Positions 1-64,000 of a stretch of DNA of 64,000 nt are shown one piece after another. The notes under the pieces are model-generated. The model was not told where the DNA came from. It ran no database searches and saw nothing but the letters and a program-made list of their open reading frames with translations. How positions within the stretch are numbered: the first letter of the stretch is position 1; every line of letters starts with the position of its first letter. The DNA is from Chlorokybus atmophyticus. Lineage: Eukaryota; Plantae; Mesostigma and Chlorokybus algae. A program made the position numbers and the translations under genes. The DNA is taken from NCBI GenBank assembly GCA_009103225.1, contig RHPI01001311.1, forward strand, positions 62,001 to 126,000, written 5' to 3'.

Positions 1-434
1 ATATGTTTCCAGCTGCAGCGGGGTTGGTGGTAGTTCTCACCCATACACCACAATCTGACTATTGTCAGCTTACTTAGTGTTAAAATATTGTGCACCCAGG
101 TCTAGGTGTGCGGATATTGCAGCCTGCATTGTAACAGTACAATCAAACTCCTTGTTGTAAAGGTGCCAAGCCTGTCATGCCACGTCCATATCACGCCTAG
201 TTGTAGGGAATAACTTGCCTGCTGAACACACGAGGGTGCAGTTGTGTTGATTCAAACTGTGTATGCACAGGGGAAAAGCGCTTGAGTTCTTGTTCTTCAC
301 CAGATCAAACAGGCCATGCCGGCTTGACAACATCACAAGTCGAATATGTAAGCTTGTTTCTGCTTCTTGTTTACTCAGGCAAATTACCAACTCTGTGTGC
401 GACTGAACAATGTGTTACATGATATCTCTGGCAG

Positions 435-3400
435 TTGGCGCGTGTCTATCTAGACAGATTGCTCGAGGCCCTCGAACAACCTGAGTTGGCCACGGGCCCT
501 GAGGACGCCCTGGAGGCAGCAATCGAGACAGAGGTTCTTATCATTGAACAAGCTTTGAAGGAATACATCTTCTATATAGAAGCTCTGAGCAGAAATCTTC
601 CAAAAGAGGCTGAGAAAGAAAGACTTGTCAAGCAGTATGCAAAGCCAGTCGTCCGTATGCTGGTGAAAGACTTCTACTGGGACGACCAGAACTACTGCTT
701 CCAACCTGCTGAACTGCGCAAAATTAGCCTGCAAACACTGCAGTCTCTGGGAGAGCAGCTGGAGAACTTTGCCGGCAGCATCGAACCTGAAGGCCAGGCT
801 GCCAGTTGTACACCAGTCGCCCATCCACGAGGTGATTGCACATTTGTTGCCTTCCCTGCAATCTCTGCATGACTTCTTGGACATTGTTAGCCTACATTCC
901 AGCGCCACCAGACACCATCTCTGAGGCCTTTCTTACTGCAGGAGCGCCTTCGCTCAACCCAAAAGAGTTGTTTATGGATGCCGTTAACAAGGCCATAGAG
1001 CCACATGCAAACACACGCCAGCAGCCTGTTGAGCGCTCAACGTTTGTTGACCAACAGTTATCAGCGTTGTACCGACAAGCTGAAGCGCTCAGTCGACGGA
1101 AGGACAGGTCGGCTGCCCTGCGAATTTGTCGGAAAATGGAGGCCTCTTTCATCAATAAGCGCCGCACGGACGGAGCTCACTTGGTACTCGTTGGAAGAAC
1201 TCAGTCCGGAAAATCCTCCACTGTCAACTTCTGGTGCGGTATGAAGGGGTTGCTTCCAGAAGGAGATGGGGAGTCGTGCACCGTGTACCCCATGGAGGTC
1301 GTTGGATCCCGCGAGTATCAACATGGCGACCTTGGAAGCCAGAGTCTGAAGCTCAATGTGCTAGACACGCCTGGTTTCTTGGACACCGGCGGTCCTGAAA
1401 CCGATGCCATAAACATCTGCAGAGTGCGCCAGTATCTCCATGACCAGCACTTTGATGGACAGACGTGTTTTCCCAGCGTAGTCTTAGTGGTATTTGACAT
1501 ATCGGAGTCAACACCATTTGGCAGAGATGGTCAATATACCAAGGTACGCCAATGCTTTCATTAGTGCTGGCAATCAGGCCTTGCTATATGCGTCGATGCT
1601 GACAAAGCAAAGCCCTGCAGGTTGTGCGCATGCTTACGCTTCTTGAAGTGGTGGATGTGTCCACGCCAAATATTATCCTCGTCTTTAACAAAGCCTGGTC
1701 GCCGAGAGATGCCCAAAAGCAGTATGATGACAGAAACAAATGGCCCCGTCTGATTGAGAAGACCAAATTGTTGGTTGCAGACACGCTTCGCCTCAGTTAC
1801 ATTCCCTGCCATGTGCTGCAAGAAGCCAAACAATCCAATCTTGACGATGTCACAAAGGTGCGTCAAGCAGCATGCGTTGGTGGTTCTCCAAAGAACACAC
1901 TCCGCTACTCTCTGTGTGCCATCTGCGTGGCTACTTGCACTGACCGTTAACCTGTCCCATGCCTTGTGCACTGCATGGCAGGCCAATCCGCAATACAGGG
2001 ATGGGCAGTTTTACAAAATGCCCGATGGCTCGATGCAGCCGAGAGACCTTTCACGCAAAATTCAAGTAGATATTGGAGGTCCCGTGGTCCGCATGCCACG
2101 GGTGCCCAGTGAAGACGGAGATCCAGTGCTGCGCTTGGCGGCTAGGGAGTGGTTCAGAAGCGAGGGCCGTGCGAACGTGGTGCTCAGACAGGTCAGGCAT
2201 TGGGATAGGTGGTGACACAACGCGCACAAACGCAGAGCCTGCCTCTCCCCCATTGTGCGCTAATCATGCCTAACAGTAGTGTCGCGATTGGCAGGTTTGC
2301 ACGGACCCATCTGAGGAGGACGTGCAACGGACTCTAGTTCAACTGAAGGGTTTGGATGCAGACTGCGCTGACAAGTCGTATTGGAAGAACATCCTGACAG
2401 CAACGGCATGTAGATTGAACGGTGGTCCTCAGCTGTCAGAAGACCAGGAGAATTCAATACAACGGCTGGCACAGGCCTTAGCGAGCTCCAGCATACCACG
2501 CCAGGAAGTTTTGAAGAACTCCAGCATGTCTGCAATACGGGTATGAAGCTTGACGCTTGGCTTTTACCACATGGTTGTTTGTCGACTTCGCTATTCACAC
2601 CTCAGTTCATGCGATTATGCTACCCAGATCTGGTTGGTTGGGCATAGCTTCAAGCTCGACGCATACATGGAACAGCTGCTGGAGCACATGGGCGTGAAGC
2701 TGCAGCACAGGTTTCCGGCCCATAGTCTCCTTGTTGGGAAGGGTTACGATTGCAGCACCAACAAGGCACTTGGCCAAGTGTTGAAGCTGGACGCCGAGAG
2801 GTAGAAGCAAACAAGCATATCATATTACTCGTTATCTGCTTATCATAGTAGATTTGCATTGCCTGACAAGTGCTCTTGCTGCGAGTTGCGTTTTGCAGCT
2901 GCTGCTGGCATTCTATTCTCAATGGTACACTGGACTTTCCGGACTGGCTAAATGTTTATGAGTCAAGATTGGAATACCACGAACGACAGGTTTATGCACC
3001 AACGCCAAGTTGTAATCCGCTTGAGGCATGCTGACCCCTTGCCTCTTGCAGGTTGCCACCGAGTCCAAGTTGCAATGGGTTGCGGGACTTGCTCGCTGGC
3101 TTGCAACTGCATGGTCGAATTACCGTGCAGGTATCCGCCTTGACAAAGTGCAAAGCTCGTCGGCTGGCAGGACGGCTGGCAGTGGTAGGTACTACGTTGC
3201 TACTCACGAGGTTGCACTGAAGCCATTGGGTAGCTCGGATTGTTACCCTTTTACCCCTGAGTTTGAGGGGGAACTTCAAGCGCTCCCAACATCCTTCCAG
3301 GCTGATTGGCGAAGCTTGCGTTCGTTCCAAAGGTTATATCTTTCTTTCTAGTTGCGTTCGCTCGGCTTGTTTGAGTTGTCATTCCAGACGCTTGCTCTAA

Positions 3401-4464
3401 TTGCGGCATAATTGAATGCAACAGATTCTTTGACTTCTTCGGCAGTCACCTGCTGCAAAGCCACCAAGTTGGCGGCATCTTGGAATGGGACTACAGTTCC
3501 AAGTCAGCAAAAGATGATTCCCATATAAAATCAGCAGGCGCAGCCACAGGAGTTGTCCGAGCAGATGTGCAAGCCAGCTTGGTATGTACTCACAGCACAG
3601 TTGGTGTCTCTGTACGCTTGTCAGCTGTCAGCGATTACTCTGCACGCACACTCGCAATCGCGTGCATGCACATACGCATGCATGCACACACACACTGGAA
3701 CTTTTGGAAGAGTGCAAAACTGAGTGCTGCAGATTTGCGCGCCCAACCTGACTATGCCTGATTGCATTCTTGAAGTAAGCGCGTCTGCCATACAAACCAA
3801 ATGTTGGCATTTTGACAGGCCGCCTCGTTCAACAAGGGGACAATAGGAGCAGATGGTGAGCTGCATCTGACAATCTCGAGCTCAGGCGGCCAGCCGCCCC
3901 AACTGGACAACAATGAACTCACTGACAAGGCTCTGGTTGACTGGAAGAACACTATCCGTGCTGACAGTAGTCACAAAGGCGCTGCATCTTTCATCCTGGC
4001 AGAAAAGGTATCAAGTGGCTGCGGTTGCATCAGTGCATTATTGATGACGTGCTAATAAGGACGTGCAGAGTCCGGGAGCTTTACTTCCTATCTACCATCT
4101 ACTTCCCAACAACCACTTGAAGTATCAAGCGCTAAGCCAGGCATGGGGTCACTTTTATCGGCAACAGTCGTTGAAGCTAACCAAGGGCCAACAGTTTACC
4201 TGCAACACGAGCACGCGTAATAGCGAGGCCAATCAGGATGCGAAAAATGAGAAGATCAGAGATCGAGGACTTGCTGGTTACAAGCGGTACTTGTTCCCAC
4301 TTGTAGGTGCTGGCTGCGTAGGAGCAGCTGCTTTCCTTACAACAGTGACCTTGCCCTTCGTGGCTGGCGGGCTTGGCATTAGCGCCATCGCAGCTGCCGG
4401 GATGGCAGCGCATCAGTATATCAGTCAGCCTCCTCAACACACCAAGTCATCGAAAGGTGATTGA
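435..4464 (+). CDS. AIG1/Toc34/septin-like P-loop GTPase - MACPF (perforin-like) fusion protein with C-terminal hydrophobic hairpin; 11 exons, about 1009 aa, 5' end not determined
   Basis: Manual splicing with GT-AG sites and consistent phases gives exons 435-831, 891-1543, 1621-1857, 1982-2191, 2295-2540, 2628-2800, 2899-2989, 3052-3332, 3425-3581, 3819-4007, 4069-4464 (3030 nt, in frame). GTPase motifs: G1 GRTQSGKSS, G2 GESCT, G3 LDTPG, G4 VFNKA. MACPF motifs: PEFEGELQALP, RFFDFFGSHLLQSHQVGG (matches Y/W/F-G-T/S-H-x-X6-GG), SGG...DWKNTI, LLPIYHLLP...QALSQAW. A possible extra upstream exon lies at 271-347. Confidence 0.85.
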
Positions 4465-6190
4465 GCCTGCTGTTACTGACTGTGCTTAACTGTTAGTTGT
4501 AAGCTAGTCAGTCGCTTTCATACCTAACTCTGGAACCATGCAGTGTAATACTTGAGTGAGTCACACCCCGGCAACACCACGTAAGCTGTACTTGTTATGT
4601 ATCAAGTGTGAGCTGTCAGTAACGCTCACTACTGTGTAGAGTGTGTGTGTCATCATGACGTATCGTCATGATGCGTGTGTGTGCATGCGCGTGTGTGCAT
4701 GTGCATGCACAACCAATCACATCCGATACACGCACTCGTACACGCACCCATGCACGCACTCTCACCCCACAGGCACAAAGGGCTGGTTGCTCCATGTCGC
4801 ATCTGTCAAGGTTGGTGACATCGTTTGTCAGTCAACCGCAACCTCTGCCTCCGTGCTTTACTCTGAAGTGGTGGTGCTGCCGGGTGCAGCCTTGCTAGTC
4901 GATCCCTACCTGCCTGCCAGTGCATGCACGCACATCGGAACTGACCCCCTTCTCTTGGCTTGTTGTTGTAGTGTAGCCTTGTGTTGCTGGTTATTTGTCA
5001 TCAGTCCTGCCTGTTTGCTATGCTCGTGTCTACCGTATGCACACACGCATGCACGCTCATGCGCACGTTAATGCTGTCATGCGCATGTACGGCATGCACA
5101 TGCAATGTAGTGGTAGTGTTGAGATTCAACTCAAGCTACTTGGCTACCCCCAAGTTGGGGGTAGCGAAGTAGCTTGAGAGTGAGTCTCTGGCCCGGTAGT
5201 CAAGATTGATTGTAAACGTCTATGCACAGCTAGATGTTTTGCAAGGTCATGATGGTTTTGTGCATGTTAACACCCCATTTCATTCATTGTACACATGCAT
5301 GTCTGCAATTTTCGAGCGGCATGCATCCGTGATTGTATACTTGAGTGCTGGTAGAGTTGCATATGACTTAAAACGTGCAGTAACGTTCAAGCGCGCACTA
5401 CTGCACACGCCTTAGAAGATACAAGTGCACACGCAATGCAAGCATGCACAATACTCGCATGCCCATATGTGCATGTGGTCTTCATGATTGGTAATTAGTG
5501 TACTTTCGCCGTAAGAATCACATTTGTCATGCATCAATTGCTTCCACCAACGGCGTCATTCTCTTGAGATCTTGGTGATTATGAACATAGCACGGGGTCA
5601 TTCTCTCGAGATCATGGCGTATTTGATAATAGCAAGTTTTTAGTAATTAATAGCGGAAGCATGCTATTAATGAGGGATTAGTTAATAACCCTATGCCGGG
5701 TCAACACACGCTGATGTGGCATGCACCACTTGATTGAATTTGATAATGATGTATATAATTAGCACATGCTTTGCTTGTTACATTCATTTTAACAACAACA
5801 TCTCATGCTAGTAACAAGGTGGGTTCCCCATTACAACAAAAAGCCAACGACATGATTTTGCCTTCCCTTTGGTTATGTTGTGTACAAGAATCTTCTCTTG
5901 GCCGACAACATATGCTTGTAAAACCATTCGTCGTTGTCAAAGTTATAATCTCAGATTTATTCACCCATCAAGCTGAGGGGTGAATATAACAACAAAAGTC
6001 TTCTAGCAACGGAAGATTGTAATACACATGATATGTGCATGACATCATATGTTTATGATGCACATACGTGAGGCACGCACACGTGCACATGCATGCTTAC
6101 GTACACCTATTGATGACCCGATAGATCCATGCATTCATGCATGACTGCTCGGGTTGGGCGGTCGTTGTTGGCTGGGCGGGGTTGAGTGCT

Positions 6191-6239
6191 AAACTTGTTT
6201 CAGCTGCTACAGCGAAGCTGTGGCAGCTCAAACAAGTTT
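6191..6239. other. 23-bp stem, 3-nt loop hairpin (GCGAAGC core)
   Basis: AAACTTGTTTCAGCTGCTACAGC-GAA-GCTGTGGCAGCTCAAACAAGTTT: 21 Watson-Crick pairs, 1 G-T, 1 mismatch. Confidence 0.7.
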
Positions 6240-7026
6240 TACTACCGATGATGTGAGGTCGGCGCTGAAGTGTCCCTGCTCATACTAGACATAAGGGTGA
6301 AAGAAAACCTTCTTAAATGGTCGCCCCCTGCTGAGGATACATAGTGGAAAGGGATAGGTAAGGTGTACATAACGGAAACGCACAAGGGATAAAATGCAAT
6401 GGTTATGAACGGACAAAGTCAACAAGCCATTGCTAGTTGTAATATTATAATTTGATTTCTGGCAATGAGGTTAATCAATGGTACCGATGTAATATGTAAG
6501 CCATACATAGCAAACTCATTCAAGCCAAGATTTGCATACCACACACACATCAGAACGCAAGTTTTGATCAAAAATTAATTAACTCACAATATACAGTATA
6601 TATCACCAGTGTCCAAGTGTTTGCATTGCAACTACATATACTACTGTAATAAGCACACAGAGAAAACGCGTTCCGCACAGCAATCAGCGTAACCACTCAT
6701 ATTCATCGATTGCTCATTGTCAATCAATCGTAGCCGTAATAAATAGCTGCGAGTCCGGTGAAGAGACCTTCCAGCTACAAAAGTCGTGACTCACCTTGCG
6801 GGGATGACCCTTAAGCAGCGATAGCCAACGGAGCATGATGGATGATTATGGATGATGATGGACATAAGCATCAACACATGATGAGTATGTGTTGATGCCT
6901 ATGGGGATGATCTCACGAATGGTTAGTTGTGGACCAATGCTCAATGCATTGCAGAAAGTTGGTCGGTGTAAGAGAATGGGAGATGCCTATGCGTATAGCT
7001 TGTGAATACGTGCAACATCGGCGCCG

Positions 7027-7631
7027 TGTCATGCCTATCACCCGGGCATGCCAGTCTTCATCGGGCATGCCTACAGCGAGACCCTCGCCCGGCTTACCAG
7101 CATGGCGACCCGCGCGCGTCACTGACCAGTAACTAGGTCATGTCTCTAGAGTAGCTCATGACCATAGCCTTCATAGGCACCGCGCGTAGATGTTCAGTTG
7201 TGAGTTCAGTTATAAGTTGGGTTCTATATCGAGTGGGGATTTCTTGTGGAAATAGCGTCGATATGACCGTTAGCTTATGTTCTAGACAGTCATGAGTTGA
7301 CTTGTATAAGTAGGCACAGTGTTCATCGGATCTGCTGTGGCCACTGTGAGTGAGAAAGCTAAGAGCTTGTGAAGCGACTTGAACTACGAAACACGCCGTC
7401 CCGGTTCCCAAGAACCCCCTCACCGTGTGAGAGCCTGTGCATGTTCTTGTGCACTGTGCTTGTCCTTGATGTGAGCTTGGTGTACTAGGTCGCGGTGTGC
7501 TTGTTGGCATCAGTCAGGGCATAGCATCCTCGTGTTGCTTGCTCATTCACCTCACTTAACAGTGTAATCTCTCTTCCTCTCATGCAAAGAACTGTGTAAA
7601 CAGCGCTACCTATAGTAGTGGCTTGTTGACT
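7027..7631 (+). repeat. E1 terminal repeat A1 (605 bp)
   Basis: About 95% identical by eye to 40978-41582; ends in the core GTGGCTTGTTGACT (7618-7631). Confidence 0.9.
7305..7351 (+). promoter_or_regulatory. E1 TATA box (TATAAGTA 7305-7312) and predicted transcript 5' end/self-primer (7337-7351)
   Basis: TATA lies 32 nt upstream of a sequence complementary to 7629-7643 (12/15 here, 15/15 in A2 at 41288-41302). The same spacing occurs in E2. Confidence 0.65.
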
Positions 7632-7643
7632 CACAGTGTCACC
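7629..7643 (+). promoter_or_regulatory. E1 non-tRNA primer-binding site ACTCACAGTGTCACC
   Basis: Directly at the A1/body boundary; no TGG-type tRNA PBS; reverse complement of GGTGACACTGTGAGT in repeat A. Confidence 0.7.
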
Positions 7644-7842
7644 CTCTTTGCTCAAGTGAGTGTAGTTGCAGGCTGCACATCAGCATCGCAATCTGTAGTT
7701 GTACACATCGCAGTGCACTGTCGTCACCGTCATCGCATAGCGCGCACAAGCGCTAGTGTGTTGGGTGATAGCAGCATTGGAGATCCCATTGTAGAGCACA
7801 AACACTCTACCCTTCATCCACTTTCACCATCGCATCAGCTGT

Positions 7843-10800
7843 ATAAGCAGGCCCACCCCTTTCTCGCCAATAGAAGAAGGGAACCTCAACAGCTGGAGCC
7901 CAACCTCCAACCTTACCTACGAGCGCGCAAGTGAAGGGAGCGATTACCGTAGCATCAGAGGCTCACGCCCCGTCTCCGGCTTCACCTCCTCTCACTCCAC
8001 TCCTCGACAACGAGCATCTCCACCACCGTTGGACGGTGACGACGAGGAGATGGAGCCTTCCAGCTCAACCAACTCCCTACGCTTCTCCAGACGCCCTGGC
8101 ACCACCTCACTTGACGAGTTCATCATCAAGTTGCACTCCAAGATGCGGCAGCAAGCCCTCAAGAGCAAGGACTGGACAGATGAGGTAACGTTTCATGTGT
8201 CCGCTCAATACCTTGATCACGAAGCACATGATGTGTGGAAGTCTGTTGCTGAGTTGCACAAGATTGATGGCTATGGCGAGTTGGCTAGCACCATAGCCTC
8301 CACGTCACTGCATAGCCAATCGGTTACTGTCCCTGTAGCAGCGGCCCCGCCAGCCTCAGTCACGGGTCTCACTCTAGCTGCAGGCATGGAGAAGGCAGAG
8401 AATGAAGAAGTTGAGGTGGTAGTGGCCTCATTGACTCCTACAGAGATCGAGAGCAAGAAGGCCGAGCGCCGGATCAGGATACTCAACCGCACCGCTGCCA
8501 TCATCAGGGAGTAACAAGAGGAGCAGCAAGCTGCAGCATTGGAGATGGGTACTCCTCTGCTACCAACACCGAACTCGCGTGCTCCAGCGGGAGGCAGTGT
8601 TTTCACCCTCGGCTCAGTGGCATTGCGTGCACCCGCGCTTACGGTGGGCGCGGCCATGTTGGACTCCCCGTTAAAGGACCTCTACGCCGCACTTCGGCGC
8701 ACCTTCCCACCTCAAAGCAACAGCAAGGTGGAGGAGTTGAGGCGTTTTCAACGGAAGCCCAACGAGGACCCTTTCCGACTGTATTCGCGGTTTGAAGGTT
8801 GCTTAAAGAAACTGACTACAAGATCGTCAGTAAGGAGGCGGCAGCAGTGGTGTATGTGGCCGAGTTGGATCCCACCCTGAGCGAGTCGACGCGCCTGACG
8901 CTGAACTACAGCAGGCCCCTCGGCTACACCCTCAAGGAAGCTTTCGAGACTGCACAAGCCATCCATAAGCGCGCGGTGTATGAGAAAGCAGTGGTGGACA
9001 CCAACCGCAGTGCCTCGCGGCCTATGGCAGGCACAAGTGCAGAGCCCCTTCCACGGGACCGCAGCCGAGAGCTGCAAGGCATCCATAAGAAGGATAAACG
9101 GTCAGCTTATGCTGCCCTTGTGGCTCCAATGCTGTGCCACCGGTGTGGTCGGCATGGCCACTACCAAAAGGAGTGCACTGAAGATTACGGCAACCTTGTA
9201 TGCGATTACTGCCACAAGACGGGACATTTGGAGACAGTATGCGGGCTCAAGTTCCCTGAGCTGCGGCCCTCTATTGGCTACAACAACGGCAACAACGCTG
9301 TTGGCTACCGCAACAACAACAACAACAACAACAACGGGGGCTACAACAACAGCACCCACGCTGGCGGCTACAACAACAGCAACAACGCTGGTGGTCGCAA
9401 CAAAGGCAACAACGCTGGTGGCCACAACCTCAACAACAACAACAACGCCGGGGCCCGCAAGGAAGAAGCTGGCTACAGAGGGAAAAACCGCCCTCCACAG
9501 CACAAAGACTGAGGGACGTCCTCGCGCTTTATCTGCTGCTGTAAAGGCACCAGCCAATCCACCAGCTGTTGACCAAGTGCACACGGCTTGACGTTGAAGG
9601 ACCATGCATGGTCCTTTCACGGACCCCGCGGACCATGCATGATCCGTATCCTGCGGGCCAGGACTGCCTGGTCCGCAGGGGACGGACCGTTCCTGGTCCA
9701 TTCGGGGCCCCGCGGCCCGTGAATGGCTGGCGCGGCGACGCGCACCACGCATGGTCCGTACCGCACCATCCATGGTGCGGCACGGACCAGTAATTTACGC
9801 TGGCCCTTGAATGCGGACCAGGTGCGGTCCCGCAGTCCTGTGGCCCTACATGTACTAGCACGCACCGTACATGGTGCCGCACGGTCCGCGCCGCACCATG
9901 TGCGGTGCGGCACGGACCAGTGCCCGCGGCCCTGCCGCTATCATGAGTAGGTAGCAACAACCTACGTAAGGTACAATAGATTGCCTACATGCCTGATTGC
10001 ACAAGTGCACTTAACGTGTTAATTGACAAGCCGCACCGACTGTCGGCTATACACCCGTGGACAGCCGCAAGTGGATAGCCGCAAATGGTCGGCGGCCGAT
10101 TGACAGCCGGCCGGCTGTCAATTAAGCTGTAAGGGGCTGTCTATGCAATCAACATACTTCATAGTACCGTACGTGTAGTTGCAAAAAGTTGTGGACATGC
10201 ACCACTAACTTACTTTATGCGTTTATCTAAGTATCTACTTATATATGAACATTATACATGTGTATACGTTAATGCATTTTATATATTATATAATATGTAT
10301 ATATATAAATGTTAACGTGTGCATAAATGAATCCAATATACGCATAGATACGCAAGTTTAATGGTTATATCAATAGTATTTAAGTTGAGCCGTATACAAG
10401 GTATGTCTCAAATGACGTCACTTTTTATAATAGCCTCTTATGAGACCGCAGAATGATTGACAACCCCGACCAAGCATTGTGTCCAACCAGCCAGTAAATG
10501 CGTACGTTGGTGCTGCAATGCGGTTTTAACAATCATCTCATGTAAACGAATATATACGTTTACATGATATAAATACTATATATATACACAAATGCTTATA
10601 TATGCACATGTGGATGTGTGTATGCGCACGCAAGCAGGATGTTGACAACCCCTAACAAGGTTATATACTTATGGACAGCCCCCAACAAAGCATTGTAGTT
10701 TACAAACCTTGGCAGCCGCCGAGTTGCGGCTTTTCGTGTCATCAACAATGACCTAAAATAACGTAATACCGTTGATTAATACTGGTACAGCCTATGCACA

Positions 10801-13122
10801 TTGATAGCGCATGCACTGCCTATGGGCCTGTCAATTCACAACGCCGACTTCCTGTGCAATTTCCGCCGCCGACAGTCGCCAAGCGGCCGTCGGTACAGTC
10901 TATCACGCAAGTACTACACTGGCCTTACAGGTACGTGCACATGTAGCTTAGTGGCTAGGGTGTCGTGTTTGTATTCCAATGGTCTTGGGTTCGATTCTCG
11001 GTGGACGCATGTGTTCTTGACTAATCATGTCTAAGACGCCGCGGCCTCGTGCGCTGCAACCTGCGGCCCCGCGGGCCGGGCGTGGCCGGTACCGTCGGCT
11101 TAAGATAGAGCATTTTCCCGTCATTTGCAATATGATGCTTATGCTTATGAATTAATAATGCGGTCAATGGTCCGCTGGCCGGACCAGTAATGGTTTATGA
11201 TACATTTGCATGATTAATTAAGTCCCTGGTCCGCTGGCTGGCTCGTACCTGGTCCTGATGCGACCGTAAACCGGCCGGACCAGACATGGTGCGACCCCAA
11301 AAAAACATGGGATCGTTCACGTGAGGTTTGGACCATGCATGGTCCGACTGTCAATGACAGCCGGACCATACATGATCCACCGATTTCACTAAGCGGGGCA
11401 AAATCCCGGCCCGAAGGCACGGACCATTCATGGTCCTTTAACGTCAAGCGGTGTGGTGGCAGCCCTAATGGCGCGCGTGGGACAGTTGGAGGAGAACAAG
11501 TTGCAGGACTATCAAGCCTGCTATGCTGCTAGGTGGGCGCTGGCGATGGCACCAAAACGGGATAGGGACACTCCCACGCCGTCACGCGTACAACTATCAA
11601 GACGTGTGCGCAGGGAAGCTGGCGCGTCGTCAACAGCGGCATCGTTGGACGCCACAAGTGGTGCTGCCTCGGCAGCCACAACCATTGCTGGCACGACGCC
11701 GTCGACGACACCATCAGCATCCACACCAACCACGACAGCAGTTGCCAGCACTCTTGGCACCACGCTGTCCCCGGTGATGGAAAACACCAACGCCGCAACA
11801 ACCATGGTCGTTGCGTTTGTGGGTGGTGAATCCACCACTCCTGCCTCCATTGAAGCGACCACATCGGCCACAACTGATGCCACCCTCACAGCCGCCACCT
11901 CAGTAACGACGACTGCTGCAGGTGCCACAACCATCGCCTCAAGTAGTGATGCCACACCCACTGCACCACTACCTGAGATTCGAACAGCACCACCATTAGC
12001 ACTTGATGTCACACAGCAAGTGCCACGCGGACCACAAGCAGAACGCGCCTGGGCGTCGGTTCTACGCAACGTGGAGCCCACCACCATTGCGTACGGACCA
12101 GGGGGGCAACGCACCACGCGCGTGGCACGCGATGATCGCATCTTGCCCCTACCACCTCCGGAGTACCACACGCTGCCGGAACCCACACAACAGCAGCTGG
12201 AGGATGAAATCCTCGCCGGCACTGCTCCGGAGATGAGGGATCATCTTTTCGGGGTCATCTACCGGCGACCTGCAGTGTTAGAGCTGGCCATTCAGTTGTT
12301 CTTGGCATTACACGCAAGGTTGCAGGGCGCACCCAGTCCATCGTGGCAACCCATGCCCGCTCAACAGGTCGACTTCGAGCCCTCACCACTGGACCCACTC
12401 GGACTCTAGCGTCGCAAAATACAAGACCTCGTGGTCACCGTGTTCGACATCACGCTAGGCGCCGATCCCGCTCTTCGAGGGCTCACTCCTGGCAGCCGTC
12501 AAGAACGGTGCTCTGCCCTCGAACAGGCACATCGTTATCTGGTGGACTAAGCTGCCCAAGTGGAGACGCGCCGACAGGCGTACGAAGCAGCACACGCCGT
12601 TGCCGTACCAGCCGTAGCGCCGGCAAATGTTGTCAGCGCCTCCACGGCGCTGCCCGCAGGGCACTCCACGGCAGTCGCCATCGCACAGCCAAGACAAGCA
12701 ACTGTTGCAGACCAAGCGAGGGCGTTGGCGCAACAATTGAGGGGGGTAATCGCCCCGCTGCTGCCACCTTTGGTCGAAGACATGCATGAGGATCGACGCG
12801 ATGCAGGGCGAGGGTACCTTACCCCGCAAGGGGACACCACACAACGAGGAGGAGCTGGTATGGTGGGGGAGCAACAACTCCGTACCGCACTCATTCGACA
12901 AGCAGTCATGCTGCACAGGCCTGAGGGCAACACATTAAGACGGATGATGGGGATGCGAGAGGGCAGCGCCGCTCGAGCCCGTCTCGTGACATGGCTCGTT
13001 GCCAATCACCCTGCTGTCCCCATGTTTGCCTTTGGCAACCGAGCATCATGGTTTGGGGCATTCGTTCGTTCGCTGCGGCAAGCATACGACGAGGCTGCCA
13101 CACAGCCCCGGACACGCTGGAG
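7843..13122 (+). pseudogene. gag: E1 gag region (start ATG>ATA, stops and frameshifts; two CCHC knuckles, N/G/Y-rich tract, unknown domain), interrupted by CACTA-like element
   Basis: ORFs 8029-8514, 8799-9512 (CHRCGRHGHYQKEC, CDYCHKTGHLETVC), 11453-12409 and 12560-13122 are collinear with E2 ORFs 28501-29625, 27232-28500 and 25209-27320. The sequence continues at 19172-19468 and 30491 onward. Confidence 0.85.
9580..11455. mobile_element. Non-autonomous CACTA/EnSpm-like DNA transposon with CACAC termini
   Basis: About 34-bp TIRs CACAC(G/C)GCTTGACGTT(G/A)AAGGACCATG(C/A)ATGGTCC; 3-bp TSD GTG (9577-9579, 11456-11458). Removal restores Gag DQVAALM, homologous to E2 DHMAALM. Many subterminal GGACCA/TGGTCC repeats, AT-rich core, no transposase ORF. 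Confidence 0.8.
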
Positions 13123-13888
13123 TGTAACAGTCAAGGCCAAATTCTGTGATTTTCATGGCCGTTTTAGGCCTTATTTGTAAGGTACATGTTTTTAATGACT
13201 TGTGGCGGATATCGGCGAGTTATGAGTCTGCCGCGGATATCGACCGGGGCCCCAAGACCAGTCCGGAAGGTGCCAGAAAACGGAGGGCCAGTCGAGAAGG
13301 GCTCGACCAGATTTCTGGAAGGGCCTGGCGCCAAGTAGTATAACTTGACCATATGAGCAGCAAATTAGGAGATCTTTGGTGCGTTGGAAAGGTCTAGAAG
13401 TGTACTACAAGATTCTGCAAGAATATCTTAGCTTCTAGGTCCGTCTAGCGCTAGAATCGTCTAGACAGTAGCATGTGCAGACTGGTAGGTATAAAAGTGA
13501 CATTCTACAATTTGCAATACAACCTTTAGCTCCCTAGTTTCTGGTGTGCAAGCTTGGTGGTGGTTAGCATAGGTTGCTAGCGTGTGTCCACCGGTGTGTG
13601 CTTGCTTGTGTGACGATCCAAGGCGCTACACGAGTCGGTGTGTAGCTTCGAGCGCATGTGCGTGCGTACGCGAGTGGCGGGGCGCGCGTGTGTGCTTGGC
13701 AGAGGGGGCAAGGTTCCGGTGTGAATACCGTGTCTTGGTGAGAGGGTTGTGGATTGGACCAACTCACAGGTGACAAGGCACGAGCACCGTCACAACTGGT
13801 ATCGGAGCACGGTTTACAAAGGTGAGAGAGGAAGTGTGTGGGCGTTTACACTTTTCATTCGGAAGCGGAGTGTAGTGTGTTAGTGGAG

Positions 13889-14917
13889 ATGGAGGATGCT
13901 CGCATGGAAGAGCTTCAAGCTGCCATCTTGGCACTGAGGGAAGAGCTTCATCACACTCAAGCGGCGGCACAAGCACAACGCGAGGCGTATGAGCATGCGA
14001 TGGCGCGTGTACAAATTCCCATGGCATCAAGCTCGCGCGTGCATGTGAAGGTGCCAAAGCCCAAGCCATTCAGGGGTCAACGTGATGGAGATGCAGTGGA
14101 TGAATGGATTTTTCAAGTATCGTCTTGGTTGAAGCTCACGGAGGTGCCCACGCATCTGCACGTGGAGGTTGCAGCGACATTGCTTGAAGGTGCAGCACTT
14201 GTGTGGTGGAGGCATCGATGTACGCGTGTTGCAAACGGGTTGGCGCTACCATTGACCACCATGGAAGAGTTGGCACTGGAGGTCAGGCATCAATTTGTTC
14301 CCGTTGAGAGCGTGAAGGCCGCACGCGACAAACTTGCAGCCCTTGTGCAAATGGGGTCGGTGATGGCGTACACGGCCGCGTTTCAGCGATTGGTGATGTC
14401 CATACCCAATATGACCGAGGAGGAGCAGTTGGACAGGTATACACGTGGTTTAAAACCTTTGGGGCGTAAAGAAGTGGAGCTACGGGACCCGAAGACACTC
14501 GCGGAGGCTATACGCATCGCGGAGCGTCTCGACGCGTTGTACTTCAAGTCCACCACAAGAAACACTGACTGGAGGCAAAGGCATGGTGATCAGCCCCGGG
14601 GAGGCTTTCAACATGCATGGAGACGAGGAGAACCAAGTTCAGCACTTGCCAATGGAGGTGGAGCTGACTCTGGGCCTGCACCAATGGAGGTGGGTGCCAT
14701 ACACACGCATGGAAGTGAGGCGAAGCACGGCGGACGTGGTGAAAGAGGTAAAGGTGTGCGCAAGTGTTATGCGTGTGGGTCGACGGAGCATTTGGCGTAC
14801 GGATGCCCCAAACGAAGCACGCAAAGGCCAACACCGGATGGCAACCCTCGCCGTGATCGTCGCGTCAACACCATGGAGCAAAATGGCGTGGAGCAGGAAA
14901 ACGACTTCCCCCAGTAG
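13889..14917 (+). CDS. gag: Chromovirus Gag (capsid plus CCHC zinc knuckle)
   Basis: VKVPKPKPFRGQRD...EWIFQV; Ty3 capsid-like W...F...F region; CYACGSTEHLAYGC. The ATG at 13889 is the assumed start. Confidence 0.92.
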   Translation: MEDARMEELQAAILALREELHHTQAAAQAQREAYEHAMARVQIPMASSSRVHVKVPKPKPFRGQRDGDAVDEWIFQVSSWLKLTEVPTHLHVEVAATLLEGAALVWWRHRCTRVANGLALPLTTMEELALEVRHQFVPVESVKAARDKLAALVQMGSVMAYTAAFQRLVMSIPNMTEEEQLDRYTRGLKPLGRKEVELRDPKTLAEAIRIAERLDALYFKSTTRNTDWRQRHGDQPRGGFQHAWRRGEPSSALANGGGADSGPAPMEVGAIHTHGSEAKHGGRGERGKGVRKCYACGSTEHLAYGCPKRSTQRPTPDGNPRRDRRVNTMEQNGVEQENDFPQ

Positions 14918-17900
14918 GTGAGGAGGCTACTGCTGGGGATAGGAAGGAGCCTCATGCACGGACGGATGCTGTGACATTTCCATTAAAGAAGCAAGAAGAG
15001 ATGGCTTTGAACGCGCCAATGGTGGTGAGTTATGCAAACGAGGAGACAACAAAGTACTTCGGGCTTCGAGCACACATTTGCGATGACCAAGGACGATGGA
15101 GAGAGTGTAAGCTCATGATTGATAGCGGTGCCAACAGCAACTTTATGAGTATTGATATTGCGCGGCGTTACGGTTGGCTTTCGTCATTACGAGGAGGTGA
15201 AGTGAAGCTCGCTGATGGAGAGCCACCCTCTGGAGGTGATGGCGCTGCGTTTATGACCAAAGAGTTGTGCGTTCGCATTGGGAAGATGAAGGAGAGCATG
15301 CGATTTTGCTGCATCACCCTACGGAACGGGTTTGATGGGATTTTGGGACTACCGTGGCTATGGCAACATAATCCAGCCATCAATTGGAGGAAGCGCGTGC
15401 TCACCATCGAGCGAAACGGTGGAGAGTCCATTCAAGCTGCATCGGACGTCATCGAGGCGCGGCACGCACAATTAGGTGGTACGACAATTGCCCAGATCTC
15501 TTATGTGCAATTGAGGAAGTTATTGTCTCCACGGAAGGCAAAGGCTGCATGGTTGTGCGTGGTGCGCGAAAACACTGCAAAGTCAGCACCGGAGCTGAGT
15601 GACGATGTTCAGACGGCTACTATGGACCCCGAGGTGTGTAAACTTGTTAAAGAATACCAAGATATCATGGTGGACGGACTTCCATCTGGTCTACCACCTC
15701 CACGGAGCGTAGACCACCGTGTGGAGCTGATTGAGGGCGTGCACAAGCCACCGTATCGACCCGTATACAAGTTGTCACCTTTGGAACTGGAAGAGGCCGA
15801 GAGGCAGGTGGCGGACTTGCTGGAAAGAGGCTACATCAGGCCTAGTAAGTCCCCCTATGGTGCACCTATTTTGTTTGTACGAAAGAAGAACGGGAGCTTG
15901 CGCATGTGCGTCGACTACCGAGCTCTCAACAACATCACGAAGAGGAATTGCTTTCCACTCCCACGTATCGACGAGTTGCTGGAGCAATTGCAAGGTGCGC
16001 AGTACTTCACAACACTTGATCTTGCTGGAGGTTATCACCAAATTCGCATCGCGCCCGAGGATGTGGAGAAAACAGCTTTTAACACACGTTATGGGCACTA
16101 CGAGTGGTTGGTCATGTCCTTCGGACTTACGAACGCACCGGCAACATTTCAAACGCTTATGAACAGCGTTTTTGCTGACTTGATTGGTAAGGGAGTCCTC
16201 GTGTACCTCGACGACATTTTGGTGTACGCGACAACAAAGGAGGAGCACGTGGCACTTCTACGGCGCGTGTTGCAGCGTTTGCGCGAACACAAGTTGTACG
16301 CCCAGCTACAAAAGTGCAAATTCTTGCTTCGAGAGGTGGAGTACCTAGGCCACATTGTGTCGCATGAAGGCATCAAGCCGGACCCCAACAAAGTGCAGGT
16401 GGTGCGCGAGTGGGCTGCCCCGACCAATGTAAAGGAGGTGATGTCCTTTTTAGGCCTTGCGGGGTATTATCGCAAGTTTATCATGGGGTTTTCGCGCATA
16501 GCTGCTCCCTTGACTACCCTACTCAAGAAGGGAAAGCATTGGAGCTGGTCAGCAACAGAGGAACATGCATTTGCTGCGTTGAAGAAGGCGCTGACGGAGG
16601 CACCAGTCCTGGCTCACCCCAACATGGAAAAGACATTTATTTTGGCTTGCGACGCGTCCGACACAGCCGTAGGAGCTGTTTTGCAGCAAGACCATGGCAA
16701 CGGCCTTCAACCAGTAGCATTCTTCAGCAAAAAGATGAGTGGTGCGGAGCTGAATTACCCCGTGCACGAGAAGGAACTTTTAGCGCAAGTCATGGCGCTA
16801 CGACAATGGCGTTGTTTTTTGGAAGGCAAAAAGTTCGTGCTTGAGACGGATCACTCTCCACTGAGGTACTTACAAACACAACCTCATCTGAGTCGCAGAC
16901 AAGCTCGATGGCTTGAGTTCTTTCAACTTTTTGACTTCGATATCAAGTACAAGCCCGGTACGTCAAATGGTGTTGCTGACGCGCTGAGCCGGCTTAATGC
17001 AATTGAGGCACTCGCTCAAGTGCAGCCCGAGTGGACCGACCAGATTCGGCAAGTGCTTCGTGAAGACACGGAGGGTATGAAAGTGTTGCAAGAGCTGGAA
17101 AATACAGCTACGGACACAAGTGGGCACTGGTCAATGCGCGACGGGCTGCTGTGGCACCATGGGCGCTTGTACATCCCCAACGTCGCGCATATCCGTGTGA
17201 AGTTGCTGAAGGAAGCTCATGACGTGCCCATTGCTGGTCACCAAGGGTTGGAAAGGACTTTGGCAAGCTTAAAACAGCGTTTTTACTGGCGAGAGATGCA
17301 TCGCGATGTGCGCGACTACGTGGCGTTGTGCGACGCATGCCAAAGGGTGAAGGCAAGCAACCAAAAGCCAGGTGGGTTGCTGCAACCTCTCCCTGTGCCA
17401 TTGTCCAAGTGGGAGCAAGTTACCATGGACTTTATCACGGGGCTACCAAAGACAAAAGAAGGGTACGACGCTATACTTGTGTTCGTCGATAAAACCAGCA
17501 AAATGGTACGCTTGGCACCGTGTAGTGAGTCTTGCACGGCACCGGAGGCAGCACGCTTGTTCGTGAAGCATGTATTTCGTTCTCATGGATTACCACGAAG
17601 CATTGTGAGTGATCGCGACCCGCGCTTTACAAGTAAGTTTTGGGAGGCGCTGCATAGTGCACTGGGTACCACACTGAAGTTTAGCACGGCATTCCACCCG
17701 CAAACTGATGGGCAAACGGAGCGGGCCAACCGTGTGATCGAGGACATGCTGCGTTGCTACGTTAACGCGCGACAAGACAATTGGGAGGAGCTGCTTGAGT
17801 TGGTTGAGTTTGCGATCAACAACCACCACAATGCAAGCACAGGTGTCACTCCCTTCCTTATGAACTACGGGCAACATCCATTGACACCGTTGACGGCATG

Positions 17901-18504
17901 GACACCGCGACGACATGACGTGCGTGTGGAGGCAGCTAATGACTTCCTTACAAAGTGCGCGGACATTAACAAGGCAGCTAGGGATGCGTTATTGGTGGCA
18001 CAAAATCGGCAGAAGCAGTACGCGGACGCGCATCGCCGACACCTCACGTTTCAGGAAGGCGACATTGTGTTACTCTCCGCGAAGCACGTCCAGGTGCGTA
18101 CGGGAGTTCGCAAGCTGAATGAACGCTGGTTGGGACCATTTAAGGTCAGCAAAGTTATCTCGGACGTGGCGTACAAGTTGGAGCTACCCGACACCATGCG
18201 TGTGCACCCCGTTTTTCACGTCTCCCTTCTGAAAGCATATCGAGGACAACCGCCAGAAAGGCCACCCCCCGAAGTTGGCACGGACGGTGAACCCGAGTGG
18301 GAGGTAGAAGACATCCTTGGTGAGAAGTTTGTGCATGGCGTACGCAAGTTCTTAGTGAAATGGAAGGGCTATCCGTTGCATGAAGCATCCTGGGAGCCAG
18401 AGGCACACTTGACTAATGCTCAAGACGTTGTGCGTGCCTATCTTGCTCGACGACAACCTCGCGAGCTTCGAGGACGAAGCTCACCTGGGGGGGGAGGAGT
18501 GTAA
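14896..18504 (+). CDS. pol: Chromovirus Pol (PR-RT-RNase H-integrase-chromodomain), -1 frame relative to gag
   Basis: IDSGA protease; YLDDILV RT; CDAS RNase H; HHCC plus DDE integrase; WEVEDIL...LVKWKGY...SWEP chromodomain. Uninterrupted ORF, open from the GGAAAAC site at 14896-14902. Confidence 0.95.
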   Translation, partial: GKRLPPVGEEATAGDRKEPHARTDAVTFPLKKQEEMALNAPMVVSYANEETTKYFGLRAHICDDQGRWRECKLMIDSGANSNFMSIDIARRYGWLSSLRGGEVKLADGEPPSGGDGAAFMTKELCVRIGKMKESMRFCCITLRNGFDGILGLPWLWQHNPAINWRKRVLTIERNGGESIQAASDVIEARHAQLGGTTIAQISYVQLRKLLSPRKAKAAWLCVVRENTAKSAPELSDDVQTATMDPEVCKLVKEYQDIMVDGLPSGLPPPRSVDHRVELIEGVHKPPYRPVYKLSPLELEEAERQVADLLERGYIRPSKSPYGAPILFVRKKNGSLRMCVDYRALNNITKRNCFPLPRIDELLEQLQGAQYFTTLDLAGGYHQIRIAPEDVEKTAFNTRYGHYEWLVMSFGLTNAPATFQTLMNSVFADLIGKGVLVYLDDILVYATTKEEHVALLRRVLQRLREHKLYAQLQKCKFLLREVEYLGHIVSHEGIKPDPNKVQVVREWAAPTNVKEVMSFLGLAGYYRKFIMGFSRIAAPLTTLLKKGKHWSWSATEEHAFAALKKALTEAPVLAHPNMEKTFILACDASDTAVGAVLQQDHGNGLQPVAFFSKKMSGAELNYPVHEKELLAQVMALRQWRCFLEGKKFVLETDHSPLRYLQTQPHLSRRQARWLEFFQLFDFDIKYKPGTSNGVADALSRLNAIEALAQVQPEWTDQIRQVLREDTEGMKVLQELENTATDTSGHWSMRDGLLWHHGRLYIPNVAHIRVKLLKEAHDVPIAGHQGLERTLASLKQRFYWREMHRDVRDYVALCDACQRVKASNQKPGGLLQPLPVPLSKWEQVTMDFITGLPKTKEGYDAILVFVDKTSKMVRLAPCSESCTAPEAARLFVKHVFRSHGLPRSIVSDRDPRFTSKFWEALHSALGTTLKFSTAFHPQTDGQTERANRVIEDMLRCYVNARQDNWEELLELVEFAINNHHNASTGVTPFLMNYGQHPLTPLTAWTPRRHDVRVEAANDFLTKCADINKAARDALLVAQNRQKQYADAHRRHLTFQEGDIVLLSAKHVQVRTGVRKLNERWLGPFKVSKVISDVAYKLELPDTMRVHPVFHVSLLKAYRGQPPERPPPEVGTDGEPEWEVEDILGEKFVHGVRKFLVKWKGYPLHEASWEPEAHLTNAQDVVRAYLARRQPRELRGRSSPGGGGV

Positions 18505-19468
18505 CAGTCAAGGCCAAATTCTGTGATTTTCATGGCCGTTTTAGGCCTTATTTGTAAGGTACATGTTTTTAATGACTTGTGGCGGATATCGGCGAGTTAT
18601 GAGTCTGCCGCGGATATCGACCGGGGCCCCAAGACCAGTCCGGAAGGTGCCAGAAAACGGAGGGCCAGTCGAGAAGGGCTCGACCAGATTTCTGGAAGGG
18701 CCTGGCGCCAAGTAGTATAACTTGACCATATGAGCAGCAAATTAGGAGATCTTTGGTGCGTTGGAAAGGTCTAGAAGTGTACTACAAGATTCTGCAAGAA
18801 TATCTTAGCTTCTAGTTCCGTCTAGCGCTAGAATCGTCTAGACAGTAGCATGTGCAGACTGGTAGGTATAAAAGTGACATTCTACAATTTGCAATACAAC
18901 CTTTAGCTCCCTAGTTTCTGGTGTGCAAGCTTGGTGGTGGTTAGCATAGGTTGCTAGCGTGTGTCCACCGGTGTGTGCTTGCTTGTGTGACGATCCAAGG
19001 CGCTACACGAGTCGGTGTGTAGCTTCGAGCGCATGCGTGCGTGCGTACGCGAGTGGCGGGGCGCGCGTGTGTGCTTGGCAGAGGGGGCAAGGTTCCGGTG
19101 TGAATACCGTCTTGGTGAGAGGGTTGTGGATTGGACCAACTCACAGGTGACAAGGCACGAGCACCGTCACATGGAGGGAGTGCATGAGGCAATGCTGCGG
19201 CTGCCAGGGGTGGAAGCCGCACGACAACGGCGGCGCATCGCCATTGCTCATGAGCTACACGCACAGCAAACTGACCTCCGGCGCACCATACGCACGCGCG
19301 CCATGACCGTGCTCGATGTGGGAGTGGTACAAGGAAGGTGGGATGCCTACATGGCAGGGATCTTGCGAGTCCCTACCATCACCCATGACATGCGGCAACA
19401 GCTACTACGCGCCGTATACCTGCAGCCCATGTCTCAATATCATCACTGGACCGACATGGACACCGAGC

Positions 19469-20589
19469 TGTCGTGCCTGCCATGGTCGAGGGCAACCTTG
19501 TCTCGGACAGGCTGCGAAGGAGTACTAGTGCTGCACGCATGCTAGTGCCGTGCATTGCATTGGAGTCATGTAAGCAAAAAACAACCCCCCAATCGTGGGC
19601 ATAGGCTTGAAGCTGAGCCTACGCGGTGTTCAGTGCAGTGAACGCGCCGATGCCGCTCGCCACCTTTGTGTACAGACTGTGTCGTAGTGCACACAGTCAA
19701 CAAGCCACTACGATAGGTAGTGCTGTGGACACAGTTCTTTGCATGAGTGGATAGAATGATACACTGTTAAGTGAGGTGAATGAGTGTGCAACACGTGGAT
19801 ACAACACCCTAACTACTGAAACAACACACCTCCGTCAAGCTCACAGCAATGACAGGCACAGCGCACAAGAGCATGCACCGTGTCTCACGCAGTAAGGGAA
19901 TTCTTGGCAACTGGGGCAGCGTGCTTCCAGTTCAAGTCGCTTCACAAGCTCTTTAGAAACAGAGTCTGTACTTCTTAGTACTCACAGTACTCACTTACAG
20001 TGTCACCAGTTAGTCTGGTGACGTGACTTCCTACTTATACATGTCAAATCATGACTGTGCAGTGCCACGCGGGCACTAGGCCAACGGTCACATCGAGGCC
20101 TCATGCTATTTTGGAAATCTCCTAAGACTCGATATAGCACATGTGTTATTAACAGACTTACAAGTGATCAGCTACGCGCGGTCCCTACAGACACGTCTAT
20201 AAAGTAGCCTTAGCTACATGCTACATGAGCGGTACAGTAGCTAGCAGTAGACTGGGGCTCGCGCGGTTTTAATGCTGGTAGCCCGGGCGTGGGGCTGGGT
20301 GTAGGCATGCTCAAGAAGGACTGGCATGCGAGGGTAGATGGCATGACAGCCGTCGTGCCTGCCATGGTTGAGGGCAACCTTGTCTCGGACAGGCTGCGGA
20401 GGAGTGCTAGTGCTGCACGCATGCTAGTGCCGTGCATTGCATTGGAGTCATGTAAGCAAAAAACAACCCCCCAATCGTGGGCATAGGCTTGAAGCTGAGC
20501 CTACGCGGTGTTCAGTGCAGTGGACGCGCCGATGCCGCTCGCCACCTTTGTGTACAAACTGTGTCGTAGTGCACACAGTCAACAAGCCA
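19469..20589 (-). repeat. E2 3' terminal block B1-GC-A2-B2
   Basis: The 226-bp b segments at 19469-19694 and 20351-20576 are nearly identical. 19695-20348 is nearly identical to 29827-30486. Confidence 0.92.
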
Positions 20590-20635
20590 CCCCCCCTGAG
20601 ATTCTGGGGTAGCCCTCTGCTCCAGAACTCAGTTC

Positions 20636-23600
20636 CTACCGACTGTGTGGGGGACCGTTGATGCGGCAGTCATCGCACCAGTACTCCCACAAGGGTACTG
20701 CATCCAGTGGAGGGTCAAGGCAGTAGCAGTGCATGCCTTGATTACAGCCGTCGCATAACATCATCAATGGGTCGTCGTCGGCGCTGCCACACTTCTCGCA
20801 TCGGGTGCTGCGCAGCGGACGCGGGTGCTGGATCTTGGTGAAGCCAGCAATGTATGGGAGATGACAGGGCGCGCAGTTGCCCATGTTGTCCTTCATGCGC
20901 TCGCCTCGTTGTCCCAACAGGTCCAGTACCCCTGTGGGGTGCACCTTCAATACCTTGTAGACAGCACGCCCGACGGAGGTATCGAGGGTGTCGCGTGTAG
21001 ACGCCATACGGTAGACGAAGTCTCCTGACTCGAAGCGGCGCTCCCGCTCCTTGTAGAATCCACTGCGCACACGCTCGTAATGCAGCGTGTCGCGGTACTG
21101 CGCGATGCGCAGGTTGTTGAAGGCCATGGGGACTGTGTGTTCGAACAGCGCACTGCGCACTGTCAGATCATACAACATCTCGTCGGGGTTGTCGAGATTG
21201 TCCACCACTCTGTCGACCTCCTGCTGTGCGCGGAAAGGGAGCAATGGCTGCCTTCCGAACAGTAGATAATATGGGCTGTACTCTCGCAGGGCTGCCTGCT
21301 TGGACAGCTGGTAGCCCATTGCTACCCATGGGAGGTGATCATCGCAGGTATTCTTCTCGTAGGCGAGGACGTACTTGCGCAGTGCCTTCTTGATGGTCTG
21401 CACGGTACGCTCGGCGAGGCCGTTGACCTGCGGGTGGTCGCGTGAGGTGCGACGGTGGTCGATGAAGCATCTGTCGATAAGCTTGTCGAAGGCTCCTCTG
21501 AACTCCGTACCCTGGTCGGTGATGACTTCAGCGCAGCTGCCGAAGCGTCCGAGTACATGGGAGAGGAAAGCCTGGGCTACTCCCTCACTGCTCTTGTCGG
21601 GCAGGGGCACCAGCTCCACCCACTTGGAGAAGTGCTCGATCATGACGAGGATGTAGCGGTTGCCTCGCGCTGAGGGTGCTAGGTTCCCGAGGATGTCCAG
21701 TCCCCAGCGGTAGAACAACCCGGAAATGGGAAGGGGATGCAAGGTGGCGTTGCGCGTGTTGAGGCTGGCGCGAACCATGTCACACTGCTGACAGTTGCTG
21801 ACGAACTCCCGCACCTGTCTGTGCACCCCATACCACCAGTACTGGGTCCTGACCAGGCTGACCGTGCGCTTGACACCGAAGTGCCCGAGCTCGGTGTGAA
21901 GGGAGGAGATGATGCCTTCACGTGCAGCTGGTGTGGGGACCTCCTGATCTGCATCTTGTATCCGTCAATACAGCCTGTCGTTGGCCCAGCGGTAACGCTG
22001 AGTGCGTTGCCGGACGCGATCCTTCTCGCGTGCGCTCATGCCTGCTGGAAGTTGTGTAGTCTGAAAGCAGTGCGAGGGATGGCTCGTCCAGCCAGATGTC
22101 TTGTCGTGTGTGGGTGGGTGCCAGTTCCTCATCATCCACCTCAGGGTCGGCAGCGATTGCTTCTTCTGATAAAGGATCGGTGGTGGTGATGGCGGGCTTG
22201 AGAGCGGGCATGTCCCCGTCTGCTGCTGCTACAGCGATCTGAGTCCTGCGTCCTGAGCGTAGCGCAGCGACAGCGAACATGGTGGCCACACCTGAAGGTG
22301 CAGCTGTAGGACTCAACTCATGTCGGGCGCCTGTGGCGTCGTTGGTGCTGAGGTGGGGGTTACGGCTGAGGCCATCCGCATCCTGGTTGGCAAGGCCTGC
22401 GCGGTGTTCCACCTCAAAGTCGTACTCCTGGAGCAGCAGCGCCCATCGTGCTAACTTTCCTGTCAAGTGCTGGTTGTTCATTGGCCACTTGAGGGGTTGA
22501 TGGTCAGTGACCAGTTGAAACTGTCGTCCAAACAGGAAGGGTCGGAAGAAGGAGATGGCCCACACTGCGGCGAGACACTCCCCTTCGTAGCTGCTGTAGT
22601 TGGCCTCAGCACTGTTGTTGCTGCGGCTGGCGTACGACACTACGCGCTCCTTCTTGTTGTTGTCATGCTGTACGAGCACGGCCCCCATGCCGAGCTTGCT
22701 CCAGTCTGTGTGCAGGATGAACGACCTGGTGTAGTCAGGGCGTTGCAGAATGGGAGCTGTGGTGAGGCGGAGCTTCAGCTCCTGAAAGGCCTCCTGTTGT
22801 GCCTCCTTCCACAAGAACTCGGTGTCCTTCTTCAGTAGTTCGTTGAGAGGCCTTGCGATCTTGGCAAAGTCCTTGACAAACCGGCGGTAATAGTTGGCAA
22901 GGCCGAGGAAGGCCCGCAGCCGCGTGAGGTCTGTGGGGGCAGGGATAGCCACCAGTGCCTCCACTTTGGCCTGCTGTACGTACACACCATGGGGCACAAT
23001 CATGTGTCCTAGGTAGGGTACCTTGTGGGTGAAGAAGGTGCACTTGTCAGGGTGCACCGTCATCCCGACTTCCTTCAGCCTCTGTAGCACCTCTTCGATG
23101 TGCTGGAGATGCTCCTCATTGCTGTGACTGAAGATGAGGATGTCGTCGATGTAGCAGCGTGCGAAGTCCAACCCCTTGAGGGCTTTGTCCATGACGCGCT
23201 GGAACTTGGCCGGAGCGTTCTTCAGTCCGAAGGGCATGACCTTCCACTGGTACAGCTGCCGGTTTCCCCAGAAGGAAGTCTTGTGCTTGTCCTCCTCCTT
23301 GATGGCGATCTGGTTGTACCCTTGGCGCATATCCAGGATACTAAAGACCGTGCAGTCTCCTACATCGTCAAAGATGCCTTCTGCGGTAGGCATTGGATAC
23401 CTGTCCTGCTTGGTCTTGTTGTTGAGGGGGCGATAGTCGCCACACATGCGCCGGTCTGTCCAGTTGCCTGCTGAATCTTTCTTCAGGGGCATGACGGTCG
23501 CGGCCGCAAAGTCCGATGTGGACTCCTCGATCAGGCCTGCATCTAGTAGCGCCTTGCACCTCTGTTCCACCAAGTCTTCTTCTAGCTTGGAGAGGCGGTA

Positions 23601-26600
23601 CTGTCTTCTGAACACCGGTTCGGTGTCCACTAGTTCAATGTCCATCTGGTATGCTGAGCAGATGCCCAGCTCCTTCACACTGAAACTGAATTGGCTCCTC
23701 CACTTGTTGAGGAGAGCCTCGAGTTGCTCTCGAGTCTGGCCTGTGGCCAGCGGTCCAATGGCGTGGGACCACGAGGTAGCGTTGGCGACCACTGGAATGT
23801 CTTCCACAGTGACTGCTGCCTGCTCCTCCATATGGGCGGTCTCGAGGGCGGTGTGTGCTGCTTTGGTCTCTGAAAAGCGAGCAATCCACCCCCCAGCCAG
23901 GTGTTCGAGCTCCTGGAAGGACACATGGCGGTCCTGAAGAGCAAAGCACATTTCCAAGTACCATACCATGCTGTTCTGATTCATGGTGCGCCTTAATAGC
24001 TGACACTGTTGACTGGTTGTCAGCGTGCTGGGTTCCGTTGGGTTCTTCCAGCTGTCCAGTGTTGGAATTTAACACCATGCCGTCGCCTCCATTGCGGAAC
24101 GCGTAGGAGCCTGGATAGGATACAAGTGTGGGTAGTGCGCGGCGCGGCTGACCAGGCTGGTTGCACTGGTAGAAGTGGTGGCGGTCAAGGCGTGTGACCG
24201 GTTGCGCTGTGCGTCCAGGGTCCAGGATGTCATCGACGACGAGATTTCGTGGCCGATTGCTGTATAGGTATTTTGCCAGAAACAGGTCTTCCACAATGGC
24301 CAGGTTGGTCCACTTGGCGCGGACGCGGTGTGCGCGAGATCCATGACGCGCGGCGTTGATTTTGAGAGGATGCCCCAGCAAGGAGCATACTTGCCGATAG
24401 GCCTTGGCGACGTGATGCCGCTTGTCATCCTCGGAGTGCACATTCTCGATGATGTACCCCAAGGGCCTAGCGATCTGACTGGTCTGCAGGAGTTTGATGA
24501 CTCTCATTAGCTCCCAGAACAGCTGTGAGCGAGGATCAGAGAGCCCGTGGCCTCTGCCTGCAGGTGATCCTTGGTAATCCAGCGGATGTTCTGCGGCAGA
24601 GCCTTCTGGCTCCCTTGCAGTGCCGACAGCGGTAGCTGCTGCGGGTAGCGCTGGTGCAGCTGTCGTAAATGATGGCTCAGAGCCTCCTGTGCATGAGGGT
24701 CAGGGTCACAGTAGAGGTACTTGGTGACTGTTGTTCCTGTGTTGAGGACAGCCGCAAGCCCACTGCCTATGCCTCCGAACAGCTCCAGCACGGTGATGCC
24801 TTGTTGTCGGCGGAACATGTGGAACTCCACAACTCCAGTAGCTATGTGGTACTGCTCCTGCACTGTAGCCTGGTCTTTGTAGACAGGGAACTGTGCAGTG
24901 AGCTGAGGCCTAGTCAGTAGCATGTGTGCTGCTACTTGTGCGCTCCAGCGACGCTCGGATGGCTCCTGGAAAGCCACTTCTTTGGTGACAGTCTCCTGAG
25001 GCTCATCGTACGGTGTAGGAGAGTCCTCTTCAGCGTTTAGGCTCGGGCTCGAGCTCGTTGCAGTTGTCCTCGGCTGCGTTCGGGCACGAGGCACACGTGA
25101 GCTTTTTGTGAGACTGTAGGTGGCTGCTGCGGCCGATCTTCGTTGCAAGCGGGCCTTGGCCACCAGTTCGAGAGGTAGGAATCCCTGCTCCTCTCCATTA
25201 TCCTCATCCTAATGCGGTCGAAACCATGCCTGCTCAGTCCAGCAGTCCATCCCCATGCCGACAGGGAAGTTGCAGTCCTGTCCCAGCAGTAGGTCAAAGG
25301 ACCCGGCATCGGTGACCACCCACCTTTGTACAATCTCGGTGCTGTGGGAAGGGTTTAGTTCTGTGAGGCGGATGCTCACAGCCTGCTTGGTAAGGCCGAG
25401 CACCTTGTCGCGGTTGCCGGTTGCGGTGTCCAGCTGGTAGAGACAGGGAAGCAGCTCAGCGCTGGTGGTGCCGTGATCTCGTGCGAGGTAGCGCCCAATG
25501 ATGACAGGCTGTGCTCCAGTGTCCAGCATCACGCGTTTGGGTGCCCGCCCCTTGACGGTCACGTGCTTGCCTTCGTTGGCAATCATGGCTGCATTGGCGT
25601 TGATGCGCAGCCTCTTGCAGCGACAGAACCTCTTGTGTGGGGAGACTGTTGCTTTACTCTCATCTGCGGGGCCTGACTGCATGGCAGCCAGGGCTCCTCT
25701 GCCTGATGGATCTTGTGGGCCTCCTTGTCCTCGGCTTTGTCCAAACCGTCCTTGTCGCGGTTGCTGGTACACGCGTGGTGGCCTAGGCACTGGAGGTGCT
25801 GCTGCAACCTGTCCAAGTGGAGGTGCAGGAGGGTTGACCCTCTGTGCAGCTGTTGTCATGCCAGGAGGAGTGGCCAGTGGCTGTGGCGGGAATTCTGGAG
25901 GACCTGGTGTTTGCGGGACTGCCTCGCGTGCAGCCTGCTCCTCTGCATAGATCCATCGCACAGCATGGGCTGCCTCTCTGACTAGTGTACCTTCCCATGT
26001 AGCCGTCGCATTGTTGTCCACGTCTATATAGCGATGGTTTTGAGGCATGGGCTGCAGGTACACTGCGCGCAGGAGCCGCGCTCTCATGTCGTGGGTGATG
26101 GTGGGCACCCTAAGGATCCCTGCCATGTAAGCATCCCATCTGCCGTTGATCACTCCCACTTCCAGCACTGTTATTGCTCGTGTGCGTACAGTGAGGCGGG
26201 TCTCTGGCTGTTGGACATGCTGCTCGTAAGCAGCGGCGATGCGCCTGCGCTGACGTCCTGCCTCCACTCCTGGCAAACTCAGTATAGCCTCCAGAGCTCC
26301 CTCCAGAGTGTCAGTGGCGGCGGAAGCCACTTCATCATAGGCTTGCCGTATGGAGCGAAGGAATGCGTCCACCCACGCTATTCTGGCGCCAAAAGCGAAC
26401 AACGGGACTGCAGGATGGTTGGTGACCAGCCATGTCACTAACCGTGCGCGTGCCGCATTGCCATTGTCTCGCATCCCAAGCATCTGCCGAAGTCCAATGC
26501 CTTCTTGCCGATGCAGCATGGTTGCTTGTCGCAACAGAGCAGTGCGTAGTTGTTGCTCTCCAACCAGTCCTGCTCCATCTCTTTGTGTACACCCTTGTGG

Positions 26601-29600
26601 TGTAAGGTAGCCCCTCCCTGGCTCCCTTTGGTCCTCAGGCAGATCCTCCACCAGCGCAGGCAGCAACGGGGCGATCACCCCCCTGATTTGCTGAGCCAAC
26701 GCCTTCACTTGGTCAGAGTTGGTCTCGACGAAAAGCGGAGTGGTGCTGGAGGATGGACCAGCAGTTGGTGACTGAGGTATTGGTGCACGCGTAGCTTCAA
26801 GAGCTTGTTCACGTGCAGCAATGGCGGCAGCTTGATCCTGTTGCCAATAATATGCTTGTTCCAGTGCGTGGTAGCGCTGATGAAGGCGAGCGGTTGTAGG
26901 AGGTCCGAGTGCTTCATCAGTGCCCAAAGGTAGGTCGGCTGCGTCGGCAACGCGCTGCTGGATGGTGTTGCGGCGGTCCCGATACATGTCCAGCGGGCTG
27001 GGTTCAAAGATGGTGGTTGGCATGCGTGCAGGCTGGCGCGGGGCTGTCTGCATGTTGTTGTGCAACGCCCAGAACAGCTGCAGGGCCAACTCCAGCACTA
27101 CAGGTGGGCTGTAGCTGATCCAAAACACCCTGTCACGCATCGGAGGTGCAGTGCCAGCAAGGATCTCATCTTCCAACTGGTGTCGAGTGAGTGTTGGAAG
27201 GGTGTGAACCTCTGGTAATGGGAAGACGCGGTCATCGCGGGCGACACGCGTGGTGCGCTCCCCCCCCCCCGACCGAAGGCGATGGTAGTGGGGTCTGCTC
27301 CGCGCAGGATGGTCTCCCATGCTCGCTCAGCTTGCCGACCAGCTGGGACAGCCTGAGTGACGTCGAGAGCGGGCAGAGTAGCTGCGCGCATCGCTGCAGA
27401 GACAGCGGGCTCGACGATGACAATTGTGGCAGTTGCGACGGTACCGGTGGTGCGAGAGTTGTCTCAACGCCTACGGACAGAGGCACTGCTGCAGTGGGAA
27501 GTGCACCGCCCACTGGTGCAGATTCGGTAGAGATGGCGGCTGTTGCCATTGTGTTCACCAGTGTCGGCGTCCCGGTGTCCATCGGTGTACCAGGTTGTGG
27601 TGCAACTGGAGTGGGTGCTGCTGACGTTGGTGGAGTCGACGTTGTAGCCGGTTTGGCTGTTGCTGCAGAGGCAGCACCACTGGTGGCTTCGGAGGAGGTG
27701 CCTGCTGATGTTGTTGCAGCTTCCCCTCGTGCTCGTCGTGATGGTTGCACGCATGACGGAGTGTTCCTGTCTCTCTCGCGTTTTGCAGCCATCAGCGCCC
27801 ATCGGGCAGCGTAGCAGGCGCGGTAGTCCTGCTCCTTGTCTTCCTCCAAGCGTGCCATACGCGCCATGAGGGCTGCCATATGGTCATCATCTGGTGGGTT
27901 GGCTGAAGCCTTGGCGGCAACAGCAGCAGCGCGCGGACGTGTCTCTGGTCCCTTACGCTGAGGAGGTCTGTTCTTCCCCCTGTAGCCTTGCTCTTCCTTG
28001 CGAACACTGGCGTTGTTGTTGTTGTTACTGCCACCAGCGTTGTTGCTGTTGTGGGCTCCAGTGTTGTTGCTATTGTAGCCACTGAAGTGGTTGCCAGTGT
28101 GGCCTCCAGTGTTGTTGCAGTTGTAGCCACTGAAGTTGTTGCCAGTGTGGCCTCCAGTGTTGTTGCTGTTGTAGCCACCGGCGTAGTTGTGGTTGTAGCT
28201 GTTGGCGGGCTTCAACTCTGGGAACTTGAGCCAGCAAACTGACTCCAAATGACCGGTCTTGTGACAGTGGTCGCAAACCAAAGTTGAGTATTCTTCGGTG
28301 CACTCCTTTTGGTAGTGCCCATGCCGTCCACAGCGATGACACCGCACAGGGGCAGCAAGTGCAGCATGAGCTGACCGTTTCCCTTTGACGCGTGCTGGTG
28401 GAGCGTCCCGGCCACGGTCGCGATGAGGAGGCTCTGTTGTCGTGCTGACTACAGGCCGTGCGGCGCTGCGGTTGGTGTCCAGCACTGCCTTCTCATACAC
28501 CTAGCGCTTGTGGATGGCTTGTGCAGTCTCGAAGGCTTCTTTGAGGGTGTAGCCAAGGGGCCTGCTGTAGTTCAGAGTCAGGCGTGTCGACTCGCTCGGA
28601 GCAGCATCCAACTCATTGACGTATATCACTGCAGCAGCCTCCTCACTGACAATCTTGTAGTCAGTGTCCTTCAGCAGACCTTTCAGTTTGGAGTACAAGC
28701 GGAGGGGATCCTCATTGGGCTTGCGTCGGAAGCGTCTCAGCTCCTCAACCTTGCTGGTGGTCTGAGGAGGGAAGGTGCGGCGCAGGGCAGCGTACAGGTC
28801 CTTGAGTGGAGAATCAGAGATGGCAGCACCTACGGTGATGGCTGGTGCGCGCAGTGCTACTGACCCGAGGGTGAAAGCGCTGCCTCCTGCACGAGAGCCA
28901 GGTGTTGCTGGAGGTAGAGGAGTACCCCACTCTGCGGCTGCCGCTTGCTGTACAGCTCTTTGTTCCTCAATGATGATGGCAGAACGGTCAAGGATGCGGA
29001 CTCGACGTGTGGCCTCCTTGGACTCAACTTCTGCAGGGGTCAAGTTGACAAGTACCAACTCTGGTTCCTCCTCCTCTGCCTGCTTGAGAGCTGCAGCTAT
29101 GGTCAAGCCTGTTACTGCAACTGAAGTGGCAGGTGGAACGACACCTGCTGGACGGTGCAGGGATGCAGATGCTATGGTGCTGGCAAGCTCGCCATAGCCG
29201 TCTACTCGATGCAGTTCAGCAACGGACTTCCAGACATCGTGTGCTTCATGATCAAGATACTGAGCAGCAATGTGGAAAGAGATCTCATCTGACCAGTCTT
29301 TGTTCTTCAGAGCTTGCTGCCGCATCTTGGAGTGGAACTTGATGATGAACTCATCCAGCGAGGTGGTGCCGGCACGTCCGGAGAAGCGCAGGGATGTGGT
29401 TGAACTGGAAGACTCCATCTCGTTGTCGTCGCTGTCCGATGATAGTGGAGAAGCTTGATGACGAGGAGTAGAGTGGAGCGGGGTAAAGCTGGAGATGGAG
29501 CGCGAGCCTCTGCTGCTGCGGTCGACGCTCCCGTCACTGGTCCGCTCGTAGGTGAGGTTGGTGGTTGGGCTCCAACTGCTGAGGTCACCCTCGTCTATTG

Positions 29601-29625
29601 GGGAGAACGGGGTGGGCCTGCTCAT
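20636..29625 (-). pseudogene. E2 polyprotein: Gag (2 CCHC) - unknown domain - aspartic protease - DNMT3-like C5 methyltransferase - RT - RNase H - DDE integrase - PHD; disrupted by stops, frameshifts and deletions
   Basis: ORFs 28501-29625 and 27232-28500 (gag); 25209-27320 (MLDTGAQ protease); 24507-25163 and 23635-24507 (MTase); 21918-23984 (YIDDILIF RT, HTDWS RNase H); 20636-21826 (WGLDILG, TDQGTEF, GLAER integrase plus C4HC3 PHD). Confidence 0.92.
23960..24797 (-). pseudogene. E2 DNMT3-like cytosine methyltransferase domain (motifs IV and IX deleted)
   Basis: Motif I ITVLELFGGIGSG, VI GYIIENV, VIII GSRAHRVRAKWTNL; the motif X remnant aligns to E1. Confidence 0.85.
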
Positions 29626-29814
29626 ACAGCTGGTCCAGAGGTGAAAGGGTAGAGTGCTTGTGCTCTACCGTCTATCCTGATGCTGTTACCACCCAACACA
29701 CTAGTGCTTGTGCGCACTATGTGATGACAATGATAACGAATGCCCAGCGATCTATCCCTGGGTGCAGACTGCACTATCTGATGCAGATTGCAACACACTC
29801 ACTTGTGCAAAGAG

Positions 29815-30486
29815 GGTGACACTGTAAGTCAACAAGCCACTACGATAGGTAGTGCTGTGGACACAGTTCTTTGCATGAGTGGATAGATGATAGACTGTTA
29901 AGTGAGGTGAATGAGTGTGCAACACGTGGATACAACACCCTGACTACTGAAACAACACACCACCGTCAAGCTCACAGCAATGACAGGCACAGCGCACAAG
30001 AGCATGCACCGTGTCTCACGCAGTAAGGGAATTCTTGGCAACCGGGGCAGCGTGCTTCCAGTTCAAGTCGCTTCACAAGCTCTTTAGAAACAGAGTCTTT
30101 ACTTCTTAATACTCCTAGTACTCACAGTACTCACTTACAGTGTCACCAGTTAGTCTGATGACATGACTTCCTACTTATACATGTCAAATCATGACTGTGC
30201 AGTGCCACGCGGGCACTAGGCCAACGGTCACATCGAGGCCTCATGCTATTTCGGAAATCTCCTAAGACTCGATATAGCACATGTGTTATTAACAGACTTA
30301 CAAGTGATCAGCTACGCGCGGTCCCTACAGACATTTCTATAAAGTAGCCTTAGCTACATGCTACATGAGCGGTACAGTAGCTAGCAGTAGACTGGGGCTC
30401 GCGCGATTTTCATGCTGGTAGCCCGGGCGTGGGGCTGGGTGTAGGCATGCTCGAGAAGGACTGGCATGCGGGTAGATGGCATGACA
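29815..30486 (-). repeat. E2 repeat A1 with TATA (30179-30172), predicted self-primer (30147-30133) and PBS (29829-29815)
   Basis: On the minus strand GGTGACACTGTAAGT begins 32 nt after TATAAGTA, and its exact reverse complement ACTTACAGTGTCACC lies at the A1/body boundary. Confidence 0.85.
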
Positions 30487-30490
30487 GAGC

Positions 30491-33400
30491 CCACGGCCAT
30501 GTGGGAAGGGACGTTGGTCAGAGAAGCGGCTCATGCTGTCCGATGGACGTACGCCGCGGAGCAAGCTGAACGCGAGGCAGGCCCACAGGCACCGGGTCCT
30601 CCGGGGTTTCCTCCACAGCCATTGAGTACACCCGCGGGCATGATTGCATCTTCGCAGAGGCGGCATCCACCTGCGCCGCCACCACAACCGGCGCCGGTAC
30701 CTCCAGCACCGAGGCCCCCCCGTGTCTACCAACCACCACGATAAGGTCGGTTCGGAAGAGGGAGAGGGCAAGGAGGGGGTCCTCCGGACCCAGCAGGCAG
30801 AGGAGCTCTGGCTGCAATGCGCTCAGCACCCCCAGCTGAGAGAATTGAGACAATTGTGCAGACAGCTCGTACGAAGAGGCTGCGCATCAACGCCAATGCT
30901 GCCATGGTGGCCAACCAAGGCAAGCACGTTACCATTAACGGCCTGGCACCCAAGCGAGTGATGTTGAACACCGGAGCACAGCTTGTCATCATCGGGCGCT
31001 TCCTCGCGCGGTCCCTTGGCATAACCAGCTCCGACTTGGTGCCTTGCCCGTACGTGTTGGACACTGCCACAGGTAGCCGAGATAAAGTGATGGGAATCAC
31101 CAGGGAGGCCTTTTGCATTCGGTTGACAGGGCTGGACCCAACCCACACAACCGAGATCATCCAGCAATGTGCAGTCACCAATGCCGGCTCCTTCGACTTT
31201 CTGCTTGGGCAGGACTTCAACTTCCCTGTGGGCATGGGCCTCGACTGCTGGACAAAGCGGGCGTGGTTTTGGCCACATTGGGATGAGGATGACGGAGAGG
31301 GTTTTCTGCCTCTCGAGTTGGTCTCGCGCACGCGCGCTCAACGCAAAGTGGCTGCCGTGGCCGCACGCAGCCACGCCCGCACACGGGAGGCTGCGTCGGC
31401 CACATAAGACAGCGTTCGGACGCAAGTCGCTGCTGGTGCCACGGCTCCGTGTCGAACCGTCGACTCCTCTCCCACCCCGTACAACGAGGAGCAGGAGGAT
31501 GCCACCGTGGAAGTAGCATTACAAGACCCAGCCGAACGGCGCTGGCTCGCACAGGTGGACGCACACGTCTTGCTAAACCATCCACTGATCACCACGCGCT
31601 TCCCCAACTACCGAAGCCACACCAAGGTGCAGGACCAGCATATGGTGGCCACCGGAGTGGTGGAGTTCCACACCTTTCGCAGGCAGCAGGGCATCACATT
31701 GTTGGAGCTGTTTGGAGGCATTGGCAGTGGTCTTGCCGCGGTCCTCATCACGGGTGTGAAGGTTGTCAAGTACTATTACTGCGACCCAGACCCACACGCG
31801 CAAACGGCCCTCAAGCACCACTTACGCCAATTGCACGAGAGGTATTCACATCAACTACCCCTCTCGGCGTTGCAAGGCAGCCTTCTTGCGTTGCCACAAG
31901 ACATCCGGCTGATCACCGATGATCACCTACTGTCCCTCGGCAACGTTGACTATTAATAGCTAGGTGGGAATGCCAAGGGCACTCCAGGGCAGGCAAGGGG
32001 CAAGGCCTCGAAAACCCTCGCTCATGGCTGTTTTGGGTGCTGATGAGAATCATCCACCTCCTTCAACACCACCAGATCTCCAGACCCCTGGGGTACGTCA
32101 TCGTAAATGTGCATTTAGAGGACGACAAGCGTCCGCACGTGGCCTCCAGCTACCGACAAGTTTGCTCCATTCTGGGGCACCCACTCAAGGTGAACGCTGC
32201 ACGACGATGGCTCGCGCGCACATCGTGTACGTGCCAAGTGGACAAACTTGGCCGCCGTGGAGGAGCTCATGACCGCAAATACACGCGCAGCGCTCGGCCG
32301 CGCAACCTGCTGGTCAATGACATCCTTGACCCCGGCCGCAAAGCACAACCTATCCTGCGTCATGACTACAACCATTTCTACCCGTGCAATCAGCCCGGTC
32401 AGCCCCGTCGCGCACTCCCCACATTGGTGTCATACCCGGGCTCCTACGCATTTTGGAACGGTGGTGACGGGATGGTGTTTGATGCGACCACCAACAGGCT
32501 GGAGAAACCCAACGCACGCGAACGTGAACGCGCCATGGGATTCTTCCCCAACAGCATCACGGGCTCATCGCTGACAGATAGTCAGCAATGCCAGCTGCTT
32601 GGCCGCGCCATGGACCAGAACAGCATGGTATGGCTGCTGGAGCTGAGCTTCGCATTGCAGGATCGCCACGTGTCCTTCGAGGATCTCGAACACTTGGCTG
32701 GGGGGTGGGCTCATCGCGTTGCCGACACCAAGGCAATTCACACAGCCCTCGAGATGGTCCACATGGAGGAGCAAGCAGCAGTGACAGTGGAGGACATTCC
32801 CGTGGTTGCCAATGCGACCTCCTGGGACCATGCCATTGGCCCGTTGGCCACAAAAGACACGCGAGAGAAGCTTGAGGCTCTCCTCAACAAATGGAGGAGC
32901 CAATTCAGCTTTAATGTGAAGGAATTGGGTACATGCTCAGTGTACCAGATGGATCGAGCTGGTGGACACTGAGCCGGTGTTCCGGCGGCAATACAGGCTC
33001 TCCGAGTTGGAAGAGGACATGGTGGAACAGAAATGTAAGGCGCTGCTTGATGCAGGCCTCATCAAAGAGTCCACATCGGACTTCGCAGCAGCAACCGTCA
33101 TGCCACTGAAGAAGAATTCAGCAGGCAACTGGACAGAGCGACGCATGTGTGGCGACTATCGGCCCCTCAACAACAAGACCAAGCTAGGCAGGTTCCCCAT
33201 GCCCACAGCAGAGGGTATCTTTAATGATGTGGGAGACTGCACAGTCTTCAGCATCATGGACATGCGTCAAGGGTACAACCAGATCGCCATCAAGGACGAG
33301 GACAAGCACAAGACCTCCTTCTGGAGCAACCGACAATTGTATCAATGGAAGGTAATGCCGCTCGGGCTGAAGAATGCCCCCGCCAAGTTTCAACGCGTCA

Positions 33401-34788
33401 TGGACAAGGCTTTGAAGGGGCTGGACTTCGCGCGGTGCTACATCGATGACATCCTCATCTTCAGCCGCAACAACGAGGAGCATCTTCAGCACATCGAAGC
33501 GGTGCTGGAACGACTCAAGGGAGTGGGGATGACCGTACACCCCGACAAGTGTACCTTCTTCACCCACAAGGTGCCGTACTTAGGGCACATGATTGTGCCC
33601 CATGGTGTGTATGTGCAGCAGGCAAAAGTAGAGGCTCTGGCAGCTATCCCTGCCCCGACAGACCCCACACGTCTGCGCGCTTTCTTGGGACTTGCCAACT
33701 ACTATCGCCGGTTCGTGAAGGACTTGGCGAAGATCGCAAGGCCCCTCAACAAGCTATTGAAGAAGGAGGTGGAGTTCGCATGGAAGGAGCCGCAACAACA
33801 GACCTTTGAGGAGCTGAAGCGCAGGCTCACCACCGCTCCCATCCCTCAACGTCCGGACTACGCCAAGCCTTTTATCCTTCACACCGACTGCAGCAAGCTG
33901 GGGATGGGAGCGGTGCTGGTGCAGCACGATGAGAACAAGAAGGAGCGGGTGGTGTGATACGCCAGCCGAAGCAACAATAGCGCCGAGGCCAACTACAGCA
34001 GCTATGAGGGGGAGTGCCTCGCTGTAGTGTGGGCCATCTCCTTCTTCCAACCCTTCCTCTTTGGTCGGCAGTTCCAACTGATTATCGATCATCAGCCCCC
34101 TCAAGTGGCTGATGACCAACCAACATCTTACAGGGAAACTTGCTCGATGGGCCCTGCTGTTGCAGGAGTACGACTTCGAGATCGACCACCGCGCTGGCCT
34201 CACCAACCAAGACGCCGATGGCCTTGGTCGCAACCCTCACCTCAGCACGAACGATGCAACGGGAGCTCGGCATGAGCTCGTCCCTGCAGCAACAACCCCC
34301 ACCATGGCAGCCATGTTTGCTGCTGCCGCGTTGCGCTCAGGGCGCAAGACCAACACCACTGCCTCAGCAGTGGCAGAAAAGATTCCTGCCCTTGAGTCTA
34401 ACGGCCCTGCGGCAACCACACCCTTGGGAGACGCCCACGCAGCCGACATTAAAGTCGATGACACACAGCTGGCGCCCGCTGACACCAGGCAGGACATATG
34501 GCGGGACAAGCCATCACTCTCCTTTCTTCAAAGTGGCCAGCTTCCCTCCGGCATGAGTGCTAGAGAGAAGGACCGTGTCAACCAACGCACCCGACACTAT
34601 CGATGGGCAGGTGACAAGCTGTATTGCCGCTTCCATGACAAAGACAAGGAAGTGCCGACACCACGTCACGCGCGAGGGCATCATCACTTCCCTCCACACT
34701 GAGCTTAGACACTTCGGTGTCAAGCGTACAGTCAGCCTAGTGAGGGCACGATGTTGGTGGTATGGGTTAACAACACAGGTGCAGGGGT
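30491..34788 (+). pseudogene. pol: E1 protease - DNMT3-like MTase - RT - RNase H - start of integrase (degenerate)
   Basis: MLNTGAQ (protease D>N). MTase motifs: I ITLLELFGGIGSG (31693), IV WECQGHSRAG (31965), VI VIVNV (E>V), VIII RAHRVRAKWTN, IX RERERAMGF, X QLLGRAM. RT YIDDILIF. Confidence 0.88.
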
Positions 34789-37700
34789 TGTTGAGAGTAT
34801 TCCTACATACGATCAGCATCGACCCTCCACACAGGAGTAGAAGGTCGTAAGGACGAGCACTAGGTCCGGACTTAGCAAGATGGCATCGTCGGACCAGACT
34901 CCGGACTCCAGACTGGAGCCTTACTAACTGCTTCGTATCTCCGCGTATACTTACTCATATTAGGCGTGTAAGAGCTTGTTGGAAAGCTCTGGTTGTAAGC
35001 AAGACAACGCAACTTAGAGCACGTCAAAAGGCTGAGTATAGCTTACGCAGTGCTTGTAAACGTAGACGTGTGTGTAACTGGCTGGTATAAGAACCAGCGG
35101 ACAACTTGTAATAGATGAATGTGATGTGACTTGTGTATGCTCTGGTGGCGGTAGCTCTGTCCGTGTGTATCCATGCTTGCATGGGCTACATGTGCATGCT
35201 AGTCCTTCAACAGGTTATGGGCCCACACTACGCTTGAGGAGTGTGAGACTAGCTTGTGTGCATAGTAGTTCTACACTACGGTAGCTTGTTAGTAGCAGAG
35301 CCTTGGGTGTCAACTGCAAGGAAGGCAGGCACGACAGAGATGGAGGCGACCTACGACAAGGGGCAGATTGCAAAGTTAGACACCGACAACTACAACACAT
35401 GGTGCGTGGGAATGAAGGCCTTGCTCATTTACAAGAAGGTGTGGAAGTACGTCGATCCGAAGGCACCACCACCAACACCAGGAGCGAACACTGTGTGGTC
35501 AGAGCATTCAGCAGAAGCACACTCTTTGCTTGTGTTGAACAGCAAACCGCATCACTTTCCCATGCTCACTGCATGTGAAGATGGTAGACAAGCTTGGGAA
35601 AAGCTATCAGCCGTTTTCAGAGCCAAGAACAATGCCAGAAAGTTGCATCTATGCAAGCAGCTGAGCGCACTCAGGAAGGAGGCAGCAGAACCCATCACAA
35701 AGTATGTTGCGCGCGCGAGAGAGCTGTGGGCGGACCTCATCAACGTCGGCCACAACATGGGGGAGACGGAGGTAGTGCTGGCCATTATTGCAGGGCTACC
35801 AGCAGAGTACGAGGTCGTCGCAACCCTGCTGGAGACGTCATCATCGGAGTTAACGTTGGACGATGTGCTACCGAAGCTGCTCACCGTGGAGTAGAGGGTT
35901 GTGAAGAAGGACGAGCAAGCTGATGCCGTCGCCTTCTACACCGGCAAGCACGCAAAGAAGAGCAACCATGAAGAGAAGTACAAGGGCAACAAGCCAGGCA
36001 ATCCTCGTCACAAAGACCTCATATGCCACTGGTGTGGTTGGAAGGGGCACATTGTGAAGGACTGTAGGAAGAAACAATTGGGGCAACCTAGAGCAAGCAC
36101 CAGCAACATCGGCAACGAGCACCAACACAAGGAGAAACATGTCGCCTTCACTGCATCCAGTTCGAGGGCGGGCACAGCTTTCTGGGTGGTGGACTCTGGC
36201 TGCGATCGTCATCTCACACCAAACAAGGAGGTGATGGAGGGCTACAGGAAGCTGACGTCCACAATCAAGGTGGCGGGCTTCGGTGGCGAAGTACTGGTGG
36301 CTGAGGGAGTTGGCAACGTACGACTCCAGTGCAAGGTTGGTAACACACTACGCGAGGTGTTGTTACGCAACGTCCTGCATGTTCCTAAGGCTATTGCGAG
36401 TCTATTCTCTGTGAGGGTTGCGGAGCGCTTAGGCGCGGAGATCCTATTTCGGAAGGGTGGCTGCTCAGTCATCCTTGATGGGGTCGTGCACATGGTTGGA
36501 ATCGCTGATCCGGGAGGGCTCTACCACGTGGAGCAGCCTCAAGACAGAGACATTCAAGCCATGGTGGTGAAGGACAAGGAGTCGCCAACATTGTGGCATC
36601 GAAGGTTCGGGCATCTCAGCTACGTCAACCTCACTCGCCTTGTCGCTGAGAAGATGGTCAAGGGCATCCATCTCAGCACAGAAGAACTCAAGAATGCATC
36701 AGGTGCACTTTGTGAACCATGCCTGGTTGCAAAGCAGCATGCTATGCCATTCCCATCATCCTCTTCTAGCAGTCAGCATCCTTGCGAGCTTGTGCACATG
36801 GATGTCTGTGGCCCTATGCGCATTGTGGCGAAGGGAGGGGCCAGGTACTTTGCTACATTCCTCGACGACTACAGCAAGCTGTCCATCATCTTTCCATTGA
36901 CGCTCAAGTCAGAAGTTGCTGGAGCTGTGCGCACAGTTGTGGCCTTGTTGGAGACCCAGTCTGGCAACAAGATGACGGCAATGAGGAGTGATCGAGGAGG
37001 GGAGTACATCAACAAGGAGTTGAAGAAGTTTTTCGCCAGCAAGGGCATACGCCACGAGACAACGGCACCCTACACCCCGCAGCAGAATGGAGCAGCTGAA
37101 CGCCTCAACAGGACACTCTTGGAGCGTGTTCGAGCCATGCTCAACGACACAAAGATGGAAGACAGTTTGTGGAAGGAGGCGGTACTCACTGCCAACTACA
37201 TCCGCAACAGGTCTCCGGTGAGCTCAGAGCAGAAGACTCCGTGGGAGCACTTCTATGGAGCCACACCAGATGTGAGTGGTATGCGTGTGTTTGGATGCAC
37301 GGCATATGCACTAGTGCCTAAACAGCTCAGGCANCCGTCAGCAAAAAGGGCATCTTTTTGGCTATGAACCGGGTTCCAAGGCTTACAGGATCTTGCTCGA
37401 GGACACTCAGAAGATCATTGTGAGCAGAGAGGTGGTTTTCCATTAGGGATTATCACAGCCAGAAGCAGGCTTCTTTCCGGGAGATGACGATGAAGTACAG
37501 CCACAGGAGCATCCCAAGACAGTGGAGGCTGAGGGCGAGGCAGTCATCAACAACAAGGGTCAGCGAGACTCAGTTGTAGCAGGCCAGAAGAAGCCGCACG
37601 TACAGCAGGAGCACGCAGCTCGGAGATACCCAGTGAGGGAGAGAAAGGCACCTGACTTCCTACACAAGGCACACGTCGCCAGTGTGCATAATGAGGAGCC

Positions 37701-39690
37701 AAGCACCTACGAGGAGGCATTGTTAGCACCAAATGCGGAGCAATGGCAGCGTGCTATGGACGAGGTGATTGCGTCACTCCATGCCAACAACACTTGGTCA
37801 CTGGAGCAGATTCCGCAAGGAGTGAAGACCGTTCCAGTGAAATGGGTCTTCAAGGTGAAGCGTGATGGTCAGGGCAACATTGAGCGCTACAAGGCAAGAC
37901 TGGTGGCAAAGGGCTTCTTGCAGCAGGAAGGTGTGGACTTCAACGAAGTGTTTGCACCTGCAAGTAAGCATACCACCTTCCGTGCACTGCTAGCTGTGGT
38001 TGCTGCTGAGGACCTCAAGCTGCATCACCTGGATGTGAAGACTGCCTTCCTCTACGGAGAGCTGGAGGAGGAGATCTTCATCGAGCAACCACCTGGATAT
38101 GAAGAAGGGGAGAGAGACACATCGTGCAAGCTGATCAAGGCACTATACGGGTTGCGACAGGCACCGCGTATGTGGCACATCAAGCTCACCAAGGAGCTGG
38201 AGGCACTTGGCTTCACCGCATCCTCTGCAGACCCTGGGCTCTTCATCCATGCAGACAACAAGGTCTGGCTGCTCGTGTATGTTGATGATATCATCATCAC
38301 CGCCAGGCAGGTGCACCACCTGCAGGAGACGAAACTTGCTCTACAGCAAGCATTCTCAGTTCGTGATCTTGGAGAGGCCAAGTGGTTCCTTGGCATGGTG
38401 ATTGAGCGCGACAGGGCGGCTCGCACAATCAAGATCAGTCAGGAGCAGATGGTGAGAAGACTCGTCACCAAGTTTGGGCTTGCTGAAGCGAAGACCAAGA
38501 CCACACCGTTGGCACTTGGCACTGCCCTCATCAAGGCAAGGATGAGGAGGTACTCGACAAGGCTCAGTATCCATATGGTGAGCTGGTAGGCAGCATGCTC
38601 TATCTGGCAGTGTGCACACGTCCCGATGTTGCACATGTGGGAGTACTTGCTCGCTACATGTCTGTACCGAGCATGGAGCACTGAAGAGCAGCAAAGGGGG
38701 TACTACGCTATGTTGCTGGGAGCGCAACAGTTGGCATCAAGTTTGGGAGCGGGAGCACTGAGTTGGAGGGCTACTGCGACTCGGACTTTGCTGGTGACCT
38801 CAACAGCAGGAGGTCCACTACAGGCTACGTCTTCAAGCTGAACGGAGGCGTGGTGAGCTGGAACAGCAGGCTGCAGCCAACAACAGCAGCATCTACATCA
38901 GAGGCTGAGTACATGGCAACGGCAGCAGCAGTAAAGGAGGCACTCTGGCTTCGCAAGCTCATGGCAGACTTGGAGCATCCCATGGCGTGCATCGTCATCA
39001 ACTGTGACAACCAAGGAGCCATCAAGTTGTTGAAGCACCCTATCGCCTCGGCAAGGACGAAGCACATTGATGTCATGCATCACTTTGTGCGTGACAGAGT
39101 CACAAGGAAGGAGGTGGAGTTCCAGTACTGCAACACTGAGGGCATGCTGGCGGACTTCATGACAAAGCCATTGTCACCACTCAAGTTCAAGACTTGTTGT
39201 GCAGGACTTGGCATCTGTGTTTGACTACAGGAGCAAGCGTTGGAGGTCAAGCTGCTCGCGTGGGAGTGTTGAGAGTATTCCTACATACGATCAGCATCGA
39301 CCCTCCACACAGGAGTAGAAGGTCGTAAGGACGAGCACTAGGTCCGGACTTAGCAAGATGGCATCGTCGGACCAGACTCCGGACTCCAGACTGGAGCCTT
39401 ACTAACTGCTTCGTATCTCCGCGTATACTTACTCATATTAGGCGTGTAAGAGCTTGTTGGAAAGCTCTGGTTGTAAGCAAGACAACGCAACTTAGAGCAC
39501 GTCAAAAGGCTGAGTATAGCTTACGCAGTGCTTGTAAACGTAGACGTGTGTGTAACTGGCTGGTATAAGAACCAGCGGACAACTTGTAATAGATGAATGT
39601 GATGTGACTTGTGTATGCTCTGGTGGCGGTAGCTCTGTCCGTGTGTATCCATGCTTGCATGGGCTACATGTGCATGCTAGTCCTTCAACA
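34789..39690 (+). mobile_element. Ty1/copia LTR retrotransposon, defective, inserted in the E1 integrase zinc finger
   Basis: LTRs 34789-35212 and 39267-39690 (424 bp, identical by eye, TG...CA); TSD GGGGT; PBS GGTTATGGGCCCA directly after the 5' LTR. Removal restores E1 QVQGFVSHCHQC. Confidence 0.95.
35340..39224 (+). pseudogene. Copia gag-PR-INT-RT-RNase H with in-frame stops and frameshifts
   Basis: UBN2-like gag; CHWCGWKGHIVKDC; WVVDSGC protease; GAG-pre-integrase WHRRFGH; HMDVCGP integrase; YVDDII RT; YCDSDFAGD RNase H. TAG at 35892-35894 and breaks near 37333-37445 and 38545. Confidence 0.93.
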
Positions 39691-39695
39691 GGGGT

Positions 39696-40863
39696 TCGTC
39701 AGCCACTGCCATCAGTGTGACATGGTGCGCGCCAGCCTCAACACGCATAGCGCCACCTTGCACCCACTCCCCATCTCCGGTCTCTTTTACCGGTGGGGGC
39801 TTGACATCTTGGGGGACTTGGCACCCTCAGCGCGTGGCAACCGATACAGCCTGGTCATGATCGAGCACTTCTCCAAATGGGTGGAGCTGGTACCATTACC
39901 CGACAAGAGCAGCAGAGGGGTGTCTCAAGCCTTCCTCTCTCACGTTCTCAGCCGATTTGGCAGCTGCGCCGAGGTCTTTACTGACCAAGGAACTGAGTTC
40001 AGAGGGGAGTTCGACACCCTCTTAGACAAATGTTACATCGACCACCGTCGTACCTCGCGTGATCACCCTCAAGCCGACGGTCTCGCCGAGCGTACAGTGC
40101 AGACCATCAAGAAGGCACTCCGCAAGTACGTGCTGGAGTACGAAAAGAATTCTTGGGATGACCACCTCCCGTGGGTAGCCCTCGGATATCGTTTGTCATA
40201 GCAGGCGGCGCTGCGTAAGTACAGCCCGTACTACCTGCTGTTAGGGCGACCACCATTGCTCCCCTTCCGTGCGCAGCAGGAGGTGGATCGCGTCGTGAAC
40301 AACCTCTACGACCCTAACTGGATGCACCACGACATCATCAAGCGCGCCGCGCTTTTCAAGCGCACCATCCCCATGGCCTTCAACAATCTGTGCATCGCGC
40401 AGCATCGCGACACGCTGCGCTACGAGCGCGTACGCAGCGGCTTATACAAAGAGCGCCAACGGCGGTTCCAAGCGGGGGACTTTGCCTATCGCATGACAGT
40501 CACTAAAGACACGCTTGACACCTCCGTGGGTCGCACCGTCTACAAGGTACTCAAAGTGTACCCCACATGGGTGCTGGACCTCCTTGGTCAAAACGGAGAG
40601 AGGATGAAGGACAACATGGTGAACTGTGCGCCATGTCACCTTCCTTACGTAGCCGACTTCGGGCGTATCTAGCACCCTCGTCCCGCGCGCAGCACCCGCT
40701 GTGAACGCTGCGGCAGCGCCGGCGACGATGCACTCATGATGCTCTGCGATGGCTGCAACAAGGGCCTGCATTGCTACTGCCTGGAGCCACCTTTGGACGC
40801 GATACCCATGGAGGAGTATTGGTGCGACGATTGCCGTACCAACGGCCCTCCTCACTTGCGTTA
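39696..40863 (+). pseudogene. E1 integrase core and C-terminal PHD finger
   Basis: WGLDILG, TDQGTEF, GLAER; PHD CERC...CDGC...HCYC...WCDDC at 40700-40834; several TAG stops. Confidence 0.9.
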
Positions 40864-40902
40864 GCAGCAGAACTCTGAAGCTGGAACCTCCTACAGAGCC
40901 CA

Positions 40903-41810
40903 GGGGGGGTGGCTTGTTGACTGTGTGTCCTACAGCACAGCATGTACACTAGACTCGACTCCCCTCGACCCGACAGCTGTCATGCCTATCACCCGGGCAT
41001 GCCAGTTTTCATCGGGCATGCCTACAGCGAGACCCTCGCCCGGCTTACCAGCATGGCGACCCGTGCGCGTCACTGACCAGTAGCTAGGTCATGTCTCTAG
41101 AGTAGCTCATAACCATAGCCTACATAGGCACCACGCATAGCTGTTCAGTTGTGAGTTCAGTTATAAGTTGGGTTCTATATCGAGTGGGGATTTCTTGTGG
41201 AAATAGCCTCGATATGACCGTTAGCTTATGTTCTGGACAGTCATGAGTTGACTAGTATTAGTAGGCACAGTGTTCACCGGATCAGCTGGTGACACTGTGA
41301 GTGAGAAAGCTAAGAGCTTGTAAAGCGACTTGATCTACGAAACACGCCGTCCCGGTTCCCAAGAATCCCCTCACCGTTTGAGAGCCTGTGCATGTTCTTG
41401 TGCACTGTGCTTGTCCTTGTTATGAGCTTGGTGTACTTGGTCGCGGTGTGCTTGTTGGCATCAGTCAGGGCATAGCATCCACGTGTTGCTTGCTCATTCA
41501 CCTCACTTAACAGTGTAATCTCTCTTCCACTCATGCAAAGAACTGTATAAACAGCGCTACCTATAGCAGTGGCTTGTTGACTGTGTGGCCTCCAGCACAG
41601 CATGTACACTAGGGAGAACACCGACTCCACCTGCCCGTACTACCCGACAGCAGCAGACCAGCTGCACAAAGCACTTGTCACCATGAGGGTTGGGGTTATC
41701 TTTTGCTTTTGCTGCGCGTTACAAAGGTGGCGCAGTAGCATGTCTAGCAAGCATGTCTGTCCCTGCAGCTGTTTGAGACAGCGTGACCCTCGACTCCCCT
41801 CGACCCGACA
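40903..41810 (+). repeat. E1 3' terminal block: G7 PPT, B1 (40910-40975, internally deleted), GC, A2 (40978-41582), B2 (41583-41810)
   Basis: B1 shares its first ~43 nt and last ~22 nt with B2; the junction reads CCGACA-GC-TGTCATG. Confidence 0.88.
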
Positions 41811-42171
41811 ACCGTAACCATTAGGCTACGGCAGCAAAAATCGCTGTCGTAGGGGGAGCCACATGTTCCATATATGCCCTATCCCATATAAATTACATTC
41901 CTCCCAACCCCGTTGTCCATGGGGTCGTCGCCACGCGACTGCAAGTCTTATTAAGCTTCGCTTGATACGGTACGCGGCGAGTCGCATGCCTGACCGTCCC
42001 CATGAGACCCTCGTCACTGCACGTTGACAGCCAATTATTAGGCAAACCTGCAACCGCTCAGACGGTCGTAGGTTATGAATTACCGCCGCTTTAACGAGTC
42101 ACGAGCGCGCTTTCAGTCACTACTTTGCCAATTTTGCCTTGTATCGTTTTACGACAATTAGCAGTTCTATT

Positions 42172-42251
42172 CCCCCCGATTCGAACTTGTGCCGCTCAGC
42201 TCCGTTACCGCTGTAACTTCGGCGGCGCCTTAACCACTAGGCTACGGCAGC
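42172..42251 (-). pseudogene. tRNA-like (Leu/Ser-type) sequence: pseudo-tRNA or SINE head; a truncated paralogue at 41811-41835 is the E1 target
   Basis: The minus strand GCTGCCG-TA-GCCT-AGTGGTTA-AGGC...GTTCGAATC has an A box, D stem and B box but no intact acceptor or anticodon arm. About 70 nt of upstream sequence with TATATG motifs is shared by both copies. Confidence 0.55.
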
Positions 42252-44130
42252 ATAAGTCGATGCCGCCATAAGCGGAGCCACATGTCTCATATATGCCCCA
42301 TCCCATATAGATTACAGTAATGTTTGTTGCGGACATGTTTGAAGCCATCCAAAGTTTGGATATGCTCGTAACAAGGAGCAACTCTTAAAGACAAAAACCT
42401 ATTAGACGGTTAGCATGACAGCTGTTATGCTGCGCGGAGTCGAATGTAAACCTTTGGTGCAGCAGTGCTCGAGATGTCTCTAAAAAGTTGTATGTATCGA
42501 CACCTCGTGAAGACCAAAAAGATTCATGTTGTAGACTCATCGTGTACGTGTGTGAGGTGCGCCGATTATACGGTAGCCGCTACAGCAATAGTCTTTCATA
42601 GGGACCTTCAATAGTGGTGAATTAGGCAGCATTAGTGCATGCCGTTGTGGCATTCACCACACGACATCATCGGCGCATCAATGTCAATGCTGCCGTACTT
42701 GTCACAGCGTTTGCGACAGCTAGTACTGACAAGGGTGGCGCTTACATCAAAGCCTGCCACTTGTGGGAGACGGCAGGGTGCACAGTTGGTTGCTGATAAC
42801 AGATTATAATACGAATGACGTATGACTCTTATTGCTTATCTGCAATTAACTTATTATTTATTAGACCTAGAACTTTGATATCTCCTCCAATGACTCGCTA
42901 AGAATAGTAACAAGAATAATGTGGCATGCATGTTGCTGTGCACAATAACATGTACAGGGACAAGCGTAAGGAGGGCAATGTGAAAATTAGGCAATTGTAG
43001 CATGAAACTTGCAAAAGCTGCAGCATTGAGATCGACAGCGCCAACAATCATGACAACCACAAGGCCACAAGAAAGGATAACGACCATGAAGACGTAAACA
43101 TGCTGCAGGTTACTTGTATACGCGGAGCGCTTCCGCAGCTTCTTCTGGTTGCAGCTCGACCGCCGCCCCGTCTTTTCCTCACCTCTTACTCTTTCGAATC
43201 TCCTTGAGCTGACCTTCCTCCTCGCACCCCGCCAGCAATATGCCCTCAATGCCGCAGCAGAAGCATACACATGTGCCAGTAGTACCAGTAGCAGGACCAA
43301 TAGCGATCGCATAGCCAGTAGCGTAACCCGCATGGATTGGCGTAACAATAGTAAGTCACGTGCGCAGTGGCGTGTTTTCTGTGTGCGGAGTTCAGAGGCG
43401 GCCACGTGGCTGACCGTCAAGGAGGGAGAGATGGCGGAGGAGGGGGCGGCGGCGGCGGCGGCGGCGGCGACGTGGAGGTGATGAGCATCGTGTTAAGTAG
43501 AAAACAGTTCTCTTATGCAAGCATGGCCAGTCCCTCCTGCAAGCCCATGCATGGCCGCGTGTTATGACGATGATTGTCGCTATGGTAGAATCAATCATCA
43601 AAGCACTATTACCCGAAAAAAGTGCCCGTGTACGACACGTGTACATTAACATTGGCAACAATCCGGTGGTTGTCTTCAGGATCCCTATGCTGGATAGGTA
43701 ATGACTGAGTGCGTGTGTGCGCACTTGCGTGCATGCGACAGGAACTGCAACATGTGCACGTGTAATATCGCAGCATAGAACTGATATACCCATATGTAGG
43801 TACCCTAGCACTCACTCCCAATGTTATCCACGTCCTGTGTACTTGTGTATGCAAACTTGCACATGTACATGGCCTGTGCTCGCGAACGCATGCGCACTCC
43901 CACATCAACCATTATCCACGCACGCACACACACTCCCATACCCCTAAAATTTGTGGCCGCATGCATGCATCAACTCCCGCTCGTCACCACCACCCAGCAT
44001 CAAAACAGTAGTAGAAGTTACGCTGTTTGATTCAGTATCACACGCACATATGTGTATACATAGGTCTAGACGGCAAGGCGCTGCGGCCGTGCAAATCCTT
44101 CTTGCAGCCTTGTGCTTTTTGATCAAAGCT

Positions 44131-44313
44131 CCCCCCCCCCCCCCCCCCCCCCCCNNNNNNNNNNNNNNNNNNNNNNNNNNNNNNNNNNNNNNNNNNNNNN
44201 NNNNNNNNNNNNNNNNNNNNNNNNNNNNNNNNNNNNNNNNNNNNNNNNNNNNNNNNNNNNNNNNNNNNNNNNNNNNNNNNNNNNNNNNNCACCCCCCCCC
44301 CCCCCCCCCCCCC
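44131..44313. other. Assembly gap flanked by poly-C
   Basis: N run 44155-44289. Confidence 0.98.
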
Positions 44314-45266
44314 TGCAACTTAAGGTGGGCGCACGCTGTAGCAGGCTTGCTGCACCCCCACTTTGGCTGCTTGAAGGGTGTCACAGCAGCGGGCACGCCG
44401 CCCACACGCGCAACGTATTGCTACTGTTGCTGCTGCATGATTGGAAAGAGTGGTGGGGGTGTTGTTGACGCAGCTGATTATAGTAGCACACTGATGCGAG
44501 CATGGCGTGCGGCTGGACACTTGTGACATATTTACACAACAATGGGGTTGTACTAGTTACACGCACATGGACAATGCTGGGCGGAAAGTGGAGTACAGTG
44601 CGCATGAGATACAATGTTGGGCGTCAATAAACAGCGTAGAAGACCTTCTGGGCTGTTACGCATTTCGTTCGCTGTTGCTCTGGCTGTCCATACAAGCTAT
44701 GACAGGCAGAAACGCAATACAAGAGCTCACGACTTCACTCCTAATAGGGTTGCATAAATGTTGATGGTACCTGCGCTTGGCATGGTTAAGCGGCTTGGGT
44801 GTCTGGTGTACTGGTATAGTGACGGTGAGGCTAACTTTGTGCGATGCAGGCAGGCGTGAGGCAAGCGTGGGTGAGGCGAAGCAACTTGTGTCCCTCATGC
44901 TGCGTAGCAGAGCAGAACATTTTGGGCTGTGTGCCTGTATGTGTCTCGGGTGCATCCCTCTATCTCGCCCTTTGCATATGCACGCACACGTGCACGGCCG
45001 TTGTGTACTTGCATGTTATGTACACATAGTGTCGCAGATACATGCGGACTGCTACTACTGTAATTGTGTACGTCAAACACAACATTACACAGCCCAAACA
45101 TCATGTCACACACATCACACGCATATCATCATCAACCAGCGGTGTGAGTGTATGCACACCGTATAGATGTACATATACGTTATTGTTATATACATATATA
45201 CCCAATATGCTCTGTGCAAGCGTACACCTACACCCACATTCAGACCCATAAACCCCCCTGCCGGCG

Positions 45267-46713
45267 TCATGATGCTAACACATACCCAACAATATCGTCA
45301 TGCAACAGGCTGGCCAGAATGCGCTCCCACTTGTTGCGCGACAGCCCTCCCGCCGTTGAAGGCAACACGCCGTTGACGAAGAATGTTGGCGTGCCAGAAA
45401 CTGCCCGAGAACACCCATACTGCATTTGACAGATGAGTGTAGTAGTCAGCCTGATGTTGATGTTGGGTTGCTGCATGTGAACAGCACACGCGCGACCGCG
45501 CACAGGCGAAACGCATGCACACGCGCGCACGCACACGCACACACGAGCGCCCTCACAGGTCACTGGTGGGCATATACGCACACACATAACAGAAAAAGGC
45601 TTTGCTTGCCTTGAATGAGACGCGGGTGTCGAGCTCAGTGTGCCAGTCCGCCATCAGCTTCATGAAGTCTTCTTTTGTGAGGTTTGGAATGGAGTCTTGT
45701 GCGAGGGATGCGAGCTTGTCGAGGACTGAGGATGGCGACTCCAACAGTGATATCTCCTCCTGGAATAGATTATGAGACATCAGCTGTTCAACACACGCGC
45801 TCGATTCATGTTTGCACGCAGGTGTATGTGTGCGCGTGAGCATGCGCGCATGCGTGCATGCGTACTTGCGTGCGCGTGCGTGTGTGTTTGCGTGTACGTG
45901 TGTGTGTGCACATGCGCGCATGTTGCATTTGTGTTCGTGTGCGTGCACAAATACACGTATGCGCACACATGGGCGCGCGTGCGCGCACACTGTCACATGC
46001 GCACGCAGATGCGTTCAATCAATTCATAAGACCTCTCTCACCTGTGCGTCAGATATGCTCTCCAAGTAAGGAAAAGCTAAAGACTGATTCTTGGATGCGA
46101 TGGCGTGTATGGCCTTCGAACATAGGAACGAGTTGCGATGGTACCTGGTAATCAACAACCAACACGCAAAATGTTGCGTACATGCACCCACAAATTGCAC
46201 ACTAGGCACACGCGCCAGCGCATACGCACATGCACACATATGCACACGTGCAAGCACGCTCACGCAGGCACGCGCGTATCCTTACACATGTGTGCATGCG
46301 CGTGTATGCGTGAAGATGCGCGTACGCGCTTAATGTACGACACACGTACGGTAGGGGAAAAGTGTGCAGTAGGAAGTTGACTTGATCAGAGTAACTTTTC
46401 GTCATCAACACGGCTTTCAACTCCGGCCAGGCCGAGCGGCAATCGGGACAGAGAGGATCAAAAAACCCATCAATAACGACTGATGAACCCTGTTGGAGGT
46501 TGCAACAACATAAGCAACAACACACAGCAAACAGTAACATAACAACATGCACATTAATCGCAGCTTCACCTTTATTGTGGGGTTGAAAGGGAAGCCTTCC
46601 GGGCGTTTTGGGATGGGTATTTGAGCATTTATGACCACTGCGGTTGTCGTCAACAATACAAAGACGAAAACTAGACTAACATTGTGTTGACAGAGTGCTG
46701 CTGCTCGCTTCAT
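45267..46713 (-). CDS. Secreted DsbA/thioredoxin-fold protein (plant Thioredoxin_4-like), 5 exons, 229 aa
   Basis: Exons 46713-46570, 46489-46350, 46144-46042, 45759-45610, 45419-45267 (690 nt). Signal-peptide-like N-terminus, FDPLCPDC, HTFPLPYHRNS, YGCSRAVSGTPTFFVNG. Intron 4 is GC-AG. Confidence 0.88.
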
Positions 46714-49058
46714 AGTGATTTGCTGTATGCACGCCTTGCCACGGCTTGAGACGCCTGCAAGTGACAGACGAACAAAGGCACGACTATGAGAAGTATGTGG
46801 GCGAAGCAGATGTAGAAGCCATTGCAGACTGTGAACTCGGAAGCAGCAGGAAAGTAGCAGTAGTTGATGTGACGCATCATGGTTTTGAACAGTAAGAGGG
46901 CCTAGCAAGAACCATTTTCATGCATGCACAACAGTCTGCACGGTTGTGCAGCAACAACCACCATGCGGACAAACACTGCCTGCTCTGTGTAACCCGTAAG
47001 CAGCCCAGCCTTGGATGTGCCACGCTTGCTGCTGGCAAAAGCAACCTTACGCTAAGGGTTACGGTCCTCCTCCTCCGCCGCCTCCTCTGCCGCCGCCTGT
47101 TGCTGCTCCTGCCGTTCGCGCCCCGCCTCCTAGTGGACGCTGCTGGATGCTGTTGATGCTGTGCATGCGGGGGACCAAAAGGGGCGTCCGCATGTGACCA
47201 AAATCACACCTGGTGCTGTTCTGGCCTGGGCTGTTATGGGCTTCAGCAATTTTGAGCCAACGTGCAATGCTTGGGCAAGTGATAATGTCAAGCACCCAAA
47301 ATTGACACAATGTACACTAGTAGTATGGTTCGCATTACCTAGCATCGTGGACACACCATGCTCCAATGGTAATCTGCGTCACTTTTCAACGTATGACATG
47401 TCAGAATTGGTAGTCATTGTAAGATTTCAATGTTATGTTATGAATGAAACTTGTCGTGGTTTCAATTCGCAATATTTGGCAGCATTCATAGAACTCTCAC
47501 CCCAAACTATTTCATCAAGAATGCTCTCGGTCGCTTTACATATTTAATTCCAAAGCTGTAGAGATTAATATCAAAAATAGCGACACCATTTGCGATGATC
47601 CAGACATACAAAAAACCTCAACAAGCACGTCTTGCCCCATAAATTTTTATACTTATTATTGTTCATGTATTATAATACGCAAACACATATGCACGCGTGC
47701 CACACGCAATACGCAAAATTACATATGCAAAGCACGCCGTCTTTCAAGACGGTTGGTTGATATATGGTTGTTTTGATATTTTGAGCCTGTTGAGTCTCGT
47801 CGTTCCACAATGTTACGTCACAATGCGTTCATGTTTATGTGAACAACAGCCCATTTATGTTAAGCTATGAAGGATCATCATTGGATTGTATATTACTACA
47901 TGTAGTTGTAATAAAATGATAAGTTCATATGATGTGTTGACATAAGGGGAATGACATGCTTCAATTTTTGGGTATATCAGAGACTAGCGGTAAATCTATA
48001 ACTTGTAAGTTGTTTATGACAACCCAATCAAATGTATGTGTGATGTCAATATTCTATAATGTCAATTGCGTGCAAGATGACTTACAAGTCTATATCAACA
48101 ATACGAAAGGTTTGTAAAGCTTTTTGGTAATTGCTCACCGTTGCACAGCGGTGTTAAATGTTGCAATAGTGGTAACTAACTTTGTAAATTTGTCAATGCT
48201 GGTACTTGAATAGTTCAGTGCATACGAAAGCGGACGTTCTCCTTTATGCTTATAAGCATATTTGCTCACATGGCAAGTTGTTTGTGCACGTATACGCACA
48301 CATCACAATGTTCATATTTCACAATTTAAAATTGATCATTAAGTATGGATTTTGAGTTGTGTGTGTTAACATTTGAGCCCGCATAAAAGTTGAGGTCCGC
48401 AATATAGGGGCTTTTAAATCTTGTAAACTTTGTGAGTATTTGTACGCAGATATGAAGGGTTTGTTGAGACTTAACAAATTCTTTGTTTTTGAACACAGAG
48501 TGGTTTAAGCCCAATTGATAAGGCTAAATCACAGGTCATAATTGGCAAATCGTAACACCTGACCCCATGGGGGTCCTTATAGCGTGGGCTGACTATACCG
48601 AGTTCCCACACCGATATACCGCCATTCCACGCATTCATATGCCGATATCCACGATCTCTCCCCACCCAATCGAACCGTAGCCCAGGCAGATGCCTCCGTG
48701 GCTGCCCACCGCCGCGCGCTAATTGGCTCACGCGCTCTCCGCACTCATCTCCAAACAGGCTTATCCACACAAGATCTCGACCAGCCCCTAAAAACGGACA
48801 CTTAACCTACAACGAGTCAAACACAACCAATCAACAGTCACATTCTCTGTGAGATTAACTGAGATGGAACTGAGGAGACGTGAGGCGATTTTAACTACGA
48901 TGCAGTGCTGTGACTGAGGTATGGCTGTTAATGGTTGAAGTTAGCCAGGTTGAATTTAGGGTTAGACTTGTTGTTGAGGGCGTAGTTGACATAGGCGAGG
49001 GTGTTGGCGGCATTGACGTTGGCGTGAGGAGAGTCCGGATCACAGACTACCAGCAAAG

Positions 49059-49686
49059 ATGGCGTCCGTCACAATGGCCTCAGTGTCCGCCCCAGTGATC
49101 GCCCCTCGCGGCGCTTCCCGCCAGGCCCAGCGTGAGTTCAAGCTGCGTGCTTCCGCCAGGTCCTCCTCATCACCGTCAGCGTCCAGGAGGCAGCAGACCG
49201 TGTGCTTCGGCAACACCGCCCTGACCATCGCCGGCTCAACTGGCCTGCTTCTCTTCCTGGGCCGCTTCGCCGTCCTGCCCTATCAGCGCCAGTGGCTCCA
49301 GCGCCAGGGACTCCCCAAGCAGAACGGACAGACACACGCACAGGCAGGAGACTCCCGCGCAGAGGAGAACACATTCAAGACTGGTGACCCAGCTGGCTTC
49401 ACCATCGTCGACGGTAAGCACAACACACATACTCATACACATACTCACACCTATCCACACACCATAGTATTCTGTCTAGACACCACAGGACACACATCCA
49501 ATCTCACTCATTGAAATACTCTTGTGTAATGTGTGCATTTTCTAAGTTGCGCACATTGTGCATTTACGTTGTGTGCATGTGTGTAAACGTGTGTGTTTGT
49601 GTGCAGTGTTGGCGTGGGGTGCTTTGGGCCACGCTCTTGGCTTCGCCACGCTCGCCCTTCAGAGCTTCTCTGTCGTCGGCCAGTAG
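49059..49686 (+). CDS. PSAG: Photosystem I subunit G (PsaG), chloroplast precursor, 2 exons, 144 aa
   Basis: Exons 49059-49413 and 49607-49686. S/A/R-rich transit peptide; [27 protein letters not shown] and [18 protein letters not shown] match plant-type PsaG. Confidence 0.95.
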
Positions 49687-50504
49687 AGTGGAAGAGAAGT
49701 AAGTAGGACATTGCATCACACAATGGTGGATACACACACTGAACAGCCCTGCCCTCGATAAATCTGTACCGCTGTACACATGTAACACCCCCTGTTAACT
49801 AAGCCTGATCGCCATCTGTAATGGATTGTTGCCTTCACTCCCACGTTGTGCGCTATGCCTAACTCTGGGTCTTGCAGTGGAATTGCATGTGTTACTCCAC
49901 AGCTAGTATCGCACGCATAGAATGAAGCAGCTTAGCACGGCTGTCTTTACATGCACCAGCATAGGCTTGCTGCACTGTCGCTGACATGTTAGTGATTAAG
50001 CTAACACAATGTGTTGGCATCTACTCTACAACAATGCACCTTTTGCAAATGAGGCCCATTTGGCAATGCATGCAGAGTAGCACGGTGAAACAATTGCCAG
50101 TGCCTCTGCCACACGCGCTGTAAGTCTCTCACAAGTATGTACAGCGATGATTGAGTTTCTCATGTCCAGACTGATTGAGTTCAACAACATATCTGTATCG
50201 CTGCATCTCTGTCTTACCACAATTGCGAATGCAATTCAGGAACAGTGTATGATATGTTGTATCTATCACAGCCTGCGTTTGCACACATGCAATCTGCATG
50301 CATGCGCACCAACAACACAAAATACTACTTACCAGTAACACCAGCCGTGCCAAGCTAAATTGTCCCACTGCTAGTGAGTAGGTCCCCAACCCCGCGACTA
50401 CCAAAATCAGATTCCATTATCCAAACAAAGTTGTTAATGATAATATTGCGCGCAAGTACAACTGCAACCTTGACATCATCAGCTTCTGGGCCTCCCCGCC
50501 TGTA

Positions 50505-51180
50505 TCACACCTTTGCAGCGGGTGACAGCATCGGCCCAATCGTAGGCGCATCCTCAATCAACACCTCCTGCACATCGTACAAGCATCGGTACCACAAACA
50601 CTTACAAGCCTACCACACCCAATAGCAAGCCTCTCACCCTCGTTGGATGCGAAGCCGCCCCGAGCAAGCCCGTCCGCTCGCCCTCTCTACTGATGTGCGT
50701 GTCGATGCTGGCAGATGTAAGCTCGGCTTTGTCACTCTTGCTGCTGCCGTAGCGCCAGATCAAACCCAATTGGAATAGCGCCAGCAACACGCCGGGCACG
50801 TTCGGCAACTGTGTTTATTGCAACATATCGGTTGATGCATGCTGTGCTACATGTTCCTGTACTGCGTGTGCATGTACGTACATGCCTGTGCAAACACATT
50901 CGCATGCGCACGTGCGTGTGTGAATGTGAGCGCATATACGCGCGTGCGCGCGCATGTGTGTCTGTGTATAGAAGGAGTATGCTACTGTGTGCGTGCAAGC
51001 TGGCACGCACGTGCACGTGTGCGTGCGCATGTGCATATGTGCGTACCAGAATGTATGGGTCGTGCACGTATGTGCCATAAGCCGCCCATGCAAAGGCGTT
51101 GATCAGCGTTGCCACGCTCAGAAACAAAGGCATCGATGCAGCAGACTTGGTTCTTATCACTTGGCCCTGTAACGGGTGTC

Positions 51181-51233
<53 letters not shown>

Positions 51234-52116
51234 CTTACCATCACACTGAGGGGAGCTGCGTACATAGCCAGGCTGATAGCATCGCCGTTAATCCCAACCA
51301 CCAGACTCTTATCAACACTTCCCTTGGGCAGCATCACTGACATCGCCAGCATGGCCAATATCGCCACCGCGACAGACATCGTCTTCATCCCGAGGGGCTT
51401 TCTTTGCCCACCACTCGATTTCGCCAACATCAGCGCGATATACACGCTCTCAAACACTATACCAATCAGGTTTGTGATTAAGACTGTTGGCCTGTGGGGT
51501 GTCACATATGGTAGAGCGTATATTGACCACACGCCGCAGTTGAGAAGAGTTGTCAAGTAGGGGAGAGGGGATATCGAGGACACAGCACGTGTCCCGGACC
51601 AGATCTGTCGCATTGTAGGCCTGTGGGAAAAGGTATTAACATCTGTGTGGTGTTGGGTGGATGTGTGTATGTTGTGCTGATGTTCTTACAGAGGGGAGCA
51701 GAAGAGGACGAGTGCGGCGGCCGTGCCTGCGTGACAGCATCAGAAGGCGTGAACACAAAAACAACTCTGCCTACAGATTGAATCAACCTTGCTCAACCTG
51801 TGCTCCAGCACACATCTCAAAGCCGGTTTTAAAAGTCACAACATACAATATGAATCAACATGCAAGTAGCCACGGTGGGTGTCATCTGGCATTTTGCTCT
51901 GTACTCTTCACTATTCAACCAGATTTGTGGCAGCAGTATGATCCAAGTTATGTATGGTTAGACAGCCTAGGACATGTTATCCAAGGCTACACGTTGACAC
52001 ATCAATGCTGAAGGGTATGTTTGGCGTGAAGTTGTTGTGTGTCCCAAGCCCAACAACGACCACTCACCGAGGTTCCCGAGGGCCAGCTGCACAGCAGGGT
52101 TCACCTCCCACGCCAT
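50505..52116 (-). CDS. SWEET: SWEET (MtN3/saliva) sugar transporter
   Basis: Exons 52116-52068, 51726-51690, 51620-51239, 51166-51047 and 50808 onward. The end is ambiguous: a stop at 50602 or a last exon 50567-50505. Motifs LFCSPLPTM, SPLPYLTTLLNC..W..Y, TN.IG, MYAAPLSVM, VIRTKS..SMP, PN..G...Q. Confidence 0.92.
51179..51232. repeat. (CAA)n microsatellite in a SWEET intron
   Basis: About 18 perfect CAA units. Confidence 0.95.
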
Positions 52117-53402
52117 GATGCCAGACCAACGACACTGTTCTCCCCCTACAGCGCCCCCTCCTCCTCCTCCTTATTCTCCTCTCCCTTCTCCCCGTCCTCC
52201 TCCTCCTTCTCCTCCACCTCTTTCTCCCCCGCTTCCTCCTCCGCCTGACAGGCAAATCCGCCACAGAGCCGCCACGTCTCAGGTCGTTGAGTCACGTGAC
52301 GCCCCCTCAAACCGTTTCATCAGGTCCCAAACCGACCGCATTGAGTACGCTCGATCCCGCTCCAAGCCGGAAACTGCCAGCTTTCGCCGTTTAGATGGGC
52401 TGAAAATAGCCTCAGGCAGGCGGCGGCGGCGGCGGCGGCGGCGATGGAGCCAACGATGAGGCTGGTGACGGGACTGGCGATGAACATGGAGACATGGGCC
52501 GTTCTGAGAAAGCGGGGGATGATGGATCGGTGGTGTAGTTGAAACACGCAGTGAGCAGGGGTGTTGATAGATCTTGAGTTCAACAGTCATGGGTGTGCCA
52601 AGCAGTGAGGAGGACTTGGCCTCCCCATCGCCAGGTGGGAGAAGGGTAAGGCGGGTCGTGCCGCCGCCGCCACCGCCGCCTGCTGTTGAGAGGGGTACGC
52701 GTGCTAAAAACAGAAGGCGATCCAAGGCTGGACAGGTGCTGAGCATTACCTGAGTGTGTTGCACTAAATTTTTCCGAAATATAACACTGTTATGCTCAGA
52801 AGGTTCAGTTGTGACTACGGCTTACATGAATCATAATCTTATATCCAAGACTTGAGATGACCTGCTTTAATAATATATCATCAAACGGCGGTACAGCAAC
52901 ACCTCATGTATATAGAGCATAACAGTGTGAAGCGTAACTTGACTCACTGTTGAAATGCTGCACAAGTCACACTACCAGCTTTCTTCCTATCTCTTTGACA
53001 TGAGCAGTCTGAGGAGACTTGTCTGTGACATCGGTGCAAGTTGCGCATGCGTGAGTAGATCTGTTTGTGTGTACGTGTGCGTGTACACGTGCATTGACCA
53101 TGTGATCGGTGCGTGCATGCGTGCTAGTGCTTGCGCATGAGTGCGGTTGTACACATTTACCCTGACATCAGAGTCTATGTGTGTGCGTGTATGCAATTTA
53201 ACGTACACAAAGCAGGGTAAGTACGAGCACACCAACCTATGCGCGCACACACATACACGCGTCGCAGGTGCAAGCACACAGCCTGCGTCTGTGTGCTGGT
53301 GCGCACGCACGCAAATTCTTTACTCACACCCACATGCGCATAGGTTTGCGTGAGCTCGTCTGCATGCGGCCTAACACTAACACACAACTCTTCCATCTGC
53401 AG

Positions 53403-56400
53403 GTCGTCTACGAGAAGTTCGCCCCACGCGAGCTCCCCGCCTTCTGCCTCCGCCCCTTACCTCTCCACTCCACCTACACCAACAACCACAAGTCCACCTC
53501 CCCTTCCTCCCCAAAACAACAATCACACACGCGCCTACCCGCCATCGCTGTCACGGGGCCGGGCGCCCCGTACGCACACACATACAATCACTCCAACAAC
53601 AACAACATACACAACTATAGCAACAAACCAACACTCCCGAGGATACCGGGTGCATCGCCGAGAGGGGAGGGGGGACAGTATCAGTATGATGAGAGTTATG
53701 TTGGGGATGAGGAGGAGGAGGAGGGTGGGAGAGGGTTGGTTGGGAGTAAGAGTTTGAGGGAGAGGAGGAAGAGGCAAGTGAAGACGAGCGCGGCTCTCGC
53801 GGGGGCCATCGCAGCGTACAGGTGGGTTGAATTGAGTGTTACTTTGCTCACTCAAACAAATAGGTGTGCGTGTGCGCATGTTTGTACACATGCGCACGCG
53901 CGTGCATGCGTACATGTGTGCGCGCGTGTGTGTTTGCGCGCACGCGCGTGTGCGTTGTTGGCATGTGCGCATGTGTGTGCATCACTCACTCACGCGCTCA
54001 CGCGCTCAGCCGCTTACCCTTGCAAACACTCACAAGCTCACTCACCTCATCCGCTCACCCGCTTACTCACTCTCTTGCTGACTCCACAGCGCATCGATGG
54101 TTGCGGGCATGAAGCGCGCTCGCACCCACACCCACACGTACACCTACGACTCCCACCCCGTCTCCCCCGTGCACAAGCGTGCCAACGCCAACAGTAACAA
54201 CAACAGCGGTGGCGTGCACACATCACCCTTCTTGCGCGCACGCTCTCTCGACATGCGTGTTGGGAGGTCTGATATCCCGGGTGGAGCTTCGATATCCGGC
54301 TCGGGGTCGGTATCTGCTTACCAGAAAGGGAGAAAACAGCCTCTATCGTCAACTTGGGCCCCCAGGAGCTCGATATCACCCCGCAAAGAGCCGATTTCGG
54401 CGGCTTTACCGATATCCAGGCCATCCTTGACAATACTATTCAAGCATTCGATGCCAGCTGAGAGAGAAAAACTGCTCGCTGCGGTTATATCGGACCGGTC
54501 CGGTGGCACAGACGAGGCTGAAATCGAGCGTGCGCTAGCCTGCGTGGCGCAGATATCCGTCCCGGAGCAGATGTCGGCAGCGAGGCTGTTTCTAAGAGGA
54601 GGGATGTATTTCTCAGCCATACGCGCGGCGTACGCGTCACCAGAGGGACTGCAATCCATACTCAACGACATCAAAGCCATTATACTAACAACATCAAGCT
54701 CAACACCAAACAACACCAAACAACAAACACAACAACATGGTGGGGATGTTGGGTATGTTGGGTACGACACACATACCCAACATCCACCCCAAACCCAACA
54801 TCCACATCCCCAACATCCCCAACAAACACAATACACCCTTCAGCCCTGGCAGCATCCCGAGCACGACGCCTGGTGCTGGTCTTCTCCGGACCGCAGTCTG
54901 TTCTGCGCGCGGTTCCGCGGGGCGGTGCCGGTGGTGGGCGAGTACGAGCGGGCGCGGGAACGGCTCATGGGGCTGGGACAGCAGGGGAGGTAAGGGGAGA
55001 GGGGTGGGTGGGTGTACCACTTCAATCGATGTAGAGTCAGTCAGTCAGTCCTATTGTGCGTGCGCGCATGTTGTAGCACTGCTGTTTGAACGTATGACAC
55101 GTATGCACACACACACACACATGTGGACACGCACGCACGCACCCGCACGCATGCCTTCACCCCCAGCCCCACCCACTCGTCTCCCTCAGGCGTGCGTTGG
55201 CCCGCGTGGAGAAGGAGCTCCTCCTCAAGCTCGTCTCCGACTTCTTCGCTCAGCTCGTCCCCACTTCCCTCCCCTCCACCACCACCAACCACAACACCAA
55301 TCCCCCCGCCCTGGCTGCGGCCGTCGCGGCGCTGAGCGAGACCAGAAGGGAGCACCCAGAGACGACGCTGCTGCTGATATCGAGCAGACTGGGAGCGGCG
55401 GGACAAGTAAGAGAGACGGATGGGGTTGCTTATTATTGGGGTTGGGTTGTGAGCATGTGTTCGTGTGCGTGTGCGTGTGCGTGTGCACGTGCGCGTGCGC
55501 GTGTGTGTGCACGCGGGCGTACGCGCAAACGCACGTATATGTACGCACACATGCACACATGTGCATTCTCGTGCATCAGCCTCACGCACCCATACCCATC
55601 ATGTACACCTTCCCTCAGGCTCTTGCGGGCGCGGCCGACCCCTCCTCCTGCGCCGCCGTTCTCTTCGATTTCGAGCGCTGTTCCCTTCCCTCCCTCTTAT
55701 CCGCGTGCTTCGCGGCATTGGGTGGCAACAACTGCAAAGGTGTTGGCATTGTCTCCCACTCCCCAAAGAAGAACACACACAAATTGCCTCTCACGCGCGG
55801 GCTGGGCGTCACGCTGGAACGGATATCCATCCCGAACACGGAAGGAGAGAAGATATCAGAGTTTTGGCGGGGGCTTGGGGAGTGCATCGGAGGGACGAAT
55901 GGGTATATCAAGCTGCTTGGGTGGGGGGGTGGAGGTGATATCGAGACTGCCCAGCTGATGGCGGCGCTGACATTGGTCGCGGGGGTGGATATCGTGGCTT
56001 TGCCGGAAGCGTTTGTGTTCGGGTCGGCGGATTGTAGTGGTTGCGCGGATTTCTTTGAGAGGGAAAAGCTGTATGCTCTCATTGCGCCGCCCGTGGAGAG
56101 AGATATCGCTGCCATTGAGGAGTGTACAGCTCAACCTGGTGGTGATATCGCTGGTGTGGAGTCGATATCACCACCCGAGGAGAGTTATAGCACCAGCGTG
56201 CCTCCTGATGCAGCTGATATCCATCCCAGCTATGATATACTGACTGTGGACACGCCTGGTGTTGGCGCTGACACAACATACCCGACACCAAACCAAACAA
56301 CGACAACAATTACAGCAGGTGAAGTTGGTGTTGCGCAAGAGGAGTATCTGTCATCCCCTGCATTGGCGGAAGCGCTCGAGACGCAGTGGAATGATGGCAG

Positions 56401-59400
56401 CGTGGACGGGTACAACGCTGAGGAGGCGTACGCTTACACCAATGAGTACGCGGAGCCAACAGCCACGCAAGCATACACGCAAGAGGAGACACCACTGTAC
56501 ACACAGGAGGAGACACAAGTGTACACACAGGAGTATGCTGAAAGCCCGCAGGCGTCCCCGCAAGCGTCCACACAAGAGTCCATACAAGGGTCCATGCAGG
56601 AGCATGCACAGGAGCCCACACAAGAGTACACGCAAGAGTACACACAAGGACTCAGTCCAGATTATGAGCCTGCACAAGAGTACACGCAACAAGTGTACAC
56701 ACAACAAGACTACACGGAACAAGAGTACATGCAAGAGCAGCAGTCCACTTCATATGCACAACTGCAAGCAGAAGCAGGAGCAGGAGCAATGCTGGCTGTG
56801 GCGTCTTCTTCGGTTGCATTGGCTTCCTCAGTGATGGATGCAATTGAAGCAGAGCGAGAAGCCAAAGCGGAAGTGGAAGCTGCACAGGCTCGGACCGAGG
56901 CAGTGGCATTGGAGGAAGCCAGACTGCGAGCAAAAGTTGAAGCTGAAGCGCAAGCGCAAGCGCACGTTGAGGCAGAAGCTGGACGCGGAGCTGAAGCTGA
57001 AGCACAGGCCGAGGCGAGGGCTGAGGAAGAGAGGGCTATGCTGGAAGCCAGAATCAGAGTGGAAGCCGAAAAACGGGCTCGTGCAGAGGCCGAAGCCAAA
57101 CTCAAAGCCGAAGCCGAAGCCGAAGCCACAGCCAAAAGCCATGCTGAAGCCGAAGCCATTCTAAGAGCGGAAGCAGAGGGAAGCGCTTGCGCACAAGCTG
57201 ATGCAGAAGCTAAATCCAAAGCTGAAGTTGAAGCTGAAGCTAAAGTTGAGCAAGCGAGGATGGGTGCCAAGGCAGAGCAGGCGGCTTTGGCTTCAGCAGC
57301 CACGAGCGCAGCACTGGCGGCTGCGCTCGTGGCTGAGGCGGATGCAGAGGTAGCAGCGATATCACTCGTAGCCAACATCATCTCAACAGAGGCAGAGGGC
57401 AAAGGAGTTATTGCTATTGCCACCACCGCTGTCGGCGTTGAAGCAGAAGAGCCTCACACTGGCCAACCTGTCGCACTGGATGCCACGCCACACTCTGTCA
57501 CCCCTGCACCAGGCAACAACGACAACAACAACAACCCGCGGTACTCGCCCTCGCCTTATTGGGAGACAGAAGCACCCGAAGCGGCTGTCGACGAGCCGCA
57601 AGGACTCGAAGGCCCAGTGACGTCTCAGACGCCGGTTGTCACGCAGCCCTCGCCCTCGCCCTCGCCCTCGCCCTCGCCCTCAGTCCATCAACAGATAGAA
57701 AGAGTGAAAGAAGAGAGCACATCTGGTGGACCTGAGGGATCGGCGAGAGTGCAGACACCAGTTGTCACGCAGGAGGTAGCAGTCACGCCAGCTCCAACGC
57801 AGAGAGCAGAGAGCAGAGTAGCAGAAGTGGCTGCTACGCAGGAAGCCAATGTAGAAGCGGGTTCAGATGCAAGAGAACAACAAGGTTCTGGTAGCGATGT
57901 CGCAGCCACTTCTGCTTCTTATGGTCAGTGGGAGGAGCGGGTGGCAGGGACTTCTAGCCGACCAAGTAGCGGATCTCAAGCGCATGTGGAGGTGGGGTCC
58001 GCTTCAACAGCAGCATCAGAGGAAGGAACTGTTCGCTACATAGCTGCAGCCGAGCCACAACTCGAAACAGCTGATCTTGTTGCTGTTGACACAATCCCAA
58101 CATCACAAGCACCATCGAGAGCAGATCTTGTTGAGCGCAGAAGCAGTCTGCATGAGGAAGGGCAAGCGAGTGCGGATCCACCAGTTGTTGCACCAATTCT
58201 TGACACGAGACCAACGTTATCACCGGCGAGAGCCGAGCGTGTTGAGAGCAGAAGCAGTCTGCGTGGGGACTCGAGAGCGGGTGCGGGTCCACAAGTCGTG
58301 ACCAGTGTTGGAGTTGATGCACCTGTTGTTGACACGATGTCAACAATATCAACAGCAAGGGCAGAACTTGTTGAGAGCAGAAGCAGTGTGCATGAAGAAG
58401 CGCAAGCGGGTGCGGGTCCACCAATCGCACCTGTTGTTGGAGTTGTTGACACAATGCCAACACTATCTCCGGCGAGGGCAGGGCTTGTCGAGAGCAGAAG
58501 CAATCTACATGAGGAAGCGCAAGCGCAAGCGGGTCCACAAGAGGACGCCAATGTTGAAGTTGTTGCACCTGCACAAGAAGCTGTGCAGCAGGAAGTGCCA
58601 ACCACTGCAGCGATTTTGCAAACAGAAGCGGCTTCAGGTCAAGTGAAGGAGGCTGGACAGGTGATTGCAGAGCAGGCCATGAGAAGGGAAGAAGAAGCAA
58701 GTGCAGCAGCCAGCACAAGCGGAGTCGAAGCCAAGGCAGAAGCTACGATGGAGCCTCAGGAGGAAGCCAGGCGGATGGTGGAGGAACAGGCCAGCAGGGA
58801 AGAAGAAGCCAGACTGCAAGCAGAGGCGGGAGCAGAGGCTAAGGCGAGCGCCGAGGAGGAAGCGAGGGTGCGTGCAGATGCGGAAGCTCAAGCGCGAGCA
58901 GCGGAGGAAGACAAACTGCGTGCCGAGGCTGAAGCAGTAGCCAAAGCCGAAGCGGCTGCGGAAAAGGCTAGGCAAGAACAGGCTCTCGCGTTGGAAAGGG
59001 CGAAAGTTGAAACAGAAGCCAGACTTGCAGCAGAAGCACAAGCCAGAGCAAAGGCAGAGGTAGAGGCTGCTGCAGCCAGAGAAGCCGAGGCCGAGGCTGC
59101 AGCAAGAGCCAAGGCTGAGAAGGAGGCCAGGGCACTTGAGGAAGCCGCAGCCAAGGCTGAGGTAGAAGCCAAAGCCAAGGCCGATGCTGAGGCACGCACG
59201 GCTGCAGAGAGAGCCGAAGCGGCCGAAGAAGCCAGACTACTGCAGGAGGCCAAGGCAGCTGCCGCTGCTGCTGAGGCAGAAGCCAAGGCAGTTGCTGAGA
59301 AGGCTGCAAAGGAGGAGGCTGAGGCGAGAGCCAATGCACAAGCTCAAGCGGAAGCACGCAGGAGAGATGAAGCCAAAGCTGCAGAAGCACTGCCACCCAT

Positions 59401-64000: not shown

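Follow-up and report, generated by a model that had tools for sequence, protein, structure and literature searches.

A MACPF domain and a G domain of modeled Toc34/GIMAP type occur in one expressed protein of the streptophyte alga Chlorokybus atmophyticus

We describe a gene of the alga C. atmophyticus that encodes, in a single protein, a helical N-terminal region, an AIG1/Toc34-like G domain, a linker, a MACPF domain, a polar spacer, and a hydrophobic C-terminal segment, in this order. The gene has 13 exons, is expressed, and is intact in the copy that we analyzed. It lies on the forward (+) strand of a 64,000-nucleotide stretch of the genome assembly (hereafter, the window), in which it had been noticed from the letters alone. 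The domain order is supported at the transcript level, by Pfam, by searches for similar folds, and by a profile of the family, and the combination originally predicted (N-terminal helical region, G domain, MACPF domain, hydrophobic C-terminus) is upheld. Working from the interior of the cell, the protein may puncture membranes under nucleotide control.

Results

Intron-less transcript contigs from three sequencing runs of two studies (X1 to X3) contain the joints for 10 of 10 GT-AG introns inferred from the sequence. These introns are located at 832-941, 1544-1620, 1858-1981, 2192-2294, 2541-2627, 2801-2898, 2990-3051, 3333-3424, 3582-3818, and 4008-4068. One acceptor of the original splice model needs correction: intron 832-941 ends at 941, which places the start of the following exon at 942 instead of 903 and takes 13 amino acids out of that model. 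Its length of ∼1009 residues also has to be revised to 1043: when spliced, the exons of the window reproduce exactly residues 26-1043 of Chrsp42S05736 (P0001), a public C. atmophyticus gene model of 1043 residues. On the 5' side, where the original prediction expected a further exon, transcripts reveal an upstream intron at 348-434 and a coding exon at 270-347 (residues 26-51), the frame of which is open and agrees with Chrsp42S05736; the two exons are connected by a joint from 347 to 435. This exon is preceded by 255 loose transcript letters that end in ...GARSTAPV and represent exon 1, which contains the ATG, encodes residues 1-25, and lies to the left of the window. A single intron-less contig of 3,450 nt (X1, record 1) covers 435 to 4456, including the exons for the G domain and the MACPF domain. 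In this way, the check for transcripts from two genes returned one transcript joining both domains, and an artifact in which two separate genes were merged is ruled out. By tblastn, no paralogue was detected elsewhere in the 64-kb window.

The N-terminal helical region comprises ∼245 residues and was found only in the alga. For residues 1-245, Pfam returned no match and an Atlas look-alike search nothing usable. Part of this region is encoded by the exon at 435-831 (residues 52-183; transcripts and Chrsp42S05736), and its end by the exon at 942-1543 (residues 184-384; joint from 831 to 942), which continues into the N-terminal half of the G domain with the P-loop and DTPG. The C-terminal half, to which the motif NKAW belongs, is encoded at 1621-1857 (residues 385-463; transcripts).

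Within the G domain (residues 245-490), the G1 P-loop GRTQSGKS at 268-275 (with K274) is intact, as is the AIG1 hallmark DTPGxxDT in G3, which reads DTPGFLDT at 325-332 (DTPG at 325-328). By comparison with NKxD, or with T[HR]xD and THAQ of the AIG1/GIMAP/Toc34 clade, the G4 motif NKAW at 407-410 is atypical and lacks the canonical Asp; in the alignment, the relatives carry (L)THxxS at this position. The claim of a complete set of motifs from G1 to G4 accordingly holds only in part. Of the profiles proposed for this domain, AIG1 (PF04548) scored 23.1 bits with the whole protein and 26.7 bits with an earlier exon draft (905-1543), just below the gathering score of 27, and MMR_HSR1 scored 21.9 and 22.5 bits, respectively, against a threshold of 21.9. 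The best Foldseek matches of an AlphaFold model of the G domain (pLDDT 76.9) were to Toc34/Toc33 (1h65/3bb1; E 3e-8; TM-score by target 0.58-0.64), followed by GIMAP7, GIMAP1, and GIMAP2. As modeled, the fold of the G domain is of the Toc34/GIMAP (AIG1) type. Because G4 lacks the Asp that specifies guanine, and because AIG1 remains just under its cut-off, GTP specificity and hydrolysis are only putative.

The linker between the two domains spans ∼150 residues (491-639), considerably fewer than the ∼280 originally proposed. The exon at 1982-2191 (residues 464-533; transcripts, alignment, and profile) encodes the family-specific motif RDGQFYKMPDGSMQP (469-483); the helical linker begins in this exon and continues through the exon at 2295-2540 (residues 534-615; transcripts) with helices modeled by AlphaFold at pLDDT values of mostly 64-93. 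The exon at 2628-2800 (residues 616-672; transcripts and alignment) encodes the linker end and the first MACPF strand motif, VGKGYD (651-656). Pfam had no match in residues 480-640.

Several lines of evidence support that the MACPF domain (∼640-950) is genuine. With the full-length protein, PF01823 matched residues 752-850 at 25.5 bits (E 1.7e-5), above the gathering score of 21.5 bits, as the HMMER check suggested at the outset had called for; with single exons, Pfam missed the domain. In a phmmer search of residues 620-1043 against PDB sequences no match was obtained. When the AlphaFold model of residues 600-1043 was compared to the PDB by Foldseek, 50 of the 50 matches listed were MACPF proteins (best E 4.8e-9), in line with the fold expected from the original prediction, and 59 matches had E ≤ 0.001. 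The best of these were TgPLP1, C9, and perforin; Astrotactin-2 and MPEG1 were also among them. In this model, core blocks have pLDDT values of 85-97, the mean is 55.7, and the TMH regions are below 50.

The MACPF signature was defined as [YWF]-G-[TS]-H-[FYL]-x6-G-G plus an N-terminal G-x-G-Y-[DN] strand motif, and both parts, FGSHLLQSHQVGG at 802-814 and VGKGYD at 651-656, align with the relatives. The algal sequence deviates from the strict PROSITE form (GTH[FY]) and does not match it exactly, with S in place of T and L in place of F/Y. The signature is contained entirely in the exon at 3425-3581 (residues 797-849; transcripts, Pfam, and alignment), which also encodes the start of TMH2; hence, it does not become visible only after splicing to the exon at 3052-3332, as had been stated, and only the residues preceding it cross the junction. 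The algal motifs that align with the family are GKGYD, F..V..LP, FGSH-x7-GG, a second GG, W..S/T, and PI..L, and the family motif W-x-GG reads S-S-GG in the alga. In pore-forming MACPF proteins, two segments, TMH1 and TMH2, refold into membrane hairpins. In the algal protein, TMH1 (∼657-748) is long with 92 residues and not evidently amphipathic. Part of it, in the first MACPF helical cluster, is encoded at 2899-2989 (residues 673-703; transcripts and AlphaFold), and the remainder together with a central MACPF strand at 3052-3332 (residues 704-796; transcripts, Pfam, and AlphaFold). TMH2 (∼819-865) alternates between hydrophobic and polar residues (VRADVQASL), and its remainder is encoded with the second Gly-Gly (872-873) and WKNTI at 3819-4007 (residues 850-912; transcripts and alignment). 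Both segments are modeled as helices with low confidence.

The last coding exon at 4069-4464 (residues 913-1043, stop codon at 4462-4464; transcripts and Chrsp42S05736) encodes the C-terminal MACPF motif LLPIYHLL, a polar spacer, and the hydrophobic hairpin. The predicted Gly/Ala-rich hairpin is present as a segment of 42 residues (986-1027; 4288-4413 in the window) that ends 16 residues before the C-terminus and over which Kyte-Doolittle windows exceed 1.4 without a break. The N-terminus is polar, and Chrsp42S05736, like most relatives, has no signal peptide, which is compatible with the proposed cytosolic location. By its sequence, the protein has the features of a hairpin- or tail-anchored membrane protein, i.e., a C-terminal hydrophobic segment without a signal peptide, and membrane insertion is predicted. 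Transcripts show an optional intron at 4457-4543, the removal of which turns the protein end ...SSKGD into ...SSKV; its joint is present in X1 and X3 while X2 reads through. They also contain a 3'UTR intron at 4581-4772, and the contigs end near 5003-5010.

The fusion also occurs outside the alga: 22 of 75 G-domain matches have a related MACPF region downstream, and in ∼20 relatives in animals and one fungus the G domain is likewise followed by a helical linker and a MACPF domain. None of the 75 matches contained a class-3 lipase motif, so that a relation to lipase-GTPase fusions is not shown. The named relatives are from mussels (Mytilus), a soft coral (Xenia), a ctenophore (Bolinopsis), a sponge (Oopsacas), a springtail (Orchesella), a gnat (Bradysia), and, in a single fungal genus, the glomeromycete Gigaspora; no other plant or alga is among the named matches. 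This taxonomic spread is incomplete because it rests on one exhaustive search, and word-indexed homologue searches with the whole protein, the C-terminal region, and the family alignment yielded nothing beyond the protein itself and one Bradysia protein. The MACPF-first order given for stonustoxin-like proteins in the original prediction was not confirmed, as the GTPase comes first in every relative found here. A family profile built without the alga matched the algal protein at 186.6 bits (E 6.8e-50 at Z = 1.8e9), with profile positions 15-651 of 675 aligning collinearly to algal residues 247-898. Compared with the alga, the uncharacterized proteins XP_052105978.1 (Mytilus californianus), XP_046852782.1 (Xenia sp.), XP_063691366.1 (Bolinopsis microptera), KAI6656826.1 (Oopsacas minuta), and RIB04758.1 (Gigaspora rosea) have the same domain order and the same motif GDWT.LP.G..QP after the G domain. 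However, the algal protein is only 17-26% identical to them and differs by its additional ∼245-residue N-terminal region, by NKAW rather than THxxS in G4, and, from most of them, by a hairpin in place of a Hint module. The algal protein has a branch length of 1.97 compared to a median of 0.47, and in the tree its G domain diverges furthest. Judged by alignment and profile, it belongs to an uncharacterized G domain-linker-MACPF family, with which it is collinear though highly divergent; because of this very long branch, it may have changed in function.

Most members of this family, though not all, end in an autoprocessing Hint (Hog) module of the Hedgehog type. It was present in 10 of the 12 relatives' tails scanned, including one Hint-bearing relative in which no MACPF domain was detected, and the Mytilus member contains the GCF cleavage motif. 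In the alga, Pfam had no match to Hint or any other module in residues 940-1043, and the hydrophobic hairpin is located there instead. Hydrophobic ends were also found in the Xenia proteins P0005 and P0076 and in the metagenomic ENA protein P0035, which likewise has a Gly-rich hairpin, of ∼41 residues.

Discussion

As pore formers, MACPF proteins are known to serve as weapons in secreted or lumenal form, and GIMAP/Toc34 GTPases are membrane-bound dimerizing switches the effector functions of which are little understood. A protein combining a MACPF domain, a GTPase, and an anchor without a signal peptide would be a nucleotide-armed perforin acting from inside the cell. Toc34, GIMAPs, and septins dimerize or oligomerize across the nucleotide pocket in a nucleotide-dependent manner, and from what is established for the two families it would be reasonable and coherent for GTP to gate oligomerization into a pore. 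We give an about even chance to a model whereby the algal protein is a GTP-gated pore former that acts from the cytosolic membrane face, likely in cell-autonomous defense or regulated cell death. In this model, the protein would be made in the cytosol and held by its C-terminal hairpin at the cytosolic face of an internal membrane or the plasma membrane, similarly to Toc34 and GIMAP1/2/5. Nucleotide binding would drive dimerization or oligomerization of the G domain, thereby concentrating and orienting the MACPF domains into a ring in which TMH1 and TMH2 would unfurl into a β-barrel. The pore might target the protein's own membrane or an apposed one, such as that of an invader or an organelle, and hydrolysis would reset the switch in the G domain.

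The reading as a pore former is weakened by the moderate confidence of the MACPF model, the length of TMH1, and the change of W-x-GG to S-S-GG. Many proteins with a MACPF domain are not lytic pore formers, and a rather unlikely alternative explanation is that this domain is non-lytic and functions in membrane binding, remodeling, or signaling, as in astrotactins, BRINPs, Torso-like, and CAD1/NSL1, with the GTPase controlling localization or turnover. The weak match to PF01823 (25.5 bits), the loss of the family Trp ahead of the second GG, the long and poorly amphipathic TMH1 with TMH regions of low model confidence, and Astrotactin-2 among the fold matches would all fit such a function; however, the signature, both Gly-Gly hinges, and the alternating TMH2 are retained, and the best fold matches are the pore formers TgPLP1, C9, and perforin. 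We regard it as less probable still that the G domain is no GTP-hydrolyzing gate but a scaffold or dimerization module that is independent of nucleotides or binds ATP or another NTP, any pore then being triggered via the unique N-terminal region or otherwise. Neither NKAW in the alga nor (L)THxxS in the family has the canonical Asp, AIG1 is under the Pfam threshold, and no G domain in the tree is more divergent than the algal one. Yet the P-loop GxxxxGKS, the switch-II DTPG, and DTPGxxDT are intact in a Toc34/GIMAP fold, and Toc34 is known to bind GTP despite its noncanonical G4.

That the gene is a contaminant or was recently transferred from an animal, rather than being a resident algal gene, might be suspected since all named relatives are animal or fungal and no other plant or alga is among them. 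This explanation is highly improbable, given that the gene has at least 12 short GT-AG introns, lies within a 64-kb window of the Chlorokybus assembly, and is represented by transcripts in Chlorokybus runs of two studies. Moreover, its product is at most ∼30% identical to any relative and is not nested in any animal group but forms a long, unresolved branch.

The algal protein can be compared with several known systems. As in Perforin-2/MPEG1, structures of which are among the fold matches, the MACPF domain would be tethered by a C-terminal hydrophobic anchor. However, MPEG1 has a signal peptide, faces the lumen, and contains a P2 domain but no GTPase, while the algal protein lacks a signal peptide and contains a G domain, for which nucleotide would be needed in the cytosol. 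Toc34/Toc33 and the tail-anchored GIMAP1/2/5 resemble it in being the best G-domain fold matches, in DTPGxxDT, and in a C-terminal membrane anchor; by contrast, they lack MACPF, and the algal protein differs from them in G4 and in its score just below the AIG1 threshold. CAD1 and NSL1 are streptophyte MACPF proteins tied to immunity and cell death. To our knowledge, they have no G domain, and they are absent among the relatives found from the algal G domain. The interferon-inducible GTPases GBP and IRG, which assemble on membranes in a GTP-driven manner and thereby cause membrane damage in cell-autonomous immunity, are a functional analogy only; they belong to another GTPase class, and their membrane-damaging activity is not that of a fused MACPF domain.

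The recurrence of this architecture in animals ranging from sponges to mussels, in one fungus, and in a streptophyte alga of an early-branching lineage suggests an ancient, patchily retained module of cell-autonomous immunity or cell death. The exchange of Hint module and hairpin at the same position leads directly to a hypothesis on how the family is tethered to membranes. In Hedgehog proteins, the Hint module removes itself by cleavage, and the C-terminus thus created bears a sterol; in the animal members, the module would provide an equivalent C-terminal membrane tether by another route. More tentatively, and with doubt clearly outweighing confidence, we suggest an ancient, eukaryote-wide family of "GTPase-perforin" executioners in which GTP-driven oligomerization of the Toc34/GIMAP type would nucleate a MACPF pore from the cytosolic face, the tether being a Hint-installed lipid in most animal members or a Gly-rich hairpin in Chlorokybus, Xenia, and one metagenomic member. 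Such executioners would be cell-autonomous immune or death effectors that differ from gasdermins, MLKL, and secreted perforins. In the literature searched, which covered few subscription journals, neither a GTPase-MACPF nor a GTPase-MACPF-Hint architecture was found to be described; only combinations of AIG1 and Hint are mentioned, in amphioxus (PMC12373286).

Results and Discussion

Here, we identify the gene at 270-4464 (+) as encoding P0001, a new combination of two known kinds of module, a G domain and a MACPF domain, and as a member of an undescribed family that extends beyond the alga. The fusion architecture put forward in the original prediction is supported by contigs, by Pfam, by fold matches and by a family profile.

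Before splicing, 270-4464 (+) holds ORF fragments only, and GT-AG splicing of these fragments yields a single open frame. In contigs of public sequencing runs aligned to the window, each predicted intron, with GT..AG ends, is skipped. The contigs of three runs from two studies cover 54-65% of the sampled words of the stretch, which is about its exonic share. Because these contigs lack any intron, we interpret them as processed transcripts; the RNA label of the three runs is itself only a guess. A 3,450-nt contig of run X1 extends uninterrupted from 435 to 4456, and a 1,472-nt contig of run X3, from an independent study, joins 2348 to 4456. Thus, the proposed single spliced gene is confirmed with small corrections: the first acceptor is at 941/942 and not at 902/903 as in the sequence-derived model. 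Further upstream, transcript reads reveal an exon at 270-347 (+) and, beyond the left edge of the window, a first exon (255 loose letters, with end codons for ...GARSTAPV); they also add a 3'UTR intron at 4581-4772 (+). The last coding intron, at 4457-4543 (+), is optionally retained, being spliced in X1 and X3 and retained in X2, and the resulting C-termini (...SSKV if spliced, ...SSKGD if retained) both lie downstream of the hydrophobic hairpin. At 1726, in the G-domain exon, one base is missing in a single low-depth X2 contig (depth 8 of 16), probably through misassembly or as a rare variant.

In an exhaustive phmmer search, the G-domain exon recovered the 1043-aa P0001 with 100% identity and as the sole match below 1e-30. 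Its EukProt record is jgi/Chlat1/6181/Chrsp42S05736 from Chlorokybus atmophyticus, and residues 26-1043 correspond exactly to the spliced window sequence. Public annotation therefore already includes the fused model, with neither name nor function assigned.

Pfam and fold matches both identify the MACPF domain, as originally proposed, so that the outcome set to refute the prediction, absence of a MACPF match or fold, did not occur. Single exons gave no MACPF match in Pfam, and full-length P0001 scores 25.5 bits over residues 752-850, above the gathering threshold of 21.5 bits. When aligned with its relatives, the algal protein retains the conserved MACPF landmarks GKGYD, LP, FFxxFGSH-x7-GG, a second GG, W..T and PI..L. 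In an AlphaFold model of residues 600-1043 based on this alignment (mean pLDDT 55.7), the core is confident (blocks of pLDDT 85-97), while confidence is poor in both helical clusters and in the tail. Foldseek against the PDB gave 59 matches with E <= 0.001, and all of the 50 listed are MACPF proteins, with TgPLP1 at the top of those listed (4.8e-9), followed by C9, perforin, C8, C6, MPEG1 and pleurotolysin B.

The G domain was predicted to have a complete G1-G4 set. G1 (GRTQSGKS, 268-275) and G3 (DTPGFLDT, 325-332, with the AIG1 hallmark) are canonical; however, G4 is atypical, reading NKAW (407-410) in the alga, with (L)THxxS at the same place in relatives. By Pfam, AIG1 falls slightly below its cut-off and MMR_HSR1 is at its cut-off. 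When residues 200-640 were modelled with AlphaFold (pLDDT 76.9), the best fold matches were Toc34/Toc33 (Foldseek TM-score by target 0.58-0.64), followed by GIMAP7, GIMAP1 and GIMAP2. A helical bundle at about residues 540-636 bridges the G and MACPF domains.

Among 75 matches to the G-domain exon, 22 have a G domain followed by a related MACPF region, and none has a lipase motif. Relatives with a named source come from Mytilus species (mussels), Xenia sp. (soft coral), Bolinopsis (ctenophore), Orchesella (springtail), Oopsacas (sponge), Gigaspora rosea (glomeromycete fungus) and Bradysia (gnat). A profile built from 17 relatives, excluding the alga, gave a single collinear alignment with residues 247-898 of P0001 (186.6 bits, E 6.8e-50 in a 1.8-billion-sequence space). 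G domain, linker and MACPF thus share descent from one fused ancestor. Word-indexed homologue searches with P0001 returned only P0001 itself, and the algal protein has no close kin. In a G-domain tree, P0001 falls within the subfamily on a very long, poorly placed branch that is not nested among animals, and this placement lends no support to contamination or recent transfer. Some relatives, such as P0005 from Xenia and P0008, have two tandem G domains ahead of MACPF; in P0008, one 1459-aa ORF of a 5.3-kb ENA contig encodes G, G, MACPF and Hint in that order. Two Orchesella relatives (P0056 and P0030) have N-terminal extensions of ~255 aa that give weak matches of beta/gamma-crystallin or syncollin-like type and, unlike other family members, P0056 begins with a hydrophobic, signal-like segment. 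We found no description of a GTPase-MACPF(-Hint) architecture in the literature searched; AIG1+Hint and CARD+AIG1+Hint proteins are described in amphioxus (PMC12373286).

A Hedgehog-type Hint module was present in 10 of the 12 C-terminal tails of relatives scanned, downstream of MACPF except in P0023. This 947-aa protein has two G domains of the subfamily, which cluster with those of Mytilus P0020, and then Hint, with no MACPF region detected between, so that the G-Hint frame can exist without the perforin part. In Mytilus, the canonical GCF site precedes Hint. P0001 lacks a Hint module and has at 986-1027 a continuous, Gly/Ala-rich hydrophobic stretch of 42 residues with prolines close to its beginning and its middle and basic residues on its flanks, ending 16 residues from the C-terminus. 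A comparable Gly-rich hairpin (~41 residues) terminates the metagenomic relative P0035, and one hydrophobic helix terminates the Xenia proteins P0005 and P0076. P0001 and most relatives lack a signal peptide. Hedgehog Hint domains self-cleave, and the C-terminus formed in this way is left carrying a sterol; tail anchors are also known from Toc34 and several GIMAPs. On these grounds, we infer that a C-terminal membrane tether, reached by two routes, is a theme of the family.

We consider nucleotide-gated MACPF assembly a plausible function. P0001 would be synthesised in the cytosol with the hairpin as its anchor. Nucleotide-dependent dimerisation or oligomerisation of G domains, as known for Toc34, GIMAPs and septins, would gather MACPF domains for ring assembly and insertion, and hydrolysis would reset the switch. 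The N-terminal 245 residues, unique to the alga, may serve in sensing or regulation. Weighing against this mechanism are the atypical G4, the low MACPF score, a TMH1 (one of the two clusters that refold into membrane hairpins in pore formers) that is not clear-cut, and the fact that some MACPF proteins are non-lytic.

Low-complexity tracts of GCATGCAC or ACACGC type, in both orientations, lie at 3640-3700, 4665-4770 and 5037-5066, i.e., within the intron 3582-3818, within that of the 3'UTR and beyond the gene. Contigs of run X6 meet the window at these tracts only and then continue into unrelated sequence, and the tracts thus look like a dispersed simple repeat. At 5130-5178, ~120 nt past the point where the last transcript contigs end (5003-5010), lies a 24-nt inverted repeat (96% complementary, 1 nt between arms), which may represent a hairpin or one end of a small element.

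Follow-up and report, generated by a model that had tools for sequence, protein, structure and literature searches.

Split direct repeats in two Ty3/gypsy elements of Chlorokybus atmophyticus suggest a circularly permuted provirus

Introduction

Split direct repeats in the order A1...B1-A2-B2 are characteristic of PAT/Ngaro/TOC-type retroelements of the DIRS order (PMC4157794, PMC7192593). Combined with Gypsy genes, the A-genes-B-A-B layout is of a known kind but barely described, with one earlier mention, in an alga: KnitGypsy-Dnmt3 of Klebsormidium nitens possesses Gypsy domains together with DIRS-type repeats (de Mendoza et al. 2018, Nat Commun 9:1341; PMC5890265), its A-coding-B-A-B layout being given in one sentence of the Fig. 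4c legend. Retroviral integrases, namely those of PFV (PMC1180852) and HIV-1 (PMC1905944), cut two-LTR circles at the palindrome where the LTRs meet: they act like a restriction enzyme on the abutted, inverted att sites, cutting twice and leaving 3'-processed ends. A first-pass annotation of the DNA studied here knew of no precedent; published cases exist both for the layout and for integrase cleavage of such junctions.

Here we analyse a window of 64,000 nucleotides of C. atmophyticus (contig RHPI01001311.1, positions 62,001 to 126,000) that contains two such elements, E2 and E1. We consider it likely that both are defunct members of a clade of self-priming Ty3/gypsy elements that spans the streptophytes, encodes an integrase with a PHD domain and has as its provirus a circularly permuted product of reverse transcription.

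Anatomy and coding capacity of E2 and E1

Self-comparison of the window and direct reading recovered the same order of repeats in both elements (Table 1), just as first annotated, with ends of the TGTCA...CGACA type and 4-bp target site duplications (TSDs), exact for E2 and GCCG/ACCG for E1; exact duplications were also found in further relatives. The 13-nt sequence X, TGGCTTGTTGACT, is common to the end of A and the start of B in E2, where the end of A2 and the start of B2 overlap in it (19695-19707); the length of B in E2 is accordingly 239 nt counting X and 226 nt without it. The annotated B of about 226 bp does not hold for E1, since its B1 retains only 66 nt of the 241 nt seen in B2. Repeat identity within E2 is 96.2% for A1/A2 and 97.5% for B1/B2. 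E1 is an older, diverged relative (~77% identity to E2), into which three other elements have inserted, namely a chromovirus, a copia element and E2. The chromovirus and the copia element, with their ordinary and normally assembled LTR pairs, serve as internal controls.

Table 1. Features of E2, E1 and the elements nested in E1 (positions in the window)
Feature	Position	Strand	Basis
E2, whole element, A1-body-G7-B1-GC-A2-B2, ends TGTC...GACA	19469-30486	minus	self-comparison, direct reading
E2 TSD, 5' side, GCTC (element sense)	30487-30490	minus	direct reading
E2 repeat A1, 660 nt, starts TGTCAT, X at its end	29827-30486	minus	
E2 TATA-like motif in A1, 32 nt upstream of self-primer 12-mer	30175-30179	minus	sequence reading
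E2 12-mer in A1, exact reverse complement of PBS	30136-30147	minus	
E2 PBS, directly 3' of A1	29815-29826	minus	complementarity, MFE fold
E2 gag-protease-(DNMT-like) gene, broken	24034-29625	minus	
E2 zf-CCHC domain	28294-28344	minus	Pfam
E2 protease domain	25275-25562	minus	Pfam
E2 pol gene (RT-RNase H-integrase-PHD), broken	20636-23984	minus	
E2 RT domain	22998-23459	minus	Pfam
E2 RNase H domain	22422-22811	minus	Pfam
E2 integrase core (rve)	21434-21709	minus	Pfam
E2 PHD domain, C-terminal to integrase	20666-20800	minus	Pfam
E2 G7 (polypurine) tract, directly 5' of B1	20590-20596	minus	direct reading
E2 repeat B1, 239 nt, X at start, CGACG at end	20351-20589	minus	
E2 GC spacer B1/A2, centre of att junction	20349-20350	minus	
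E2 repeat A2, 654 nt	19695-20348	minus	
E2 repeat B2, 239 nt, ends CGACA	19469-19707	minus	
E2 TSD, 3' side, GCTC (element sense)	19465-19468	minus	direct reading
E1, whole element, same order as E2	7027-41810	plus	self-comparison, direct reading
E1 TSD, 5' side, GCCG	7023-7026	plus	
E1 repeat A1	7027-7631	plus	
E1 PBS, directly after A1	7632-7643	plus	
Nested chromovirus (Ty3/gypsy with chromodomain), ordinary 678-bp LTRs, 99.3% identical	13119-19171	plus	
Nested Ty1/copia element, ordinary 426-bp LTRs, 100% identical	34789-39692	plus	
E1 G7 tract	40903-40909	plus	direct reading
E1 repeat B1, 66 nt, internal deletion relative to B2	40910-40975	plus	
E1 GC spacer B1/A2	40976-40977	plus	
E1 repeat A2, 95.4% identical to A1	40978-41582	plus	
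E1 12-mer in A2, complementary to E1 PBS	41288-41299	plus	
E1 repeat B2, 241 nt	41570-41810	plus	
E1 TSD, 3' side, ACCG (3 of 4 bases match GCCG)	41811-41814	plus	

Relative to the intact 1451-aa and 1039-aa ORFs of a related locus (L089), the gag-protease gene of E2 has at least three frame changes and two in-frame stops, and its pol gene one of each; the visible coding parts of E1 contain at least three frame changes and at least four stops. Both copies are thus broken and provide no evidence on activity. E2 keeps the D, D and E columns of the integrase, 8 of 8 PHD ligands and the catalytic columns of RT and RNase H. Among solved structures its integrase is closest to Ty3 Gag-Pol (7q5b) and next closest to PFV integrase, and the RT matches include proteins of K. 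nitens. A methylase-homologous region of E2 scores below the Pfam threshold; PF00145 occurs in the gag-protease ORF of E2 relatives, and a Dnmt3-type methylase is frequent among relatives in the clade.

The annotated Ty3-type RT and RNase H and rve DDE integrase were all recovered with Pfam, and a domain search of both strands of E2 yielded no further domain and no tyrosine recombinase; such a recombinase is also absent from the Pfam annotations of called genes in the related loci retrieved. A tyrosine-recombinase element of the PAT/Ngaro/TOC type, integrating as a circle and having its recombinase lost or supplied in trans, would account for the A1...B1-A2-B2 order, which defines PAT and Ngaro elements (PMC4157794). 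Besides the missing recombinase, however, the conserved DDE integrase with its intact catalytic triad, the presence of protease and gag CCHC, and the TG...CA-type ends, which many independent insertions combine with 4-bp duplications, all oppose this origin, the probability of which we regard as negligible.

Priming signals and the LTR defined by reverse transcription

In all related loci a G-run directly precedes B, in the same place as the G7 tract of E2. The first 11-15 nt past A1 form the reverse complement of a site in A, which a TATA-like motif precedes by ~30 nt; the complement is perfect over 12-15 nt in E2, E1 (A2 copy), L001, L003, L011, L014, L025, L026, L037 and L088, while only 4 of 24,000 body 11-mers, taken as a control, have such a complement. 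The paired sequences differ between lineages yet co-vary, E2 and E1 differing by a compensatory T..A / C..G change, and in the MFE fold of E2 transcript nucleotides 1-12 are paired with the PBS. As judged from sequence, this complementarity is the signature of Tf1-type self-priming. Transcription would start within A, ~30 nt past the TATA-like motif, so that in E2 the putative transcript start lies in A1 together with R and U5, and the 12-mer of A1 would be both the 5' end of the transcript and the self-primer; it is from these signals that we infer the start site, R and the order of events.

Since B is bordered by the polypurine G-run and A by the PBS, the LTR defined by reverse transcription is B-GC-A, and the provirus is therefore a circular permutation of the reverse transcription product: given the positions of transcript start, PBS and polypurine tract, ordinary reverse transcription must give BA-body-BA. 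The B+A unit had already been proposed in the first-pass annotation and stands, with the qualification that the PBS is a self-primer site and not a tRNA site.

Survey of related loci

We identified 31 distinct related loci in which a G-run, B1...ACA-NN-TGT...A2 and B2 directly follow the integrase, 17 of which also have A1 upstream. They include loci from K. nitens (L004, with G-run, B1, GACA-GC-TGTC, A2 and B2), Closterium NIES-64 (L088), Marchantia (L086) and Calypogeia (L003), as well as moss-associated JGI metagenome contigs. The assemblies are independent and some are chromosome-scale; many loci come from few metagenomes, probably representing few host genomes, and are to be counted as independent insertions, not as independent lineages. 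Canonical LTRs (AB...AB or BA...BA) were found in none of them. No surveyed locus has B upstream of pol, and the mirror form A-B-A-body-B was found at no locus, as against 33 with B-A-B after pol (both ends verified in 19 of the 33).

An ordinary LTR element (A+B or B+A), distorted by rearrangement, by an adjacent solo LTR or by mis-assembly, might be suspected from the nested, repeat-rich context and from the deletions and insertions of E1. This is very improbable: E1, E2 and the 31 loci of independent assemblies share the order, the junction, the G-run and the position of the PBS, no relative has the canonical form, and the window also contains two nested LTR elements of ordinary structure whose assembly is normal.

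About 11 related loci have the form A-body-B, with B ending at GACA and followed by unrelated flank; one of them (L051) has an exact 4-bp TSD. Such loci may have lost sequence later through B1/B2 deletion, or they may have arisen directly when both junctions were cut. Their exact GACA ends and the TSD of L051 would suit a scheme in which A-body-B is the primary product in general, cut from both junctions of a linear cDNA or from the single junction of a circle with one LTR; an event such as gene conversion or unequal recombination would later add the A-B tail. We consider this scheme improbable. An RNA transcribed from A-body-B cannot have R at each end, so that this form could not found new copies, and it is the form expected from decay by B1/B2 recombination. 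Moreover, B-A-B is the majority form, carried also by the youngest copies (repeats 100% identical in L088 and L002, 99-100% in L003), and the TSD flanks A1 and B2.

Junctions and a proposed mechanism

In this clade the B-A junction is a 10-bp palindrome, GACA-GC-TGTC, in which the integrase ends are abutted in the middle of the LTR. The window contains exactly two occurrences of the 16-nt junction motif and seven of X, against 0.01 expected for each, which excludes a chance origin of the repeat layout. The 4-bp TSD is exact in E2, L003, L011, L014, L020, L061, L062 and L088 and matches at three of four bases in E1, L036, L037, L040 and L055. Across the surveyed loci the B1/A2 spacer is always 2 nt, unlike the variable A2/B2 joint. 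There, in most copies, the last base of U5 abuts exactly the first base after the G-run; variants include 2-nt losses (L020 and L062), one extra base (L014) and a 765-nt filler (L001), and E1 and E2 have the 13-14-nt overlap X. The A2/B2 junction thus looks as if it were remade in each cycle. X, the 13-nt terminal redundancy of E1 and E2, is confined to the lineage of the window and absent from the others; it is no general requirement, because these join their termini with 0-2 nt of overlap.

The permuted-provirus mechanism that we infer would involve two events. The integrase would cut both strands at the 5'-LTR junction, 2 nt apart, leaving CA-3'OH ends like processed retroviral ends, and the cDNA termini (end of A, start of B) would be joined or copied across, giving A-body-B-GC-A-B with a 4-bp duplication. 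In the lineage of the window, X may guide this joining through annealing or template switching. The product would be the smallest layout insertable by a TGTC...GACA integrase that is still transcribed with R at both RNA ends, and the layout would imply that the site cut by an ordinary DDE integrase lies in the middle of the LTR made by reverse transcription.

The first-pass annotation had instead suggested the opening of a two-LTR circle at one internal B/A junction. On this route host end-joining would close the linear cDNA covalently, and the integrase would then open the circle at either of two identical palindromic B/A junctions. The topology fits, with the 5'-LTR B/A junction as the site of opening; the 10-bp palindrome with its invariant 2-nt spacer agrees with it, the variation of the A2/B2 joint (losses of 2 nt, an added base in one copy and a filler in another) resembles end-joining, and such palindromes are cut by PFV and HIV-1 integrases (PMC1180852, PMC1905944). 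The junctions of a closed circle are equivalent, however, and the mirror product should therefore be about as frequent; it was never seen (0 versus 33), which disfavours a symmetric circle opened at random, and its quicker loss by A/A recombination is an implausible cause of such a ratio. In addition, the E1/E2 joint has a single copy of the 13-nt terminal repeat, which points to annealing or template switching and not to blunt ligation. Altogether we find this route rather unlikely. The ratio implies that the step is directional or that there is no free closed circle. In the mechanism that we prefer, cleavage would be directional, affecting the 5'-LTR junction only; we conjecture that during plus-strand synthesis this junction becomes fully double-stranded first and long remains the only one in that state.

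Comparison with known systems

KnitGypsy-Dnmt3 resembles E2 and E1 in its Gypsy domain composition and A-coding-B-A-B repeats, and differs from E2 in host and in that the methylase-like region of E2 is sub-threshold in Pfam; its description (PMC5890265) is without an analysis of ends, TSD, PPT/PBS or mechanism. With PAT/Ngaro/TOC elements, E2 and E1 share an internal B-A joint that probably carries the information of both termini. Those elements use a tyrosine recombinase, are without protease or DDE integrase and typically make no target duplications, whereas E2 and E1 have a DDE integrase, a protease, TG...CA-type ends and 4-bp TSDs.

In Ty3/gypsy elements of the Tf1/sushi type the PBS pairs with the 5' end of the element's RNA instead of with a tRNA, and the E2/E1 clade is alike in its self-primer PBS of 11-15 nt, co-varying between lineages; Tf1, however, has ordinary full LTRs at both ends, with the integrase sites at the LTR tips. 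The retroviral palindrome is made by joining LTR tips (U5-U3), in a side or disputed pathway, and has a 4-nt spacer at the two-LTR junction, whereas the palindrome of E2 and E1 is inherited inside the LTR with a spacer of 2 nt, the A/B joint of the reverse transcription termini being non-palindromic. Finally, in the 'copy-out, paste-in' transposition of bacterial IS3/IS911-type elements a DDE enzyme integrates a junction of abutted ends lying a few bases apart. Although these are DNA transposons, involving no reverse transcription and having the junction made by the transposase itself, they share with E2 and E1 a junction of abutted element ends as the substrate of DDE integration.

Organization of the two elements and their surroundings

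The A-body-B-A-B order that the first-pass annotation had read in both copies was confirmed, at the same coordinates, by repeat finding, self-BLAST of the window and direct reading of the ends (see table). In E2, the minus-strand gypsy copy, A1 and A2 are 96.2% identical and B1 and B2 97.5% identical. A closes and B opens with a common 13-nt stretch, X (TGGCTTGTTGACT), so that each element has three copies of it: one closing A1, one behind the G7 tract and one at the A2/B2 joint. E1, the older plus-strand copy inside which E2 is nested, possesses an identical X and an identical junction (CGACA-GC-TGTCA), and its B1 is only 66 nt long. Two copies of the 16-nt junction motif and seven of X are present in the window, where 0.01 would be expected for each. 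The seventh exact copy of X is set in AT-rich sequence some 600 nt before the start of E1, and a motif resembling the self-primer region described below is found about 170 nt before it. Neither A nor B could be aligned around this copy, which may be what is left of a third relative that has diverged very strongly.

Three elements are nested in E1 and interrupt it, namely a chromovirus, E2 (in reverse orientation) and a Ty1/copia element. The ordinary LTRs of the chromovirus and of the copia element indicate that the assembly treats terminal repeats normally. The chromovirus looks young, with long open ORFs, and the best matches of its pol (Closterium and others) are only 47-53% identical. E1 further contains about 2 kb without counterpart in E2, which is either one more old insertion or a part of gag that evolves fast; an ORF located there has no Pfam match. 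The gag region of E2 is much longer than that of its relatives and includes a 24-nt tandem repeat. Outside the two elements, an ORF of 1825 aa without any Pfam domain is surrounded by DNA with strong AT and GC skew, and the sole host-like gene fragment noticed in the window is an ORF with a weak AIG1/GTPase match.

Coordinates of the two elements, their repeats and other features of the window
Feature	Position	Strand	Remarks
ORF, weak AIG1/GTPase match	836-1564	plus	
Seventh copy of X	6417-6429	minus	
E1, whole	7027-41810	plus	order as in E2; flanks GCCG and ACCG
E1 stretch with about 2 kb absent from E2	9575-12710	plus	
E1 ORF	11453-12409		
Nested chromovirus	13119-19171	plus	678-bp LTRs, 99.3% identical; gag, RT, RNase H, integrase, chromodomain; in E1
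E2, whole	19469-30486	minus	GCTC flank on both sides (element sense)
E2 A1	30486-29827	minus	begins TGTCAT
E2 24-nt tandem repeat	28014-28213	minus	six overlapping copies
E2 G7	20596-20590	minus	precedes B1
E2 B1	20589-20351	minus	followed by the GC spacer
E2 A2	20348-19695	minus	
E2 B2	19707-19469	minus	final bases CGACA, then GCTC flank
Nested Ty1/copia element	34789-39692	plus	426-bp LTRs, 100% identical; in E1 pol region
1825-aa ORF	54737-60214	plus	
Repeats of about 120 nt within that ORF	58072-58557		

Coding capacity and decay

The Pfam domains of E2 are arranged in the order zinc knuckle (CCHC gag), aspartic protease, RT, RNase H, rve core and C-terminal PHD finger. Alignment with 16 intact relatives revealed that the integrase keeps the D, D and E columns (DDE, D(35)E type) and the CC of the HHCC motif, and that all 8 of the 8 PHD ligands and the catalytic columns of RT and RNase H are likewise retained. 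Among solved structures, the integrase is closest to Ty3 Gag-Pol in the Ty3 intasome (entry 7q5b), with PFV integrase next. Neither a tyrosine recombinase nor any other extra domain was detected in any E2 ORF of at least 120 aa, whichever the strand. Both E1 and E2 are nevertheless broken copies. Measured against the two intact ORFs (1451 aa and 1039 aa) of the closest relative, L089, the gag-protease-(methylase-like) gene of E2 contains at least three frame changes and two in-frame stops, and its pol one frame change and one stop. E1, in addition to its three nested insertions, shows at least three frame changes and at least four stops in the parts that are still alignable.

A C-5 cytosine methylase domain is present in many relatives (including proteins P0032, P0033 and P0045), located within the gag-protease ORF or, in the case of Marchantia, beside the RT. 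PF00145 was found in five related loci (L001, L002, L089, L090 and L091); the methylase-bearing portion of the L001, L002 and L089 ORFs can be aligned with a homologous but sub-threshold region of E2, whose own ORF pieces give no match to PF00145. The PHD part of the E2 integrase resembles the PHDs of UHRF1/2, BAZ2A and ATXR5, of which UHRF1 and ATXR5 are readers of unmodified histone H3. The combination of this finger with the methylase of the relatives hints at a chromatin-directed targeting, and also suggests self-methylation; both are worth describing.

Primer-binding site and the predicted product of reverse transcription

The primer-binding site (PBS) is expected directly after A1. The 11-15 nt at this place match, as a perfect reverse complement, a site within A itself that follows a TATA-like motif by about 30 nt. 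In 10 elements from 5 sequence-unrelated lineages, the complementary stretch begins without any offset (0 nt) behind A: E2 (15 nt), E1 (12 nt, versus its A2 copy) and the related loci L001, L003, L011, L014, L025, L026, L037 and L088. In a control, only 4 of 24000 body 11-mers had such a complement in A. The sequences involved are unrelated across lineages, complementarity being retained, and between E2 and E1 there is a compensatory pair (T..A / C..G). In the minimum free energy fold of the E2 RNA from the self-primer site to the PBS, nt 1-12 pair with the PBS (overall z = -1.96). Such complementarity is the signature of self-priming in Tf1, whose transcript folds so that its 5' end pairs with the PBS. 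Judged from this complementarity, the PBS of the E2/E1 clade is of the self-primer type, a point that the first-pass annotation had missed. X begins with TGG, as the complement of a tRNA would, but the self-primer match explains the bases after A; no tRNA gene is present in the window.

From the position of the self-primer, together with that of the G-run, we infer a transcription start within A, a U5 that shares its last base with A, and a U3 that opens with B. With these boundaries, ordinary reverse transcription would yield BA-body-BA, with an LTR consisting of B-GC-A. The earlier proposal that the LTR defined by reverse transcription is B+A is thus well supported, the G-run abutting B and the PBS abutting A.

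Distribution of the layout

A search with the RT ORF of E2 retrieved more than 1300 relatives at E <= 0.001, with identities of at most 63%; the named hosts are Closterium, Klebsormidium, Marchantia and Calypogeia. Most of these relatives share the RT-RNase H-integrase-PHD architecture. Two K. nitens proteins, P0027 and P0085, match the E2 RT with E = 1e-162 and 1e-133, respectively, at 43-47% identity. Repeats were analysed in 11 loci obtained through exact proteins and 80 obtained through a metagenome scan, duplicates being removed. The complete A-body-B-A-B layout was recovered in 17 distinct loci, and B-A-B after the integrase in 14 others, whose 5' end lies beyond the contig or was undetected; a few loci are cut by contig ends. 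The arrangements AB...AB and BA...BA, or a B placed before the body, were seen in none of the surveyed loci. The loci comprise L088 (6105-13687) of Closterium sp. NIES-64, in which the members of both repeat pairs are 100% identical, the TCAT target site duplication (TSD) is exact and the self-primer match spans 15 nt, as if it had been inserted very recently, and L003 of Calypogeia fissa, with repeats 99-100% identical and a GTCA TSD. Marchantia polymorpha (L086) and Klebsormidium nitens (L004) are represented as well; A1 is not detectable in the latter, the assembly of which has a gap inside the element. In L087 of Closterium sp. NIES-54, B-A-B is not recognisable at the expected place after pol, which is occupied by roughly 1 kb (6897-7874) of 14-nt tandem repeats.

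Throughout the clade, the G-run lies directly 5' of B1, B ends with GACA and A starts with TGTC. The spacer between B1 and A2 is always two bases long, either GC or, in old copies, AC, GT, AT or AA, which mostly fits decay by deamination. A 4-bp TSD is exact in 8 insertions (E2 and 7 relatives) and matches at three of four bases in 5 others (E1 and 4 relatives). The recurrence of the layout with these conserved features excludes both an assembly artefact and a one-off rearrangement. The clade is large and old, being represented in Klebsormidium, Zygnematophyceae, liverworts and moss-associated contigs as well as in the host of the window.

About 11 loci have the form A-body-B or body-B, in which B stops at ...GACA and is followed by unrelated flank. 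Copies with a single B stopping exactly at GACA are L032/L033, L039, L042, L046, L048/L050, L051, L057, L059 and L078. The A-body-B copies may be decay products generated by deletion between B1 and B2, or they may be primary products of cutting at both junctions.

A proposed route from cDNA to provirus

In the conventional view of LTR retrotransposons, the integrase sites are situated at the tips of the reverse-transcribed LTR. The arrangement deduced here contrasts with that picture: the integrase ends would meet midway along the LTR, forming the palindrome GACA-GC-TGTC, and the provirus would be a circular permutation of the cDNA. Cleavage of both strands by the integrase, behind each CA, would break the duplex and leave CA-3'OH termini with 5' overhangs of 2 nt, the shape of a processed retroviral end. 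Conversion of BA-body-BA into A-body-B-GC-A-B would then involve two operations, the end of A being connected to the start of B and the junction of the 5' LTR being opened. A-body-B-A-B appears to be the smallest layout combining integrase-type ends with an RNA that bears R at both ends, and would therefore be the propagating form.

The A2/B2 joint bears on the first operation. In most copies of the moss clade, the last U5 base abuts exactly the first base after the G-run; the deviations are the loss of 2 nt in L020 and L062 and one additional base in L014. Exactly at the joint of L001 lies an inverted copy of 763-765 nt (9039-9801) of its own body (1827-2589), which may represent filler taken up during joining of the termini, or else an assembly error in this 3x-coverage contig. 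E1 and E2 have one copy of X at the joint, where blunt joining would give two. In the lineage of the window, this terminal redundancy would permit annealing of the termini or template switching by the polymerase; in other lineages the termini overlap by 0-2 nt. The contigs of the closest intact relatives (L089, L090 and L091) stop before B2, short of the point at which an overlap of the X type would show. The joint thus behaves as if it were remade in every cycle, and the 2-nt B1/A2 spacer as if it were inherited through the RNA.

The first-pass annotation had the provirus arise by opening of a two-LTR circle at one of its internal junctions. A closed circle of this kind has two equivalent junctions, and opening of the other one produces the mirror form, A-B-GC-A-body-B. 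No such form was found, compared with 33 loci (31 relatives, E1 and E2), 19 of them with both ends verified, in which B-A-B follows pol. Given the equivalence of the junctions, a random choice between them is very unlikely, and we reject symmetric random opening as the sole mechanism. The 5'-LTR junction could instead be selected for a structural or kinetic reason; in the kinetic case it would become double-stranded early and stay so, while the 3' LTR awaits plus-strand synthesis. Alternatively, the termini might be connected only once the 5'-LTR junction has been captured and cut. It is conceivable, although we place it slightly below an even chance, that junction cleavage is obligatory in this clade, the DDE integrase never acting on the cDNA tips and using only the inherited palindromic att junction inside the LTR, after joining of the termini by annealing, template switching or ligation and with directional choice of the 5'-LTR junction. 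The mechanism by which the permuted provirus arises is deduced from the structure of the copies, and whether an abutted-end junction serves as the integrase substrate is a question that can now be addressed by sequence census and read mining.

Relationship to known retroelements

E1 and E2 are broken copies that belong to a kind of element already known, yet hardly described so far. The first-pass annotation knew of no precedent; there is one, KnitGypsy-Dnmt3 of de Mendoza et al., which has Gypsy domains and a structure defined as A-coding region-B-A-B (PMC5890265). E2 shares with it the Gypsy domains and the DIRS-type repeat layout, and its RT is related to K. nitens elements. KnitGypsy-Dnmt3-like elements also have a Dnmt3-type cytosine methylase domain in the polyprotein, for which E2 offers the sub-threshold region noted above. 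No other mention of this layout was encountered in the literature searched. REM1 of Chlamydomonas was considered and discarded as a precedent, a review giving it as a chromovirus with a truncated, reverse-frame integrase, unlike the layout described here. The earlier interpretation is only partly supported: its B+A LTR stands, the lack of precedent does not, and random circle opening is disfavoured. To our knowledge, and within the literature searched, it is new that the layout extends across a clade, that an internal att palindrome is conserved, that a signature of self-priming is present, that the A/B joint varies and that the mirror form is absent. Standard LTR finders, which seek two full terminal repeats, will miss or mis-annotate such elements, and this may be why the kind has received a one-line mention in the literature.

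E2 resembles Ty3/gypsy elements (Metaviridae) in the order gag, protease, RT, RNase H and integrase, in its DDE integrase, in its TGTC...GACA (TG...CA-type) ends and in its short TSD. It differs from them in that two complete terminal LTRs with integrase sites at the tips are absent from E1, E2 and the 31 related loci. The PBS of the clade, complementary to the first bases of its own putative transcript, is reminiscent of Tf1/sushi self-priming. Integrase cleavage of a palindromic LTR-LTR junction has been published for PFV (PMC1180852) and HIV-1 (PMC1905944), so the chemistry of junction cleavage has precedent; in these retroviruses, however, the site that is cut is where the LTR tips have been joined, and the reaction is a side pathway. 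Obligatory cleavage in the present clade would provide a natural case of the old idea of the LTR-LTR junction as integration substrate.

With the DIRS order (PAT/Ngaro/TOC), the clade shares the split direct repeats A1...B1-A2-B2, which are otherwise the defining trait of PAT/Ngaro elements (PMC4157794); circles are the presumed intermediates in the replication of the latter (PMC7192593). The DIRS type, however, has a tyrosine recombinase and no protease or DDE integrase, whereas E2 lacks the recombinase and has a protease and rve; and it integrates without fixed-length duplication, whereas the E2 clade has 4-bp duplications. Split direct repeats are therefore not diagnostic of tyrosine-recombinase elements. 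Were junction cleavage indeed obligatory, such repeats would follow from the position of the RT primer relative to the integration site, regardless of the integrating enzyme, and the clade would represent a third integration strategy, between those of LTR retrotransposons and DIRS/PAT elements.
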